Assembly (NCBI RefSeq): GCF_024223415.1
Contig: NZ_CP100500.1
Direction: 5' to 3' (one strand)
Source of the DNA: Escherichia coli
Lineage (GTDB): Bacteria; Pseudomonadota; Gammaproteobacteria; Enterobacterales; Enterobacteriaceae
DNA: 64,000 nucleotides
In this document: positions 1 through 64,000 of the stretch, in pieces
Layout: every line of letters begins with the position of its first letter
How positions within the stretch are numbered: position 1 is the first letter of the stretch
Position numbers and translations under genes: made by a program
Notes under the pieces: model-generated
Databases searched by the model: none
What the model saw: the letters and a program-made list of their open reading frames with translations, nothing else
Told to the model about the DNA's origin: nothing

Positions 1-509
1 ATAAACAGATCGATTTCCAGCGATTTAAGTTGGGAAATCAGCGAGGGATTGACGTAACAGCCATATTTGCGCTCAAGTGTGCCGCCGGAACTGATCAGTT
101 GAATGCGTTCGCGTTTACCGAGTTCATGGCAAATCGGATGGCTATTGGTGAAGACCTGAATGTTGATGTCAGGCAACTGGCGTGCCAGATACCAGCAAGT
201 TGAACTGGCGTCTAAGGCTATCACCATCCCTTCTTCAATCCACGCGAGCGCCTCGCGCGCGATATCTGCTTTATGCGCATAATGGCTTTTCAGCCTGATG
301 TGAAAGGGATCGCCACTGTCTTGATTTTGACGGTGGATATATTTAGCGCGTCCATGATTGCGCAGAATTTTACCCTGCGTCTGTAATTCATTGAGATCGC
401 GACGAATGGTTTCTTTACTGACCTTTAGCTGTTCAGAGAGAGCTTCCGTGGTCAGGCTGGTATGGTTCAGCAGCAGGTCGACTATCGCTTGCTGGCGTGC
501 CGCTTTCAT
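1..509 (-). CDS. fucR: FucR, DeoR-family activator of the fucose regulon; N-terminal part only, 3' end lies beyond window start
   Basis: Reverse-strand ATG at 509; translation begins MKAARQQAIVDLLLNHTSL (DeoR HTH N-terminus). Absent from ORF track because no stop codon falls inside the window. Confidence 0.85.
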   Translation of the reverse strand, partial: MKAARQQAIVDLLLNHTSLTTEALSEQLKVSKETIRRDLNELQTQGKILRNHGRAKYIHRQNQDSGDPFHIRLKSHYAHKADIAREALAWIEEGMVIALDASSTCWYLARQLPDINIQVFTNSHPICHELGKRERIQLISSGGTLERKYGCYVNPSLISQLKSLEIDLF

Positions 510-566
510 ATTTTTCACCCCATCATTCGATAACCGCCCGCGTCATGCGGGCGTACCGGTATGAGA

Positions 567-989
567 TTACGGTGTTACCCCTTTTTTTAAAAGAATATTC
601 CCGTACTTCGCTCGTTCGCCTGTGATAACGATCGCAAAGGCTTTTTGCGCCCGTTCATAAAACGCAAAACGATTGATGCGGATGATGTCAGGACACGGGG
701 CTTGTAGTGAAAGCGCATTACGGTAACGTCGTTCTACTTCAGGATCGAGAGTGTCACCTTCTACCGCCGCCATCATCACCAGCGGTGGTGCATAACTGTC
801 CAGCTCAAATAACGGGATAATCGCCTGGAGCAAGTCGCTCACCAACAGGCCATCAGCGCGGATCACCTGCGGTCCCATCGAATGGGCGGGAAAGTGAGCA
901 TCGGAAAAAATAATTTCATCTCCATGTCCCATCTCTGCCAGCACTTTCAATAGTTCGGGAGAAATTAACGGCGAAATTGTTTTCAGCAT
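567..989 (-). CDS. fucU: L-fucose mutarotase
   Basis: 140-aa [29 protein letters not shown]..., RbsD/FucU family; position in fuc operon. Confidence 0.93.
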
Positions 990-990
990 T

Positions 991-2409
991 TCACACTTCC
1001 TCTATAAATTCAGGTTCAGTTTGCGGGTAGAAATAACGGTACTGATAATGAATCTGTGCACGGGCTTCTTCCGGGCTGTTAAATTCCCCTACGCCATACC
1101 AACCGAACAGCGCAGCTCCTGCGACGGTCGTTTCGGCATCGTCGAGAACTTTTACCGGAATATCAAGCATATTGGCTTTAATCTGATTCCACAATGTGTT
1201 GCGACTTCCTCCGCCGACTAACAATAATTCAGAGGCTTTAAAGTGGCCGATTTTTTCCAGCATCTGTAGATTGCGCTGTAATTGCGCAGTTAACCCTTCC
1301 AGCGCCGCGCGATAGAAATGCCCCCGCGTGGTATTAAGCGTCACTCCTTGCCAGCCAGCGTTCTGACACGACAATAAATCACACTGCATTTTCACGCCAT
1401 CCGCGCCAGGCGCGATCAGACGAGCCTCTTCAATCAACATTTGCCAGGGTGTTTCAGCCGTCCAGAACAGTTTTCTCACCCATTCCAGCACGCCGGATGC
1501 CAGCCATTGCATACCTGGGTTATACAACCCTGCCTGGCTATCCAGTTCGCAGGTGGAACCGGCGTACTGACTTAACAGCGAAGAATCAACCTGGGCGCTG
1601 CGAACCATTAAAATTTCCCATGTACCGGAAGAGAGCACGGGTTCATTTTGTTCAGCACCAGCGCCAAAAAGGGCGAACTGGGTATCGTGACCTGCGGAAA
1701 TCACCGGTATGCCAACGGGTAAGCCGAGCATTGCTGCGGCGCTGTTTTGTAGCGTACCAATCTGTTCACCCGCTTCCACCAGACGAGGGAAGAGTCGGCG
1801 TGGAATACCGGTGGCTTGTAAAATTTGCGGACTGAAATCGCGTTGCTGGATATCCAGCATCTGGCTGGTTCCGGCCATCGTGATATCAGTAGTGAATTCG
1901 CCGGTTAAACGGTGGTTAATCAGCGACGAAATAAAGAGCCAGGCGTGCGCGCGTTCCAGCAGTTGTGGATGATTTTCTTTCAACCACACCAACTTATATA
2001 AAGTATTGAAACTAAAGGCTCCGACGCCAGAAATAGCCTGTAACCGCTGTGCGGAGATTAACCGTTCAATATTGTCCATAACCGCTGCTGTTCGCGGACA
2101 TTTCCAGCTAATGATCGGATAGAGCAGATTGCCTTGCTTATCTACCAGAGCGCCATCCACACCAAAGGTGGTGACGGCGATACCGCGGATGTGGCATTCA
2201 GTCAGTTCACTATTGATTTGCCGACAGCAATCAGCAAAGCGTTGCAAAATGGCGTCTAAAGACCACTGGTGCCAGGTGTTGTTTTCCATCGCGATATCGC
2301 TGGCATTAGGCGTTGAGGCGCGGGCAACAATTTTTCCCTGCCGATTAACCGCGATGGCCCTGACATTGGTCGCGCCACAGTCGAGTACCAGGATAACTTC
2401 TTGTTTCAT
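991..2409 (-). CDS. fucK: L-fuculokinase (FGGY kinase)
   Basis: ORF track gives 991..2439 (482 aa); the ATG at 2409 ([15 protein letters not shown]..., 472 aa) has an AGGAG Shine-Dalgarno 5 nt upstream, whereas the ATG at 2439 lies in the loop of a 10-bp hairpin with no SD. Confidence 0.9.
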
Positions 2410-2517
2410 AATCGCTCCTGCAATATAGCCGGATAACATTGCTTATCCGGCTAACCACTCTTGCTTGTTCAGGCCCGGTAGCCGGAGCGACCGGGCATCA
2501 CATCAGGGAGTAATGTA

Positions 2518-4293
2518 TTAACGCTTGTACAACGGACCGTAGTTCTGGCAAGCGCGGTAATCCTGGCCTTCAATATCCATGCCGTGCGCAGCCCAGGCAG
2601 AAGGACGATACACTTTGGTCTCTTCAACGTTATGCATACATACCGGGATACGCAGCATGGAGGCGAGAGTGATAAAGTCTGCGCCAACGTGGCCGATGGT
2701 CAGAACCCCATGGTTAGCGCCCCAGTTCGCCATTACCGAGTACACATCCGTAAACGGCCCTTTACCGGTGAGGCGCGGTGCAAACCAGGTGGTTGGCCAG
2801 GTTGAGTTGGTACGTTTGTTGAGGATGTCATGCACATCCTTCGGCAATTCCACGCTCCAGCCTTCCGCGATTTGCAGTACCGGTCCCAGGCCTTTGATGA
2901 TGTTGACACGAGTCATGGTGAACGGGACGCCGCCTTCGGTAAGGAAGCGGGAAGAGTAACCGCCGCCACGGAAGTATTCGTGGATCGCCGGGCACCATTC
3001 GGTAGCGGCGAGGCAAGCGTCAGCCTCTTGCTGAGAGATTTCCCAGTGTGGCTTCATCGTCGGGTTACCTTCGCTGTCGCGTTGTTTACAGGAACCGTCC
3101 AGCGCAGCAGAACCGGAGTTGATCAAATGGATGATGCCGTGTTCTGCCAGTCCATCCAGTTTATGCCCCGTTACACGCTCAATTGCTTCTGGTGACCAGT
3201 AGGTACGCACATCGGCAAATACCTGAGCGGTGCCGGTGAGCTGGTGACCCATTAGCATTGCCACGCCGTTAAGACTGTCGTTTTCGGTCGCCACGACAAA
3301 GGGTTCGCGCACGCCATTCCAGTCAAATGAACTGTTAAGGATCGCTTCGGCGGTGTCGCCATTGGGATATTGATCGGTCCAGTGGCGTTGTCCCTGGAAG
3401 CCCGCAGCGATGGCGTTGTAGCCAAGTGATTCTTCCACGCGACCAATATCGGCCAGTTTGCTGTTGCCTTGCATCATGTCGCGGATACACATCGCCATCA
3501 GTAAACTTTCGCGCAGAACTGCGCGGCTTTGCTCGGCATTGCGTTGATACTGTTTGTTATTTTCATCTTCGCCATAGCGGAAGTTTTTATCAGCCCAGGC
3601 CAGTGCCATTTCCAGTTCGGCTTCGTCGTAAATCTTCTGATCGATACGGCGACGCAGTTCGGTCATATCCACCGCCTGGACTTTCATTCCCAGCCAGGAT
3701 TCAAAGAAGTTGTGATCAACAATAGAACCGGCGATACCCATCGAAACGCCGCCCAGCGACAGATAGCTTTTACCTTTCATGCTGGCGACGGCCAAACCGG
3801 CGCGGGCAAAGCGCAGCAGTTTTTCTTCAACATCGGCAGGAATCGATGTGTCATCGGCATCCTGAACGTCATGACCGTAAATGGAGAATGCCGGGATGCC
3901 TTTCTGGCTGTGAGCTGCCAGAGCCGCTGCCAGGTAAACAGCGCCGGGGCGTTCAGTGCCGTTAAAGCCCCAAATGGCTTTCGGGCGGGTTGGATCCATG
4001 TCGATGGTTTCACTGCCATAGCACCAGCAAGGCGTTACCGTAATGGTGAGGCCTACATTCTGGCTGCTGAATTTTTCTTCGCAAGCAGCGGCTTCAGCCA
4101 TACCCGCGATACAGGTATCGGAAATGACACACTCGACGGCAGCTCCGCAGGCATGGCGCAGTTTCTCGGTCAGCAGTGCGGCCGTAGCTTTCGCCATATT
4201 CATTGTTTGTTCTTCAAGCGACTCACGAACACCCATGCGACGACCGTCAATAACCGGGCGGATACCAATTTTCGGTAAGCTGATTTTTTTCAT
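2518..4293 (-). CDS. fucI: L-fucose isomerase
   Basis: 591-aa [22 protein letters not shown]...; length and sequence match FucI as recalled. Confidence 0.95.
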
Positions 4294-4325
4294 TACAGAT
4301 TCCTCACTTTATTCGGAAAATATGT

Positions 4326-5642
4326 TCAGTTAGTTGCCGTTTGAGAACGGAAACGGGCAAAGATAAAGATGACCGCGAAGCAGAGTGCGGGGATCAGTTC
4401 AGCAGTGGGGATGTTGCCCGCCGCGTCACTGACAAAACCCATGACCGGAGTGACAATACCGCCGCCAATGATGGTCATAACGATGAAGGACGAACCGTAT
4501 TTGGTGTCCTGGCCGAGATTCTTAATGCCCAGCGAGAAGATTGTTGGGTACTGAATCGACATAAAGGCGCTGCATAAAGTCAGGGCTATTAAGCCCACAT
4601 GACCGCCAGCGAAGGCTGAGATCAGGCACAGTGCCATAGCGATTAATGCGTAGGCGGCCAGGACTTTGTGTGGTGCGAAGCGACTGATGAGCCAGGTACC
4701 GGTGAAACGACCAATAAAGAAGCACACCATGGTTCCGGTTAAATAGTTAGCGGCAAAGCCTGCAGTCATACCTGGAATTTCTTCTACAGCGTAGCGAATC
4801 AAATAGCTCCAGCAGGCCGTTTGTGCGCCAACGTAGCAGAATTGCGCTAATACTGCCCAGCGCCAGTGGCGAATACGCGCCAGGCGAGAAAGCGATGCGG
4901 AGAACGATCCTTGTTTGGCGTCACTGTGATTATCACTCTGCAATGCCGGGAATTTCGTCAGCATGATCAGCAGGGCGACCAGTAACACGATAGCCACGAT
5001 GATCATATAAGGTGTCTGTACCGATAATACCAGGCTGTGTTTATACGCACTCAATTGCTCTGGAGACATTTTATCGAGAACGTCTTGCGATTGATGTGGC
5101 ACGTTAGACAAAATAAGACTTTGCCCAAAGACAACCGCGATAATTGCGCCAAATGAGTTAAATGTTTGCGCAAGATTTAAGCGGAAGTGACCACTGCTTT
5201 CCGGCCCTAATACCGTAACAAAAGGGTTTGCGGCAGTTTCCAGACAACCTAATCCGGCTGCAATAATAAATAGGCCAACTAAAAATAAGGTGTAGTTCAT
5301 TATTTCTGCAGCGGGCCAGAATAATGCAGCACCCAAGGCATATAAAAATAATCCGGTAATAATTCCTGCTTTATAACTGAGTTTTTTCATCAATATCCCA
5401 GCAGGAATTGGGATAATGAAATAACCAAAGTAAAAGGCCGATTGGATCAGGCCAGCCTGGAAATTTGTCAGTGTAAAAGCCTGCTGGAATTGAGGTAATA
5501 AAATGTCGTTAAGGTTATTGGCTACCGCCCAAAGAAAAAACAGTGAGCACAGCAGCGCGAATGGAATAATGTAACTTCTGCTTTGCCCTGCATCTTTATC
5601 TACCGCACGGTAACTCTGCGTTTGTATTGATGTGTTTCCCAT
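4326..5642 (-). CDS. fucP: L-fucose:H+ symporter (MFS)
   Basis: 438-aa polytopic membrane ORF; ATG preceded by AAGAGGA SD; operon position. Confidence 0.95.
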   Translation of the reverse strand: MGNTSIQTQSYRAVDKDAGQSRSYIIPFALLCSLFFLWAVANNLNDILLPQFQQAFTLTNFQAGLIQSAFYFGYFIIPIPAGILMKKLSYKAGIITGLFLYALGAALFWPAAEIMNYTLFLVGLFIIAAGLGCLETAANPFVTVLGPESSGHFRLNLAQTFNSFGAIIAVVFGQSLILSNVPHQSQDVLDKMSPEQLSAYKHSLVLSVQTPYMIIVAIVLLVALLIMLTKFPALQSDNHSDAKQGSFSASLSRLARIRHWRWAVLAQFCYVGAQTACWSYLIRYAVEEIPGMTAGFAANYLTGTMVCFFIGRFTGTWLISRFAPHKVLAAYALIAMALCLISAFAGGHVGLIALTLCSAFMSIQYPTIFSLGIKNLGQDTKYGSSFIVMTIIGGGIVTPVMGFVSDAAGNIPTAELIPALCFAVIFIFARFRSQTATN

Positions 5643-6188
5643 AGCATCCTCTTAGGTTCAGAAGCTTAAGCACGTAATCGGTTATGTTTTCAAAAGTGCA
5701 AAACCAGCGAGTTCGGGCTTCATATCAGTGAATATTTGCCTGTCTGAAATGAACTCATGGATTCATTTTCAAATAAAAAACGCTCTGTAATATGACGGCG
5801 GTCACACTTATTAGCTGGAAGGTGACTTTATGTGACTACCATCACTTTAATAATCGAAATTTCATGCCCGTTTCAGAAAATAAATCATAAAAAACACAAA
5901 CCAGATGACCGTATTAATTGTTTATGCCGAAAACGGGCATTCCTGGCTTGGGTGAATAGAAAAATGACCGTTTTGATAAATATTTTTAAGAGCGGTCATT
6001 TTTAATGGGGTTATAAAAAGAGAACTTGCAGTTATTTACTGTGATTAGTTGAACCAGGTCACAAAATATAAGCTTGTGAATTTCTTTCTTGTTAATCAGG
6101 AAGAAGATGGTGGGTAATTAAACGGCTAATTCAATAGTGTGAAAGGAACAACATTATTGCCCTGTTTTGAATCAGAGAGAGGTAGCTA
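5643..6188. promoter_or_regulatory. Divergent fucPIKUR / fucAO control region
   Basis: 546-bp AT-rich intergenic between divergent starts; CRP-like half-site pair TGTGActaccaTCACT at 5831..5846; inverted repeat ATGACCG...CGGTCAT at about 5962..5999. Confidence 0.6.
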
Positions 6189-6836
6189 ATGGAACGAAAT
6201 AAACTTGCTCGTCAGATTATTGACACTTGCCTGGAAATGACCCGCCTGGGACTGAACCAGGGGACAGCGGGGAACGTCAGTGTACGTTATCAGGATGGGA
6301 TGCTGATTACGCCTACAGGCATTCCATATGAAAAACTGACGGAGTCGCATATTGTCTTTATTGATGGCAACGGTAAACATGAGGAAGGAAAGCTCCCCTC
6401 AAGCGAATGGCGTTTCCATATGGCGGCCTATCAAAGCAGACCGGATGCCAACGCGGTTGTTCACAATCATGCCGTTCATTGCACAGCAGTTTCCATTCTT
6501 AACCGACCGATCCCCGCTATTCACTACATGATTGCGGCGGCTGGCGGTAATTCTATTCCTTGCGCGCCTTATGCGACCTTTGGAACACGCGAACTTTCTG
6601 AACATGTTGCGCTGGCTCTCAAAAATCGTAAGGCAACTTTGTTACAACATCATGGGCTTATCGCTTGTGAGGTGAATCTGGAAAAAGCGTTATGGCTGGC
6701 GCATGAAGTTGAAGTGCTGGCGCAACTTTACCTGACGACCCTGGCGATTACGGACCCGGTGCCAGTGCTGAGCGATGAAGAAATTGCCGTAGTGCTGGAG
6801 AAATTCAAAACCTATGGGTTACGGATTGAAGAGTAA
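6189..6836 (+). CDS. fucA: L-fuculose-1-phosphate aldolase (class II)
   Basis: 215-aa ORF MERNKLARQIIDTCLEMTRLGLNQGTAGNVSVRYQ...; GAGAGAGG SD. Confidence 0.95.
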   Translation: MERNKLARQIIDTCLEMTRLGLNQGTAGNVSVRYQDGMLITPTGIPYEKLTESHIVFIDGNGKHEEGKLPSSEWRFHMAAYQSRPDANAVVHNHAVHCTAVSILNRPIPAIHYMIAAAGGNSIPCAPYATFGTRELSEHVALALKNRKATLLQHHGLIACEVNLEKALWLAHEVEVLAQLYLTTLAITDPVPVLSDEEIAVVLEKFKTYGLRIEE

Positions 6837-6863
6837 TTTCGTAAAGCAACAAGGAGAAGGATG

Positions 6864-8012
6864 ATGGCTAACAGAATGATTCTGAACGAAACGGCATGGT
6901 TTGGTCGGGGCGCTGTTGGGGCTTTAACCGATGAGGTGAAACGCCGTGGTTATCAGAAGGCGCTGATCGTCACCGATAAAACGCTGGTGCAATGCGGCGT
7001 GGTGGCGAAAGTGACCCATAAGATGGATGCTGCAGGGCTGGCATGGGCGATTTACGACGGCGTAGTGCCCAACCCAACAATTACTGTCGTCAAAGAAGGG
7101 CTCGGTGTATTCCAGAATAGCGGCGCGGATTACCTGATCGCTATTGGTGGTGGTTCTCCACAGGATACTTGTAAAGCGATTGGCATTATCAGCAACAACC
7201 CGGAGTTTGCCGATGTGCGTAGCCTGGAAGGACTTTCCCCGACCAATAAACCCAGTGTACCGATTCTGGCAATCCCCACCACAGCAGGCACTGCGGCAGA
7301 AGTGACCATTAACTACGTGATCACTGACGAAGAAAAACGGCGCAAGTTTGTTTGCGTTGATCCGCATGATATCCCGCAGGTGGCGTTTATTGACGCTGAC
7401 ATGATGGATGGTATGCCTCCAGCGCTGAAAGCTGCGACGGGTGTCGATGCGCTCACTCATGCTATTGAGGGGTATATTACCCGTGGCGCGTGGGCGCTAA
7501 CCGATGCACTGCACATTAAAGCGATTGAAATCATTGCTGGGGCGCTGCGAGGATCGGTTGCTGGTGATAAGGATGCCGGAGAAGAAATGGCGCTCGGGCA
7601 GTATGTTGCGGGTATGGGCTTCTCGAATGTTGGGTTAGGGTTGGTGCATGGTATGGCGCATCCACTGGGCGCGTTTTACAACACTCCACACGGTGTTGCG
7701 AACGCCATCCTGTTACCGCATGTCATGCTCTATAACGCTGACTTTACCGGTGAGAAGTACCGCGATATCGCGCGCGTTATGGGTGTGAAAGTGGAAGGTA
7801 TGAGCCTGGAAGAGGCGCGTAATGCCGCTGTTGAAGCGGTGTTTGCTCTCAACCGTGATGTCGGTATTCCGCCACATTTGCGTGATGTTGGTGTACGCAA
7901 GGAAGACATTCCGGCACTGGCTCAGGCGGCACTGGATGATGTTTGTACCGGTGGCAACCCGCGTGAAGCAACGCTTGAGGATATTGTAGAGCTTTACCAT
8001 ACCGCCTGGTAA
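6864..8012 (+). CDS. fucO: L-1,2-propanediol oxidoreductase / lactaldehyde reductase (iron-type ADH)
   Basis: ORF MMANRMILNETAWFGRG...; two tandem ATGs at 6861 and 6864, I use the second (382 aa) with AGGAG SD 7 nt upstream. Confidence 0.93.
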   Translation: MANRMILNETAWFGRGAVGALTDEVKRRGYQKALIVTDKTLVQCGVVAKVTHKMDAAGLAWAIYDGVVPNPTITVVKEGLGVFQNSGADYLIAIGGGSPQDTCKAIGIISNNPEFADVRSLEGLSPTNKPSVPILAIPTTAGTAAEVTINYVITDEEKRRKFVCVDPHDIPQVAFIDADMMDGMPPALKAATGVDALTHAIEGYITRGAWALTDALHIKAIEIIAGALRGSVAGDKDAGEEMALGQYVAGMGFSNVGLGLVHGMAHPLGAFYNTPHGVANAILLPHVMLYNADFTGEKYRDIARVMGVKVEGMSLEEARNAAVEAVFALNRDVGIPPHLRDVGVRKEDIPALAQAALDDVCTGGNPREATLEDIVELYHTAW

Positions 8013-8030
8013 ATGCGCTGATGTGATAAT

Positions 8031-8060
8031 GCCGGATACGACGTTTGCGGCGTATCCGGC
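8031..8060. terminator. REP-like hairpin between convergent fucO and xni, probable bidirectional terminator
   Basis: GCCGGATACG / CGTATCCGGC, 10-bp perfect stem with 10-nt loop, read directly. Confidence 0.5.
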
Positions 8061-8066
8061 TCGCCG

Positions 8067-8933
<867 letters not shown>

Positions 8934-10301
8934 TTAATCGCAGGCAACGATCTTCATTGCCAGGCCGCCGCGAGAGGTTTCGCGGTACTTGGCGTTCATA
9001 TCTTTACCTGTTTCGTACATGGTTTCGATAACTTTATCGAGGCAGACGCGCGGCTCGCTGGTACGGCGCAGTGCCATACGTGCGGCGTTCACCGCTTTTA
9101 CTGCCGCAATGGCGTTACGCTCGATGCATGGCACCTGTACCTGTCCGGCGACCGGGTCACACGTCAGACCGAGGTTGTGCTCCATGGCGATTTCCGCCGC
9201 GATGCACACCTGCGCCGGGCTTGCGCCTAATAGTTCTGCCAGACCAGCCGCCGCCATTGAGCACGCCACGCCAACTTCACCCTGGCAACCCACTTCAGCA
9301 CCAGAAATCGACGCGTTCATCTTATAAAGAGAACCAATGGCGCTGGCTACCAGCAGGTAACGAGCCAGTGAGTTAGCGTTCACTTCGCGGATAAACTTAT
9401 CGTAGTACGCCAGCACAGCCGGGATAATCCCGCACGCACCGTTAGTCGGCGCAGTCACCACGCGACCGCCAGCGGCGTTCTCTTCGTTCACTGCCAGTGC
9501 AAACATGTTGATCCAGTCAACAACCGCCATCGGGTCAGTGGTGGTTTTATCCTGGCTGACCAGCATCCGGCGTAGTGCCGCAGCACGGCGTGGAACGCGC
9601 AGTTTGCCAGGCAACACGCCTTCGGTAGAAATACCGCGCTCAATACCGCCGCGCATGACTTCCCAGACGTTCGCCAGGTGCTGTTCCAGCTCTTCTTTGC
9701 TGTGCAGCGCCAGCTCGTTTTTCATCATCAGGCCAGAGAGTGACAGCCCGGTTTCCTGACAATGTTTTTGCAGATCGGCTGCTGAACTGTACGGATAAGG
9801 AACTTCAACCGGTGCGCTATCCTGCTGGCCAAAATGCTCTTCATCAACGATAAAGCCACCGCCAATAGAGTAGTAAGTCTGACTGTAAACGACTTTATCA
9901 CCCGCCAGCGCGGTAATGCGCATACCGTTTTCATGCAGAGAAAGGTTGTCTGCATGGAAGTTCATGCACTGATCAACCGGGAACTCCACTTCATGCTGAC
10001 CGTTTGCCAGCATCAGGCGACCATGAGTATTCACATCCTGAATAAAACCAGGGATGGAATCGATATCCACGGTATCCGGCAGGTTACCCGCCAGGCCCAT
10101 AATAATGGCGATATCAGTGTGGTGGCCTTTACCAGTCAGAGAGAGCGAGCCGTACACGTCAACCACCACGCGGGTCACGTCTTTAAGCAGGTTACGGGCA
10201 ATCAGATCGTCGGTAAATTGTTTACCCGCTTTCATTGGTCCAACGGTATGAGAACTGGAAGGGCCAATGCCGATTTTGAAAATATCGAATACGCTAATCA
10301 T
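8934..10301 (-). CDS. sdaB: L-serine dehydratase 2
   Basis: 455-aa ORF MISVFDIFKIGIGPSSSHTVGPMKAG... (Fe-S serine dehydratase family). Confidence 0.95.
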   Translation of the reverse strand: MISVFDIFKIGIGPSSSHTVGPMKAGKQFTDDLIARNLLKDVTRVVVDVYGSLSLTGKGHHTDIAIIMGLAGNLPDTVDIDSIPGFIQDVNTHGRLMLANGQHEVEFPVDQCMNFHADNLSLHENGMRITALAGDKVVYSQTYYSIGGGFIVDEEHFGQQDSAPVEVPYPYSSAADLQKHCQETGLSLSGLMMKNELALHSKEELEQHLANVWEVMRGGIERGISTEGVLPGKLRVPRRAAALRRMLVSQDKTTTDPMAVVDWINMFALAVNEENAAGGRVVTAPTNGACGIIPAVLAYYDKFIREVNANSLARYLLVASAIGSLYKMNASISGAEVGCQGEVGVACSMAAAGLAELLGASPAQVCIAAEIAMEHNLGLTCDPVAGQVQVPCIERNAIAAVKAVNAARMALRRTSEPRVCLDKVIETMYETGKDMNAKYRETSRGGLAMKIVACD

Positions 10302-10358
10302 AGGAAATACATCGCGTTAAAACGGAGGAAGCGCCGCCCGAAAGCGGCGCGAAAGGAC

Positions 10359-11648
10359 TTAGCTGAACAGAGAGTAGAAGATTGCGGAGATTGCAATCAG
10401 ACCCATCACGACAACGAATACGTTGCTGATGTGACCGCTGTACTTACGCATTGCCGGTACTTTCTGAATTGCGTACATCGGCATCAGGAACAGGATCATC
10501 GCGATGATTGGGCCGCCCAGGGTTTCAATCATACCCAGGATGCTCGGGTTCAGGGTGGCAACAATCCAGGTCGTTACCAGCATGAACAGCGCAGTGATAC
10601 GGTTCAGCTTGTTGATTTCGATAGACTTACCTTTACCACGCAGAGATTTAATCACCATACCGTTGAAGCCTTCACGTGCGCCCAGGTAGTGGCCGAGGAA
10701 GGATTTGGTGATAGCGATAATCGCGATAATCGGAGCCATCCACGCGATAACCGGTGCGTTAAAGTGGTTAGCCAGGTAAGACAGAATCGAGATGTTCTGC
10801 TCTTTAGCCGCAGCCAGGTCTGCCGGAGTCAGGCTCAGTACGCAGCTGAAGACGAAGAACATTACGGTCAGCACCATCATGATGTGTGCGAATGCCAGGA
10901 TCTTCGAGCATTTCTGTTCTGCCATATCGCCGTACTCTTCACGCTTCGCAACGGCGAAAGAAGAGATGATCGGAGAGTGGTTGAACGAGAACACCATTAC
11001 CGGAATTGCCAGCCACAGGGTCATCCACAGACCGTTTCCGGTTGCAGATGCAGTGTCCAGAGACAGCGTTTCCAGTGCTGCGCCGTTCCACTGCGGGATC
11101 AGGTACAGAGCCAGCAGCATCAATACGCCAACAAACGGGAACACCAGAATACTCATCGCTTTAACGATCATCTGCTCACCGAAGCGAACGATGGTCATCA
11201 TACCCACGATCAGGATCAGCGACAGAATCGCACGCGGCGGTGGCGTCATACCCAGCTGGTGAGACATGAAGCTTTCAACTGTATTGGTGATTGCCACGCT
11301 ATAAACCAGCAGGATCGGGTAGATAGCGAAGAAGTAGAGCAGGGTAATCAGTTTACCTGCGCCAATACCAAAGTGTTCTTCTACAACCTCGGTGATGTCT
11401 TCGCCCGGGTTTTTACCAGACAGTACGAAGCGAGTCAGGCCGCGGTGAGCAAAAAACGTCATCGGGAACGCAAGGATAGCCATGATGATCAGCGGGATCA
11501 TACCGCCAACACCGGCGTTGATTGGCAGGAACAGCACGCCCGCGCCGATTGCCGTGCCGTAAAGGCCCAGCATCCACATGGTGTCTGTCTTGCGCCAGGC
11601 ACTACGAGAGTCTTTCGACGCAATCGTGCTGGTTTGAGTCGTTTCCAT
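10359..11648 (-). CDS. sdaC: Serine:H+ symporter (HAAAP family)
   Basis: 429-aa polytopic ORF; CAGGAG SD; immediately upstream of sdaB. Confidence 0.95.
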
Positions 11649-12204
11649 CTATTTCTCCTGGAGGAATGCAAATAATTCAGCTTTTAGCCAGTTCAGCCCG
11701 GGAAGGTGCCTGACCGTAAAAATGAAATCTGTCTATCGGCGATGGCTTAATCATTTACCGCCGTAATAATTTGAGGGCGGAAAGATACACACAAGTTATG
11801 TATCTATCAGTGATCTTGATCCCAAATACAATAATCTACTTGGAATATAGATTATCCCAACGCTTTACTCTGTAAATCAAAAGTAAAAGAGAATTTAAGG
11901 GCAATATTTGCCCATTAAACGACATCTGACTTCTTCCGGGGCGCGCAATATATGTAGGTTGAACTGAAAAAATCAATACTTTTAGTTAATCATGGCGATA
12001 ATTTCTTTTTCATAGCGATAAAATACGGTTTATGAAAATAGGGAAACGTTTGCGTTGCAACATAAATTGTATGACATATTAACTGTGATGATATTTGTCG
12101 CGTGAGGGTGGTAAGAAACATTCATATAACAAATGAAATGAGTTGATGAGTAAGTGACCAAAAACGAGAAAACCCGGCAACAAACGTCACCGGGGGAGGG
12201 GAGA

Positions 12205-24876: not shown

Positions 24877-26178
24877 ATGGCGCAATTCTACTCTGCAAAA
24901 CGACGCACGACGACGCGTCAGATCATAACCGTTTCAGTCAACGACCTCGACTCTTTTGGTCAGGGCGTGGCGCGACATAACGGCAAAACGCTATTTATCC
25001 CCGGATTATTACCGCAGGAAAACGCGGAAGCTACTGTTACTGAAGATAAAAAACAGTATGCCCGCGCTAAAGTCGTACGCCGGTTAAGCGATAGCCCGGA
25101 ACGCGAAACGCCACGCTGTCCTCATTTTGGCGTATGCGGCGGCTGTCAGCAACAACACGCCAGCGTGGATTTACAGCAGCGAAGCAAAAGTGCGGCACTC
25201 GCCCGATTAATGAAACACGAAGTCTCTGAAGTGATCGCCGATGTTCCCTGGGGCTATCGCCGTCGCGCGCGTTTAAGTCTGAACTACTTACCGAAAACAC
25301 AGCAACTTCAGATGGGGTTTCGCAAAGCGGGCTCCAGTGAAATTGTCGACGTTAAACAATGCCCCATTTTAGTGCCCCAACTTGAAGCATTGCTGCCCAA
25401 AGTCAGGGCATGCCTGGGCAGCTTACAAGCTATGCGCCATCTTGGTCATGTTGAACTGGTACAGGCAACCAGCGGCACGCTGATGATTTTGCGCCATACC
25501 GCACCGCTAAGTTCGGCAGATCGCGAAAAACTGGAACGCTTTTCGCATTCTGAAGGCCTGGATCTGTATCTCGCCCCCGATAGTGAGATACTCGAAACCG
25601 TCTCTGGTGAGATGCCCTGGTATGACTCAAACGGGTTGCGCTTAACTTTTAGCCCGCGCGATTTTATTCAGGTCAATGCGGGTGTGAACCAAAAAATGGT
25701 AGCGCGTGCGTTGGAATGGCTGGATGTGCAACCTGAAGATCGCGTACTGGATCTGTTCTGCGGTATGGGCAACTTTACACTGCCATTGGCGACACAAGCA
25801 GCCAGTGTGGTGGGTGTAGAAGGTGTTTCGGCGCTGGTGGAAAAAGGCCAGCAGAATGCGCGTCTTAATGGCTTACAGAATGTGACGTTTTATCACGAAA
25901 ATCTTGAAGAAGATGTCACAAAGCAGCCGTGGGCGAAAAACGGCTTCGATAAAGTGTTGCTGGACCCCGCGCGAGCAGGTGCCGCAGGTGTTATGCAGCA
26001 AATTATAAAACTGGAACCTATTCGTATAGTTTATGTATCCTGTAACCCTGCAACGCTGGCTCGGGATAGCGAAGCGTTATTAAAAGCAGGATATACCATT
26101 GCGCGACTGGCGATGCTGGATATGTTCCCACACACGGGACATCTGGAATCGATGGTACTTTTCTCGCGCGTTAAATAG
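24877..26178 (+). CDS. rlmD: 23S rRNA (uracil1939-C5)-methyltransferase
   Basis: 433-aa ORF with TRAM domain, Fe-S cysteine cluster [11 protein letters not shown] and SAM-MTase motifs. Confidence 0.93.
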
Positions 26179-26225
26179 TTGCGATTTGCCGATTTCGGTA
26201 GGTCTGGTCCCTAAAGGAGAGGACG

Positions 26226-28460
26226 ATGGTTGCGGTAAGAAGTGCACATATCAATAAGGCTGGTGAATTTGATCCGGAAAAATGGATCGCAAGTCTGGGT
26301 ATTACCAGCCAGAAGTCGTGTGAGTGCTTAGCCGAAACCTGGGCGTATTGTCTGCAACAGACGCAGGGGCATCCGGATGCCAGTCTGTTATTGTGGCGTG
26401 GTGTTGAGATGGTGGAGATCCTCTCGACATTAAGTATGGACATTGACACGCTGCGGGCGGCGCTGCTTTTCCCTCTGGCTGATGCCAACGTAGTCAGCGA
26501 AGATGTGCTGCGTGAGAGCGTCGGTAAGTCGGTCGTTAACCTTATTCACGGCGTGCGTGATATGGCGGCGATCCGCCAGCTGAAAGCGACGCACACTGAT
26601 TCTGTTTCCTCCGAACAGGTCGATAACGTTCGCCGGATGTTATTGGCGATGGTCGATGATTTTCGCTGCGTGGTCATCAAACTGGCGGAGCGTATTGCTC
26701 ATCTGCGTGAAGTAAAAGATGCGCCGGAAGATGAACGCGTACTGGCGGCAAAAGAGTGCACCAATATCTACGCGCCGCTGGCGAACCGTCTTGGGATTGG
26801 GCAACTGAAATGGGAGCTGGAAGATTACTGCTTCCGTTATCTCCACCCGACCGAATACAAACGCATCGCAAAACTGTTGCATGAACGCCGTCTCGACCGC
26901 GAACACTATATCGAAGAGTTTGTCGGTCATCTGCGCGCTGAGATGAAAGCTGAAGGCGTTAAAGCTGAAGTGTATGGTCGTCCGAAACACATCTACAGCA
27001 TCTGGCGCAAAATGCAGAAAAAGAACCTCGCCTTCGATGAGCTGTTTGATGTGCGTGCGGTACGTATTGTCGCCGAGCGTTTACAGGATTGTTATGCCGC
27101 ACTGGGGATAGTGCACACTCACTATCGCCACCTGCCGGATGAGTTTGATGATTACGTCGCTAACCCGAAACCAAACGGTTATCAGTCTATTCATACCGTG
27201 GTTCTGGGGCCGGGTGGAAAAACCGTTGAGATCCAAATCCGCACCAAACAGATGCATGAAGATGCAGAGTTGGGTGTTGCTGCGCACTGGAAATATAAAG
27301 AGGGCGCGGCAGCTGGCGGCGCACGTTCGGGACATGAAGACCGGATTGCCTGGCTGCGTAAACTGATTGCGTGGCAGGAAGAGATGGCTGATTCCGGCGA
27401 AATGCTCGACGAAGTACGTAGTCAGGTGTTTGACGACAGGGTGTATGTCTTTACGCCGAAAGGTGATGTCGTTGATTTGCCTGCGGGATCAACGCCGCTG
27501 GACTTCGCTTACCACATCCACAGTGATGTCGGACACCGCTGCATCGGGGCAAAAATTGGCGGGCGCATTGTGCCGTTCACCTACCAGCTGCAGATGGGCG
27601 ACCAGATTGAAATTATCACCCAGAAACAGCCGAACCCCAGCCGTGACTGGTTAAACCCAAACCTCGGTTACGTCACAACCAGCCGTGGGCGTTCGAAAAT
27701 TCACGCCTGGTTCCGTAAACAGGACCGTGACAAAAACATTCTGGCTGGGCGGCAAATCCTTGACGACGAGCTGGAACATCTGGGGATCAGCCTGAAAGAA
27801 GCAGAAAAACATCTGCTGCCGCGTTACAACTTCAATGATGTCGACGAGTTGCTGGCGGCGATTGGTGGCGGGGATATCCGTCTCAATCAGATGGTGAACT
27901 TCCTGCAATCGCAATTTAATAAGCCGAGTGCCGAAGAGCAGGACGCCGCCGCGCTGAAACAGCTTCAGCAAAAAAGCTACACGCCGCAAAACCGCAGTAA
28001 AGATAACGGTCGTGTGGTGGTTGAAGGTGTTGGTAACCTGATGCACCACATCGCGCGCTGCTGCCAGCCGATTCCTGGAGATGAGATTGTCGGCTTCATT
28101 ACCCAGGGACGCGGTATTTCAGTACACCGCGCCGATTGCGAACAACTGGCGGAACTGCGCTCCCATGCGCCAGAACGCATTGTTGACGCGGTATGGGGTG
28201 AGAGCTACTCCGCCGGATATTCGCTGGTGGTCCGCGTGGTGGCTAATGATCGTAGTGGGTTGTTACGTGATATCACGACCATTCTCGCCAATGAGAAAGT
28301 GAACGTGCTTGGCGTTGCCAGCCGTAGCGACACCAAACAGCAACTGGCGACCATCGACATGACCATTGAGATTTACAACCTGCAAGTGCTGGGTCGCGTG
28401 CTGGGTAAACTGAACCAGGTGCCGGATGTTATCGACGCGCGTCGGTTGCACGGGAGTTAG
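26226..28460 (+). CDS. relA: GTP pyrophosphokinase, (p)ppGpp synthetase I
   Basis: 744-aa ORF MVAVRSAHINKAGEFDPEKWIASLG...; RelA/SpoT synthetase, TGS and ACT regions. Confidence 0.96.
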   Translation: MVAVRSAHINKAGEFDPEKWIASLGITSQKSCECLAETWAYCLQQTQGHPDASLLLWRGVEMVEILSTLSMDIDTLRAALLFPLADANVVSEDVLRESVGKSVVNLIHGVRDMAAIRQLKATHTDSVSSEQVDNVRRMLLAMVDDFRCVVIKLAERIAHLREVKDAPEDERVLAAKECTNIYAPLANRLGIGQLKWELEDYCFRYLHPTEYKRIAKLLHERRLDREHYIEEFVGHLRAEMKAEGVKAEVYGRPKHIYSIWRKMQKKNLAFDELFDVRAVRIVAERLQDCYAALGIVHTHYRHLPDEFDDYVANPKPNGYQSIHTVVLGPGGKTVEIQIRTKQMHEDAELGVAAHWKYKEGAAAGGARSGHEDRIAWLRKLIAWQEEMADSGEMLDEVRSQVFDDRVYVFTPKGDVVDLPAGSTPLDFAYHIHSDVGHRCIGAKIGGRIVPFTYQLQMGDQIEIITQKQPNPSRDWLNPNLGYVTTSRGRSKIHAWFRKQDRDKNILAGRQILDDELEHLGISLKEAEKHLLPRYNFNDVDELLAAIGGGDIRLNQMVNFLQSQFNKPSAEEQDAAALKQLQQKSYTPQNRSKDNGRVVVEGVGNLMHHIARCCQPIPGDEIVGFITQGRGISVHRADCEQLAELRSHAPERIVDAVWGESYSAGYSLVVRVVANDRSGLLRDITTILANEKVNVLGVASRSDTKQQLATIDMTIEIYNLQVLGRVLGKLNQVPDVIDARRLHGS

Positions 28461-28475
28461 GCCGAAACTTGCTCG

Positions 28476-28520
28476 TATCTACAATGTAGATTGATATATA
28501 CTGTATCTACATATGATAGC
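28476..28520. promoter_or_regulatory. mazEF promoter with alternating-palindrome operator
   Basis: ATCTACAATGTAGAT plus a further ATCTACAT arm, so the arms can pair in alternative registers; immediately upstream of mazE. Confidence 0.7.
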
Positions 28521-28537
28521 GGTTTGAGGAAAGGGTT

Positions 28538-28786
28538 ATGATCCACAGTAGCGTAAAGCGTTGGGGAAATTCACCGGCGGTGCGGATCCCGGCTACGTTA
28601 ATGCAGGCGCTCAATCTGAATATTGATGATGAAGTGAAGATTGACCTGGTGGATGGCAAATTAATTATTGAGCCAGTGCGTAAAGAGCCCGTATTTACGC
28701 TTGCTGAACTGGTCAACGACATCACGCCGGAAAACCTCCACGATAATATCGACTGGGGAGAGCCGAAAGATAAGGAAGTCTGGTAA
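28538..28786 (+). CDS. mazE: Antitoxin MazE
   Basis: 82-aa [30 protein letters not shown]... (AbrB/SpoVT fold). Confidence 0.96.
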
Positions 28787-29121
28787 TGGTAAGCCGATAC
28801 GTACCCGATATGGGCGATCTGATTTGGGTTGATTTTGACCCGACAAAAGGTAGCGAGCAAGCCGGACATCGTCCGGCTGTTGTCCTGAGTCCGTTCATGT
28901 ACAACAACAAAACAGGTATGTGTCTGTGTGTTCCTTGTACAACGCAATCAAAAGGATATCCGTTCGAAGTTGTTTTATCCGGTCAGGAACGTGATGGCGT
29001 AGCGTTAGCTGATCAGGTAAAAAGTATCGCCTGGCGGGCAAAAGGAGCAACGAAGAAAGGAACGGTTGCCCCAGAGGAATTACAACTCATTAAAGCCAAA
29101 ATTAACGTACTGATTGGGTAG
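28786..29121 (+). CDS. mazF: mRNA interferase toxin MazF
   Basis: 111-aa [38 protein letters not shown]...; start overlaps mazE stop. Confidence 0.96.
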   Translation: MVSRYVPDMGDLIWVDFDPTKGSEQAGHRPAVVLSPFMYNNKTGMCLCVPCTTQSKGYPFEVVLSGQERDGVALADQVKSIAWRAKGATKKGTVAPEELQLIKAKINVLIG

Positions 29122-29192
29122 GTGTTACTAACTCACTTCTATTCTGGTCACAGGTTTCCACCTGACAGACCCGCAATTTTCAGGACATTCTA

Positions 29193-29984
29193 ATGAATCA
29201 AATTGACCGTTTGCTCACTATTATGCAGCGCCTGCGCGACCCGGAAAACGGCTGCCCGTGGGATAAAGAGCAGACATTTTCTTCTATTGCGCCTTACACC
29301 CTTGAAGAAACCTACGAGGTGCTGGACGCTATTGCCCGCGAAGACTTTGACGATCTGCGCGGTGAACTCGGCGATCTGCTGTTCCAGGTGGTGTTTTACG
29401 CACAAATGGCCCAGGAAGAAGGGCGCTTTGATTTTAATGATATTTGCGCCGCGATTAGCGATAAATTAGAACGCCGTCATCCACATGTTTTTGCTGACGG
29501 TTCTGCCGGAAACAGCCGCGAAGTTCTCGCCCGTTGGGAGGAGATCAAAACCGAAGAGCGCGCGCAGAAAGCGCAGCATTCGGCGCTGGACGATATTCCT
29601 CGTAGTTTACCCGCCTTAATGCGTGCGCAAAAAATCCAGAAACGTTGCGCCAACGTTGGCTTCGATTGGACGACGCTTGGTCCGGTAGTCGATAAAGTCT
29701 ACGAAGAGATCGACGAGGTGATGTACGAAGCGCGGCAGGCTGTTGTCGACCAGGCTAAACTGGAGGAGGAAATGGGGGACCTGCTATTTGCCACGGTCAA
29801 TCTGGCTCGTCATTTAGGGACAAAAGCGGAAATCGCATTGCAAAAAGCGAACGAAAAATTCGAGCGTCGTTTTCGCGAAGTGGAGCGTATTGTTGCCGCG
29901 CGTGGACTGGAAATGACAGGTGTTGACCTCGAAACAATGGAAGAAGTCTGGCAACAGGTAAAACGGCAGGAAATTGATCTCTAA
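29193..29984 (+). CDS. mazG: Nucleoside triphosphate pyrophosphohydrolase MazG
   Basis: 263-aa ORF with tandem MazG domains. Confidence 0.93.
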   Translation: MNQIDRLLTIMQRLRDPENGCPWDKEQTFSSIAPYTLEETYEVLDAIAREDFDDLRGELGDLLFQVVFYAQMAQEEGRFDFNDICAAISDKLERRHPHVFADGSAGNSREVLARWEEIKTEERAQKAQHSALDDIPRSLPALMRAQKIQKRCANVGFDWTTLGPVVDKVYEEIDEVMYEARQAVVDQAKLEEEMGDLLFATVNLARHLGTKAEIALQKANEKFERRFREVERIVAARGLEMTGVDLETMEEVWQQVKRQEIDL

Positions 29985-29997
29985 GGGAATTACGCGG

Positions 29998-30039
29998 TCA
30001 AGCGCCATTTGTGTCATTTTTTAAATGACAAGCGCTTGA
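29998..30039 (+). other. Imperfect hairpin downstream of mazG, in the pyrG upstream region
   Basis: TCAAGCGC...TGTCATT-tttta-AATGACA..GCGCTTGA; possible -10 TATACT at 30151..30156. Confidence 0.4.
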
Positions 30040-30196
30040 TTTGCGTCAAAAACATTTACCCCAAAGGGGCTATTTTCTCACTCCTGATTTCAATAGTGCG
30101 CTGGCGAAGAGGAGGGATAATGAAAGTTTGTGGCACAGGTCATGTTCGGGTATACTGCTTTCCCGTCCTGGTTATTCCATCGTCTTTTCAACCTAA

Positions 30197-31849
<1,653 letters not shown>

Positions 31850-31869
31850 GTAAAAAAGTTAGAACGGCA

Positions 31870-31890
31870 ACGCGTACCCTGGGTACGCGT
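31870..31890 (+). other. Palindrome in the pyrG-eno spacer
   Basis: ACGCGTACCC-t-GGGTACGCGT, 10-bp arms followed by TGTTTGT. Confidence 0.4.
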
Positions 31891-31921
31891 TGTTTGTCTG
31901 GAGTTTCAGTTTAACTAGTGA

Positions 31922-33235
<1,314 letters not shown>

Positions 33236-33260
33236 GTCTGACTTTATCTGATTTAAAAAT

Positions 33261-33285
33261 GCCAGCCTTCGGGCTGGCGTTTTTT
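33261..33285. terminator. Bidirectional intrinsic terminator after eno
   Basis: GCCAGCC-ttcg-GGCTGGC followed by TTTTTT, preceded by AAAAA on the other side. Confidence 0.8.
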
Positions 33286-33294
33286 ATGGTTGAG

Positions 33295-34200
33295 TTACCA
33301 GCGACCGGACGCGCCGCCACCTCCAGAAGAACCGCCACCGCCGCTAAACCCGCCGCCTGAGCCTCCGCCACTTGAGCCGCCACCGGAAGAGGATGAAGAA
33401 GAACCTTTTCTTGAAGCTCTTTCTTTACTGAGTTTTTTGTATTTGGCGCGTAGCTTTTTATTGACGATAAGCCAAAAAATAACCAGTGGTACGATCGCAA
33501 AAGGCGTTAACATACCGCAGGCAACGATTAAATTGGTCCATGGTCCTGGCTCGGCAACATAGAGGAATACCATCCCGTAAATGGCGCCAGTGAGAGTGAT
33601 CCAGGGTAAATTCGACGGATCGGTAAAAACAATAAAATATGAAAGTACCGCCAGCAATATAATTACAGCAAGCGATAATGGAATAGGGGGATTGATACTG
33701 TAATAATCCCCCCTGTCTTCCGGTAATTCACCATTCAACAGAAGCGCGCCGATATTTTCGCTTGCCAGTGTTAATCCACCCATCAGGTCATCACTTTTGA
33801 AGGCAGGGATCAATATATCCCTGATAATCTTCGCCGCTTGCAGGTCGGTAACCACCCCTTCCAGCCCGTAGCCAACCTCAATACGAACAGCATGATCCTC
33901 CCAGGCAACCAGAAGTAAAATACCATCGTTTCTCTGCTTATCTCCCAGTTTCCAGCTATCAAAAACCCTTGTAGCATATTGTTCAATGGAATCGTCTCCG
34001 GTAGACGGCACTACTAATACAGCGACCTGCGCCCGTGTTTTATGTGTAATATCCTGCAGTTGCTGTGTCAGTGATTGTTGTTCAGAAGTGCTTAACGTAC
34101 CAGTAATATCGGTCACCTGTTGGCGCAGTTCCGGCACAGCAATTTGCTGGGCAAGCCCAGGAAGACACCACAAAGTGAATAGAATAAAGATTAAGCGCAT
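33295..34200 (-). CDS. TPM-domain membrane protein (YgcG-like), paralogue 1
   Basis: ORF track begins at a TTG (34212); the ATG at 34200 gives MRLIFILFTLWCLPGLAQQ... (signal peptide), a TPM domain (TGDDSIEQYATRVFDSWKLGDK...), TM helices and a Gly/Ser-rich C-terminus ending SGRW. Confidence 0.8.
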   Translation of the reverse strand: MRLIFILFTLWCLPGLAQQIAVPELRQQVTDITGTLSTSEQQSLTQQLQDITHKTRAQVAVLVVPSTGDDSIEQYATRVFDSWKLGDKQRNDGILLLVAWEDHAVRIEVGYGLEGVVTDLQAAKIIRDILIPAFKSDDLMGGLTLASENIGALLLNGELPEDRGDYYSINPPIPLSLAVIILLAVLSYFIVFTDPSNLPWITLTGAIYGMVFLYVAEPGPWTNLIVACGMLTPFAIVPLVIFWLIVNKKLRAKYKKLSKERASRKGSSSSSSGGGSSGGGSGGGFSGGGGSSGGGGASGRW

Positions 34201-34205
34201 TACGA

Positions 34206-35354
34206 TCACCAACGGCCGGATGAACCGCCGCCTCCTGAAGAACCGCCACCACCGCGGAAAGAATTTCTCGACGAAGAGCGAGAGTGAGCATTACGATTCC
34301 CCGTTTTCCTGTTGCTTTTTTCTCCTGATCCCAGCTTAAGATTGCCAGTAAATTTGGCCACAATGATCAGCAGAACGATGCCAGCAATGGTTATTGGACC
34401 GATAAAATGATCAATTAACCCAATAATTGTTGAGATGAATGCAATATCTTTATTACTGGCGAACACTAGGCACCATCCCACAATAATTATCAGCATCACG
34501 ACAAACAATGAATTTCGTCCTGATTCACGAACCTGCGGAGTCTTCTTTTGTTTTTTCACTTTAGCGTTTTTATTTTTTGGGGTCAGCATCATAGGAAATA
34601 CGCGGCACATATTAAAAACTACCGCGAGACGCTGCTTGCAGGTTGTTGCTAACAATAAACTAAAACAAACGACCGATACCCGCCGAATGATGACATCGTC
34701 CTGAAAGGAGAAAAACCAGACCATAGGGGTAATCATCGATATCATCCATATGCCACGCCGTGGGCGGCTGGCAAATCGCCAGAGGACAACGATGGCAACG
34801 ATCATCAGCAGTGTCCAGGCAAGACATGGCAGCGAACGTTGCGGATTAGCAAACAGATGATTGGCTAAAGCATCCAAAGGGCTAATGTTCGCTTTGATAT
34901 GGGTAAACTGTGCGATGCTTTCAATTCCGCCCGTTAATCCAGCAAAGAGATTGTTTTTTTCGAATTCTGGCTGCATATGGTAACGAACAATTTGCGCAGC
35001 TTGTTCCGGCGGCAACATCTGTTCCAGTCCATGTCCAATCTTCATTGACGCCAGCCCTTCCGGCCATACGACGAGAATTAAGATACCTTCGCCATATCGC
35101 TTCTCTCCAACGGGTTTCCAGTGATATACCCCGTATCTCTGCGAGGCTGCAAGTTTAATGTTTTTGCCCCCTGTGGTCGGCGTAACCAACACGGCCACCT
35201 GGAAGTGGTTTTGCTGCTCGAGAGTCTGTAATTGTTGAGTTAAAGCAGTTTGTTCTTCTGTCGTTAATGTCCCGGTTAAGTCAGTTACTGAAGGCCATTG
35301 TTCAGCGAATACCTGAAAACCGCATAGCATCAGAAGTAAGAGAAAAATACGCAT
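34206..35354 (-). CDS. TPM-domain membrane protein, paralogue 2 (longer, multi-TM)
   Basis: 382-aa ORF; signal peptide MRIFLLLLMLCGFQVFA; AAGGA SD; C-terminus GGGGSSGGGGSSGRW. Confidence 0.8.
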   Translation of the reverse strand: MRIFLLLLMLCGFQVFAEQWPSVTDLTGTLTTEEQTALTQQLQTLEQQNHFQVAVLVTPTTGGKNIKLAASQRYGVYHWKPVGEKRYGEGILILVVWPEGLASMKIGHGLEQMLPPEQAAQIVRYHMQPEFEKNNLFAGLTGGIESIAQFTHIKANISPLDALANHLFANPQRSLPCLAWTLLMIVAIVVLWRFASRPRRGIWMISMITPMVWFFSFQDDVIIRRVSVVCFSLLLATTCKQRLAVVFNMCRVFPMMLTPKNKNAKVKKQKKTPQVRESGRNSLFVVMLIIIVGWCLVFASNKDIAFISTIIGLIDHFIGPITIAGIVLLIIVAKFTGNLKLGSGEKSNRKTGNRNAHSRSSSRNSFRGGGGSSGGGGSSGRW

Positions 35355-35368
35355 ATCAATTCCTTTTG

Positions 35369-36262
35369 TTACCAGCGCCCGGAAGCGCCACCGCCACCAG
35401 ATGAACCGCCACCACCGCTGAAATTGTCATTGTTGAATGAAGAGGATGACGATGATGAATAGTGGGAGGAAGAATTGCTTCTTGTATGGCGTGATGGCTG
35501 GTTGACATCACGCATCAAATCCCGAACTTTTTTGCCGAAGGGGGTAAAAGCGATGGCGACAGCCAGGAACGGTGTGGCGAAGCAGAGTAATGTTGCGAGT
35601 ACTCCCCAGCTTCCGCTGAAGCCTGCTATAGGTAAAACAAAGGCCAGTACAATAGCTGCGAAGCAAATTACTCCCAGCGTTTTGATATATCCTCTGGCAG
35701 AAATAAACGTCAGTACTATCGCCCAGACTAACAATGCCCACCAACCGCTAAAGGGCAAAGGGTGATCGGTCGGTGTTATCGTTGCTAAATTATTCCCCGT
35801 AAGACGACTTTCAATATCGCTGATCCCCTTTTGTAAACCGCCAGCTAGGTCGCCTTTTTTAAATGCAGGAATAATACTGTTGCGAATAATTTTCCTGGAC
35901 TGTGCATCCGTAATAATACCTTCCAGCCCGTAACCGATTTCAATACGCACGGTATGATCCTGCCAGGCGACTAACAGTAGAACGCCATCATCACGGTCTT
36001 TATCACCCGGTTTCCAGCTATCGAATACCCGCGTTGCGTACTGCTCGATGGTTTCATCGCCTGTTGTTTCAACCACTAACACGACCAGTTGTGCGTGGCT
36101 TTTTTGCGTCAGGGCTTTAATCTGGTTGGTCAGGGTGTTTACTTCGCTGTTTGTTAATGTGCCCGTTAAGTCATTCACATACTTGGGTGATTCAGGTACT
36201 GGAATTTGTGTGGCAAACACAGATGAACAGAAGAAAGCCATAAGGAAGATAAAATTTCGCAT
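35369..36262 (-). CDS. TPM-domain membrane protein, paralogue 3
   Basis: ORF track to 36292; the ATG at 36262 (MRNFIFLMAFFCSSVFATQ...) has a GGGGAAG SD and a signal-peptide-like N-terminus; TPM core nearly identical to paralogue 1; C-terminus GGGGSSGGGGASGRW. Confidence 0.8.
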   Translation of the reverse strand: MRNFIFLMAFFCSSVFATQIPVPESPKYVNDLTGTLTNSEVNTLTNQIKALTQKSHAQLVVLVVETTGDETIEQYATRVFDSWKPGDKDRDDGVLLLVAWQDHTVRIEIGYGLEGIITDAQSRKIIRNSIIPAFKKGDLAGGLQKGISDIESRLTGNNLATITPTDHPLPFSGWWALLVWAIVLTFISARGYIKTLGVICFAAIVLAFVLPIAGFSGSWGVLATLLCFATPFLAVAIAFTPFGKKVRDLMRDVNQPSRHTRSNSSSHYSSSSSSSFNNDNFSGGGGSSGGGGASGRW

Positions 36263-36275
36263 AGAACTTCCCCGC

Positions 36276-36878
36276 TTAATGAGCATTAGCATTCTGGCTA
36301 AAATCTATTGTTGGGGCTTTACTTACTGCGGCGACATCATCCGGCAAATAATTTTTCTTTGGTGTGTAATCCATGACCTTTGCGGTTAACACAGCGGGGA
36401 ATTTGCGGATAGTGACATTATATTGTTCAATGGCTTTAATATATCTTCCTCGCGCAACGGCAATCCGATTTTCACTTCCTTCAAGCTGTACCATTAAATT
36501 TTGATAGAGTTCCTGAGATTTTAACTCAGGGTAACGCTCACTAATTATCGTTAACTGACCGAGAGTGCGAGTCACCTGCGCTTGAGCCTGTTGCCAGGCT
36601 TGTAATTTTTGTTCATCTCCCGGAGTTTGCTGAAGATCGCTACTGGCGCGATTAGCCTGGCTACGAGCCAATGTTACGGCTTCCAGTACATCTCGTTCAT
36701 GGCTGGAATAACCTTTAATGCTGGCGACAAGATTAGGAATAAGATCGGCGCGACGTTGATATTGATTCAATACCTCAGACCAGGAGGCGTTAACCTGCTC
36801 ATCATAGGTTTGAATATCGTTATATCCACAGCCTGATAAATTGAAAATAAATATAATTACGATGAATATTCTGAGCAT
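36276..36878 (-). CDS. lemA: LemA-family lipoprotein
   Basis: 200-aa ORF with lipobox (FNLSGC) and LemA-family helical region; first gene of the four-gene minus-strand operon. Confidence 0.8.
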   Translation of the reverse strand: MLRIFIVIIFIFNLSGCGYNDIQTYDEQVNASWSEVLNQYQRRADLIPNLVASIKGYSSHERDVLEAVTLARSQANRASSDLQQTPGDEQKLQAWQQAQAQVTRTLGQLTIISERYPELKSQELYQNLMVQLEGSENRIAVARGRYIKAIEQYNVTIRKFPAVLTAKVMDYTPKKNYLPDDVAAVSKAPTIDFSQNANAH

Positions 36879-37050
36879 GTTTAAATCCCTTTTAATTAAT
36901 TCCTTAAAACATAATACTCTGCTTCATTTTATTCTTTATGATCTAATCCACTTTTTGCCATAAACCTGCCTGTAACAGAATGTTAATAAGACATGATTGT
37001 TGTGGCAGGATCTGCAATAATTAACAATTATCCACTTCACAGAGAATGCT

Positions 37051-37722
37051 ATGCAGTACCCGATTAACGAGATGTTCCAGACCCTGCAAGGTGAGGGTTA
37101 CTTTACCGGCGTCCCCGCCATTTTTATTCGTTTACAGGGATGCCCGGTTGGCTGTGCCTGGTGCGACACCAAACACACCTGGGAAAAGCTTGAGGATCGG
37201 GAAGTCTCCCTTTTCAGCATTCTGGCGAAGACCAAAGAGAGTGATAAGTGGGGGGCGGCGAGCAGTGAAGATTTGCTGGCTGTCATTGGTCGCCAGGGAT
37301 ACACCGCGCGGCATGTGGTGATTACGGGTGGTGAGCCTTGCATTCATGATTTGCTACCACTGACAGATCTGCTCGAAAAGAACGGTTTTAGCTGCCAGAT
37401 CGAAACCAGTGGTACTCATGAGGTACGCTGCACACCGAATACCTGGGTTACCGTATCACCAAAGCTGAACATGCGCGGCGGCTATGAAGTGTTGTCACAG
37501 GCACTGGAGCGAGCCAACGAAATCAAGCATCCAGTGGGACGCGTACGTGATATTGAAGCACTGGATGAACTTTTGGCGACGCTGACCGATGATAAACCGC
37601 GAGTCATTGCACTGCAGCCGATTAGCCAAAAGGATGATGCCACACGTTTGTGCATTGAAACCTGCATTGCGCGTAATTGGCGTTTGTCGATGCAAACCCA
37701 TAAATATTTAAATATTGCCTGA
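37051..37722 (+). CDS. queE: 7-carboxy-7-deazaguanine synthase (radical SAM)
   Basis: 223-aa ORF MQYPINEMFQTLQGEGYFTGVPAIFIRLQGCPVGCAWCDTKHTW (CxxxCxxC-type cluster motif). Confidence 0.93.
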   Translation: MQYPINEMFQTLQGEGYFTGVPAIFIRLQGCPVGCAWCDTKHTWEKLEDREVSLFSILAKTKESDKWGAASSEDLLAVIGRQGYTARHVVITGGEPCIHDLLPLTDLLEKNGFSCQIETSGTHEVRCTPNTWVTVSPKLNMRGGYEVLSQALERANEIKHPVGRVRDIEALDELLATLTDDKPRVIALQPISQKDDATRLCIETCIARNWRLSMQTHKYLNIA

Positions 37723-38060
37723 TTAAACATTTATAAGCGTTATAAATGGGTGGAAACTGTAAAGACTTCTACTCATTTATATTCTTTGTCGTCTCTGAAA
37801 AACCTCCATTTTGCCCATCCTGAACTAATCATTATCATTCTCTACAAATTCTGTGGCGTTAATTTTTCGCTGGAGTGAAAACTATTGCGGTAAAGTTTGG
37901 TAGATTTTAGTTTGTATAGAGTTATTTTAAATATTTACCTTTTTAATCAATGGGTTAAGTGCTCTTTAACATGATGGATGTGTTGTTTGTGTGATACTGT
38001 AAAGTTGGTAGATTGTGACTGGCTTAAAAAATCATTAATTAATAATAGGTTATGTTTAGA
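37723..38060 (+). promoter_or_regulatory. CRISPR leader (AT-rich, promoter-containing)
   Basis: About 340 bp of AT-rich sequence ending ...TATGTTTAGA immediately before repeat 1; repeat orientation places the leader on this side. Confidence 0.65.
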
Positions 38061-38760
38061 GAGTTCCCCGCGCTAGCGGGGATAAACCGGCTGGATACCG
38101 ATCAATTCAATATCGTTTTACGAGTTCCCCGCGCTAGCGGGGATAAACCGGAATACCGATTCATAACGGCGGAAATGTGGATGAGTTCCCCGCGCTAGCG
38201 GGGATAAACCGGTTAATGATGTCAGTGGCGGTTTTCGTATCGCGAGTTCCCCGCGCTAGCGGGGATAAACCGAGTGAGGCAATCAAATGACCCGCCCGCA
38301 ATTAGAGTTCCCCGCGCCAGCGGGGATAAACCGTAAATCCCTCGCGCATCGAGTCAAATGTCGGAGAGTTCCCCGCGCCAGCGGGGATAAACCGGTCGCT
38401 GGAACGGGGCGAATAAAGAGGGGCTCGAGTTCCCCGCGCCAGCGGGGATAAACCGACAGCTCTTTCCCGTCGTTATCCAGTTGGTAAGAGTTCCCCGCGC
38501 CAGCGGGGATAAACCATATGATTCACGAATTACAGGAAACCAGCCGCCGAGTTCCCCGCGTCAGCGGGGGTAAACCGCTATCGGGGTGATTCTGCCAATG
38601 CTCAGAGTGGTGTTCCCCGCGCCAGCGGGGATAAACCGAGCGTTTGCTCCGGGTGGAATAACCCTGGCGGGTGTTCCCCGCTCCAGCGGGGATAAACCGT
38701 TTGCTGGAACCCAAAACTCAGCGCACAGGTTGTGTTCCCCGCGCCAGCGGGGATAAACCA
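38061..38760 (+). CRISPR. Type I-E CRISPR array, 12 repeats and 11 spacers (CRISPR2.3-equivalent locus between queE and ygcE)
   Basis: 29-nt repeat GAGTTCCCCGCGCCAGCGGGGATAAACCG with 32-nt spacers at an exact 61-bp period; repeats start at 38061, 38122, 38183, 38244, 38305, 38366, 38427, 38488, 38549, 38610, 38671, 38732; repeats 1 to 4 carry GCGCTAGC, repeats 10 to 12 begin GTGTT, repeats 8 and 12 end in A. Confidence 0.97.
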
Positions 38761-39229
38761 CCATATAACCCGTTATCTCTTTCTCAAGTTTTTATATTAG
38801 CTGTACTTGTAATAAGCAACATATCCACGTAACACCTCATGTTCAAAATAGTTCCCCATGCCAGATAAGTTCACAATTATCGATACAAAAAATTAAATTT
38901 AATCAAAGTGTTATTTGTATAATTCTTAAGCCGTTAAGAAATTTTAATCTATTATTTTTTTAATATTAATTAATGCCTGTTAATTTTTTCTTTAGTATAA
39001 CAGTGTATTTTTTAAGCTTGTTATTCATTGATTAAGTAATAAATCTGGAAATTTGTCTTTGTTTTGAGGCTAATGAGTGGTTTTACATAACCGCCTCTAT
39101 ACGCTGTTGATGAATAGTTCTTATGAATAAAGATATCCAGTTCATACTTTAAGTGAAAATTGATAAAGTGCGATTCGTATTGTCTTTTATTCTAAAGACA
39201 TCGAGTGTAGTTAATATTCCTTGTAAAAA
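38761..39229. other. AT-rich spacer block between the array and the remnant (possible second leader or H-NS-bound region)
   Basis: About 470 bp, strongly AT-rich, no ORF of 60 aa or more. Confidence 0.4.
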
Positions 39230-39351
39230 CAGGGATAAACCGAACTAGTTAAAGTTTTTATTATGTTCCCTGCATCAGCGGGGATAAACCGGACTTGTTA
39301 TCATTTTTTAAGTTGTCGAACTTATGTTCCCCGCGCCAGCGGGGATAACCA
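39230..39351 (+). CRISPR. Degenerate CRISPR remnant (CRISPR2.2-like): one truncated and two degenerate repeats
   Basis: CAGGGATAAACCG (partial), ATGTTCCCTGCATCAGCGGGGATAAACCG (5 mismatches) and ATGTTCCCCGCGCCAGCGGGGATAACCA (1-nt deletion); spacers of 20 and 32 nt. Confidence 0.75.
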
Positions 39352-39397
39352 TTCAGGTATGTTCAGGCCGGGCAGTTTCCCGCCCGGTCTTCCTCAC

Positions 39398-40876
39398 TTA
39401 CGCATTCGACCAGCTCTGGATCGAATCCGCATTCCCCAATTCCCCATGCATCACTTCATACGATTTTTTCAGGATCACATCAGTATGTTTGGTTAGGTCT
39501 TTGAAAATGCCTTTATTCATCGCGTCGTAGCGTTTGGCATTGCTCTCAATCGGTATAAAGATATCTTTCACGCGAACCATTTTATCGACAGCCGTTGCGT
39601 AATCCGGGTATAGCCCCAGACCTACCGCTGTATTAATCGCTGCCCCCAGGCTTGCACAACCGTTAATGGCGTTACGGCGTGCCGGAAGGTTGAACACGTC
39701 GGCAAAAATCTGCATAAACAGATCGCTGTTCGAACCGCCGCCAGTAATGATCACATGCTTTGCAAAGTGATTCATTTCATTACACATATTGTCGTAATTG
39801 TTCTTCAGCGTCAGCGCCACGCTTTCCAGTATAGAACGATATATCCATGCGTAATCCATGCTGGAATCAAAGCCGATCATAATCCCACGTTTGTAGGGTT
39901 CCCACGGGTTGGTCAGCCAGTCCAGCACCGTCATCAGACCATTACAGCCAGGCGGCACACAAGAAGCTTTTTTGTTGAGCAAATCTTCCGGTGAAAGATC
40001 CTGTGCTTTGGCATCCTGAATTAACGACTCGCCTAGCATGTCGCGCAGCCAGCTCACCGTCCACATGCCTTTACGGATACCGTAACCTTCATACAGCAAT
40101 GTTTGCGGAATAGAAGACATAATCGGCCAGTACGCCACCGGATCTTTCGGCAGTGCTTTGCCGTTCATCATCAATGCGATGTAAGTGCCAAGAGAAATTA
40201 CCGCCGTTTCATCATCCAGTAATCCGGCCCCCAGAGCTTCTACCGGTTTATCACTGGTGGTACAAACAACCGGCAGTCCTGCCGGGAAATGTGTCGCCAG
40301 TGCGGCTTGTGGTGTGATATGTCCGAGGACGGTGCCAGGCATTTGCACATCAAACAGCATATGACGGGGGATATTAAACTTATCCATTACCGCAGCATCT
40401 TCACTCCATGCCCAGCTCTTATAATCCACCGGCCACTGACCAAAATAGTTGGAGATATTGTCTTTAAACTCGCCGGTTAAGCGATGCGTCAGATAACCCG
40501 AAAAAGAGGTGACATAGGCCACGTCAGGATTAGTGTGTTCGTAGGGACGCGTTACGCGTGCATCCTGCCAGCTAATCAATGGCGCAGCTGGCGTGCCATC
40601 GGCTTTCAATAACGCACGGCAGCAACGGATGGATCCCAGACCAATACCGACAATATCTTCTTTATTCCCGGCAAACTGACTCATCAAATCGTGACCGGCA
40701 AAACATAATGATGCCCATAAATCGTCGTCAGGATGTTCTGCGGTATCGGCATCTGGCGTGTGCATCGGCTGCAATAAGCCTTTACCTTCGCAAACCACAT
40801 TACCTTCCAGATCGTACATCACCACTTTTGTGCTCTGACTTCCGCCATCAATCCCTATGATGTATTTTTTCGACAT
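39398..40876 (-). CDS. ygcE: FGGY-family carbohydrate kinase YgcE
   Basis: 492-aa ORF MSKKYIIGIDGGSQSTKVVMYDLEGNVV... (FGGY N- and C-terminal domains). Confidence 0.88.
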   Translation of the reverse strand: MSKKYIIGIDGGSQSTKVVMYDLEGNVVCEGKGLLQPMHTPDADTAEHPDDDLWASLCFAGHDLMSQFAGNKEDIVGIGLGSIRCCRALLKADGTPAAPLISWQDARVTRPYEHTNPDVAYVTSFSGYLTHRLTGEFKDNISNYFGQWPVDYKSWAWSEDAAVMDKFNIPRHMLFDVQMPGTVLGHITPQAALATHFPAGLPVVCTTSDKPVEALGAGLLDDETAVISLGTYIALMMNGKALPKDPVAYWPIMSSIPQTLLYEGYGIRKGMWTVSWLRDMLGESLIQDAKAQDLSPEDLLNKKASCVPPGCNGLMTVLDWLTNPWEPYKRGIMIGFDSSMDYAWIYRSILESVALTLKNNYDNMCNEMNHFAKHVIITGGGSNSDLFMQIFADVFNLPARRNAINGCASLGAAINTAVGLGLYPDYATAVDKMVRVKDIFIPIESNAKRYDAMNKGIFKDLTKHTDVILKKSYEVMHGELGNADSIQSWSNA

Positions 40877-40902
40877 GATTTTTCTCCTGTAATTTTCCTG
40901 GC

Positions 40903-42180
40903 TTACTTGCTGCTAGCTATTGCGGGGGCGCTATCAGCAGTACGAATTTTTTGGAACAGCAAAAAGGTAAAGACAATCACCATGGCAAGCGCCGCCATGC
41001 CCATCAGCCACATATTGCGGTAGGCTTCTGCTGCGGGCAGGGTGTCTTGCCAGTGGCCGATAATGGGGTAAACGAAGACATCCGGCAGGAATCCAATCAC
41101 CGAACAAATACCTACCGTGGTGCCCATAATGTAAGACGGTGTTCTCGCTTCGCCAGGGCAGGCCCAGTACAGCCCGCGTGAGGCGTAACAGGTGAATCCC
41201 AGCAGTAAAATCAGGCCAATCCCCATCGCGACCGATTGCGGGTTAGAGTTCGTGACGAGCAGGGCAGTCAGTGCCAGCAGGCCGATGATGGAAAGGATTT
41301 GAATCACGCGGGTAGGGGATTTCACTTTGCTGTAGGTGGTGATTATGCCGCCAAGTGGGCCGCACAGCGCGCGGAATATTTTGTTGATCACAATCCCCAT
41401 GTAGCTCGCCGCCACCAGCGACATGCCGTACATTTCGGTCAGATAGTTGGTGGAGTAACTCAGAATGGCGTAGATGGTGAAGACACCAAAAATCACCATG
41501 CTGCAATACCAGGTGGTGCTGATGCGCAAAACGGCCAGGATGTCGCTAAGCTGGAATGATTGTTTTTCTTCGTTATTGGCACTGCGCAGGTTGTTGTTAT
41601 CGCTAACAAAAAACCAGCACAGAATCCCCAACAAGATGTAAACCACACTGTAGATGATAATGACCGTTTTCAGGCTGGCGCTGTCATCCGGTGCAAAGCG
41701 AGAAAAAACCCACATGGTAAACACTGCCAGCGACATTACACCGACGCCGCGCAGCCCTTCCATCCAGCCCATAATTTTCCCTTGCTCGCTATGATCGCCA
41801 AGCAACGATGCGGCTTTAATCGACACCGACCACAGCATTAAAATCGTTGTTATCGCAAAGGCGACCTGAATACAGAGCATTACCCACAGCGGTGGATACG
41901 TTGCCATTAACAGACCCAGTAATCCGGTAATGATCATCGCGGAAGTAATCATTTTGCGGTGTGAAAATTTATCGGCAATAACGCCGCTGGGGGCATAAAG
42001 AATAATAGCCGCAATACCAAAGGTACTCATTATTAAACCTATCTCGGTATTGCTGAATCCCATAAATTTCGCCATGGGAATTTGATAAATATAACGTAAA
42101 TAAGCCAGGTCGAAACTAACGCCGCCGCTAAAACTAATTATCGCGAGGGTTATCCAACGGCGATATGAGTTGTGTTGCAT
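40903..42180 (-). CDS. yqcE: MFS transporter YqcE
   Basis: 425-aa polytopic ORF. Confidence 0.88.
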   Translation of the reverse strand: MQHNSYRRWITLAIISFSGGVSFDLAYLRYIYQIPMAKFMGFSNTEIGLIMSTFGIAAIILYAPSGVIADKFSHRKMITSAMIITGLLGLLMATYPPLWVMLCIQVAFAITTILMLWSVSIKAASLLGDHSEQGKIMGWMEGLRGVGVMSLAVFTMWVFSRFAPDDSASLKTVIIIYSVVYILLGILCWFFVSDNNNLRSANNEEKQSFQLSDILAVLRISTTWYCSMVIFGVFTIYAILSYSTNYLTEMYGMSLVAASYMGIVINKIFRALCGPLGGIITTYSKVKSPTRVIQILSIIGLLALTALLVTNSNPQSVAMGIGLILLLGFTCYASRGLYWACPGEARTPSYIMGTTVGICSVIGFLPDVFVYPIIGHWQDTLPAAEAYRNMWLMGMAALAMVIVFTFLLFQKIRTADSAPAIASSK

Positions 42181-42358
42181 ATCGTATTCCCATTTGTAAT
42201 AGACAAAAAAAAGAGAAAAGTAAGCCGCCCTTTCAGGTGGATTACTTTTCTCAGGTCTCTAGTAATTGAAATAATAAATAACATGGAAAGCAGAGGTGTT
42301 GTGTGAGAGTAATCACGCTTCTGCTTTTTAAAACTATTTGATAATACGAATATCACAC

Positions 42359-42374
42359 TGTGATTACGATCACA
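42359..42374. promoter_or_regulatory. CRP-like site in the yqcE / ygcW divergent region
   Basis: TGTGAttacgaTCACA, perfect consensus half-sites, overlapped by a second palindrome TCACAcTGTGA at 42353..42363. Confidence 0.55.
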
Positions 42375-42427
42375 TTAGCAGTTATGTCCTTATGCTAAAA
42401 ATTATCTCCAGTTACCAGAGATAATGA

Positions 42428-42474
42428 GAAAGGTAACTTCCCTCTCGCGGGGGAAGTTACCTTTCTTTTTTTTT
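42428..42474 (+). terminator. Strong intrinsic terminator in the ygcW leader (candidate attenuator or antitermination target)
   Basis: GAAAGGTAACTTCCC-tctcgcgg-GGGAAGTTACCTTTC, 15-bp perfect stem followed by 9 consecutive T; ends 24 nt before the ygcW start codon. Confidence 0.8.
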
Positions 42475-42498
42475 GCCTTACGGAAATTGGAGCTAACT

Positions 42499-43284
42499 AT
42501 GTCAATCGAATCTCTCAATGCGTTCTCAATGGATTTTTTTTCCCTGAAAGGTAAAACCGCAATTGTTACCGGCGGGAATAGCGGTTTAGGCCAGGCATTT
42601 GCCATGGCGTTGGCCAAAGCAGGCGCAAATGTCTTTATTCCAAGTTTTGTCAAAGATAACGGCGAAACAAAGGAAATGATTGAAAATCAGGGTGTTGAGG
42701 TGGACTTCATGCAGGTGGATATCACCGCAGAAGGCGCGCCGCAGAAGATTATCGCTGCCTGCTGTGAGCGTTTCGGTACAGTTGATATTCTGGTTAACAA
42801 TGCCGGTATTTGTAAGCTGAATAAGGTGCTGGACTTCGGTCGTGCCGACTGGGACCCGATGATTGATGTGAACCTGACCGCCGCATTCGAGTTAAGCTAC
42901 GAAGCGGCAAAAATTATGATCCCGCAGAAAAGCGGTAAAATCATTAATATCTGTTCATTGTTCTCTTACTTAGGTGGACAATGGTCACCTGCATATTCTG
43001 CTACTAAACATGCTCTTGCCGGATTCACCAAAGCTTATTGTGATGAACTAGGTCAATATAATATTCAGGTAAATGGTATCGCCCCTGGCTATTATGCAAC
43101 AGATATTACGCTGGCGACACGCAGTAATCCAGAAACCAATCAGCGCGTTCTTGATCATATTCCGGCAAACCGTTGGGGCGATACTCAAGATTTAATGGGC
43201 GCAGCCGTATTCCTCGCAAGTCAGGCATCGAATTATGTCAACGGGCATTTATTAGTGGTCGATGGCGGTTATTTAGTGCGCTAA
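42499..43284 (+). CDS. ygcW: Short-chain dehydrogenase/reductase YgcW (KduD-like)
   Basis: ORF track begins at 42424 and translates the terminator (PFFFF); the ATG at 42499 (MSIESLNAFSMDFFSLKGKTAIVTGGNSGLG, 261 aa) has a GGAG SD; Rossmann TGGxxGxG motif. Confidence 0.88.
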   Translation: MSIESLNAFSMDFFSLKGKTAIVTGGNSGLGQAFAMALAKAGANVFIPSFVKDNGETKEMIENQGVEVDFMQVDITAEGAPQKIIAACCERFGTVDILVNNAGICKLNKVLDFGRADWDPMIDVNLTAAFELSYEAAKIMIPQKSGKIINICSLFSYLGGQWSPAYSATKHALAGFTKAYCDELGQYNIQVNGIAPGYYATDITLATRSNPETNQRVLDHIPANRWGDTQDLMGAAVFLASQASNYVNGHLLVVDGGYLVR

Positions 43285-43353
43285 CCCATAACGGTGGTTT
43301 CTGTTTTCTCTTATTAATGATTATTCCATTTTTATTATCAGGAAGGAATTACT

Positions 43354-44808
43354 ATGTCTTTATCTCGCGCAGCGATTGTCGACCAGCTAAAGGAAATTGT
43401 TGGTGCAGATCGCGTAATTACCGATGAAACAGTATTAAAGAAGAACAGTATTGACCGTTTTCGTAAATTTCCGGATATTCATGGTATTTATACTTTGCCG
43501 ATTCCGGCTGCGGTCGTAAAACTCGGTTCCACAGAACAAGTCTCCCGTGTGCTGAATTTTATGAATGCGCACAAAATTAACGGTGTGCCGCGTACCGGTG
43601 CTTCCGCCACCGAAGGTGGGCTGGAAACTGTTGTAGAAAACTCGGTGGTGCTCGACGGCTCCGCCATGAATCAAATCATTAATATTGATATTGAGAATAT
43701 GCAGGCGACGGCGCAATGTGGCGTTCCCCTGGAAGTGCTGGAAAACGCGTTGCGTGAAAAAGGTTACACCACGGGGCACTCTCCGCAGTCAAAGCCGCTG
43801 GCGCAGATGGGCGGCCTGGTAGCAACCCGCAGTATCGGGCAGTTCTCCACACTCTACGGTGCAATCGAAGATATGGTCGTTGGTCTGGAAGCAGTATTGG
43901 CTGATGGCACCGTCACACGCATTAAAAACGTGCCACGCCGCGCGGCTGGCCCGGACATTCGTCACATCATCATCGGCAACGAAGGTGCATTGTGCTATAT
44001 CACTGAAGTAACAGTGAAAATCTTTAAATTCACCCCGGAAAACAACCTCTTCTACGGCTATATCCTGGAAGACATGAAAACCGGCTTCAACATCCTGCGT
44101 GAAATCATGGTGGAAGGGTATCGTCCGTCGATCGCTCGTTTGTATGACGCTGAAGATGGCACCCAACACTTCACCCATTTTGCCGACGGAAAATGTGTGC
44201 TGATCTTTATGGCTGAAGGTAACCCTCGCATTGCGAAGGCGACGGGCGAAGGGATTGCGGAAATCGTTGCCCGCTACCCGCAATGCCAACGCGTGGACAG
44301 CAAGCTGATCGAAACCTGGTTTAACAACCTGAACTGGGGACCGGATAAAGTGGCTGCCGAACGTGTGCAGATCCTCAAAACCGGCAACATGGGCTTTACT
44401 ACCGAAGTGTCCGGCTGCTGGAGCTGCATCCACGAAATCTACGAAAGCGTTATTAACCGTATTCGTACCGAGTTCCCGCACGCCGACGACATCACTATGC
44501 TGGGCGGTCACTCCTCTCATAGCTATCAGAACGGCACCAACATGTACTTCGTCTACGACTACAACGTTGTCAACTGTAAGCCGGAAGAGGAAATCGACAA
44601 GTACCACAATCCGCTCAACAAAATCATCTGCGAAGAAACCATTCGCCTCGGCGGTTCGATGGTGCACCACCACGGTATCGGTAAACATCGCGTTCACTGG
44701 AGCAAACTGGAACACGGCAGCGCGTGGGCGTTGCTGGAAGGGCTGAAAAAGCAGTTCGATCCTAATGGCATTATGAATACGGGTACTATCTATCCGATTG
44801 AAAAATAA
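43354..44808 (+). CDS. ygcU: FAD-linked oxidase/dehydrogenase YgcU
   Basis: 484-aa ORF with FAD-binding PCMH-type domain (GlcD / alkyl-DHAP synthase-like). Confidence 0.88.
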   Translation: MSLSRAAIVDQLKEIVGADRVITDETVLKKNSIDRFRKFPDIHGIYTLPIPAAVVKLGSTEQVSRVLNFMNAHKINGVPRTGASATEGGLETVVENSVVLDGSAMNQIINIDIENMQATAQCGVPLEVLENALREKGYTTGHSPQSKPLAQMGGLVATRSIGQFSTLYGAIEDMVVGLEAVLADGTVTRIKNVPRRAAGPDIRHIIIGNEGALCYITEVTVKIFKFTPENNLFYGYILEDMKTGFNILREIMVEGYRPSIARLYDAEDGTQHFTHFADGKCVLIFMAEGNPRIAKATGEGIAEIVARYPQCQRVDSKLIETWFNNLNWGPDKVAAERVQILKTGNMGFTTEVSGCWSCIHEIYESVINRIRTEFPHADDITMLGGHSSHSYQNGTNMYFVYDYNVVNCKPEEEIDKYHNPLNKIICEETIRLGGSMVHHHGIGKHRVHWSKLEHGSAWALLEGLKKQFDPNGIMNTGTIYPIEK

Positions 44809-44849
44809 TGTGTCAGGCAGCGTTCCGCGATGACGGGGCGTTGCCTTTT

Positions 44850-44879
44850 CGGCTTCTCAGGCGAGAAGCCGTTCTTATT
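44850..44879 (+). terminator. Intercistronic hairpin with T-rich tail between ygcU and ygcS
   Basis: CGGCTTCTC-aggc-GAGAAGCCG, 9-bp stem followed by TTCTTATT. Confidence 0.5.
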
Positions 44880-44901
44880 ACCGGACAATGAAGGGGTAAA
44901 G

Positions 44902-46239
44902 ATGAACACTTCACCGGTGCGAATGGATGATTTACCGCTTAACCGTTTTCACTGCCGCATTGCTGCGCTCACTTTCGGCGCACACCTGACCGACGGTTAT
45001 GTTCTCGGCGTCATTGGTTACGCCATTATTCAGCTTACGCCCGCCATGCAACTGACGCCGTTTATGGCGGGAATGATCGGCGGCTCGGCGCTCCTTGGTT
45101 TGTTTCTTGGCAGCCTGGTTCTTGGGTGGATCTCCGACCATATTGGTCGGCAAAAAATCTTCACCTTCAGCTTTTTGCTGATTACGCTCGCTTCGTTCTT
45201 GCAATTTTTTGCCACCACGCCAGAGCATCTTATTGGGCTGCGCATTTTGATCGGCATTGGTCTGGGAGGCGATTACTCAGTAGGTCACACCTTGCTGGCT
45301 GAATTTTCCCCGCGCCGCCATCGCGGTATTTTGCTGGGCGCATTCAGCGTGGTGTGGACCGTAGGCTATGTGTTGGCAAGTATTGCCGGACATCACTTTA
45401 TTAGCGAAAGCCCGGAGGCCTGGCGCTGGCTGCTGGCATCGGCAGCTCTGCCCGCGTTGTTGATTACGTTATTACGCTGGGGAACGCCAGAATCGCCACG
45501 CTGGCTACTGCGCCAGGGGCGTTTTGCAGAAGCTCACGCTATCGTGCATCGCTATTTTGGTCCCCATGTTTTACTGGGCGATGAAGTGGCAACGGCGACC
45601 CATAAACACATCAAAACCTTGTTCTCTTCGCGCTACTGGCGGCGCACGGCGTTTAACAGCGTCTTCTTTGTCTGCCTCGTAATCCCATGGTTTGTGATTT
45701 ATACCTGGCTGCCAACTATCGCCCAGACTATTGGACTGGAAGATGCGCTGACTGCCAGCCTGATGCTTAATGCGTTGTTAATTGTGGGCGCGCTGCTGGG
45801 ATTAGTTCTGACGCACCTGCTGGCACATCGCAAGTTTTTGCTGGGAAGTTTTTTGCTGCTGGCGGCAACGCTGGTAGTGATGGCCTGTTTGCCTTCCGGC
45901 AGTTCATTAACGCTACTGCTTTTTGTTCTCTTCAGCACCACCATTTCGGCAGTCAGTAATCTGGTGGGCATTTTGCCTGCGGAAAGTTTTCCTACTGACA
46001 TTCGCTCGCTGGGCGTCGGTTTTGCCACCGCCATGAGTCGGTTGGGGGCGGCGGTAAGTACTGGCCTGCTGCCGTGGGTGCTGGCGCAGTGGGGAATGCA
46101 AGTCACCTTATTGCTCCTGGCGGCAGTGTTGTTGGTTGGTTTTGTTGTGACCTGGCTATGGGCACCAGAAACCAAAGCCCTCCCGCTGGTGGCGGCGGGA
46201 AATGTAGGAGGTGCGAATGAACATTCTGTTAGCGTTTAA
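44902..46239 (+). CDS. ygcS: MFS transporter YgcS
   Basis: ATG at 44902 with AAGGGG SD (MNTSPVRMDDLPLNRFH..., 445 aa); the ORF track start at 44830 is an upstream extension. Confidence 0.88.
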   Translation: MNTSPVRMDDLPLNRFHCRIAALTFGAHLTDGYVLGVIGYAIIQLTPAMQLTPFMAGMIGGSALLGLFLGSLVLGWISDHIGRQKIFTFSFLLITLASFLQFFATTPEHLIGLRILIGIGLGGDYSVGHTLLAEFSPRRHRGILLGAFSVVWTVGYVLASIAGHHFISESPEAWRWLLASAALPALLITLLRWGTPESPRWLLRQGRFAEAHAIVHRYFGPHVLLGDEVATATHKHIKTLFSSRYWRRTAFNSVFFVCLVIPWFVIYTWLPTIAQTIGLEDALTASLMLNALLIVGALLGLVLTHLLAHRKFLLGSFLLLAATLVVMACLPSGSSLTLLLFVLFSTTISAVSNLVGILPAESFPTDIRSLGVGFATAMSRLGAAVSTGLLPWVLAQWGMQVTLLLLAAVLLVGFVVTWLWAPETKALPLVAAGNVGGANEHSVSV

Positions 46240-46996
46240 AGCCGAACCGGATGCCGGAATGCTGGCGGAAAAAGAGTGGCAGGCGGCGGCTCAGGGTAAT
46301 AGCGGACCGGATGTTTCGCTACTGCGAAGTTTACTCGGTGCTGATGAACAGGCTGCCGCCGCGCTGCTGTTGGCGCAGAGAAAAAACGGTACGCCGATGT
46401 CTTTAACCGCGTTGAGCATGGGGGATGAACGGGCGTTACACTGGCTGCGCTATCTCATGGCTCTTGGGTTTGAGGAAGCTGTATTGCTGGAGACGGCGGC
46501 AGATCTGCGCTTTGCGTCGGAATTTGTCGCTCGCCATATTGCCGAATGGCAGCGTCAGAATCCGCTGGATCTGATAATTACCGGCTGCCAAAGCAGCGAA
46601 GGGCAGAATGGGCAAACGCCATTTTTGCTGGCGGAAATGCTGGGCTGGCCCTGCTTCACCCAGGTGGAGCGTTTCACTCTCGACGCGCTGTTTATCACCC
46701 TCGAACAGCGTACTGAACATGGGCTGCGCTGTTGCCGGGTTCGCTTGCCTGCGGTGATTGCCGTGCGTCAGTGCGGTGAAGTGGCCTTGCCAGTACCGGG
46801 AATGCGCCAGCGAATGGCTGCGGGGAAAGCGGAAATTATCCGTAAAACTGTTGCTGCCGAATTGCCAGCGATGCAGTGTCTGCAACTGGCAAGAGCAGAG
46901 CAACGACGCGGAGCGACGCTGATTGATGGGCAAACGGTAGCAGAAAAAGCGCAAAAGCTATGGCAGAACTATTTACGCCAAAGGATGCAGCCATGA
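46217..46996 (+). CDS. ygcR: Electron transfer flavoprotein beta-subunit-like (FixA-like) YgcR
   Basis: ATG at 46217 with AGGAGG SD (MNILLAFKAEPDAGML..., 259 aa); overlaps the ygcS 3' end. Confidence 0.85.
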   Translation: MNILLAFKAEPDAGMLAEKEWQAAAQGNSGPDVSLLRSLLGADEQAAAALLLAQRKNGTPMSLTALSMGDERALHWLRYLMALGFEEAVLLETAADLRFASEFVARHIAEWQRQNPLDLIITGCQSSEGQNGQTPFLLAEMLGWPCFTQVERFTLDALFITLEQRTEHGLRCCRVRLPAVIAVRQCGEVALPVPGMRQRMAAGKAEIIRKTVAAELPAMQCLQLARAEQRRGATLIDGQTVAEKAQKLWQNYLRQRMQP

Positions 46997-47853
46997 ATAT
47001 CGCAATTGTGACAATAAATCAGGAGAATGCCGCAATAGCAAGCTGGCTGGCGGCACAGGATTTCAGCGGTTGTACCCTGGCGCACTGGCAGATTGAACCT
47101 CAGCCTGTAGTGGCGGAACAGGTGCTGGATGCGTTGGTGGAACAGTGGCAGCGAACGCCTGCGGACGTTGTTCTCTTTCCGCCGGGAACGTTTGGCGATG
47201 AACTGTCGACCCGGCTGGCCTGGCGTTTACATGGTGCAAGCATCTGCCAGGTGACTTCGTTAGAGATTCCAATCGTAAGCGTGCGCAAATCCCACTGGGG
47301 AAATGCGCTAACGGCGACGCTGCAAACAGAAAAACGCCCGCTATGTCTTTCCCTGGCGCGCCAGGCGGGAGCAGATAAAAATGCCACGTTGCCCTCTGGT
47401 ATTCAGCAACTGAACATAGTCCCAGGTGCGCTTCCGGACTGGCTGGTTAGCATAGAGAACCTGAAAAATGTTAGCCGCGACCCATTAGCTGAGGCCAGAC
47501 GGGTGTTGGTGGTAGGGCAGGGCGGAGAGGCAGATAACCAGGAAATCGCTATGCTGGCAGAAAAGCTGGGAGCCGAAGTGGGCTACAGTCGGGCGCGAGT
47601 GATGAACGGTGGCGTTGATGCTGAAAAAGTGATTGGTATTTCCGGACATCTGCTGGCACCTGAGGTGTGTATTGTTGTTGGCGCTTCTGGCGCAGCAGCG
47701 TTAATGGCGGGCGTGCGCAATAGCAAGTTTGTGGTGGCGATTAATCATGACGCCAGCGCTGCGGTATTTTCACAGGCAGATGTTGGCGTGGTTGATGACT
47801 GGAAAGTGGTGCTGGAGGCACTGGTGACAAACATTCACGCAGATTGCCAATAA
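46993..47853 (+). CDS. ygcQ: Electron transfer flavoprotein alpha-subunit-like (FixB-like) YgcQ
   Basis: ATG at 46993 (MNIAIVTINQENAAIASW..., 286 aa); 4-bp overlap with ygcR. Confidence 0.85.
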   Translation: MNIAIVTINQENAAIASWLAAQDFSGCTLAHWQIEPQPVVAEQVLDALVEQWQRTPADVVLFPPGTFGDELSTRLAWRLHGASICQVTSLEIPIVSVRKSHWGNALTATLQTEKRPLCLSLARQAGADKNATLPSGIQQLNIVPGALPDWLVSIENLKNVSRDPLAEARRVLVVGQGGEADNQEIAMLAEKLGAEVGYSRARVMNGGVDAEKVIGISGHLLAPEVCIVVGASGAAALMAGVRNSKFVVAINHDASAAVFSQADVGVVDDWKVVLEALVTNIHADCQ

Positions 47854-47857
47854 CGTG

Positions 47858-47965
47858 TTGCCGGATGATCCTGCCTACGGTTCTGGCCTGGGGACTTGTA
47901 GGCCTGATAAGACGCGTCAAGCGTCGCATCAGGTGCTGAATGTCGGATGTGGCGTGTAGCCTACA
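47858..47965. repeat. REP/BIME cluster between convergent ygcQ and ygcP
   Basis: TGTAGGCCTGATAAGACGCGTCAAGCGTCGCATCAGG plus flanking partial REP units. Confidence 0.7.
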
Positions 47966-47999
47966 AATCACACAAATTCAATTCGTTACGAATATCCCG

Positions 48000-48575
48000 T
48001 CAAAGCAATTTTTTCGCTAATGTCCAGACCCCGGTATTCGTGGTGGAAAGCGCCACGACACCCGCGTTAATCGCATTACGCGCATCTTCTTCATCGCAAA
48101 CCAGCCCACCGGCAATCAGCGGTTGGCGGATTTTCTCCGTCACCCAGCCCAGTACTTTGGGCATGCAGCCTGGCAGGATCTCAATACAATCCGGATTCGA
48201 TTGCGCAACTTGCTTATCAATGTTGTGAAACGAAATCGAATCAACAATAAACAGGCGATGAATACAGAAAAAACCTTCCGCTCTTGCCGCTTTTAGCATC
48301 GATGCTTTGGTGCTGATAATGCCGTCCGCCTCGGTCACCAGTTTCAAAAACTGAATCACGACTTCTTTATTTGACGCGCCTTCCAGCAAATCAACATGAA
48401 TAAAAGCATATTTCCCGGCGTTCTTAATCTTTTTAACGATATTACTGATGGTGCAGATATTGCCGTACAACACGGAAATAAACTGGCATTCAGAGTCGAT
48501 TGCCAGTTGCAGGCTGGCATTATCTTTTACGGCAGCAATCACCGGATTCTGGCGGAGCAGGTGTAAGAGGGGCAT
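48000..48575 (-). CDS. ygcP: GlpP-family putative antiterminator YgcP
   Basis: 191-aa ORF MPLLHLLRQNPVIAAVKDNASLQLAIDSE... (G3P-responsive antiterminator family). Confidence 0.85.
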   Translation of the reverse strand: MPLLHLLRQNPVIAAVKDNASLQLAIDSECQFISVLYGNICTISNIVKKIKNAGKYAFIHVDLLEGASNKEVVIQFLKLVTEADGIISTKASMLKAARAEGFFCIHRLFIVDSISFHNIDKQVAQSNPDCIEILPGCMPKVLGWVTEKIRQPLIAGGLVCDEEDARNAINAGVVALSTTNTGVWTLAKKLL

Positions 48576-48591
48576 AAATTATCCTTATTAT

Positions 48592-48852
48592 TTATCCAAA
48601 GCGGTAGGTGATGCCGAATCCGGAAGGTGGATAGCGCCACTGTTGTAGTGTTGATTCGTCGCACAGCAAACGGCAGGTGCCACACTCCAGGCAACTGCGA
48701 TAGTCAATACGTAAGTCACCTTCCGGTGTGAGCGAAAAAAGACCTGCCGGACAGGCGTTAATCAACCGTTCTGCCGTCTGGCGCTCAACGGAGTCAGCCG
48801 GAACAATGTGCGGCGCATCAGCAACGCGCCAGAGATTACGGGCTACAGACAT
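48592..48852 (-). CDS. ygcO: Ferredoxin-like protein YgcO (FixX-like)
   Basis: ATG at 48852 with AGGAG SD (MSVARNLWRVADAPH..., 86 aa); Cys motif CLECGTCRLLC. Confidence 0.85.
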   Translation of the reverse strand: MSVARNLWRVADAPHIVPADSVERQTAERLINACPAGLFSLTPEGDLRIDYRSCLECGTCRLLCDESTLQQWRYPPSGFGITYRFG

Positions 48853-50114
48853 CGCAGACTCCTGATAACATCGCCCGCCAGATGCCACAGGCCGTGACGA
48901 CGTAAATGACGCCAGAATAACTGGCGCAGCGGTGGAACAGGTTTATCACCCTGATCCCATAAATCGCGGGAAATATCCTGCATTAACGCAGGCCACGCCC
49001 GATACCAGCCAGGGCGTTGCAAAAGCGCCGGAACATGCTGATAACGTTGTAGAACATCCCACAGCAGGCTGCGCTCTACGTTGTGATGATAAAGCGGAAA
49101 CAGATTTTGCGGCTCGCGGTGCTGGCAGGCGCTTATCAGTGTTTGTGCCGCCGCCTGCGCGCCAGTTAGCGCCGTATCCATGCCGCGCACGGAAATTCCG
49201 GTATTGACGCAACTGCGCAACGCATCGCCTACCAGCAGCCAGCCGTTACCGGCGTATTGCACTGGCATACTGTGCAAGCCACCTTCTGGCACCAGATGCG
49301 CACCATACTCCAGTGATTCCGTGTTTTTGATAAGTGGGCGCACTGCCGGATGCGCTTTAAAGCGAGTCAGCAGCTCGCTTGCCGGAACACGACTTTGCGT
49401 AAGTGAAGAGAGCGGGCAAACAATCCCTAACGAGAGCGTTTGTTGATTAGTATAAAGAAATGCGCCGCCGGGAAAGTCATCACAGATTCCGCCGCTGAAC
49501 AGCAACGCTGCGCCTTCGTTATTCTCCAGATGAAAACGTTCTTCAATAGCGGATGTTTCCAGCGACAGCACTTCTTTGATCCCCAACGCCATCGCTTCGC
49601 CAGCAGGACGAGTCACTAATCCGTGACGCTCAGCCAGGACGCTGTTGGCACCTTCTGCCAGCACCACATAACGGGCGCGGAGAATATCGTCACCACAAAT
49701 GACACCACACACCCTGCCGTCTTCTTCATACAGAGCATCCACCGTCGCACCAGGGATGCACTCGACACCTTCTTTTTCGGCTTCGGCAACCAGCCACGGA
49801 TCGAACCGTGCACGTAATACACTCCAGGATTCACCGCCGGGCTGTAAGCTGGAAAACGTCGTTGCGCCATCCGGCGTTAACAGGGAAAGGCTTTCGTGAG
49901 TGATGAGTCGTTCAAGAGGCGCGGTCAGATGAAATTGCGGGAGGAGTTCCGCGAGTGCATGGGTATATAACCGCCCGCCGGAAAGATTTTTGCTGCCGGG
50001 GATTTCAGCGCGTTCCAGTAACAAAACGGATAAACCCGCTCGCGCGCAGCGTAACGCGCAAGCGGTGCCTGCAATACCGGCACCAATAATAATAATGTCG
50101 CAGTCGTCTTCCAT
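48843..50114 (-). CDS. ygcN: FAD-dependent oxidoreductase YgcN (FixC / ETF-QO-like)
   Basis: ATG at 50114 (MEDDCDIIIIGAGIAGTACA..., 423 aa; dinucleotide-binding GxGxxG); the ORF track start at 50144 is a GTG extension. Confidence 0.85.
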   Translation of the reverse strand: MEDDCDIIIIGAGIAGTACALRCARAGLSVLLLERAEIPGSKNLSGGRLYTHALAELLPQFHLTAPLERLITHESLSLLTPDGATTFSSLQPGGESWSVLRARFDPWLVAEAEKEGVECIPGATVDALYEEDGRVCGVICGDDILRARYVVLAEGANSVLAERHGLVTRPAGEAMALGIKEVLSLETSAIEERFHLENNEGAALLFSGGICDDFPGGAFLYTNQQTLSLGIVCPLSSLTQSRVPASELLTRFKAHPAVRPLIKNTESLEYGAHLVPEGGLHSMPVQYAGNGWLLVGDALRSCVNTGISVRGMDTALTGAQAAAQTLISACQHREPQNLFPLYHHNVERSLLWDVLQRYQHVPALLQRPGWYRAWPALMQDISRDLWDQGDKPVPPLRQLFWRHLRRHGLWHLAGDVIRSLRCL

Positions 50115-50191
50115 GTCATGCCCCAGATATCCTGAACACAACACCCTAACATAGCGTTACTTAAGGGAAATTGACCGCCGACACACTCTTA

Positions 50192-50557
50192 TCATTCGCC
50201 GCGATAGATACAACCAGCGGTGCAGGTTTCTTTTACCATCACCGCACTTAACAGCGGCACAACGGGTTTAACCTGATCCCAAATCCATTTTGCTAAAACT
50301 TCGCTGGTCGGGTTTTCCAGACCTGGAATATCATTGAGATAATGGTGATCGAGGCGGTCATAAGTTGGCTTAAACGCCGCTTTCAGTTCAGCGAAATCGA
50401 TAATCCAGCCCGTATGCGGATCGACTTCCCCGGTAATTTCCAGTCGCACCATAAAGGAATGCCCGTGCAGGCGACCACATTTATGCCCTTCCGGGACGTG
50501 TGGTAAGCGGTGAGCGGCTTCGAAGGTGAAATCTTTAAATAACGTGGTGGACATCAT
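50192..50557 (-). CDS. queD: 6-carboxy-5,6,7,8-tetrahydropterin synthase
   Basis: Start at codon 29 of the track ORF gives [35 protein letters not shown] (121 aa) with the PTPS zinc-binding His motif. Confidence 0.9.
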
Positions 50558-50872
50558 AATTTCTCTACAGGACGATAAAACCGCCGTAGAGTACCGGAAA
50601 GGCTGTTTTTTCGCATTATCTAAAACGACTTTGTTGCGCAAAATCGCTGATTTATCTTAATGATTGGCTAAATTCATTTGTTTTTCATTAGGTTGGTTAA
50701 TCTATTTTGTTGTTAAAGACTATTGCTAAAACAGGTTAGTCGATTTGGTTATTAGTTATCGCTATCCCGTCTTTAATCCACACCGTTCACCCCGTTAACC
50801 TTACCTTCTCTTCTGTTTTATGGGCGCTGACAGGGCGCAGAAACAGCTTTGCTTACTGGAACATAACGACGC
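50558..50872. promoter_or_regulatory. queD / cysJIH divergent promoter region (CysB-dependent cys promoter expected)
   Basis: 315-bp AT-rich intergenic between divergent starts; no ORF. Confidence 0.5.
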
Positions 50873-52672
50873 ATGACGACACAGGTCCCACCTTCCGCGT
50901 TGCTTCCGTTGAACCCGGAGCAACTGGCACGCCTTCAGGCGGCCACGACCGATTTAACTCCCACCCAGCTTGCCTGGGTTTCTGGCTATTTCTGGGGCGT
51001 GCTCAATCAGCAGCCTGCTGCGCTTGCAGCAACGCCAGCGCCAGCCGCAGAAATGCCGGGTATAACTATTATCTCCGCCTCGCAAACCGGCAATGCGCGC
51101 CGGGTTGCTGAAGCATTACGCGATGATTTATTGACGGCAAAACTGAACGTTAAGCTGGTGAGCGCGGGCGACTATAAATTCAAACAAATCGCCAGCGAAA
51201 AACTGCTTATCGTGGTGACGTCAACGCAAGGGGAAGGGGAACCGCCGGAAGAAGCCGTCGCGCTGCATAAGTTCCTGTTCTCCAAAAAAGCGCCGAAGCT
51301 GGAAAATACCGCTTTTGCCGTGTTTAGCCTCGGCGATAGTTCTTATGAATTTTTCTGCCAGTCCGGGAAAGATTTCGACAGCAAGCTGGCGGAACTGGGC
51401 GGTGAACGCCTGCTCGACCGTGTCGACGCCGACGTTGAATACCAGGCTGCTGCCAGCGAGTGGCGCACCCGCGTGGTTGATGCGCTTAAATCGCGTGCGC
51501 CTGTCGCGGCACCTTCGCAATCCGTCGCTACTGGCGCGGTAAATGAAATCCACACCAGCCCGTACAGCAAAGACGCGCCGCTGGTGGCTAGCCTCTCTGT
51601 TAACCAGAAAATTACCGGGCGTAACTCTGAAAAAGACGTTCGCCATATCGAAATTGACTTAGGTGACTCGGGCCTGCGCTATCAGCCGGGCGACGCGCTG
51701 GGCGTGTGGTATCAGAACGATCCGGCACTGGTGAAAGAACTTGTCGAACTGCTGTGGCTGAAAGGCGATGAAACTGTCACCGTTGACGGCAAAACGCTGA
51801 CCCTGCGCGAAGCGCTACAGTGGCACTTCGAACTGACGGTTAACACCGCCAATATCGTTGAGAACTATGCCACGCTTACCCGCAGTGAAACGCTGCTGCC
51901 GCTGGTGGGCGATAAAGCGAAGTTGCAGCATTACGCCGCGACCACGCCGATTGTCGATATGGTGCGTTTCTCTCCGGCACAGCTTGATGCTGAAGCGCTG
52001 ATTAACCTGCTGCGCCCGCTGACGCCGCGTCTCTATTCCATCGCCTCCTCGCAGGCGGAAGTCGAGAACGAAGTACACGTCACCGTTGGTGTGGTGCGTT
52101 ACGACGTGGAAGGCCGCGCCCGTGCCGGTGGTGCCTCCAGCTTCCTCGCTGACCGCGTGGAAGAAGAGGGCGAAGTCCGCGTATTTATCGAACATAACGA
52201 TAACTTTCGCCTGCCCGCTAACCCGGAAACCCCGGTGATTATGATAGGCCCAGGCACCGGTATTGCGCCGTTCCGCGCCTTTATGCAGCAACGCGCCGCT
52301 GACGAAGCGCCAGGTAAAAACTGGCTGTTCTTTGGCAATCCGCATTTTACGGAAGACTTCCTGTATCAGGTGGAGTGGCAGCGCTACGTCAAAGAGGGGG
52401 TGCTGACGCGGATCGATCTCGCCTGGTCGCGCGATCAAAAAGAAAAAGTTTACGTACAAGACAAACTGCGCGAACAGGGCGCGGAGCTGTGGCGCTGGAT
52501 CAATGACGGTGCCCACATTTATGTCTGCGGCGACGCTAATCGCATGGCGAAAGACGTTGAGCAGGCACTTCTGGAAGTGATTGCCGAATTTGGTGGCATG
52601 GACACCGAAGCGGCGGATGAATTTTTAAGTGAGCTGCGCGTAGAGCGCCGTTATCAGCGAGATGTCTACTAA
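50873..52672 (+). CDS. cysJ: Sulfite reductase (NADPH) flavoprotein alpha subunit
   Basis: 599-aa ORF; flavodoxin-like plus FAD/NADPH-binding domains. Confidence 0.96.
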
Positions 52673-54384
52673 TGAGCGAAAAACATCCAGGGCCTTTAGT
52701 GGTCGAAGGAAAACTGACAGACGCCGAGCGCATGAAGCTTGAAAGCAACTACCTGCGCGGCACCATTGCGGAAGATTTAAACGACGGTCTGACCGGCGGC
52801 TTTAAGGGCGACAACTTCCTGCTGATCCGCTTCCACGGCATGTATCAGCAGGATGACCGCGACATCCGCGCCGAACGTGCTGAACAGAAGCTGGAGCCGC
52901 GCCACGCGATGCTGTTGCGCTGTCGTCTGCCGGGTGGGGTGATTACCACTAAACAGTGGCAGGCGATCGACAAATTTGCCGGTGAAAACACCATCTATGG
53001 CAGCATTCGCCTGACCAACCGCCAGACGTTTCAGTTCCACGGCATTCTGAAAAAGAACGTCAAACCGGTGCACCAGATGCTGCACTCGGTCGGTCTTGAT
53101 GCGCTGGCGACCGCTAACGACATGAACCGTAACGTACTCTGCACCTCGAACCCTTACGAGTCGCAGCTACACGCGGAAGCGTATGAATGGGCGAAGAAAA
53201 TCTCTGAACATCTGCTGCCGCGTACCCGCGCGTATGCGGAGATCTGGCTCGATCAGGAAAAAGTCGCCACCACCGATGAAGAACCGATCCTCGGTCAGAC
53301 TTATTTGCCGCGTAAATTCAAAACCACGGTAGTGATCCCGCCGCAGAACGATATCGATCTGCATGCCAACGACATGAACTTCGTGGCAATCGCCGAAAAC
53401 GGCAAGCTGGTAGGCTTTAACCTGCTGGTGGGCGGCGGGCTTTCCATCGAACACGGTAATAAGAAAACCTACGCCCGCACGGCGAGCGAGTTTGGTTATC
53501 TGCCGCTGGAGCATACCCTGGCGGTGGCGGAAGCCGTCGTGACGACTCAGCGCGATTGGGGTAACCGTACCGATCGTAAAAATGCCAAAACCAAATACAC
53601 GCTGGAGCGCGTGGGTGTTGAGACATTTAAAGCGGAAGTGGAACGTCGCGCGGGGATCAAATTCGAGCCGATTCGCCCGTATGAGTTTACCGGACGCGGA
53701 GATCGTATTGGCTGGGTTAAGGGCATTGATGATAACTGGCACCTGACGCTGTTTATCGAAAATGGTCGCATCCTTGATTATCCGGGGCGTCCGCTGAAAA
53801 CCGGCCTGCTGGAGATCGCGAAGATCCACAAAGGTGATTTCCGCATTACGGCGAACCAGAATCTGATCATCGCCGGTGTGCCGGAAAGCGAGAAAGCGAA
53901 GATCGAGAAGATCGCCAAAGAGAGCGGGTTAATGAATGCCGTCACGCCGCAGCGTGAAAACTCAATGGCCTGCGTCTCGTTCCCGACTTGCCCGCTGGCG
54001 ATGGCGGAAGCGGAGCGTTTCCTGCCGTCTTTTATCGACAACATCGATAATTTAATGGCGAAACATGGTGTCAGCGATGAGCATATCGTGATGCGTGTAA
54101 CAGGCTGCCCGAACGGTTGTGGTCGCGCGATGCTGGCGGAAGTGGGTCTGGTGGGTAAAGCGCCGGGTCGCTACAACCTGCATCTTGGCGGCAACCGTAT
54201 TGGGACACGTATCCCACGAATGTATAAAGAAAACATCACCGAGCCGGAAATCCTGGCGTCGCTTGATGAACTGATAGGGCGCTGGGCGAAAGAGCGCGAA
54301 GCGGGTGAAGGCTTCGGCGACTTTACGGTGCGTGCAGGCATCATTCGCCCGGTGCTCGATCCGGCGCGCGATTTGTGGGATTAA
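52672..54384 (+). CDS. cysI: Sulfite reductase (NADPH) hemoprotein beta subunit
   Basis: 570-aa [25 protein letters not shown]...; start overlaps cysJ stop. Confidence 0.96.
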
Positions 54385-54398
54385 CCATCAGCCCGGTC

Positions 54399-54436
54399 TT
54401 GTAGGCCTGATAAGACGCGTGAGCGTCGCATCAGGC
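54399..54436. repeat. REP element between cysI and cysH
   Basis: TTGTAGGCCTGATAAGACGCGTGAGCGTCGCATCAGGC. Confidence 0.7.
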
Positions 54437-54457
54437 AAGGCAAACAGTGAGGAATCT

Positions 54458-55192
54458 ATGTCCAAACTCGATCTAAACGCCCTGAACGAACTGCCGAAGG
54501 TAGATCGCATTCTGGCGCTGGCGGAAACTAACGCCCAACTGGAAAAACTGGACGCTGAAGGCCGCGTAGCCTGGGCGCTGGATAATCTGCCCGGTGAATA
54601 TGTGCTTTCTTCCAGCTTCGGCATTCAGGCGGCGGTGAGCCTGCATCTGGTGAATCAGATTCGCCCGGATATTCCAGTGATCCTCACCGATACGGGTTAT
54701 TTGTTCCCGGAAACCTACCGCTTTATTGACGAGTTAACGGACAAACTCAAGCTCAACCTGAAAGTGTACCGTGCTACCGAAAGCGCAGCCTGGCAGGAAG
54801 CACGCTACGGAAAACTGTGGGAACAGGGCGTTGAAGGCATTGAAAAGTACAATGACATCAACAAAGTCGAACCGATGAACCGGGCGCTGAAAGAACTTAA
54901 CGCGCAAACGTGGTTTGCTGGTCTGCGCCGTGAACAATCCGGCAGCCGCGCCAATTTACCGGTGCTGGCAATTCAGCGTGGCGTATTTAAAGTGCTGCCG
55001 ATTATCGACTGGGATAACCGAACGATATATCAGTATCTACAAAAGCATGGCCTGAAATATCATCCATTATGGGACGAAGGATATTTATCGGTGGGCGATA
55101 CCCATACAACCCGTAAATGGGAACCCGGCATGGCGGAAGAAGAAACGCGTTTCTTTGGCTTAAAAAGGGAATGTGGGTTACACGAAGGGTAA
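54458..55192 (+). CDS. cysH: Phosphoadenosine phosphosulfate reductase
   Basis: ATG at 54458 ([19 protein letters not shown]..., 244 aa); the ORF track start at 54305 is an extension through the REP. Confidence 0.95.
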
Positions 55193-55456
55193 ATATTGCC
55201 GGATAAATTAAACGCCTCTGTCAGAAATGATGGGTGCGTTTTTATTTTGCGAGCAGCATTCCTGATTTTAAACGTGAACGCCGCTGGAAGAATTATCAGG
55301 TATAGAATGGCGTCGGGTGCTTGAGGCTGTCTGGCGTTAAGCATTCGCGAGGTTCCAGATGGACAAAAGCCCCAGGCGATATTTCTATCAACCTGAGGCC
55401 AGCGTTCGAACCTAAGCAATTCGGATGTTAGTCTCTTCTTTGCAGGGAGGCAAGAC

Positions 55457-55609
55457 ATGCTAACAAAATATGCCCTTGTGGCAATCATAGTACTGTGTTG
55501 TACAGTACTGGGATTCACGCTCATGGTAGGCGACTCGTTGTGTGAGTTGAGTATCAGAGAACGTGGTATGGAGTTTAAGGCTGTTCTCGCTTACGAATCG
55601 AAGAAGTAG
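55457..55609 (+). CDS. hokX: Hok/Gef-family type I toxin (hokX-like), 50 aa
   Basis: Below the ORF-track size cutoff; GGGAGG SD 6 nt upstream; [50 protein letters not shown] = one TM helix plus the Hok signature (SLCE...R...AYES). Confidence 0.8.
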
Positions 55610-55614
55610 CCACC

Positions 55615-55636
55615 ACGCGGGGGTAAAACCCCGCGT
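55615..55636 (+). terminator. Hairpin at the 3' end of the hok-like transcript
   Basis: ACGCGGGG-gtaaaa-CCCCGCGT, 8-bp GC-rich stem, weak U tract. Confidence 0.5.
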
Positions 55637-55801
55637 ATTGAATTGTGATGGTTTGGTCTCCTGCACCCTTTTTTAAATTTATATTTTTTATGTGAATATA
55701 TTGTCTCTATTTATTATTATGAATTTCAAATGAAAATCATAAATTTATTCACAATATAAATGTTTTATTGGCTGATATATATCACAGATAATTTTTAAAA
55801 T
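55637..55801. promoter_or_regulatory. AT-rich region upstream of cas3 (probable cas promoter, likely H-NS target)
   Basis: About 165 bp, strongly AT-rich, immediately 5' of cas3. Confidence 0.5.
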
Positions 55802-58501
55802 ATGCGTAAATATCCTTTAAGTTTACTGAAGGATAAAAATATTGTGACTTTCTTTGATTTCTGGGGAAAAACCCGACGCGACGAGAAAGAAGGGGGTGAC
55901 GACTATCACCTTCTTTGCTGGCATTCGCTGGATGTGGCCGCGATGGGCTATTTAATGGTTAAAAGAAATTGCTTCGGGCTGGCTGATTATTTCCGTCAAT
56001 TAGGGATTTCTGACAAGGAACAGGCGGCTCAATTTTTCGCCTGGTTGTTGTGCTGGCACGATATTGGAAAATTTGCCCGCTCATTTCAGCAACTTTACCT
56101 GCACCCACAACTCAAGGTTCCGGAAGGCGCAAGAAAGAATTACGAAAAGATCTCTCATTCAACGCTGGGCTACTGGCTGTGGCATCATTATTTAAGTGAA
56201 TGCGAAGAATTGCTTCCTGCCTCTTCACTCTCTACTCGCAAACTTAAACGTGTAATAGCGATGTGGATGCCCATGACTACCGGGCATCATGGTCGCCCGC
56301 CTGACCGTATTGATGAACTGGATAATTTTCTGCCTGAAGACAAAGCTGCCGCGCGAGATTTTCTCCTTGAAATCAAGCCACTGTTTCCGCAGCTAGAGAT
56401 CCCCGCATTCTGGGATGATGACGAGGGCGTTGAACTTATAAAACAACTTTCCTGGTATATCTCTGCAACCGTCGTACTTGCAGACTGGACAGGATCGTCA
56501 ACGCGATTTTTTCCACGCGTCGCACAGACAATGGATATTGAAGATTACTGGCAAAAGGCTTTAGTTCAGGCTCAAAACGCATTAACCGTCTTTCCTCCAA
56601 AAGCAGAAACCGCGCCTTTCACCGGAATTAATACGCTGTTTCCTTTTATTGAGAATCCGAAACCGTTACAGCAAAAGGTGCTGGATCTGGATATCAGCCA
56701 GCCAGGACCGCAGTTATTTATTCTGGAGGATGTAACCGGCGCAGGTAAAACAGAAGCGGCGCTTATCCTGGCACACAGGTTGATGGCTGCGGGTAAAGCT
56801 CAGGGTTTGTTTTTTGGCCTGCCAACAATGGCAACGGCCAATGCCATGTACGATCGGCTGGTCAAAACCTGGCTTTCTTTCTATTCGCCAGAATCCCGCC
56901 CCAGCCTGGTGCTGGCACACAGTGCCCGCACATTAATGGACCGCTTTAATGAATCACTCTGGTCCGGTGATTTAGTCGGGTCAGAAGAACCGGATGAACA
57001 AACGTTCAGTCAGGGATGTGCGGCCTGGTTTGCCGACAGTAACAAGAAGGCGTTGCTGGCTGAAATTGGCGTCGGCAAGCTGGATCAGGCGATGATGGCA
57101 GTGATGCCGTTTAAACATAATAATCTGCGGCTTCTGGGGTTGAGTAACAAAATCCTGCTGGCTGATGAGATCCACGCCTGTGACGCTTACATGTCGTACA
57201 TTCTTGAAGGGTTGATTGAGCGACAGGTGCGTGGCGGAAACAGCGTCATTTTGCTTTCTGCTACGTTATCTCAACAGCAGCGCGACAAACTTGTCGCCGC
57301 CTTTGCGCGTGGCACAGAGGGCCAGCAAGAAGCTCCGTTCCTGGAAAAGGATGATTACCCCTGGCTGACGCATGTCACGAAATCCGATGTGCATTCGCAC
57401 CGGGTAGCGACGCGCAAAGACGTTGAGCGTAGCGTGAGCGTGGGTTGGCTTCATAGCGAACAAGAATGTATTGCGCGTATCGAATCAGCGGTAAGTCAGG
57501 GGAAATGCATCGCCTGGATCCGGAATTCTGTCGATGACGCTATTAAGGTTTATCGTCAGTTACTTGCCCGCGGCGTCATTCCTGCTTCCAGCCTTTCACT
57601 TTTTCATAGCCGCTTTGCTTTTAGCGATCGCCAGCGAATTGAAACGGAAACGCTGGCACGCTTTGGTAAAAATTGTAGTTTAAAAAGATCATCTCAAGTC
57701 ATTGTTTGTACACAAGTAATTGAGCAAAGTGTGGATATTGACCTGGACGAAATGATCTCCGACCTGGCCCCCATTGATTTGCTGATCCAGCGAGCGGGGC
57801 GATTACAACGGCATATTCGCGATATTAATGGTCAGTTAAAGCGTGATGGAAAAGACGAGCGTTCCCCTCCTGAATTGCTGATTCTGGCCCCCGTCTGGGA
57901 CGACGCTCCTGGTGACGAATGGTTCGGCAGTGCCATGCGTAACAGTGCATATGTCTACCCGGATCATGGGCGAATCTGGCTGACCCAGCGTGTGCTGCGT
58001 GAGCAAGGCGTTATTCAGATGCCACACTCAGCCCGCCTTCTTATTGAATCAGTCTACGGTGAGGACGTGGTAATGCCGGACGGATTTGCCCGCAGCGAGC
58101 AGGAGCAAGTGGGCAAATATTACTGCGATCGCTCAATGGCTAAAAAGTTTGTGCTGAACTTCAGGCCCGGCTATGCCGCCAATATCAACGATTACCTTCC
58201 GGAAAAGCTGTCGACACGTCTGGCTGAGGAATCTGTTTCCCTGTGGCTGGCTAGCTGTATTAACGGCGTGGTGAAGCCTTATGCCAGCGGTGCTCACGCA
58301 TGGGAAATGAGCGTTGTCAGAGTGCGCCGAAGCTGGTGGAAAAAACATCGGGATGAGTTTTCTTTACTGGAAGGGGAAGTGTTAAGGCAGTGGTGCATTG
58401 AACAGCGGCAAGATCCGGAGATGGCAAACGTGATTTTAGTCACCGATGACGAAAGTTGCGGGTATTCGGCTACGGAAGGATTGATTGGCAAGGTTGATTG
58501 A
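55802..58501 (+). CDS. cas3: Cas3 helicase-nuclease (HD domain plus superfamily-2 helicase), type I-E
   Basis: 899-aa ORF; HD motif (HLLCWHSLDVAA...WHDIGKF), Walker A (TGAGKTEAA), DEAH-like (LLADEIHA); start may be internal (GTG at 55844) because the ATG at 55802 lacks an SD. Confidence 0.92.
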   Translation: MRKYPLSLLKDKNIVTFFDFWGKTRRDEKEGGDDYHLLCWHSLDVAAMGYLMVKRNCFGLADYFRQLGISDKEQAAQFFAWLLCWHDIGKFARSFQQLYLHPQLKVPEGARKNYEKISHSTLGYWLWHHYLSECEELLPASSLSTRKLKRVIAMWMPMTTGHHGRPPDRIDELDNFLPEDKAAARDFLLEIKPLFPQLEIPAFWDDDEGVELIKQLSWYISATVVLADWTGSSTRFFPRVAQTMDIEDYWQKALVQAQNALTVFPPKAETAPFTGINTLFPFIENPKPLQQKVLDLDISQPGPQLFILEDVTGAGKTEAALILAHRLMAAGKAQGLFFGLPTMATANAMYDRLVKTWLSFYSPESRPSLVLAHSARTLMDRFNESLWSGDLVGSEEPDEQTFSQGCAAWFADSNKKALLAEIGVGKLDQAMMAVMPFKHNNLRLLGLSNKILLADEIHACDAYMSYILEGLIERQVRGGNSVILLSATLSQQQRDKLVAAFARGTEGQQEAPFLEKDDYPWLTHVTKSDVHSHRVATRKDVERSVSVGWLHSEQECIARIESAVSQGKCIAWIRNSVDDAIKVYRQLLARGVIPASSLSLFHSRFAFSDRQRIETETLARFGKNCSLKRSSQVIVCTQVIEQSVDIDLDEMISDLAPIDLLIQRAGRLQRHIRDINGQLKRDGKDERSPPELLILAPVWDDAPGDEWFGSAMRNSAYVYPDHGRIWLTQRVLREQGVIQMPHSARLLIESVYGEDVVMPDGFARSEQEQVGKYYCDRSMAKKFVLNFRPGYAANINDYLPEKLSTRLAEESVSLWLASCINGVVKPYASGAHAWEMSVVRVRRSWWKKHRDEFSLLEGEVLRQWCIEQRQDPEMANVILVTDDESCGYSATEGLIGKVD

Positions 58502-58598
58502 GATGTCTGCGACAGGACTCTCTGAATAGTTGATATACAGAAAAGGATGGAAAGATGGACAACCGACCTGGGATGGTCTTTTTTACGAGAGGATGCGT

Positions 58599-60161
58599 AT
58601 GAACTCGTTTTCACTTCTGACAACCTCGTGGTTGCCCGTTCGTTTTAAAGACGGAACGACAGGCAAACTGGCACCAGTCGATCTGGCTGATGAAAATGTT
58701 GTCGATATCGCTGCGCCGCGGGCAGATCTCCAGGGTGCGGCATGGCAGTTTTTGCTGGGGCTACTACAAACCAGCTTCGCGCCAAAAGATCATCGTCGTT
58801 GGGATGATATCTGGGAAGACGGACTGGAATCTGAAAAGCTACGGGAAGCATTGCTGTCATTAGAACACGCTTTCCAGTTTGGGCCAGATTCCCCTTCATT
58901 TATGCAGGATTTCGAGGCGCTCACGGGAGATAAAGTTCAGATCGCTTCGTTACTGCCTGAGATTCCCGGCGCTCAAACAACGAAGTTTAATAAAGACCAT
59001 TTTATCAAGCGTGGTGTAACGGAATACCTGTGTCCTCATTGTTCAGCGTTAGCCCTGTTCTCCCTACAGTTAAATGCACCGTCAGGCGGCAAAGGCTATC
59101 GCACCGGTTTACGCGGCGGTGGGCCGATGACCACTCTTATTGAATTACAGGAATATCAGGGCAATCAACAAACACCCTTATGGCGCAAACTGTGGCTCAA
59201 TGTGATGCCGCAGGATGAAGCCGACTTACCGCTACCCAAAAAATTTGACGATCTGATTTTCCCCTGGCTTGGCCCGACGCGTACCAGCGAACTGGCCGGT
59301 GCGGTGGTAACCGATGATCAGGTTAATAAACTCCAGGCGTACTGGGGAATGCCACGGCGTATTCGTATTGATTTTAATACCACGACAGTCGGCAACTGCG
59401 ATATTTGCGGCGAGCAGAACGACGCGCTCCTGAACCTGATGACGACCAAAAATTACGGCGCTAACTATGCCATGTGGCAGCATCCCTTAACGCCTTACCG
59501 TATACCACTTAAAGAGGGTGGCGAGTTTTACTCCGTTAAACCACAACCGGGCGGTTTAATCTGGCGCGACTGGTTAGGCCTTATCGAAACGGGTAAATCA
59601 GAAAACAATACGGAACTTCCCGCGCTGGTGGTGAAACTCTTTAATGCCAGCAGTCTGAAACAGGCAAAAGTGGGCCTATGGGGATTTGGTTATGATTTCG
59701 ACAATATGAAAGCGCGCTGTTGGTACGAACACCATTTCCCGCTGCTGCTCAATAAAAAAGAAGGCCAGATACCGAAACTGCGGCTGGCTGCGCAAACGGC
59801 TTCACGGATTCTGAGTCTGTTACGGAGTGCATTGAAAGAAGCGTGGTTCTCCGATCCAAAAGGTGCACGGGGTGATTTCAGTTTTGTGGATATCGACTTC
59901 TGGAACAAAACTCAGCATCGCTTCCTGAGGTTAGTGCGCCAAATTGAAGAAGGTCAGGATCCAGATGAATTACTCGGCAAATGGCAAAAGGAAATTTGGT
60001 TATTTGCGCGTCAGGATTTTGACGAGCGTGTATTCACCAATCCTTATGAGCCCGTTGATTTGAAACGCGTCATGACCGCACGCAAGAAATATTTTACAAC
60101 ATCGGCGGAGAAGCAAAATGCTAAAGCCGCCAGGGAGAAAAAGCAGGAGGCTGCTGAATGA
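58599..60161 (+). CDS. cse1: Cascade large subunit Cse1 (CasA / Cas8e)
   Basis: ORF track begins at a TTG (58530); the ATG at 58599 (MNSFSLLTTSWLPVRFKDG...) has a GAGAGG SD; Cse1 N-terminal signature; 520 aa. Confidence 0.88.
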   Translation: MNSFSLLTTSWLPVRFKDGTTGKLAPVDLADENVVDIAAPRADLQGAAWQFLLGLLQTSFAPKDHRRWDDIWEDGLESEKLREALLSLEHAFQFGPDSPSFMQDFEALTGDKVQIASLLPEIPGAQTTKFNKDHFIKRGVTEYLCPHCSALALFSLQLNAPSGGKGYRTGLRGGGPMTTLIELQEYQGNQQTPLWRKLWLNVMPQDEADLPLPKKFDDLIFPWLGPTRTSELAGAVVTDDQVNKLQAYWGMPRRIRIDFNTTTVGNCDICGEQNDALLNLMTTKNYGANYAMWQHPLTPYRIPLKEGGEFYSVKPQPGGLIWRDWLGLIETGKSENNTELPALVVKLFNASSLKQAKVGLWGFGYDFDNMKARCWYEHHFPLLLNKKEGQIPKLRLAAQTASRILSLLRSALKEAWFSDPKGARGDFSFVDIDFWNKTQHRFLRLVRQIEEGQDPDELLGKWQKEIWLFARQDFDERVFTNPYEPVDLKRVMTARKKYFTTSAEKQNAKAAREKKQEAAE

Positions 60162-60694
60162 GTATTGTAAAAGAGGAGCACAAAGCCACGCTGCGTAAAT
60201 GGCACGAAGAGTTGCAGGCTAAACGCGGCAATCGTGCCAGTCTGCGGCGTAGCACAACGGTTAATGATGTTTGCTTGTCAGAAGGGTTTCGTTCTCTGCT
60301 GATGCAGACCCACACTTTGTGGAAAATTGAAGCACAAGAGTGGCGTTTTACCGCACTGGCGCTGGTCGCCGCAGTTAGCGCCAATGTAAAAGCCATTGAT
60401 GAACGGCAGCCTTTTGCCGCGCAGCTGGCGGCGGTAATGTCGGAGGGGCGTTTTACTCGCCTGTCGGCAGTAAAAACGCCGGATGATTTACTGCGTCAGT
60501 TACGTCGCGCGGTCAAATTATTAAACGGTTCCGTCAATCTTATCTCTTTGGCAGAAGATATTTTCCGCTGGTGTCAGGAGAGCGACGACCTGCTCAATCA
60601 TCACCGCCGCCAGCAGCGGCCAACCGAATTTATCCGTATCCGCTGGGCACTGGAATATTACCAGGCTGGCGACGCCGATAACGAACAAAATTAA
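60158..60694 (+). CDS. cse2: Cascade small subunit Cse2 (CasB)
   Basis: 178-aa ORF; ATGA overlap with cse1; position in operon. Confidence 0.85.
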   Translation: MSIVKEEHKATLRKWHEELQAKRGNRASLRRSTTVNDVCLSEGFRSLLMQTHTLWKIEAQEWRFTALALVAAVSANVKAIDERQPFAAQLAAVMSEGRFTRLSAVKTPDDLLRQLRRAVKLLNGSVNLISLAEDIFRWCQESDDLLNHHRRQQRPTEFIRIRWALEYYQAGDADNEQN

Positions 60695-60708
60695 TAAAGG
60701 ACTATCTC

Positions 60709-61764
60709 ATGACAACATTTATTCAGCTTCATTTGTTAACCGCTTACCCTGCTGCCAACCTTAACCGTGATGATACTGGTGCGCCAAAAACTGTGGTACT
60801 GGGTGGTGCAACGCGTCTGCGCGTTTCCTCACAAAGTCTGAAACGTGCGTGGCGCACTTCTGCACTTTTTGAACAGGCACTGGCGGGCCATATTGGTATT
60901 CGCAGTGGGCGAATTGCGCGTGAGGCGGCAACTATCCTGATTGAGAAAGGAATCGAAGAGAAAAAAGCCATCGAATGGGCGGCAAAAATTGCGGATTATC
61001 TTGGGAAAGCTAAAAACGACAAAAAACCAAAAGATCCGCTCACTAACGCCGAAACTGAACAATTAGTTCATATCAGCCCGGCAGAATTTGACGCCGTAAA
61101 AGCGCTGGCCCATCAACTGGCAGAAGAAAAGCGCGCGCCAATAGAGGAAGATCTCGCGTTGTTACGTAAAGACCGTATAGCGGTAGATATCGCTATGTTT
61201 GGTCGTATGCTGGCGAATAAACCTGAGTTTAATGTTGAAGCCGCCTGCCAGGTCGCGCATGCGTTTGGTGTCAGTGAAACGATTGTCGAAGATGATTTTT
61301 TCACCGCCGTTGATGATTTGCGCCAGGCCTCTGAAGATGCCGGTGCCGGGCATCTCGGAGAAACCGGATTCGGTTCAGCACTTTTCTACACCTATATCTG
61401 CATTGATAAAGATCTGCTGGTAGAAAACCTCGGCGGTGACGAAGCGTTAGCTAATCAGACCATACGCGCTTTTACGGAAGCCGCACTTAAAGTCTCCCCA
61501 ACCGGCAAACAGAACAGCTTTGCCAGCCGTGCCTACGCCTCCTGGGCGCTGGCAGAAAAAGGCACCGAACAACCGCGTTCTCTGGCGGCGGCTTTCTATG
61601 AACCCATTAATGGCACCCGGCAGTTAGATGTGGCGGTGCAGCGTATTACAACGCTTCGCGAAAACATGAATACGGTCTACGAACAGAAGACCGAATGCGT
61701 AAGTTTTGACGTGATGAACAAACAGGGAAGCATGAAGGACGTGCTGGACTTTATCTGCGCGTAA
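60709..61764 (+). CDS. cas7: Cascade backbone subunit Cas7 (CasC)
   Basis: 351-aa ORF MTTFIQLHLLTAYPAANLNRDDTGAPKTVVLGGATRLRVSSQSLKRAWR. Confidence 0.9.
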   Translation: MTTFIQLHLLTAYPAANLNRDDTGAPKTVVLGGATRLRVSSQSLKRAWRTSALFEQALAGHIGIRSGRIAREAATILIEKGIEEKKAIEWAAKIADYLGKAKNDKKPKDPLTNAETEQLVHISPAEFDAVKALAHQLAEEKRAPIEEDLALLRKDRIAVDIAMFGRMLANKPEFNVEAACQVAHAFGVSETIVEDDFFTAVDDLRQASEDAGAGHLGETGFGSALFYTYICIDKDLLVENLGGDEALANQTIRAFTEAALKVSPTGKQNSFASRAYASWALAEKGTEQPRSLAAAFYEPINGTRQLDVAVQRITTLRENMNTVYEQKTECVSFDVMNKQGSMKDVLDFICA

Positions 61765-61774
61765 GGGGCGGCTT

Positions 61775-62521
61775 ATGAGCCAATATCTGATTTTTCAGCT
61801 TCATGGGCCGATGGCATCCTGGGGCGTCGATGCTCCCGGCGAAGTGCGTCATACCCATGAACTGCCTTCGCGCTCAGCATTGCTGGGGTTACTGGCTGCC
61901 GGGGTAGGGATTCGGCGTGATGATACCGAACGATTAAACGCGTTTAACCGCCACTATTCACTGGTGGTTTGCGCCAGCCGTAACCCGCGCTGGGCACGGG
62001 ATTATCACACGGTCCAGATGCCAAAAGAGGTGCGTAAATCGCGTTATTTCAGCCGTCGCGAAGAGTTGAGCGATCCTGATCTTCTGAGCGCAATTATCTC
62101 CCGGCGCGACTACTACACCGATGCCTGGTGGATGGTGGCGGTGGCAACAACCCCCGATGCGCCTTACAGCCTTGAACAGTTGCAGGAAGGTTTACGTCAT
62201 CCGGTTTTTCCGCTTTATCTGGGGCGAAAAAGTCATCCGCTGGCATTACCACTCGCGCCGTTACTGATCGAAGGCAACGCGTCTGATGCCTTATGTAACG
62301 CATACCAACAGTATCAGGATAGTTTCCGCGAACTGAAAGTCTCACTCCCGAAACTTCAGGATGAATGCTGGTGGGAAGGGAAACACGACGGCCTGGTCGC
62401 GAGCAAAATATTACGTCGCCGGGATGTTCCTTTGAATCGTCAGCAGTGGCTGTTTGGGGAACGCACCGTCAATCAGGGGCCGTGGCTCAGCAAGGAGGAA
62501 CCATGTACCTCTCAAGAATAA
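61775..62521 (+). CDS. cas5: Cascade subunit Cas5 (CasD)
   Basis: 248-aa ORF MSQYLIFQLHGPMASWGVDAPGEVRHT... Confidence 0.9.
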   Translation: MSQYLIFQLHGPMASWGVDAPGEVRHTHELPSRSALLGLLAAGVGIRRDDTERLNAFNRHYSLVVCASRNPRWARDYHTVQMPKEVRKSRYFSRREELSDPDLLSAIISRRDYYTDAWWMVAVATTPDAPYSLEQLQEGLRHPVFPLYLGRKSHPLALPLAPLLIEGNASDALCNAYQQYQDSFRELKVSLPKLQDECWWEGKHDGLVASKILRRRDVPLNRQQWLFGERTVNQGPWLSKEEPCTSQE

Positions 62522-63153
62522 CCTTACATACCGGCCAGCTTTCGCCTGCGCAGTTGTTGCATCTGGTGGATCGCGGTGAATATGTGATGCATCAGTGGCT
62601 GTGGGATCTCTTCCCAGGCGGCAAAGAAAGGCAATTTCTTTATCGTCGGGAAGAACTCCAGGGCGCGTTTCGCTTTTTTGTCCTGTCGCAGGAACGCCCG
62701 GCGGAAAGTGAAATGTTCACCATCGAATGCCGACCATTTGCGTCGGAGTTGCGTACCGGACAATCGCTTTGTTTCAACCTGCGGGCGAATCCAACAATCT
62801 GTAAAGCGGGCAAGCGCCACGATCTGCTGATGGAAGCGAAACGGCAGGTGAGGGGGCAGGCGGAAGGAAGTGATGTCTGGTTGCATCAACAACAGGCAGC
62901 GCTGGACTGGCTGGCAGCGCAGGGGGAGAGAAGCGGTTTTACACTGCTGGATACCTCGGTTGATGCCTACCGACAACAGCAACTCCGGCGGGAAAACTCC
63001 CGACAACTGATCCAGTTCAGTAGCGTGGATTATACGGGGATGCTTACGGTCACCGATCCTGGGTTATTTCTGCAACGTCTGAGCCAGGGGTATGGCAAAA
63101 GCCGCGCGTTCGGCTGTGGTCTGATGCTGATCAAACCCGGAGCAGAGGCGTGA
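62503..63153 (+). CDS. cas6e: crRNA endoribonuclease Cas6e (CasE)
   Basis: ATG at 62503 with AGGAGG SD (MYLSRITLHTGQ..., 216 aa); C-terminal GCGLM motif; overlaps cas5 by 19 nt. Confidence 0.88.
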   Translation: MYLSRITLHTGQLSPAQLLHLVDRGEYVMHQWLWDLFPGGKERQFLYRREELQGAFRFFVLSQERPAESEMFTIECRPFASELRTGQSLCFNLRANPTICKAGKRHDLLMEAKRQVRGQAEGSDVWLHQQQAALDWLAAQGERSGFTLLDTSVDAYRQQQLRRENSRQLIQFSSVDYTGMLTVTDPGLFLQRLSQGYGKSRAFGCGLMLIKPGAEA

Positions 63154-64000
63154 CGTTTGTACCACTGAGTCCGATCCCGTTAAAAGATCGCACCTCTATG
63201 ATCTTCCTCCAGTACGGTCAAATCGACGTACTGGACGGCGCTTTCGTGCTGATCGACAAAACCGGGATCCGCACGCACATTCCGGTGGGATCGGTCGCCT
63301 GCATTATGCTCGAACCGGGAACGAGAGTTTCCCACGCGGCGGTGCATCTGGCCGCCACGGTGGGAACACTGCTGGTCTGGGTCGGTGAAGCGGGCGTTCG
63401 CGTTTACTCTTCCGGACAACCCGGAGGGGCGCGGGCAGATAAATTACTCTACCAGGCAAAGCTGGCTTTAACGGAAGATCTACGCCTGAAGGTGGTGCGC
63501 AAAATGTATGAATTACGTTTTCGTGAGCCACCGCCAGCTCGCCGTTCAGTGGATCAGCTACGGGGAATTGAGGGATCCCGCGTTCGCCAGACCTATGCAT
63601 TACTGGCGAAACAATATGGTGTGAAATGGAATGGTCGCAAATACGATCCTAAAGACTGGGAAAAAGGCGATGTTGTGAATCGCTGCATCAGTGCTGCCAC
63701 ATCATGTCTGTACGGTATTTCTGAAGCGGCAGTATTAGCCGCGGGATATGCGCCCGCTATTGGATTTATTCATAGTGGCAAACCGCTTTCATTTGTTTAT
63801 GACATAGCCGATATCATTAAATTTGATTCGGTTGTGCCAAAGGCATTTGAAATAGCGGCAAGACACCCGGCAGAATCTGATAAAGAAGTCAGATTAGCCT
63901 GTCGCGATATTTTCCGTAGCACTAAGTTAACGGGCAAATTAATACCGTTAATTGAGGAAGTCCTTGCTGCAGGTGAAATTGAACCACCACAACCCGCGCC
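63150..64000 (+). CDS. cas1: Cas1 integrase; N-terminal about 283 codons, 3' end beyond window
   Basis: GTG at 63150 (GTGA overlap with the cas6e stop); translation VTFVPLSPIPLKDRTSMIFLQYGQIDVLDGAFVLIDKTGIRTHIPVGSVACIMLEPGTRVSHAAV...; absent from ORF track because there is no stop in the window. Confidence 0.92.
   Translation, partial: MTFVPLSPIPLKDRTSMIFLQYGQIDVLDGAFVLIDKTGIRTHIPVGSVACIMLEPGTRVSHAAVHLAATVGTLLVWVGEAGVRVYSSGQPGGARADKLLYQAKLALTEDLRLKVVRKMYELRFREPPPARRSVDQLRGIEGSRVRQTYALLAKQYGVKWNGRKYDPKDWEKGDVVNRCISAATSCLYGISEAAVLAAGYAPAIGFIHSGKPLSFVYDIADIIKFDSVVPKAFEIAARHPAESDKEVRLACRDIFRSTKLTGKLIPLIEEVLAAGEIEPPQPA

Follow-up and report, generated by a model that had tools for sequence, protein, structure and literature searches.

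Twin leader terminators with a competing RNA helix in the ygc gene cluster of Escherichia coli, probable targets of the GlpP-like protein YgcP

In Bacillus subtilis, the antiterminator protein GlpP responds to glycerol-3-phosphate (G3P) and controls glpD, glpFK and glpTQ. A leader with an intrinsic terminator heads each target unit. In our reading of the glpD leader, a short upstream helix takes in part of the terminator 5' arm and carries a GAGA...GAG(A) loop. The regulon includes the FGGY kinase GlpK, and CcpA adds catabolite control. Regulation of the glpD leader is reportedly kept under a heterologous promoter. In the BglG/SacY systems, a protein-stabilised antiterminator (the RAT hairpin of E. 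coli bgl) also overlaps the terminator 5' arm of a catabolic operon; the default state is off, and the signal is a phosphorylated sugar. In E. coli K-12, catabolic operons under protein-dependent antitermination are, to our knowledge, very few, with bgl as the textbook case. Our literature search found no description of a GlpP-type system in E. coli, a Gram-negative bacterium.

We analysed a stretch of 64,000 nucleotides of E. coli DNA (the window) that contains the ygc cluster. This cluster of about ten genes is one of the remaining orphan gene clusters of E. coli K-12. Two of its genes are central to the comparison with GlpP.

48000..48575, minus strand: ygcP, proposed RNA-binding antiterminator of the GlpP family (PF04309 match)
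39398..40876, minus strand: ygcE, FGGY-family sugar kinase, conserved in the core cluster

YgcP had been called a GlpP homologue in an earlier note on this DNA, and it is indeed a full-length member of PF04309 (G3P_antiterm), the family that it shares with GlpP: residues 12-184 match the model end to end (E = 1.6e-62). It also matches the structures PDB 3KTS (Listeria GlpP; E = 1e-27) and PDB 1VKF (E = 8e-15), and no other gene in the cluster resembles a regulator. As in the GlpP system, the two putative target units, ygcW-ygcU and yqcE-ygcE, each begin with a leader that has the layout of an intrinsic terminator (19 bp followed by U9 before ygcW, an interrupted stem followed by U8 before yqcE), a short upstream helix overlaps the terminator 5' arm, an FGGY kinase (YgcE) belongs to the proposed regulon, and catabolite control, here by CRP, comes on top. 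The GAGA...GAG(A) loop of the glpD leader is likewise present in the ygc leaders and in two classical glpP loci, L065 (glpK leader) and L066 (with a helix of only 4 bp and weaker support), although this likeness was judged by eye on four leaders and concerns a short motif in helices of different sequence.

In contrast to the GlpP system, the ygc targets are the SDR protein YgcW, the FAD oxidase YgcU, the MFS protein YqcE, the kinase YgcE and ETF genes, with no glp genes among them. YgcP forms its own orthologous group, with 55-62% identity between the E. coli and Firmicute proteins as against the more distant match to the Listeria GlpP structure, and the ygc helix has a different, almost invariant sequence (GUUACY/RGUAAC). 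None of YgcE, YqcE, YgcW and YgcU reached a curated NCBIfam cut-off; YgcE scored 100 bits against the GlpK model (cut-off 590) and fell below the cut-off of every NCBIfam kinase model. Given its targets and the low GlpK score of YgcE, the ygc cluster is, by sequence comparison, a paralogous system and not a glp regulon, and its ligand is probably not G3P.

The proposed ygc switch shares with BglG/SacY an antiterminator that overlaps the terminator 5' arm of a catabolic operon, a default state that is off, and a phosphorylated sugar as signal. It differs in that the cluster encodes no CAT/PRD-domain protein and that YgcP would be controlled by ligand binding instead of PTS phosphorylation. Moreover, the RNA element is unrelated to RAT: no Rfam 15 family was found near either leader, the rliE match being at chance level (22 bits against a gathering score of 90; E = 4.3).

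The earlier note had reported a terminator in the ygcW leader, downstream of a CRP site, and proposed that YgcP mediates antitermination there. The elements of this leader are as follows.

42410..42416, plus strand: antiterminator 5' strand AGUUACC, pairing with 42432-42438
42417..42431, plus strand: purine-rich loop AGAGAUAAUGAGAAA (GAGA-N4-GAGA), proposed YgcP recognition element
42432..42438, plus strand: antiterminator 3' strand GGUAACU, the switch segment, which also lies within the terminator 5' arm
42426..42467, plus strand: intrinsic terminator hairpin, 19 bp with loop UCGC, identified from sequence, scan and folding
42466..42474, plus strand: U-tract (T9), read from the sequence
42489..42501, plus strand: Shine-Dalgarno sequence GGAG (42489-42492) and ygcW start codon, in a position kept in orthologues
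42499..44808, plus strand: ygcW (SDR oxidoreductase) and ygcU (FAD oxidase), the genes that immediately follow the leader

Reading of the sequence confirmed the reported 15-bp perfect stem, the nine T residues and the distance of 24 nt between the last T and the ygcW ATG at 42499. The full hairpin extends to 19 pairs, two of them G-U, between GAGAAAGGTAACTTCCCTC (42426-42444) and GGGGGAAGTTACCTTTCTT (42449-42467) with the loop TCGC, and the perfect Watson-Crick run joins 42428-42442 to 42451-42465. In a scan of 14 kb it was the top terminator-like site. Every homologous leader has a T run after the hairpin; in two Pantoea loci a single A breaks this run. The folding energy of the 126-nt ygcW leader was -47 kcal/mol (z = -7.0), which was equalled by none of 200 shuffled sequences.

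We built a covariance model (R1) from the ygcW leader and searched the window and related loci with it. The search revealed a second leader in the yqcE-ygcW intergenic region.

42202..42269, minus strand: twin leader before yqcE-ygcE (R1, 52 bits, E = 1.5e-7)

The two leaders are nearly identical and point away from each other. In the twin, AUUACU (42266-42261) pairs with AGUAAU (42246-42241) around the loop AGAGACCUGAGAA; compared with the ygcW type, this helix is kept by a G-to-A and a C-to-U change. The terminator (42252-42213) and U-tract (42212-42205) follow on the minus strand, and the full leader folded at -20.7 kcal/mol. Of the 50 Gammaproteobacterial loci with the ygcW leader that were searched, 46 likewise gave a second copy before the yqcE/ygcE operon. 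The twin leader and a CRP site at 42302-42317 had been overlooked in the earlier reading.

The folding energies of the terminators were -31 kcal/mol (ygcW) and -21 kcal/mol (yqcE), those of the antiterminators alone -6.7 and -1.4 kcal/mol, respectively. With antiterminators this weak and terminators this strong, the default state would be off and a positive factor would be needed. YgcP-dependent antitermination is the best explanation, and we consider it probable as a whole; the ygcW hairpin would then be the terminator half of a conserved transcription attenuator. This reading is based on the conservation of the leaders, the covarying helix, the Term-seq ends, the co-occurrence of motif and ygcP, and the likeness to GlpP targets. 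Hence, the proposal that transcripts from the CRP promoter must pass a leader terminator coupled to a GlpP-like protein is supported, although we infer the role of YgcP itself.

According to this mechanism, a separate CRP-activated class II promoter would serve each leader, with RNA synthesis beginning 1-2 nt before (A)GUUAC. In the default state, the strong terminator would form, transcription would end after about 60 nt, and a short leader RNA would result. Read-through would require the 6-7 bp antiterminator helix (GUUACY with RGUAAC), carrying the conserved GAGA-N-GAGAAA loop, to take up the start of the terminator 5' arm. YgcP loaded with a phosphorylated metabolite would bind and stabilise this hairpin, and thereby switch on ygcW-ygcU(-ygcSRQ) as well as yqcE-ygcE. 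By analogy with GlpK, which makes G3P for GlpP, the metabolite would probably be the product of YgcE.

A mutually exclusive antiterminator structure, to be sought by RNA folding according to the earlier note, was found, with covariation in the aligned leaders. The helix of 6-7 bp (42410-42416 with 42432-42438) competes with the terminator 5' arm. Of the antiterminator cells, 99.7% were paired in ygcW-type leaders; for 95 distinct leaders of the two types together the value was 94.7%, compared with 16-54% for slid partners, although the covariation amounts to some three to five independent events and the relatedness of the sequences makes shuffle controls overstate significance. Compensatory pairs among the 95 leaders were GC in 73 and AU in 22 (no unpaired cell), UA in 71 and CG in 20, and AU in 93 and GC in one. 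The terminator stem was paired in 90.5% of cells across 48 leaders (slid controls 57-69%), and in six pairs both partners had changed. Column 28, the switch nucleotide, covaries with column 9 in the antiterminator and with column 64 in the terminator. In the loop, GAG (columns 14-16) and GAGAAA (columns 22-27) were invariant in the 48 ygcW-type leaders of alignment A2 and nearly invariant in the 95 leaders of both types.

The leader was present upstream of ygcW in all 59 loci in which the ygcW 5' end was located (58 related loci and the window). Its range includes Escherichia, Citrobacter, Klebsiella, Serratia, Rahnella, Pantoea, Erwinia, Budvicia, Vibrio and Photobacterium, and extends to Firmicutes. 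Hairpin, U-tract and the sequence ahead of them were conserved at each of the ygcP loci examined. In one exception, Limnobaculum eriocheiris (L037), the terminator is present and the antiterminator 5' strand is missing. Genes of the ygc cluster adjoined ygcP in 60 of the 64 loci recovered with YgcP; the other four are L050 (no ygc neighbour detected), L018 (where the sequence stops about 1 kb past ygcP) and the classical glp loci L065 and L066. The Firmicute orthologues of YgcP (55-62% identical) adjoin genes for an SDR protein, an FGGY kinase and an FAD oxidase, a linkage seen in two Firmicute loci, and they have the same leader, which immediately follows sigma-A promoters. Scanning metagenomes for the motif first yielded eight contigs, all of them ygc clusters, with ygcP in all seven informative contigs. 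Leader motif and ygcP thus co-occur whether the search starts from YgcP or from the motif.

This linkage bears on a second reading, in which the leader is a small riboswitch: the GAGA-loop hairpin would bind a metabolite directly, and YgcP would be employed otherwise, for example as an enzyme. PF04309 proteins have a TIM-barrel-like fold. The mutually exclusive helices do resemble an aptamer with its expression platform, and both the conservation of the element across phyla and the very high conservation of the loop would suit a riboswitch. However, a sensing part of about 30 nt (one helix of 6-7 bp and a loop of 13-17 nt) leaves little space for a ligand pocket, and it matches no Rfam family. 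The metagenome scan never found the element without a ygc cluster, and ygcP stood beside it in every informative case, the minimal Firmicute clusters included. Furthermore, the homologue GlpP is reported to act as an antiterminator protein on such leaders, and the leaders of classical glp operons have the same loop despite responding to a different metabolic pathway. We therefore regard a riboswitch as unlikely. Two related ideas would make the system more than another GlpP-like switch and are similarly speculative: that the hairpin is a very small metabolite-sensing RNA of a new riboswitch class or a joint target of YgcP and its ligand, and, separately, that the terminated leader of about 54 nt acts in trans as a small RNA.

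Published Term-seq data, a type of evidence that the earlier note had suggested for this leader, place Rho-independent 3' ends in both leaders in vivo.

42461, plus strand: published RNA 3' end in the ygcW leader (K-12 2900311, minus strand), 38 nt before the ygcW ATG
42216, minus strand: published RNA 3' end in the yqcE leader (K-12 2900556, plus strand), 36 nt before the yqcE ATG

In LB at OD 0.4, the end at 42461 had 40,640 reads, a Rho score of 0.50 (not Rho) and an intrinsic terminator score of 15.8; the end at 42216 had 1,557 reads, a Rho score of 0.61 (not Rho) and an intrinsic terminator score of 11.4 (Adams et al. 2021). Both ends, 2900311(-) and 2900556(+), are listed solely in the supplement of that study, as 'orphan' entries without a regulatory element; that study describes neither the paired arrangement of the leaders nor the antiterminator helix nor a connection with YgcP. 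Measured from the end of the U-tract, the two 3' ends are 11-13 nt upstream, either within the lower stem or immediately beyond it. The ygcW end, at the foot of the GC-rich upper stem and 13 nt before the end of the U-tract, has probably been trimmed, and the observed positions require the additional assumption that exonucleases trim the A-U-rich lower stem. Rho-independent ends within the leader imply that some transcription starts upstream of 42474; a start downstream of this position, which the earlier note had considered fatal to its proposal, is not what these ends indicate.

The same data could be read as constitutive promoter-proximal termination, which would damp expression or yield short stable RNAs, possibly acting in trans, without conditional read-through. 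The abundance of the ygcW leader RNA in LB fits this reading, as do the lack of a known induction condition and of any 3' end further down the operon in LB. However, two conserved catabolic operons would be shut off for good by constitutive terminators, one of which lies 24 nt ahead of a start codon, and the upstream GUUAC strand with its compensatory changes would have no role. In addition, the terminator 5' arm is more conserved than the 3' arm in the 48-leader alignment, which points to a second constraint. This explanation therefore seems quite improbable.

Returning to YgcP-dependent antitermination, we identified candidate promoter elements ahead of both leaders.

42359..42374, no strand assigned: CRP site 1, TGTGATTACGATCACA, centred at 42366.5, 41.5 nt upstream of the predicted ygcW transcription start site (TSS; class II geometry)
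42393..42401, plus strand: predicted extended -10 element of the ygcW promoter (TGcTAAAAA)
42407..42409, plus strand: predicted ygcW TSS at about 42408, placed by the CRP spacing and the -10 element, with an RNA expected to begin CCAGUUACC
42302..42317, no strand assigned: CRP site 2, TGTGAGAGTAATCACG, matching 9 of 10 core positions, centred at 42309.5, 41.5 nt from the predicted yqcE TSS
42275..42283, minus strand: predicted extended -10 element of the yqcE promoter (TGtTATTTA), with a predicted TSS at about 42268 and the same geometry as on the ygcW side

CRP site 1 lies exactly where a consensus palindrome had been noted and is the only perfect CRP match in the window; with one mismatch allowed, there were six matches against 1.7 expected. 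CRP bound this site in ChIP-seq of ETEC (PMC4287617) and in vitro with a Kd of about 1.7 nM (PMC12871828). Its spacing to AGTTAC (43.5 +/- 1 nt) is kept in about 60 loci, and TGnTAnnnT stands at a constant distance from AGTTAC across genera. Leaders of the yqcE type, too, are preceded by a CRP-like site at 42.5-43.5 nt in most Gammaproteobacterial loci; overall, the CRP-like sites of the leader copies are centred 42.5-44.5 nt upstream, and each copy is also preceded by a conserved extended -10 element. In the Firmicute orthologues, the leader motif starts 6-11 nt after TTGACA-17-TATACT promoters. The TSS datasets examined had no entries for the yqcE-ygcW region. With CRP site 1 bound, the spacing conserved and the TSS predicted, each leader appears to have a class II CRP-dependent promoter.

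The position just past the predicted start is also typical of a repressor site, and the GTTAC...GTAAC inverted repeat could be a DNA operator of another transcription factor, the RNA structure being incidental; SELEX data show binding of H-NS and of RNA polymerase holoenzyme to the spacer. Yet the half-sites are 13-18 bp apart and this distance varies, which is unusual for a dimeric operator, whereas the G-U wobbles tolerated in the helix (UG 16 and UG 5 among the 95 leaders) fit RNA pairing and not DNA recognition. A conserved DNA-binding regulator was found neither in the ygc cluster of the window nor in the related loci and the two Firmicute loci, and the RNA 3' ends reveal real termination. 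An operator is thus very unlikely.

The ORF list begins an ORF at the ATG at 42424 within the hairpin, as the earlier note had pointed out, and the RefSeq start of ygcW is 42499. Ribosome-mediated attenuation through a leader peptide, or a true N-terminal extension of YgcW from this ATG, is hardly credible: the ATG is in frame with ygcW and AUGAGAAA is common in enterobacterial leaders, but no Shine-Dalgarno sequence stands ahead of this ATG. Copies from Pantoea, Serratia, Vibrio and Firmicutes have AAG, CAG, ACG or GGA in its place and keep the rest of the motif, and the conserved Shine-Dalgarno sequence and ATG are those at 42489-42501. The aligned leaders share no conserved short ORF, the ATG at 42424 being restricted to some enterics.

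Our literature search found no paper on the function of ygcP or on a YgcP-type leader, and the leaders belong to no Rfam family. If YgcP-dependent antitermination holds, YgcP gains a concrete role and two defined RNA targets, and read-through of a leader-lacZ fusion would provide a ready reporter for inducer and substrate. A compact RNA motif, absent from Rfam, would be defined from Firmicutes to Gammaproteobacteria, which would suggest a general rule for the poorly understood GlpP family, namely recognition of a GAGA-N-GAGA loop in a terminator-competing helix. Moreover, this reading would account for two Term-seq 3' ends that a widely used data set leaves unassigned, and the ORF extension at 42424 would be corrected, as probably would the annotated start of ygcS.

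A further hairpin with a T-rich tail, between ygcU and ygcS, had been reported in the earlier note.

44850..44871, plus strand: ygcU-ygcS intercistronic hairpin CGGCTTCTC-AGGC-GAGAAGCCG, found in the scan; the tail TTCTTATT is moderately T-rich

The hairpin itself was confirmed, but its tail is only moderately T-rich and it does not qualify as a second YgcP target, as R1 found no leader motif at this site. Term-seq in LB detected no 3' end there. Escherichia, Citrobacter, Enterobacter and others share the pattern GGCTTCYC...GRGAAGCC between ygcU and ygcS, the substitutions preserving the pairing, and the hairpin looks like an ordinary partial intercistronic terminator or stabiliser. The start codon of ygcS is most likely at 44902 and not the ATG at 44830.

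The intergenic region was 100% identical to NZ_AP018488, which marks the window as O157-like E. coli, and the gene order in the window was opposite in orientation to that in K-12. The genes of the cluster were arranged as follows:

39398-40876, minus strand: ygcE, FGGY kinase
40903-42180, minus strand: yqcE, transporter
42499-43284, plus strand: ygcW, SDR
43354-44808, plus strand: ygcU, FAD oxidase
to 47853, plus strand: ygcS, ygcR and ygcQ
48000-48575, minus strand: ygcP
after ygcP, minus strand: ygcO and ygcN

YgcP was a PF04309 protein over its full length, and none of the cluster enzymes attained a curated family cut-off.

An earlier note had described a 15-bp perfect stem with nine T residues in the ygcW leader, downstream of a CRP site. 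Reading of the sequence bore this out. The hairpin comprised 19 bp at 42426-42467, including these 15 perfect pairs, with the loop UCGC; the nine T residues ended at 42474, and the ygcW ATG was located 24 nt beyond. The CRP site, TGTGATTACGATCACA at 42359-42374, was the only one in the 64 kb with a perfect match to the CRP core. The ORF from ATG 42424 was, as the note had also held, an artefact of mechanical ORF calling. The hairpin ranked first among the terminator-like sites of the region in the terminator scan, and folding of the ygcW leader compared with shuffles gave z = -7. An Rfam E-value scan of 40800-50300 returned nothing relevant.

Termination at this site is also visible in published data. 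In the Term-seq supplement of Adams et al. (2021; PMC7815308), a 3' end is recorded at K-12 position 2900311(-), 38 nt before ygcW (40,640 reads), and another at 2900556(+), 36 nt before yqcE (1,557 reads). Both are classified as 'orphan' and not Rho-dependent, with Rho scores of 0.50 and 0.61 and intrinsic-terminator scores of 15.8 and 11.4, respectively, and neither is given a regulatory element (PMC7815308). We used the sequence column of this table (-50 to +10 around the 3' end) for placement in the window, where the ends mapped to 42461 (ygcW side) and 42216 (yqcE side). These results show that in LB transcription begins upstream of, and stops at, the terminators of both leaders; some transcription therefore starts upstream of 42474, and the finding that the note would have held against its own proposal, a start mapped downstream of 42474, is not borne out. 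The U-tract extended 13 nt beyond the end at 42461 and 11 nt beyond that at 42216, so that both ends fell at the base of the GC-rich upper stem or just after it, whereas the end at the sokX terminator in the same table was within its own U-tract. We assume that the RNAs were trimmed back from the 3' side through the A-U-rich lower stem; the offset could also reflect an unusual point of release or protection of the RNA by a bound factor.

An alignment of YgcP homologues was used to retrieve 64 genomic loci. In the 60 loci with visible ygc neighbours, ygcP was linked to ygcW-ygcU and yqcE-ygcE; the other four of the 64 were L050, L018, which is truncated, and two classical glp loci, L065 and L066. 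ETF genes and ygcS were optional or rearranged. Conservation of the 130 nt before ygcW was striking and reached from Escherichia as far as Vibrio and Photobacterium. The leader consensus started with CAGTTACY-AGAGAnnAtGAGAAARGTAACTTC, followed by a variable stem top with compensatory changes and then by GCTTTTCTC, T8-9, a Shine-Dalgarno sequence and ATG. Across 48 distinct leaders, the terminator stem was 90.5% paired, versus 57-69% in slid controls, and six pairs had changed on both sides.

The mutually exclusive structure that the note had envisaged was found as an alternative helix with covariation. The 5' strand GUUACY (42411-42416, plus A42410) was complementary to RGUAAC(U) at 42432-42438, which is the beginning of the terminator 5' arm. 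This 7-bp antiterminator helix was 99.7% paired in ygcW-type leaders; when both types were taken together (95 distinct leaders), 94.7% was paired, versus 16-54% with a slid partner. Three positions covaried (GC 73 / AU 22 with zero unpaired; UA 71 / CG 20; AU 93 / GC 1). Moreover, the switch nucleotide at alignment column 28 covaried with column 9 as well as with column 64, its two alternative partners, and this double covariation is the signature of an attenuator. The loop had 13-17 nt, and its GAG and GAGAAA did not vary among the 48 ygcW-type leaders and varied hardly at all over both types. On its own, the antiterminator helix had a folding energy of -6.7 kcal/mol (ygcW, RNAfold) or -1.4 kcal/mol (yqcE), against -31 and -21 kcal/mol for the respective terminators. 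Such a weak helix facing strong terminators suggests that termination occurs by default and that read-through needs a positive factor.

One ygcW-side leader departed from this pattern. At L037, the Limnobaculum eriocheiris locus (~13886-13951), the leader retained GAGAAAAGTAA, the terminator and the U-tract; an A-run replaced the 5' GUUAC strand, and the covariance model R1, built from the conserved ygcW leader, matched only from model position 14. The yqcE-ygcW spacer was only ~130 bp here. The leader may have been re-wired, or it may be a variant that is naturally 'locked-off'.

When R1 was searched against the window, a second leader copy was detected at 42202-42269 of the minus strand (52 bits, E = 1.5e-7). 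It had the sequence CAATTACTAGAGACCTGAGAAAAGTAATCCACCTGAAAGGGCGGCTTACTTTTCTC-T8 and ended 24 nt before the yqcE ATG. Of the 50 Gammaproteobacterial loci that were searched and had a ygcW leader, 46 also had the second copy ahead of the yqcE/ygcE operon; among these was Budvicia aquatica, in which the two operons are not divergent. The ygcW-side and yqcE-side copies had no 11-mer in common. No extra copy was detected by R1 before ygcS, ygcN or ygcP at any locus. Two leader copies were also found at L068, a Clostridium sediminicola locus (5265-5329 and 7748-7812, minus strand), within one co-directional cluster: one preceded an SDR gene, the other was situated between an FGGY kinase and an FAD oxidase gene, and each had its own TTGACN-17-TATACT promoter upstream. 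This arrangement suggests that the division of the cluster into two units, each controlled by a leader, is ancient.

Nearly every Gammaproteobacterial locus had, ahead of each of its leaders, a conserved extended -10 element, TGnTAnnnT, and a CRP-like site whose centre was 42.5-44.5 nt upstream of the A in A(G/A)TTAC. The promoter elements in the window, with the starts that we infer, were:

42359-42374: CRP1, CRP site on the ygcW side
42302-42317: CRP2, CRP site on the yqcE side, 9/10 core positions
42393-42401: extended -10 on the ygcW side, TGCTAAAAA
42283-42275, minus strand: extended -10 on the yqcE side, TGTTATTTA
~42408: predicted start on the ygcW side
~42268: predicted start on the yqcE side

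Relative to these starts, both CRP sites are predicted to be at -41.5, the class II position. In the Firmicute orthologues the motif started 6-11 nt after TTGACA-17-TATACT promoters, which supports an RNA start essentially at the GUUAC strand. The Cappable-seq and SMRT-Cappable-seq supplements contained no TSS entry at the coordinates of either leader. Binding of CRP to the yqcE-ygcW spacer has been reported by ChIP-seq in ETEC (PMC4287617) and in vitro with a Kd of ~1.7 nM (PMC12871828), and SELEX recovered the spacer with RNA polymerase holoenzyme and H-NS (PMC3946193). In a first MFE fold, the Shine-Dalgarno region was the partner of 42402-42413, and a local hairpin, ATTATCTC/GAGATAAT, was suggested; both structures were rejected, because they used nucleotides upstream of the predicted start and were not conserved in other genera.

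The note had proposed that YgcP mediates antitermination of the ygcW operon. Comparison upholds the leader attenuator and its linkage to ygcP, and from these we infer the action of YgcP itself. In the cluster, ygcP was the sole regulator-like gene. YgcP-type proteins of Halobacillus and Clostridium were 55-62% identical to E. coli YgcP, and their genes neighboured the same SDR, FGGY-kinase and FAD-oxidase genes in units with the leader AGUUACUAGAG-N5-GAGAAAAGUAACUUCC followed by a terminator (47-55 bits). A metagenome search with the motif only yielded eight contigs, all with ygc genes, and ygcP was present in seven of the seven contigs of sufficient reach. B. subtilis GlpP, the founding member of the family, reportedly switches on glpD, glpFK and glpTQ, each of which has in its 5' UTR a terminator that GlpP overcomes. 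The 5' UTR of glpD has a layout like that of the ygc leaders, GGUC-CUGAGAUGAGGAGA-GACC, in which GACC opens the terminator arm. At the classical glpP-glpK locus L065, CAUGC-GGAGAGGAUGAGA-GCAUG precedes the terminator, and L066 has a similar, weaker leader. Judged by eye on four leaders, a GAGA-N-GAG(A) loop in the terminator-competing helix looks like a trait of the GlpP family.

These comparisons bear on the other explanations. A riboswitch is disfavoured, as the sensing part would be tiny, ygcP strictly accompanies the leader, and the glp leaders have the loop in common. If the hairpins were constitutive terminators or sRNA generators, the covarying 5' strand would be left without explanation. 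Reading the inverted repeat as a DNA operator conflicts with the tolerance of G-U pairs, the variable spacer and the lack of a conserved DNA-binding protein. Attenuation by a leader peptide is excluded, since ATG 42424 is not conserved and was rejected both as a start codon and as a leader peptide.

For antitermination by YgcP we propose the following course. CRP-cAMP would license both promoters, and RNA polymerase would transcribe ~60 nt and then terminate unless YgcP intervened. YgcP carrying a phosphorylated metabolite would be active and clamp the 5' hairpin, so that the terminator 5' arm is withheld and read-through occurs. By analogy with GlpK, G3P and GlpP, this metabolite would probably be the product of the FGGY kinase YgcE. 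Such a circuit would reinforce itself by positive feedback, since the genes for the transporter (yqcE) and the kinase (ygcE) themselves follow a leader.

GlpP-type antitermination is already known as a kind of system, YgcP is annotated so by homology, and both 3' ends are already public in the supplement. A literature search on ygcP, ygcW, yqcE and GlpP-like terms returned no functional study. As far as the searched literature and Rfam show, the twin-leader architecture, a defined antiterminator helix with covariation, a cross-phylum RNA motif, the paired predicted class II CRP promoters and the assignment of two proposed targets to YgcP are new. They are relevant to E. coli regulation and to RNA-binding antiterminators.

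The second hairpin that the note had pointed out, between ygcU and ygcS (44850-44871), was present, with a moderately U-rich tail. It was kept in Escherichia, Citrobacter, Enterobacter and others, with changes that preserve pairing; downstream of its tail, a Shine-Dalgarno sequence and ATGAAC (44902) were conserved. The hairpin was rejected as a third YgcP target, for it had no R1 match, no GAGA/GUUAC motif and no Term-seq end (LB). In genera with ygcS elsewhere, ygcU ended the operon. In our reading, this hairpin is an ordinary terminator or stabiliser inside the operon and is partly leaky. The K-12 RefSeq record has ygcS start at ATG 44830, which was in non-conserved sequence; the conserved start was 44902. 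An extra Escherichia-specific hairpin, GGCAGCGTTCCGCGATGA(C/T)GGGGCGTTGCC, occupied 44815-44846, after the ygcU stop and ahead of the conserved hairpin; it was absent from Citrobacter and Enterobacter and contained ATG 44830.

In the O157:H7 PV15-279 record (L002, NZ_AP018488; 11722-13058 and 13812-14672), ygcS is annotated as frameshifted and ygcQ with an internal stop, whereas both were intact ORFs in the window. In some O157 lineages, decay may be under way in the downstream half of the operon. The convergent ygcQ/ygcP spacer contained a weak naRNA4 match at 47903-47933 (minus strand; 26 bits, E = 0.25, below the gathering score); naRNA4 is a REP-derived family, and this match is probably a REP element. 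Tandem Repeats Finder gave no result on 37600-39450, where the direct-repeat tool detected a type I-E-like CRISPR array between queE and ygcE (38051-38762 and 39253-39354). It consisted of 12 repeats of GAGTTCCCCGCGCCAGCGGGGATAAACCG at 61-bp spacing and, after a gap, two further degenerate repeats; the K-12 annotation places the array at the same site.

Follow-up and report, generated by a model that had tools for sequence, protein, structure and literature searches.

Gene content of the interval between cysH and cas3

The window analysed here is a stretch of 64,000 nucleotides of DNA from the species Escherichia coli (assembly GCF_024223415.1, contig NZ_CP100500.1), and our interest was in the part of it that lies between the end of cysH (position 55192) and the annotated ATG of cas3 (55802), which opens a downstream reading frame with Cas3 HD and helicase domains. 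The DNA from 55190 to 55810 was 100% identical to that of E. coli SCU-316, O78 strain 3, NCTC10444 and NCTC9112, and RefSeq gives the gene order in these strains as cysH, a 'Hok/Gef family protein' and Cas3; annotation thus bears out the arrangement of sulfate assimilation, toxin and cas3 that the original prediction had read from the letters alone. Over the same span the identity to O157:H7 EDL933 or Sakai is 97.7%. In the window the middle gene is a plus-strand ORF of 50 codons with an ATG start (55457-55609), hokX, which is predicted to encode a membrane toxin of the Hok/Gef family. Its product corresponds to RefSeq WP_000956458.1 ('Hok/Gef family protein'), and the identical protein has been annotated in many genomes. 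Upstream of hokX there was a weak match to ctRNA_p42d (55208-55250, E-value 0.37), which we rejected as merely a terminator-like hairpin of cysH.

The Hok/Gef signature that had been claimed for the 50-residue ORF was confirmed by a match to Pfam HOK_GEF (PF01848) that spans the profile from position 1 to position 42 of 42 (E-value 5.7e-10; 39.1 bits, cut-off 22). Reading the sequence by eye, we saw that residues 5-24 of HokX are hydrophobic, as in an N-terminal transmembrane segment, and that its SLCEL and LAYES have aligned counterparts in HokC, HokB and HokE-type proteins (the conserved C-terminal periplasmic motif SLCE...AYES). The NCBIfam Hok models scored under their curated cut-offs (NF007290, 53 bits vs 89; NF007279, 39.5 vs 73), and we therefore do not regard the protein as HokA and place it in a divergent branch of the family (the HokX/HokE clade); it has 78% identity to HokE-type proteins (locus L031) and 33-39% to HokB and HokC. 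Comparisons with cysH-linked orthologues gave dN/dS values of 0-0.22 with dS up to 1.2, and a comparison with a hokE-like paralogue gave 0.28; the HokX peptide is under purifying selection. From its family membership, HokX is predicted to be toxic. The strong Shine-Dalgarno (SD) sequence that had been noted ahead of the ORF is also there, as GGGAGG at 55445-55450 on the plus strand, 6 nt 5' of the ATG, and is sequestered by an upstream UCUCUU in a local hairpin (helix 11 of the fold described below) that is paired in 90% across 39 aligned loci.

Predicted hokX transcript and its fold

A likely -10 box for hok, TAGAAT (55303-55308, plus strand), precedes the predicted start of the mRNA by 6 nt and lines up with hokC TATAAT and hokB TAGGAT, in each case just 5' of a conserved GGGTGC; it has no good -35 partner, and a consensus promoter scan did not pick out the site. 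Downstream of this box the plus strand matches the Rfam family RF01794, 'sok', from 55315 to 55472 with 110.4 bits (gathering score 59) and an E-value of 7.7e-26, and we read this match as the hok leader. We set the 5' end of the hok mRNA at 55315, where both the Rfam model and the GGGTGC that is invariant in the 39 loci begin, and took its 3' end as the fbi box plus T-run; E. coli strains without cas genes retain the sequence as far as 55675 and no further. The predicted full-length hokX mRNA, made up of leader, hok coding sequence and 3' UTR, would be ~361 nt long (55315-55675, plus strand).

The minimum free energy (MFE) structure of 55315-55677 has -135.4 kcal/mol (z -4.75) and includes the fold-back of the mRNA ends that the original prediction had proposed to look for. 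In it a tac-like 5' box (GGGUGCUUGAGGCU, 55315-55328) pairs with the mRNA 3' end, and an fbi-like 3' box (GGUCUCCUGCACCC, 55655-55668), which is followed by T6, pairs with the 5' end; the pairing consists of helix 1 (GGGUGC 55315-55320 with GCACCC 55663-55668) and helix 2 (GAGGCU 55323-55328 with 55655-55660). We projected the MFE structure of the window onto the 39-locus alignment and saw helix 1 paired in 100% of the loci but invariant, with no covariation, so that the terminal helix rests on conservation and not on covariation, while helix 2 was paired in 80% and had 2 compensatory pairs; the controls for the tac/fbi helices, in which the partners were slid, gave 36-53% paired. The sequence GCACC(C/T) is kept in 38 of the 39 loci (GTACCT in the other one) within a 3' region that is variable around it. 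For the fold as a whole, 88.3% of the cells were paired vs 38-45% with partners slid, a fraction that is somewhat inflated because the structure came from one of the aligned sequences. This inflation does not extend to the compensatory evidence, which comprised 34 pairs with changes in both partners (195 cells) and was equalled in 0 of 500 shuffles. When the last ~39 nt were removed in silico, the mRNA 5' end took up a local hairpin instead, and the centroid structure now contained the sokT hairpin.

The GC-rich hairpin that had been described 3' of the ORF is present in the hok 3' UTR at 55615-55636 (plus strand; ACGCGGGG-GUAAAA-CCCCGCGU), with an 8-bp stem, -18.4 kcal/mol and a z-score of -3.76. 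As helix 16 of the fold it was 98% paired in the 39 loci, with compensatory changes at its base. We considered it as the hok terminator and rejected this, since no U-run follows the hairpin and the terminator scan came up empty.

The antisense RNA SokX

The Sok-like antisense RNA that had been expected but not delimited can be placed on the minus strand by mapping the annotated K-12 sokX (b4701, 2887353-2887411), which falls with its 5' end at 55417 and its 3' end at 55359; the DNA of this 59-nt span has only three positions that differ from K-12 sokX. The RNA, GCUUAGGUUCGAACGCUGGCCUCAGGUUGAUAGAAAUAUCGCCUGGGGCUUUUGUCCAU, is predicted to have a single-stranded 5' tail, a 14-bp hairpin and then UUUU (-23.3 kcal/mol), and the same stem, as helix 6 of the hok fold, was 98% paired in the 39 loci. 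Both ends of sokB and of sokC align to the same columns as those of SokX. A putative promoter on the minus strand (55453-55425) has the -35 box TTGCCT (55453->55448), a 17-nt spacer and the -10 box TAACAT (55430->55425), and the K-12 SokX 5' end sits 7 nt past this -10. In 39/39 loci neither the -35 box nor the 17-nt spacing varies, and the -10 box is TAACAT, TACCAT or TACTAT; the -35 box also lies opposite the hok SD region, to which it is complementary. This promoter was unlisted in our promoter scan because it falls below the 9-of-12 threshold. We rejected a further minus-strand site that resembles a promoter (55484->55457) as a second Sok promoter; its -10 is CAGCAT in most relatives, and it is probably due to chance. 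The transcript is documented in K-12, where RNA-seq saw SokX under every condition; for the allele in the window SokX is putative.

By its name, the plus-strand Rfam 'sok' match might be taken for the antitoxin gene itself. We rejected this reading: in K-12 hokC, hokB and sokX the RF01794 match falls on the hok strand each time, with the annotated sok opposite to it and nested within it, and from these three of three K-12 loci we conclude that the match marks the hok leader and that the antitoxin is on the minus strand.

The missing mok start and an upstream ORF

An overlapping mok-like frame had also been expected, and here the prediction failed, as there is no canonical mok. In an alignment with K-12, the mokB and mokC start codons fall at 55406-55408 (plus strand, in frame with hok), where the window has TCG and no start codon, and all cysH-linked copies in Escherichia and Pseudocitrobacter have TCG or CCG at this position. 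There is no ATG, GTG or TTG in the hok frame from the TGA at 55394-55396 to the hok ATG, and in 55347-55424 none of the three frames has such a codon from which reading continues to the hok start. A 36-residue ORF at 55321-55431 was tried as mok and rejected, as it stops short of the hok SD and Pfam gave no match to it. All that overlaps the hok start is a 12-codon upstream ORF (uORF; 55425-55463, plus strand), a candidate substitute for mok; its TAA (55461-55463) overlaps the hok ATG (ATGCTAA), and it has a nested TTG in frame at 55440.

Among the related loci we saw three configurations of this region, with positions counted from the hok ATG. Klebsiella and Kluyvera intermedia have an in-frame ATG at -51 that gives an extended Hok of 67 residues; Kluyvera genomosp. 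1 and Enterobacter have an ATG at -50 that opens an 18-codon uORF ending at +7; and all Escherichia cysH-linked copies, this one included, have their sole ATG at -32, with the 12-codon uORF ending at +7. The uORF has a weak SD (UAAG). Its AUG is base-paired to the region around the hok AUG, within the same conserved hairpin (helices 10-11) in which the hok SD is hidden. Conservation of the uORF is on its own no proof of translation, since the ATG and the SokX -10 box are complementary, a relation that alone accounts for the conservation, and we rejected the conserved ATG at 55425 as such proof, ATA replacing ATG where the box is TACTAT.

In the R1 system, mok start-codon mutations abolish toxicity, and mok translation is required up to the hok SD and not beyond the hok start (PMC9841398). 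As mok is needed only as far as the SD, the 12-codon uORF could take its place. With the mok start missing, coupling must come from this uORF or from direct initiation, and by analogy to the non-toxic R1 start mutants HokX may be poorly translated or not at all. Weighing on the other side, the low dN/dS in copies that all have no mok ATG argues that translation of HokX happens. The lack of a canonical mok start is the sole departure of the locus from the textbook hok/sok layout, a small oddity for those who study how hok translation is controlled.

Distribution across genomes

Searches of 5426 complete E. coli genomes found the leader and sokX part in 5425, the hok ORF with its 3' UTR in 4220, and the whole interval, including the cas3 upstream region present here, in 2239. 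The hok ORF is missing in ~22% of the genomes, and ~1200 of them are K-12-like in having no hok ORF. Where we sampled matches that end at 55675, hok was followed directly by iap, with no cas genes or CRISPR; sampled matches that end at ~55631 had IS421/IS186 in the GC hairpin, a class that we estimate by rank sampling at ~700-800 genomes. The GC hairpin is an IS186/IS421 insertion hot spot. Because the hok ORF is missing from ~22% of genomes and several hundred others have an IS in the 3' UTR, we regard it as dispensable. The original prediction had named disruption of the ORF in close relatives without consequence as a finding that would refute it; to the letter this applies, the ORF being dispensable, but the identity of the gene is unchanged.

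A scan with the HokX protein over 100,044 species genomes found 56 loci, nearly all with an intact 50-residue ORF, in Escherichia, Pseudocitrobacter, Kluyvera, Klebsiella, Citrobacter, Enterobacter, Lelliottia and other genera. Within the flank that we fetched, cysH lies directly upstream in 12 of the 56 and cas3 downstream in 4, and hokX-like modules occupy many other genomic sites in Enterobacteriaceae.

The cas3 upstream region

Beyond the hok module, an AT-rich spacer (55678-55801, ~17-23% GC) extends to the cas3 ATG, in agreement with the AT-rich stretch noted earlier, and is presumed to be the cas3 promoter region. It has one promoter-like match, CTGATA-18-TAAAAT (55772-55801), and because the -10 of this match abuts the annotated ATG, the true cas3 start may be the GTG at 55844, which has AAGGA ahead of it. 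The alignment with K-12 Cas3 starts only at residue 20 of the protein in the window (30% identity). The cas3 upstream region of the window is unrelated in sequence to its K-12 counterpart, and the CRP box that regulates cas3 in K-12 falls within sequence specific to K-12 and missing from the window. It had further been suggested that this variant lacks an internal cas promoter region; the gap between cas3 and casA is indeed short (97 nt vs 414 nt in K-12), and a simple scan of those 97 nt found no sigma-70-like site, which is compatible with the suggestion without proving it. Between hok and cas3 a simple scan found 0 canonical intrinsic terminators.

Proposed mechanism and alternative explanations

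Taken together, the Pfam match, the Rfam match and the mapping of K-12 sokX bear out a Hok-family type I toxin gene with a Sok-like antisense RNA, and we are confident that the locus is the chromosomal hokX/sokX type I toxin-antitoxin module of E. coli, lying between cysH and cas3. It is a known element that has already been annotated and published, not a new one, as hokX/sokX beside cysH is in the literature: hok and sokX adjoin cysH in 90% of 237 urological E. coli strains, the rest having sokX alone as in K-12 (PMC12736100), and the hok gene of the cysH-iap region is a homologue of hokX of E. coli B (PMC7232551).

As a model of how the module would work, a weak promoter (-10 TAGAAT, 55303-55308) would give a stable, highly folded hok mRNA of ~361 nt whose tac-like 5' end pairs with its fbi-like 3' end while it is full-length. 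The hok SD and AUG would be locked in the local hairpin, so that no 50-residue toxin would be made from this form. The 5' end would be released once slow trimming had shortened the 3' end as far as the GC hairpin (55615-55636), with the truncated end expected at ~55638, and the leader would then refold into a form that is translatable and accessible to Sok. SokX, a short and presumably unstable RNA from the stronger promoter on the opposite strand (TTGCCT-17-TAACAT), would pair with the leader, block upstream ribosome entry and trigger cleavage of the duplex. For the processing step, the refolding switch and the RNase III decay we infer the mechanism from the R1 hok/sok paradigm.

That the ORF could be a chance reading frame with a spurious similarity to Hok is suggested by its length of just 50 codons and by the NCBIfam scores under cut-off, but the odds of this are vanishingly small: the Pfam match covers the full-length profile, the Rfam family matches the leader, 56 related loci have intact ORFs, dN/dS is well below 1 and RefSeq annotates the protein as Hok/Gef. 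Pfam, Rfam, the related intact ORFs and dN/dS have already refuted this explanation. A more serious alternative is that the locus is a translationally silenced relic, which has kept its RNA elements but with the loss of the mok start makes no meaningful Hok and is no longer a toxin-antitoxin pair. The TCG or CCG in place of the mok ATG in every cysH-linked copy of Escherichia and Pseudocitrobacter fits such a relic, given that R1 makes mok translation to the hok SD mandatory (PMC9841398); so do the pairing of the hok SD, the hok AUG and the uORF AUG, all in one conserved hairpin, the dispensability of the ORF (missing in K-12-type strains and with IS insertions in its 3' UTR elsewhere) and a report that the chromosomal hok loci of K-12 are non-functional (PMC7232551). 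Against it, dN/dS was 0-0.11 with dS of 0.16-0.56 among copies that have no mok ATG (L008, L009, L013, L014 and L022), which points to selection on the peptide and hence to translation; the 12-codon uORF extends over the hok SD, and its stop codon falls on the hok ATG, which is the minimal requirement defined in R1, and the 18-codon uORFs of relatives end at the same stop. On this evidence we consider a relic unlikely, but its probability is not negligible.

The original prediction had also asked whether the hok locus affects cas3. Such coupling of the hok/sok unit to cas3, by read-through or through the turnover of SokX and hok mRNA, would be favored by the lack of a canonical intrinsic terminator between the two genes, by a local 3' hairpin that is negligible (-3.1 kcal/mol), by the GC hairpin having no U-run, by the mere ~125 nt from the hok 3' end to the cas3 ATG, and by K-12, in which 92 nt separate cas3 from the hok promoter, leader and ATG that are fused upstream of it, the hok 3' UTR being missing in between. 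However, T6 stands directly 3' of the fbi helix, and the 3' boundary of hok at 55675 is unchanged in strains that have no cas genes, for which reason we regard the module as autonomous; hokX-like modules also occur at many sites without cas3, which is near only 4 of the 56 loci, and in the literature that we searched there was no report linking hok or sokX to regulation of cas3. We therefore hold a hok/sok effect on cas3 to be very improbable; it would be of moderate interest if true, and nothing at present supports such a link. A bolder combined proposal, which we hold to be improbable, is that the hokX lineage lost mok and came to control its toxin through the 12-codon uORF that stops on the hok start, with an AUG that is the complement of the SokX -10 and a ribosome-binding region under the SokX 5' end, and that the terminator-less hok unit could feed cas3; in K-12 it would do so directly, from a leader 92 nt upstream, and SokX would then be an antisense regulator of the cas3 5' region.

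Returning to the hokX/sokX module that we favor, the practical value of the analysis is mainly correct annotation, as the module is documented and present in most E. coli. The variable CRISPR-Cas I-E region has its left boundary at this module: the cas variant of the K-12 type starts directly behind the hok ATG, and in strains without cas genes the deletion begins just behind the hok 3' end.

Comparison with known hok/sok systems

We compared hokX/sokX with hok/sok (parB) of plasmid R1 by way of the Rfam model and a published account (PMC9841398). The two share a Hok/Gef toxin, a cis-antisense Sok against the leader, tac/fbi pairing, a 3' GC hairpin ~39 nt from the 3' end and a sequestered hok SD, and the refolding of the hokX 5' end upon 3' trimming in silico resembles the switch described for R1. 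They differ in that R1 has an overlapping mok frame of 70 codons whereas hokX has none, only the 12-codon uORF, and in that hokX is chromosomal, unlike the plasmid-borne R1 system; given this location we ascribe to it no role in plasmid stabilisation.

Of the chromosomal K-12 systems, hokE, hokB/mokB/sokB and hokC/mokC/sokC have a leader of the same family as hokX. The mokB and mokC frames have ATG starts under their Sok RNAs, whereas hokX has no start there. The IS186 downstream of hokC in K-12 (IS186A, 20 nt past hokC) stands at the same hairpin as the IS in the hokX variants. In K-12 MG1655 sokX (b4701) is the sole annotated feature between cysH and cas3. Aligned to the window, K-12 is near-identical from cysH through the hok ATG, with seven base differences (three of them in the sokX span), and unrelated beyond; it keeps the leader, the SD and the ATG, followed by a 5-codon remnant, and because the sequences diverge right after the ATG it has neither the hok ORF nor the 3' UTR. 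Compared with hokX/sokX as known elsewhere (SokX as b4701 in K-12, hokX in E. coli B and in many pathogenic strains), nothing substantive differs in the window.

Boundaries of the hok module

In K-12, the cysH-cas3 locus was found to retain the hokX promoter, leader, Shine-Dalgarno sequence and ATG with few base differences from the window; this remnant lies on the minus strand of our K-12 locus L002 (10221-10456) and is the counterpart of window 55315-55459. Similarity between K-12 and the window is lost directly past the hok ATG, and the boundary of the two I-E cas variants is therefore the hok start codon. Only 92 nt separate the remnant hok ATG from the downstream cas3 ATG in K-12, with no hok 3' UTR in that interval, so that SokX lies there antisense to a putative cas3 5' region. 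The other end of the module is marked by two E. coli loci lacking cas genes (L007 and L064), in which hok is intact precisely to its predicted 3' end at window 55675/55676; the entire cas operon and CRISPR array are deleted at this junction, and the sequence past it corresponds to the iap 3' region.

The start codon of cas3 is ambiguous in the window (55796-55846). The annotated ATG (55802) lies immediately 3' of a promoter-like -10, TAAAAT (55796-55801), and an alternative GTG start at 55844 has AAGGA 9 nt upstream; the Cas3 proteins of K-12 and the window share 30% identity, and their alignment begins only at window residue 20. The cas3-casA gap (58502-58599) is only 97 nt, compared with 414 nt in K-12, and holds a small hairpin (GACC/GGTC) with a T6 run after it; no sigma-70-like match was identified within the gap.

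Elements around and upstream of hok

Directly 3' of cysH there is a terminator-like hairpin with a T-run (55208-55250, plus strand), which probably shields hok against cysJIH transcription; Rfam gave this segment a weak, sub-threshold match to ctRNA_p42d (E 0.37). Within the first hok codons, the minus strand carries a second promoter-like sequence in antisense orientation (55457-55484; TTGCCA-16-TAGCAT, with a TG), which is probably a chance match because most relatives have CAGCAT as the -10. Across the HokX/HokE clade (loci L008-L061 and the window) three versions of the mok element occur: Hok is extended in frame to 67 aa (e.g., L024 and L037), an 18-codon uORF is present (e.g., L020 and L021), or, as in the window, there is only a 12-codon uORF. 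Both uORFs terminate at the hok start (ATGCTGA or ATGCTAA).

When tested on the K-12 loci of sokX, hokC/sokC and hokB/sokB, the Rfam "sok antitoxin" model RF01794 proved to be in hok-sense orientation and to cover the whole 157-nt leader, so that strand calls based on it assign the antitoxin to the wrong strand. Elsewhere in the window, Rfam RF00018 identified the CsrB sRNA gene (15362-15721, plus strand; 384 bits), which has no relation to hokX/sokX.

IS insertions in the hok 3' UTR

In several hundred E. coli genomes the GC hairpin within the hok 3' UTR (window 55615-55636, with the break at ~55631) is interrupted by IS421/IS186 in either orientation (e.g., L005 3730-4842 and L006 3846-4958), and the insertion cuts hok off from its own fbi box. 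The same type of target is seen at K-12 hokC, which has IS186A downstream.

Follow-up and report, generated by a model that had tools for sequence, protein, structure and literature searches.

Two forms of the type I-E cas operon are known in Escherichia coli (Touchon & Rocha 2010, PMC2886076; PMC12736100, 2025). For one of them, var. B-8552, the published table gives cas1 lengths of 924/918 bp and an identity to K-12 of 73% at the nucleotide and 84% at the amino acid level (PMC12736100, 2025). Salmonella cas-STM and cas-STY likewise represent two operon types in one species, unlike everywhere except in cas1 and cas2 (82–87% amino acid identity), and leaders and operons of the cas-STM type have been reported from numerous strains of Escherichia, Shigella and Klebsiella (PMC7712790). 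Recombination between adaptation and effector modules is a general CRISPR-Cas phenomenon, tallied by Makarova et al. 2025 (PMC12669027).

Here we describe the cas operon in a stretch of 64,000 nucleotides from E. coli (GCF_024223415.1, NZ_CP100500.1; hereafter the window), which E. coli SCU-316 matches at 100% identity. The operon is the already described, majority non-K-12 variant, one side of a dimorphism published in 2010, 2020 and 2025, and is labeled W1 in the present analysis. It shares the cysH-hok ... iap locus, the gene order and the pattern of identity to K-12 with var. B-8552 and the O157:H7-type operon, and its gene lengths equal those of var. B-8552 (2,700, 1,563, 537, 1,056, 747, 651 and 924 bp). 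The O157:H7 operon is 95% identical to the window at the nucleotide level over 8.4 kb, with per-gene identities of 87–99.7%: the two are 4–13% apart in cas3, cse1 and cse2 and <1% apart in cas1, cas2 and the leader.

The W1 segment (at least 80% present) was found in 2,419 of 5,426 complete E. coli genomes, compared with 1,115 for the K-12 cassette, and among the genomes listed the operon was 92–100% identical, with 96% or more of the query covered. The window's own allele is rare: only six of the 5,426 genomes match it at 99% identity or more. Within E. coli, the whole segment from cas3 to the leader exists as alternative alleles, the K-12 form and the W1 form. The Salmonella dimorphism follows the same pattern, and W1 is related to the cas-STM group; Salmonella's alternative type, however, has a W2-like cassette, whereas that of E. 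coli is the K lineage.

Operon content and chromosomal setting

Positions 55802–64000 hold an intact cas3-cse1-cse2-cas7-cas5-cas6e-cas1 series, bounded by cysH/hok-sok on one side and the window end on the other. The features are as follows:

55315..55472, + strand: type I toxin-antitoxin locus hok/sok, match to the sok antisense-RNA family (Rfam RF01794; 110 bits, gathering score 59)
55457..55609, + strand: hok/gef-family toxin coding sequence (RefSeq annotation of the 100%-identical SCU-316)
55676..55801, + strand: AT-rich tract just 5' of cas3 (15.1% G+C, by composition)
55802–58501, + strand: cas3, HD nuclease and helicase, 899 aa (NCBIfam cas3_HD and cas3_core above cut-off)
58502–58598, + strand: cas3–cse1 spacer, 97 bp, 45% G+C
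58599–60161, + strand: cse1/casA (Cas8e), 520 aa (TIGR02547, 609 bits)
60158–60694, + strand: cse2/casB (Cas11), 178 aa, 4-nt overlap with cse1 (TIGR02548, 102 bits)
60709–61764, + strand: cas7e/casC, 351 aa (TIGR01869, 446 bits)
61775–62521, + strand: cas5e/casD, 248 aa (TIGR01868, 159 bits)
62503–63153, + strand: cas6e/casE, 216 aa, 19-nt overlap with cas5 (TIGR01907, 289 bits)
63085..63150, no strand: boundary between modules and a recent recombination breakpoint within the variant (SNP lists and sliding identity)
63150–64000, + strand: cas1e, GTG start, 4-nt overlap with the cas6e stop (TIGR03638, 380 bits)

The sequence-only reading had called this operon type I-E by motif and order, and both family matches and gene order bear that out. 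All seven proteins exceed the NCBIfam curated cut-offs for type I-E families (in bits: Cse1 70, Cse2 28.5, Cas7e 178, Cas6e 45 and Cas1e 216), including the signature genes cse1 (cas8e, TIGR02547) and cse2 (cas11e, TIGR02548), the Cas3 HD-helicase fusion and the Cas7e, Cas5e, Cas6e and Cas1e subfamilies. Against the K-12-trained models PRK09694 and PRK09693, the window proteins score below cut-off. The genes are co-oriented in the order cas3-cse1-cse2-cas7-cas5-cas6e-cas1-cas2, with cas2 lying past the window and read in SCU-316. Since cas1 leaves the window at its end, with 283 of 307 codons inside, SCU-316 also supplied the rest of cas1 and, after cas2, a 96-bp leader and an array of 14 copies of the 29-nt I-E repeat GTGTTCCCCGCGCCAGCGGGGATAAACCG.

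We placed the cse1 start at the ATG of MNSFSLL; an ORF started by TTG at 58530 is a mechanical ORF only. The N-terminus of Cas6e is MYLSRITLHTGQ, in agreement with the earlier reading, and direct reading of the window and K-12 translations places a histidine at position 20, which we take to be the catalytic residue, as in K-12 CasE. In a two-sequence alignment of window and K-12 Cas1, E141, H208 and D221, the active-site residues of K-12 Cas1, are invariant. All cas reading frames are intact, and the operon is expected to function as an ordinary I-E system would. By family membership, Cse1, Cse2, Cas7, Cas5 and Cas6e would form Cascade, Cas6e would cut pre-crRNA, Cas3 would degrade the target and Cas1-Cas2 would insert spacers into the array.

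Upstream, core-genome homology to K-12 (96.7%, blastn) stops at 55459, within the hok/sok locus that lies between cysH and cas3; hok is intact in the window, unlike at the K-12 locus. In cas-less E. coli, homology reaches ~55675 with iap directly next, on matches that cover query positions 1–76 only. The AT-rich region that had been noticed upstream of cas3 is real (15% G+C at 55676–55801) and is a candidate regulated promoter region. A promoter scan of this tract returned one weak sigma-70-like match (55772–55801), a count no better than in shuffled sequences. In two other strains, IS421 is inserted in the AT-rich tract upstream of cas3.

The cas3–cse1 spacer and transcription

Transcription of cas3 through cas1 as one unit from upstream of cas3, as the sequence-only reading had proposed, is plausible. 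It was correct that the 97-bp gap is shorter than that of K-12, where the cas3–casA spacer measures 414 bp. Only Escherichia has the 97-bp form; gaps elsewhere in the lineage measure 10–11 bp (11 bp in Salmonella diarizonae), so that Escherichia has gained ~86 bp. Because relatives have gaps this short, which leave no intergenic room, and because the spacer is not AT-rich, a single unit that starts upstream of cas3 is favored; the only strongly AT-rich tract is the one upstream of cas3. In silico scans of 58502–58598 returned neither a sigma-70-like nor a terminator-like call, and RNA folding there was not significant (z = −0.44).

Alternatively, as in K-12 and S. Typhi, cas3 may be a separate unit, with a promoter for cse1 to cas2 lying either within the 97-bp spacer or at the 3' end of cas3. 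In K-12, casA has its own regulated promoter region, 414 bp long, and the ~86 bp gained in Escherichia points the same way. Separate cas3 and cse1-cas2-CRISPR transcription units have also been reported in S. Typhi (PMC8039139), but that operon belongs to the other lineage (cas-STY, W2-like; PMC7712790). The 45% G+C of the spacer and the scans above also speak against this arrangement, which we regard as a serious possibility that falls short of even chances.

Divergence from K-12 and its sources

The window and K-12 operons agree in subtype, gene order and chromosomal locus. Their 29-nt repeats differ at one position, and their leaders (96 nt in W1, 105 nt in K-12) are similar in length and visibly related. 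The window operon has a higher G+C content (50–55% versus 44–48%). As the earlier reading had stated, the interference proteins differ strongly from those of K-12: local tblastn against MG1655 gave identities of 28% for Cas3, 21% for Cse1, 31% for Cas7, 34% for Cas5 and 27% for Cas6e, and no match between Cse2 and CasB. Blastn found no homology to K-12 between window positions 55459 and 63162, so the interference genes are not DNA-alignable, as those of a K-12 variant would be. Cas1 and Cas2, in contrast, are 84% and 85% identical to K-12.

That reading had further held that Cas1 is close to K-12, which is true of the protein but not of the DNA. The stretch MIFLQYGQIDV...SHAAV has one mismatch to K-12 in 49 residues, while cas1 is 70–73% identical at the DNA level, with a longest exact shared run of 14 nt. 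Silent sites are saturated (pS 0.82 for cas1, as high as for Cascade genes, and 0.71 for cas2, versus 0.12–0.15 for the flanking cysJIH). Measured by the refuting condition that the sequence-only reading had set, divergence from K-12 is uniform across the cas genes at silent sites but not at replacement sites, where dN is 0.13 for cas1 and 0.7–1.0 for the interference genes.

An identity of 84% carries no K-12 signal, because Cas1e is 74–99% identical among 80 loci that range from Enterobacterales to marine Gammaproteobacteria. This sample, in which each species is represented by one genome, comprises only the best Cas1 matches and is biased toward conserved Cas1. Window Cas1 is equally 84% identical to Pectobacterium, Zobellella and Marinospirillum and 92–99% identical to its W1 relatives. 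At the DNA level, window cas1 is 96–99% identical to W1 alleles; the window does not combine, as a K-12/W1 recombinant operon would, one module nearly identical to the K-12 type with another nearly identical to the W1 type.

In bootstrapped neighbor-joining trees (simple distances, some start codons chosen automatically), Cas1 and every interference protein place the window with Salmonella, Klebsiella and Citrobacter. Support for the W1 clade including the window was 94 for Cas1, 98 for Cas7, 100 for Cas3 and Cse1 and 92 for Cas5 and Cas6e; for Cas2, which is too short to resolve, it was 8. K-12 Cas1 falls in another clade. Monophyly of the K lineage is supported at 82–100% by all five interference proteins and at 0% by Cas1 and Cas2: the K-12 cassette groups with loci of C. 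amalonaticus and marine taxa, while K-12 Cas1 nests among enterobacterial loci with the other cassette lineage. It is 92–95% identical to loci whose Cas7 is only ~31% like that of K-12, and just 86% identical to C. amalonaticus, the closest cassette relative of K-12. The incongruence between Cas1 and cassette belongs to the K-12 operon, not the window operon.

With high confidence, then, we interpret the window as an intact, common non-K-12 I-E operon (W1, equal to var. B-8552 and the O157:H7 form) at cysH-hok/sok ... iap, with adaptation and interference modules of one lineage. The jump in identity would have two causes. First, purifying selection appears far stronger on Cas1 and Cas2: a comparison of ten E. 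coli W1 alleles gave dN/dS values of 0.029 (cas1) and 0.027 (cas2), with 0.07–0.22 for the others. Measured against Salmonella diarizonae, which among the W1 relatives used for dN is the nearest outside Escherichia, dN rises smoothly (cas1 0.03, cas7 0.09, cas6e 0.15, cas3 0.24), with identities of 95% for Cas1, 85% for Cas7 and 69% for Cas3. The K-12-like look of window Cas1 is thus attributed to a protein that barely changes in the whole group, not to recent recombination. Second, whole interference cassettes were probably exchanged, anciently and repeatedly, against a host-anchored cas1-cas2-leader-repeat unit, as is visible in the K-12 operon.

Constraint by itself, with K-12-type and W1-type operons diverging as whole units and no module exchange, would account for part of these data. 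Within E. coli and between genera, dN/dS is 3–8 times lower for cas1/cas2 than for interference genes, synonymous sites are saturated against K-12 in all genes, and rate ratios within E. coli alone roughly predict the observed dN for cas3, cse1 and cse2. We nevertheless consider it highly improbable given the absence of a K lineage in the Cas1 and Cas2 trees. In addition, Pectobacterium and K-12 have equal Cas1 dN to the window (0.12–0.13) but a two-fold different Cas7 dN (0.38 versus 0.76), and same-genus pairs with different cassettes, described below, share Cas1 at 90–100% amino acid identity (bootstrap 91–100) with DNA homology restarting at cas1.

The cas6e–cas1 junction

The sequence-only reading had inferred that, in this strain's lineage, a divergent cassette was joined near 63150 to a K-12-type cas1. 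The protein-identity step at the junction is sharp (~27% to 84%), and a hybrid does exist in E. coli: BS-04, one of 5,426 genomes, combines a K cassette with a W1-type cas1 ("W-cas1"), and crosses over within the initial 30 nt of cas1. This is the opposite combination, and a chimeric query of W1 cas6e and K-12 cas1 found no hybrid in the 5,426 genomes and nothing above the parental 87%. Together with the saturated silent sites of cas1, a Cas1 no nearer to K-12 than to Pectobacterium or marine taxa, and the single clade shared by Cas1 and cassette, these results largely refute a K-12/foreign chimera, which we judge exceedingly unlikely. Third-position G+C drops from 59% in cas6e to 47% in cas1, as would fit an old junction and the chimera model and runs counter to our interpretation; cas7 is also at 47%.

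What stands of that proposal is the junction itself, a genuine module boundary where recombinants form. The sliding-identity comparison that it had suggested located a breakpoint at 63085–63150, within the variant and not against K-12: relative to O157:H7 and SC406 alleles, SNPs in the window are spaced ~33 bp apart as far as 63084/63149, after which 600–700 bp contain none. At this within-variant scale the window is mosaic, an observation that counts against our interpretation.

Cassette replacement at cas6e–cas1 was seen in seven same-genus or same-family pairs. In all seven, the upstream flank is DNA-homologous and homology returns exactly at cas1 or the gene just before; Cas1 is 90–100% identical, while the interference proteins (Cse1, Cas7 and the rest) are only 23–41% identical. 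These pairs bear the signature counted as module swap in PMC12669027, and the window's operon does not. Relative to the general swaps covered there, the exchange here involves deep lineages of a single subtype and takes place at orthologous chromosomal loci, with its boundary at cas6e–cas1.

We tentatively propose, as a reading with somewhat less than an even chance of being right, that cas6e–cas1 is a recurrent and perhaps mechanistically favored crossover of this I-E clade. Cassettes from cas3 to cas6e, drawn from three or more deep lineages (K, W and O), would be swapped in place against a chromosome-inherited, host-anchored cas1-cas2-leader-repeat unit, with K-12 an old swap and BS-04 a fresh one. 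Repeats track host and Cas1, not cassette lineage; on this proposal, the near-identity of the repeat read by each lineage is what would allow swapping. If recurrent crossover is real, escape from inhibitors of Cascade or Cas3 may drive the swapping.

Gene content, neighbourhood and transcription

The gene calls of the sequence-only reading, from cas3 to a partial cas1, hold, with all seven Cas proteins of the window (7/7) passing the curated NCBIfam type I-E cut-offs; some start codons were picked automatically. From cse1 onward, neighbouring genes overlap or are spaced by 10–14 nt. E. coli SCU-316 matches the segment 55600–64000 at 100% identity and shows what lies beyond it: the rest of cas1 (924 nt in full), then cas2, a leader of 96 nt, an array of 14 repeats and iap.

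Features of the cas operon and its upstream flank (window coordinates)
50873–55192, cysJIH, 96–97% nucleotide identity to K-12, upstream of hok/sok and the cas operon
55315–55472, sok, Rfam match, part of the hok/sok toxin–antitoxin locus
55457–55609, hok coding sequence
55676–55801, AT-rich tract, 126 bp, 15% G+C
55802–58501, cas3
58502–58598, cas3–cse1 spacer, 97 bp
58599–60161, cse1
60158–60694, cse2
60709–61764, cas7
61775–62521, cas5
62503–63153, cas6e
63150 to window end, cas1, GTG start

The hok/sok type I toxin–antitoxin locus (55315–55609) is intact between cysH and cas3, while K-12 retains only a sokX remnant. Core-level homology to K-12 (96.7%) ends at 55459, the start of hok; in cas-less E. 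coli strains (L085), homology extends to ~55675 and iap directly follows hok. The cysJIH genes (50873–55192) share just 96.4–97.1% DNA identity with K-12; their dS (0.13–0.16) seems large for the E. coli core genome and would be consistent with a phylogroup that is itself divergent, or with a flank of the CRISPR locus that is prone to recombination. Decay is common in E. coli operons of the W1 type, the non-K-12 variant carried by the window: strains H7 and P470 (L091 and L092) have an IS421 insertion in the AT-rich hok–cas3 tract (locus 1334–2446, window ~55700–55800), cas3 is frameshifted in H7, and cas1 is interrupted by a stop codon in an ST69 strain (L087).

The short cas3–cse1 spacer was read correctly, at 97 bp compared with 414 bp between cas3 and casA in K-12, and has 45% G+C. 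A consensus scan for promoters and terminators over 55150–58750 gave counts no better than shuffles and no call in the spacer; the only plus-strand promoter match upstream of cas3 ends at the cas3 ATG. RNA folding of the spacer was not significant (z = −0.44) and did not support a weak GACC...GGTC+T6 hairpin spotted there by eye. The sole strongly AT-rich tract lies upstream of cas3. In W1 relatives (Salmonella diarizonae, Citrobacter sedlakii, C. youngae, K. grimontii and Phytobacter) the cas3–cse1 gap is 10–11 bp, which argues that the ancestral W1 design was one unit read from upstream of cas3. Separate transcription of cas3 and cse1–cas2 is the alternative: S. Typhi has been reported to transcribe cas3 and cse1–cas2–CRISPR separately (PMC8039139), and the 89–97-bp spacer is specific to Escherichia, a lineage-specific gain of ~86 bp. 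S. Typhi carries the other lineage, however (cas-STY, W2-like; PMC7712790), and a review (PMC10013973) says nothing of the position of its promoter. On these sequence features we lean towards the single transcript from upstream of cas3 that had been proposed from the sequence.

Similarity of Cas1 to K-12

As the sequence-only reading had it, the interference proteins are far from those of K-12 MG1655 and Cas1 is close (21–34% versus 84%): local protein identities were 28% for Cas3, 21% for Cse1, 31% for Cas7, 34% for Cas5, 27% for Cas6e, 84% for Cas1 and 85% for Cas2, with no match for Cse2 in this comparison. Global DNA alignment of the interference genes to K-12 revealed no homology and is meaningless. 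The Cas1 stretch described as nearly verbatim K-12 contains 1 mismatch in 49 residues.

This closeness is confined to the protein and is no sign of recombination. DNA identity of cas1 to K-12 is only 70–73%, and synonymous sites of cas1 and cas2 are fully saturated, with pS (0.82 and 0.71) no lower than in the Cascade genes (0.74–0.84), as against 0.12–0.15 in the flanking cysJIH. The sole measure that differs is non-synonymous distance, at 0.13 for cas1 versus 0.7–1.0 for the remaining genes. The two cas1 genes have no exact run in common longer than 14 nt, which is below what RecA-dependent exchange usually needs. We therefore rejected the idea that cas1 became K-12-like through recombination. 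As a test of mosaicism, G+C and GC3 were ambiguous: K-12 has almost no GC3 step from casE to cas1, and the window has a step from cas6e to cas1 and none from cas7 to cas1.

A Cas1 profile scan of one genome per species yielded 80 loci, chosen by Cas1 similarity and 74–99% identical to the window Cas1, which span Enterobacterales, Oceanospirillales, Alteromonadales, Methylophaga and even Parasutterella. Because Cas1 is equally close to Pectobacterium (84%), Zobellella (83%) and Marinospirillum (83%), the 84% identity says nothing special about K-12. Loci from Marisediminitalea (L057) and an Alteromonas MAG (L058) have unrelated interference cassettes and 100% identical Cas1 proteins encoded by DNA that is 88% identical (10001–10921; pS 0.50), a pair that indicates extreme purifying selection on Cas1e. 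Across ten E. coli W1-type alleles, dN/dS was 0.029 for cas1, 0.027 for cas2, 0.07 for cas7, 0.12–0.15 for cas6e, cas5, cse1 and cas3, and 0.22 for cse2. In this I-E clade, Cas1 protein identity plateaus at 75–85% and is a poor guide to how closely loci are related.

Lineages and the cas6e–cas1 junction

Bootstrapped neighbour-joining (distance-based) trees were built. The Cas7 tree contains deep lineages, among them W (subclade W1 and a large W2), K and O (few loci). W1 comprises the window, E. albertii, Salmonella diarizonae, Klebsiella, Citrobacter youngae, C. sedlakii, Atlantibacter RC6 and Parasutterella; K comprises K-12, C. amalonaticus, Erwinia endophytica, a Pantoea, Oceanospirillum linum, Marinomonas rhodophyticola, Methylophaga lonarensis, Cycloclasticus and others. 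The W1 clade including the window is recovered with Cas1 (bootstrap 94) and with every interference protein (92–100), so the window operon is coherent, and a foreign cassette joined to a K-12-like cas1 is not supported. Monophyly of K is supported by Cas3, Cse1 and Cas7 (100%), Cas5 (84%) and Cas6e (82%) but by neither Cas1 nor Cas2 (0%), and same-genus pairs with different cassettes are united in the Cas1 tree (91–100%) and in no interference-gene tree. The K-12 Cas1 is 92–95% identical to those of Enterobacteriaceae UBA5654, Raoultella terrigena, C. portucalensis and Pluralibacter, whose Cas7 is ~31% identical to K-12 and 56–59% to the window; C. amalonaticus, the nearest cassette relative of K-12, has a Cas7 74% identical to that of K-12, yet its Cas1 is only 86% identical. 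By these trees and identities, it is K-12 whose Cas1 history conflicts with its cassette.

The operon of the gut betaproteobacterium Parasutterella excrementihominis (L069) is sister to the enterobacterial W1 operon in Cas1 and interference-gene trees, which suggests whole-operon transfer between gut taxa. Two short contigs, from a 'Bacillota bacterium' MAG (L003) and a 'Collinsella sp.' MAG (L077), carry cas genes mostly 94–99% identical to E. coli (87% for Cse2 of L077) and are almost certainly mis-binned E. coli.

In seven same-genus or same-family pairs, DNA homology runs along the upstream flank to cas3 and then restarts at the start of cas1 (position 12227 in K-12, where cas1 begins at 12229; 10001, 9995 and 10013 in other pairs) or, in some marine pairs, at an inserted KilA-N gene just ahead of it. 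Repeats track the host and Cas1 rather than the cassette lineage which, with the restart of homology at cas1, places a boundary between two histories at cas6e–cas1. Recombination between adaptation and effector modules is a recognised general phenomenon (PMC12669027). The KilA-N protein (~273 amino acids; no NCBIfam match, Pfam PF04383 at E = 1e-21) lies between cas6e and cas1 in the Alteromonas MAG (9177–9998) and in L074 (9135–9959), and likewise in the Marisediminitalea locus, L073 and Methylophaga loci; it thus occurs in several marine gammaproteobacterial I-E loci and moves with the cas1 side of the boundary.

Chimeric junction queries against 5,426 complete E. coli genomes were judged by identity and bit score, coverage being uninformative because megablast extends through the 72%-identical half. 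They found no W1-cas6e/K-cas1 hybrid and exactly one K-casE/W1-cas1 hybrid, in strain BS-04 (L093, assembly GCF_044648255.1, NZ_CP172819.1, 8901–10830). BS-04 has 100% K-12-type sequence up to ~27 nt into cas1, casE included, crosses over at about cas1 codons 9–11 at a microhomology of a few nucleotides, and is then 100% identical to the W1-type cas1–cas2–leader of TW10573 and 2015C-3163. The hybrid rests on a single assembly and could be an assembly artefact. The breakpoint postulated at cas6e/cas1 thus falls on a real recombinant site, as BS-04 illustrates, but the window is not itself a K-12/W1 recombinant.

Variation within E. coli and its meaning

W1, the form in the window, is the more common of the two, found in 2,419 of the 5,426 genomes against 1,115 for the K-12 cassette; K-12, the laboratory model, is the minority form. 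The two are whole-segment alleles, different all the way from cas3 to the leader that follows cas2 (~70% identity from cas1 to the leader), which fits the whole-locus replacement proposed for E. coli cas by Touchon and Rocha (PMC2886076). Within W1, alleles are very diverse and patchy (π 0.02–0.12 in 200-nt windows across ten E. coli genomes). The operon's peaks coincide with polymorphic blocks in cas3 (57547–57747), cse1 (58747–59947, one strain) and cse2 (60147–60347), where DNA identity falls to about 80%, with values of 65–82% in some of the ten genomes, and adjoining sequence is at 94–98%; these blocks are dimorphic, as if alleles had been imported from another species. Compared with O157:H7, SNPs in the window are spaced by ~33 bp on average as far as 63149 and are then absent until 63857, a run with a chance of ~5e-10 at a 3% SNP rate by our own arithmetic; cas1, cas2 and the leader are 99.2–100% identical, cas3 93.8% and cse2 86.7%. 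The cas6e–cas1 junction of the window is therefore a recent breakpoint within W1.

Two operon forms that have only cas1 and cas2 conserved between them have been published for E. coli (PMC2886076, 2010; PMC12736100, 2025) and Salmonella (PMC7712790, 2020), and the variant table of PMC12736100 matches the window in gene lengths and in cas1 identity to K-12 (73% nucleotide, 84% amino acid). The window finding is this known dimorphism of E. coli I-E operons; the cross-genus in-place cassette replacements, like the BS-04 hybrid, add further cases to a type of event already recognised. Searches of the literature for I-E-specific module swaps and for older accounts of the two E. coli variants returned nothing specific. 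One such older account is reportedly that of Díez-Villaseñor in 2010.

If the wider pattern is true, one interference cassette could stand in for another on an adaptation and array chassis that stays fixed, which would bear on how Cas1–Cas2 from one lineage work together in primed adaptation with the Cas3 and Cascade of another, and on how the spacer memories already in the array outlast an exchange of effectors.
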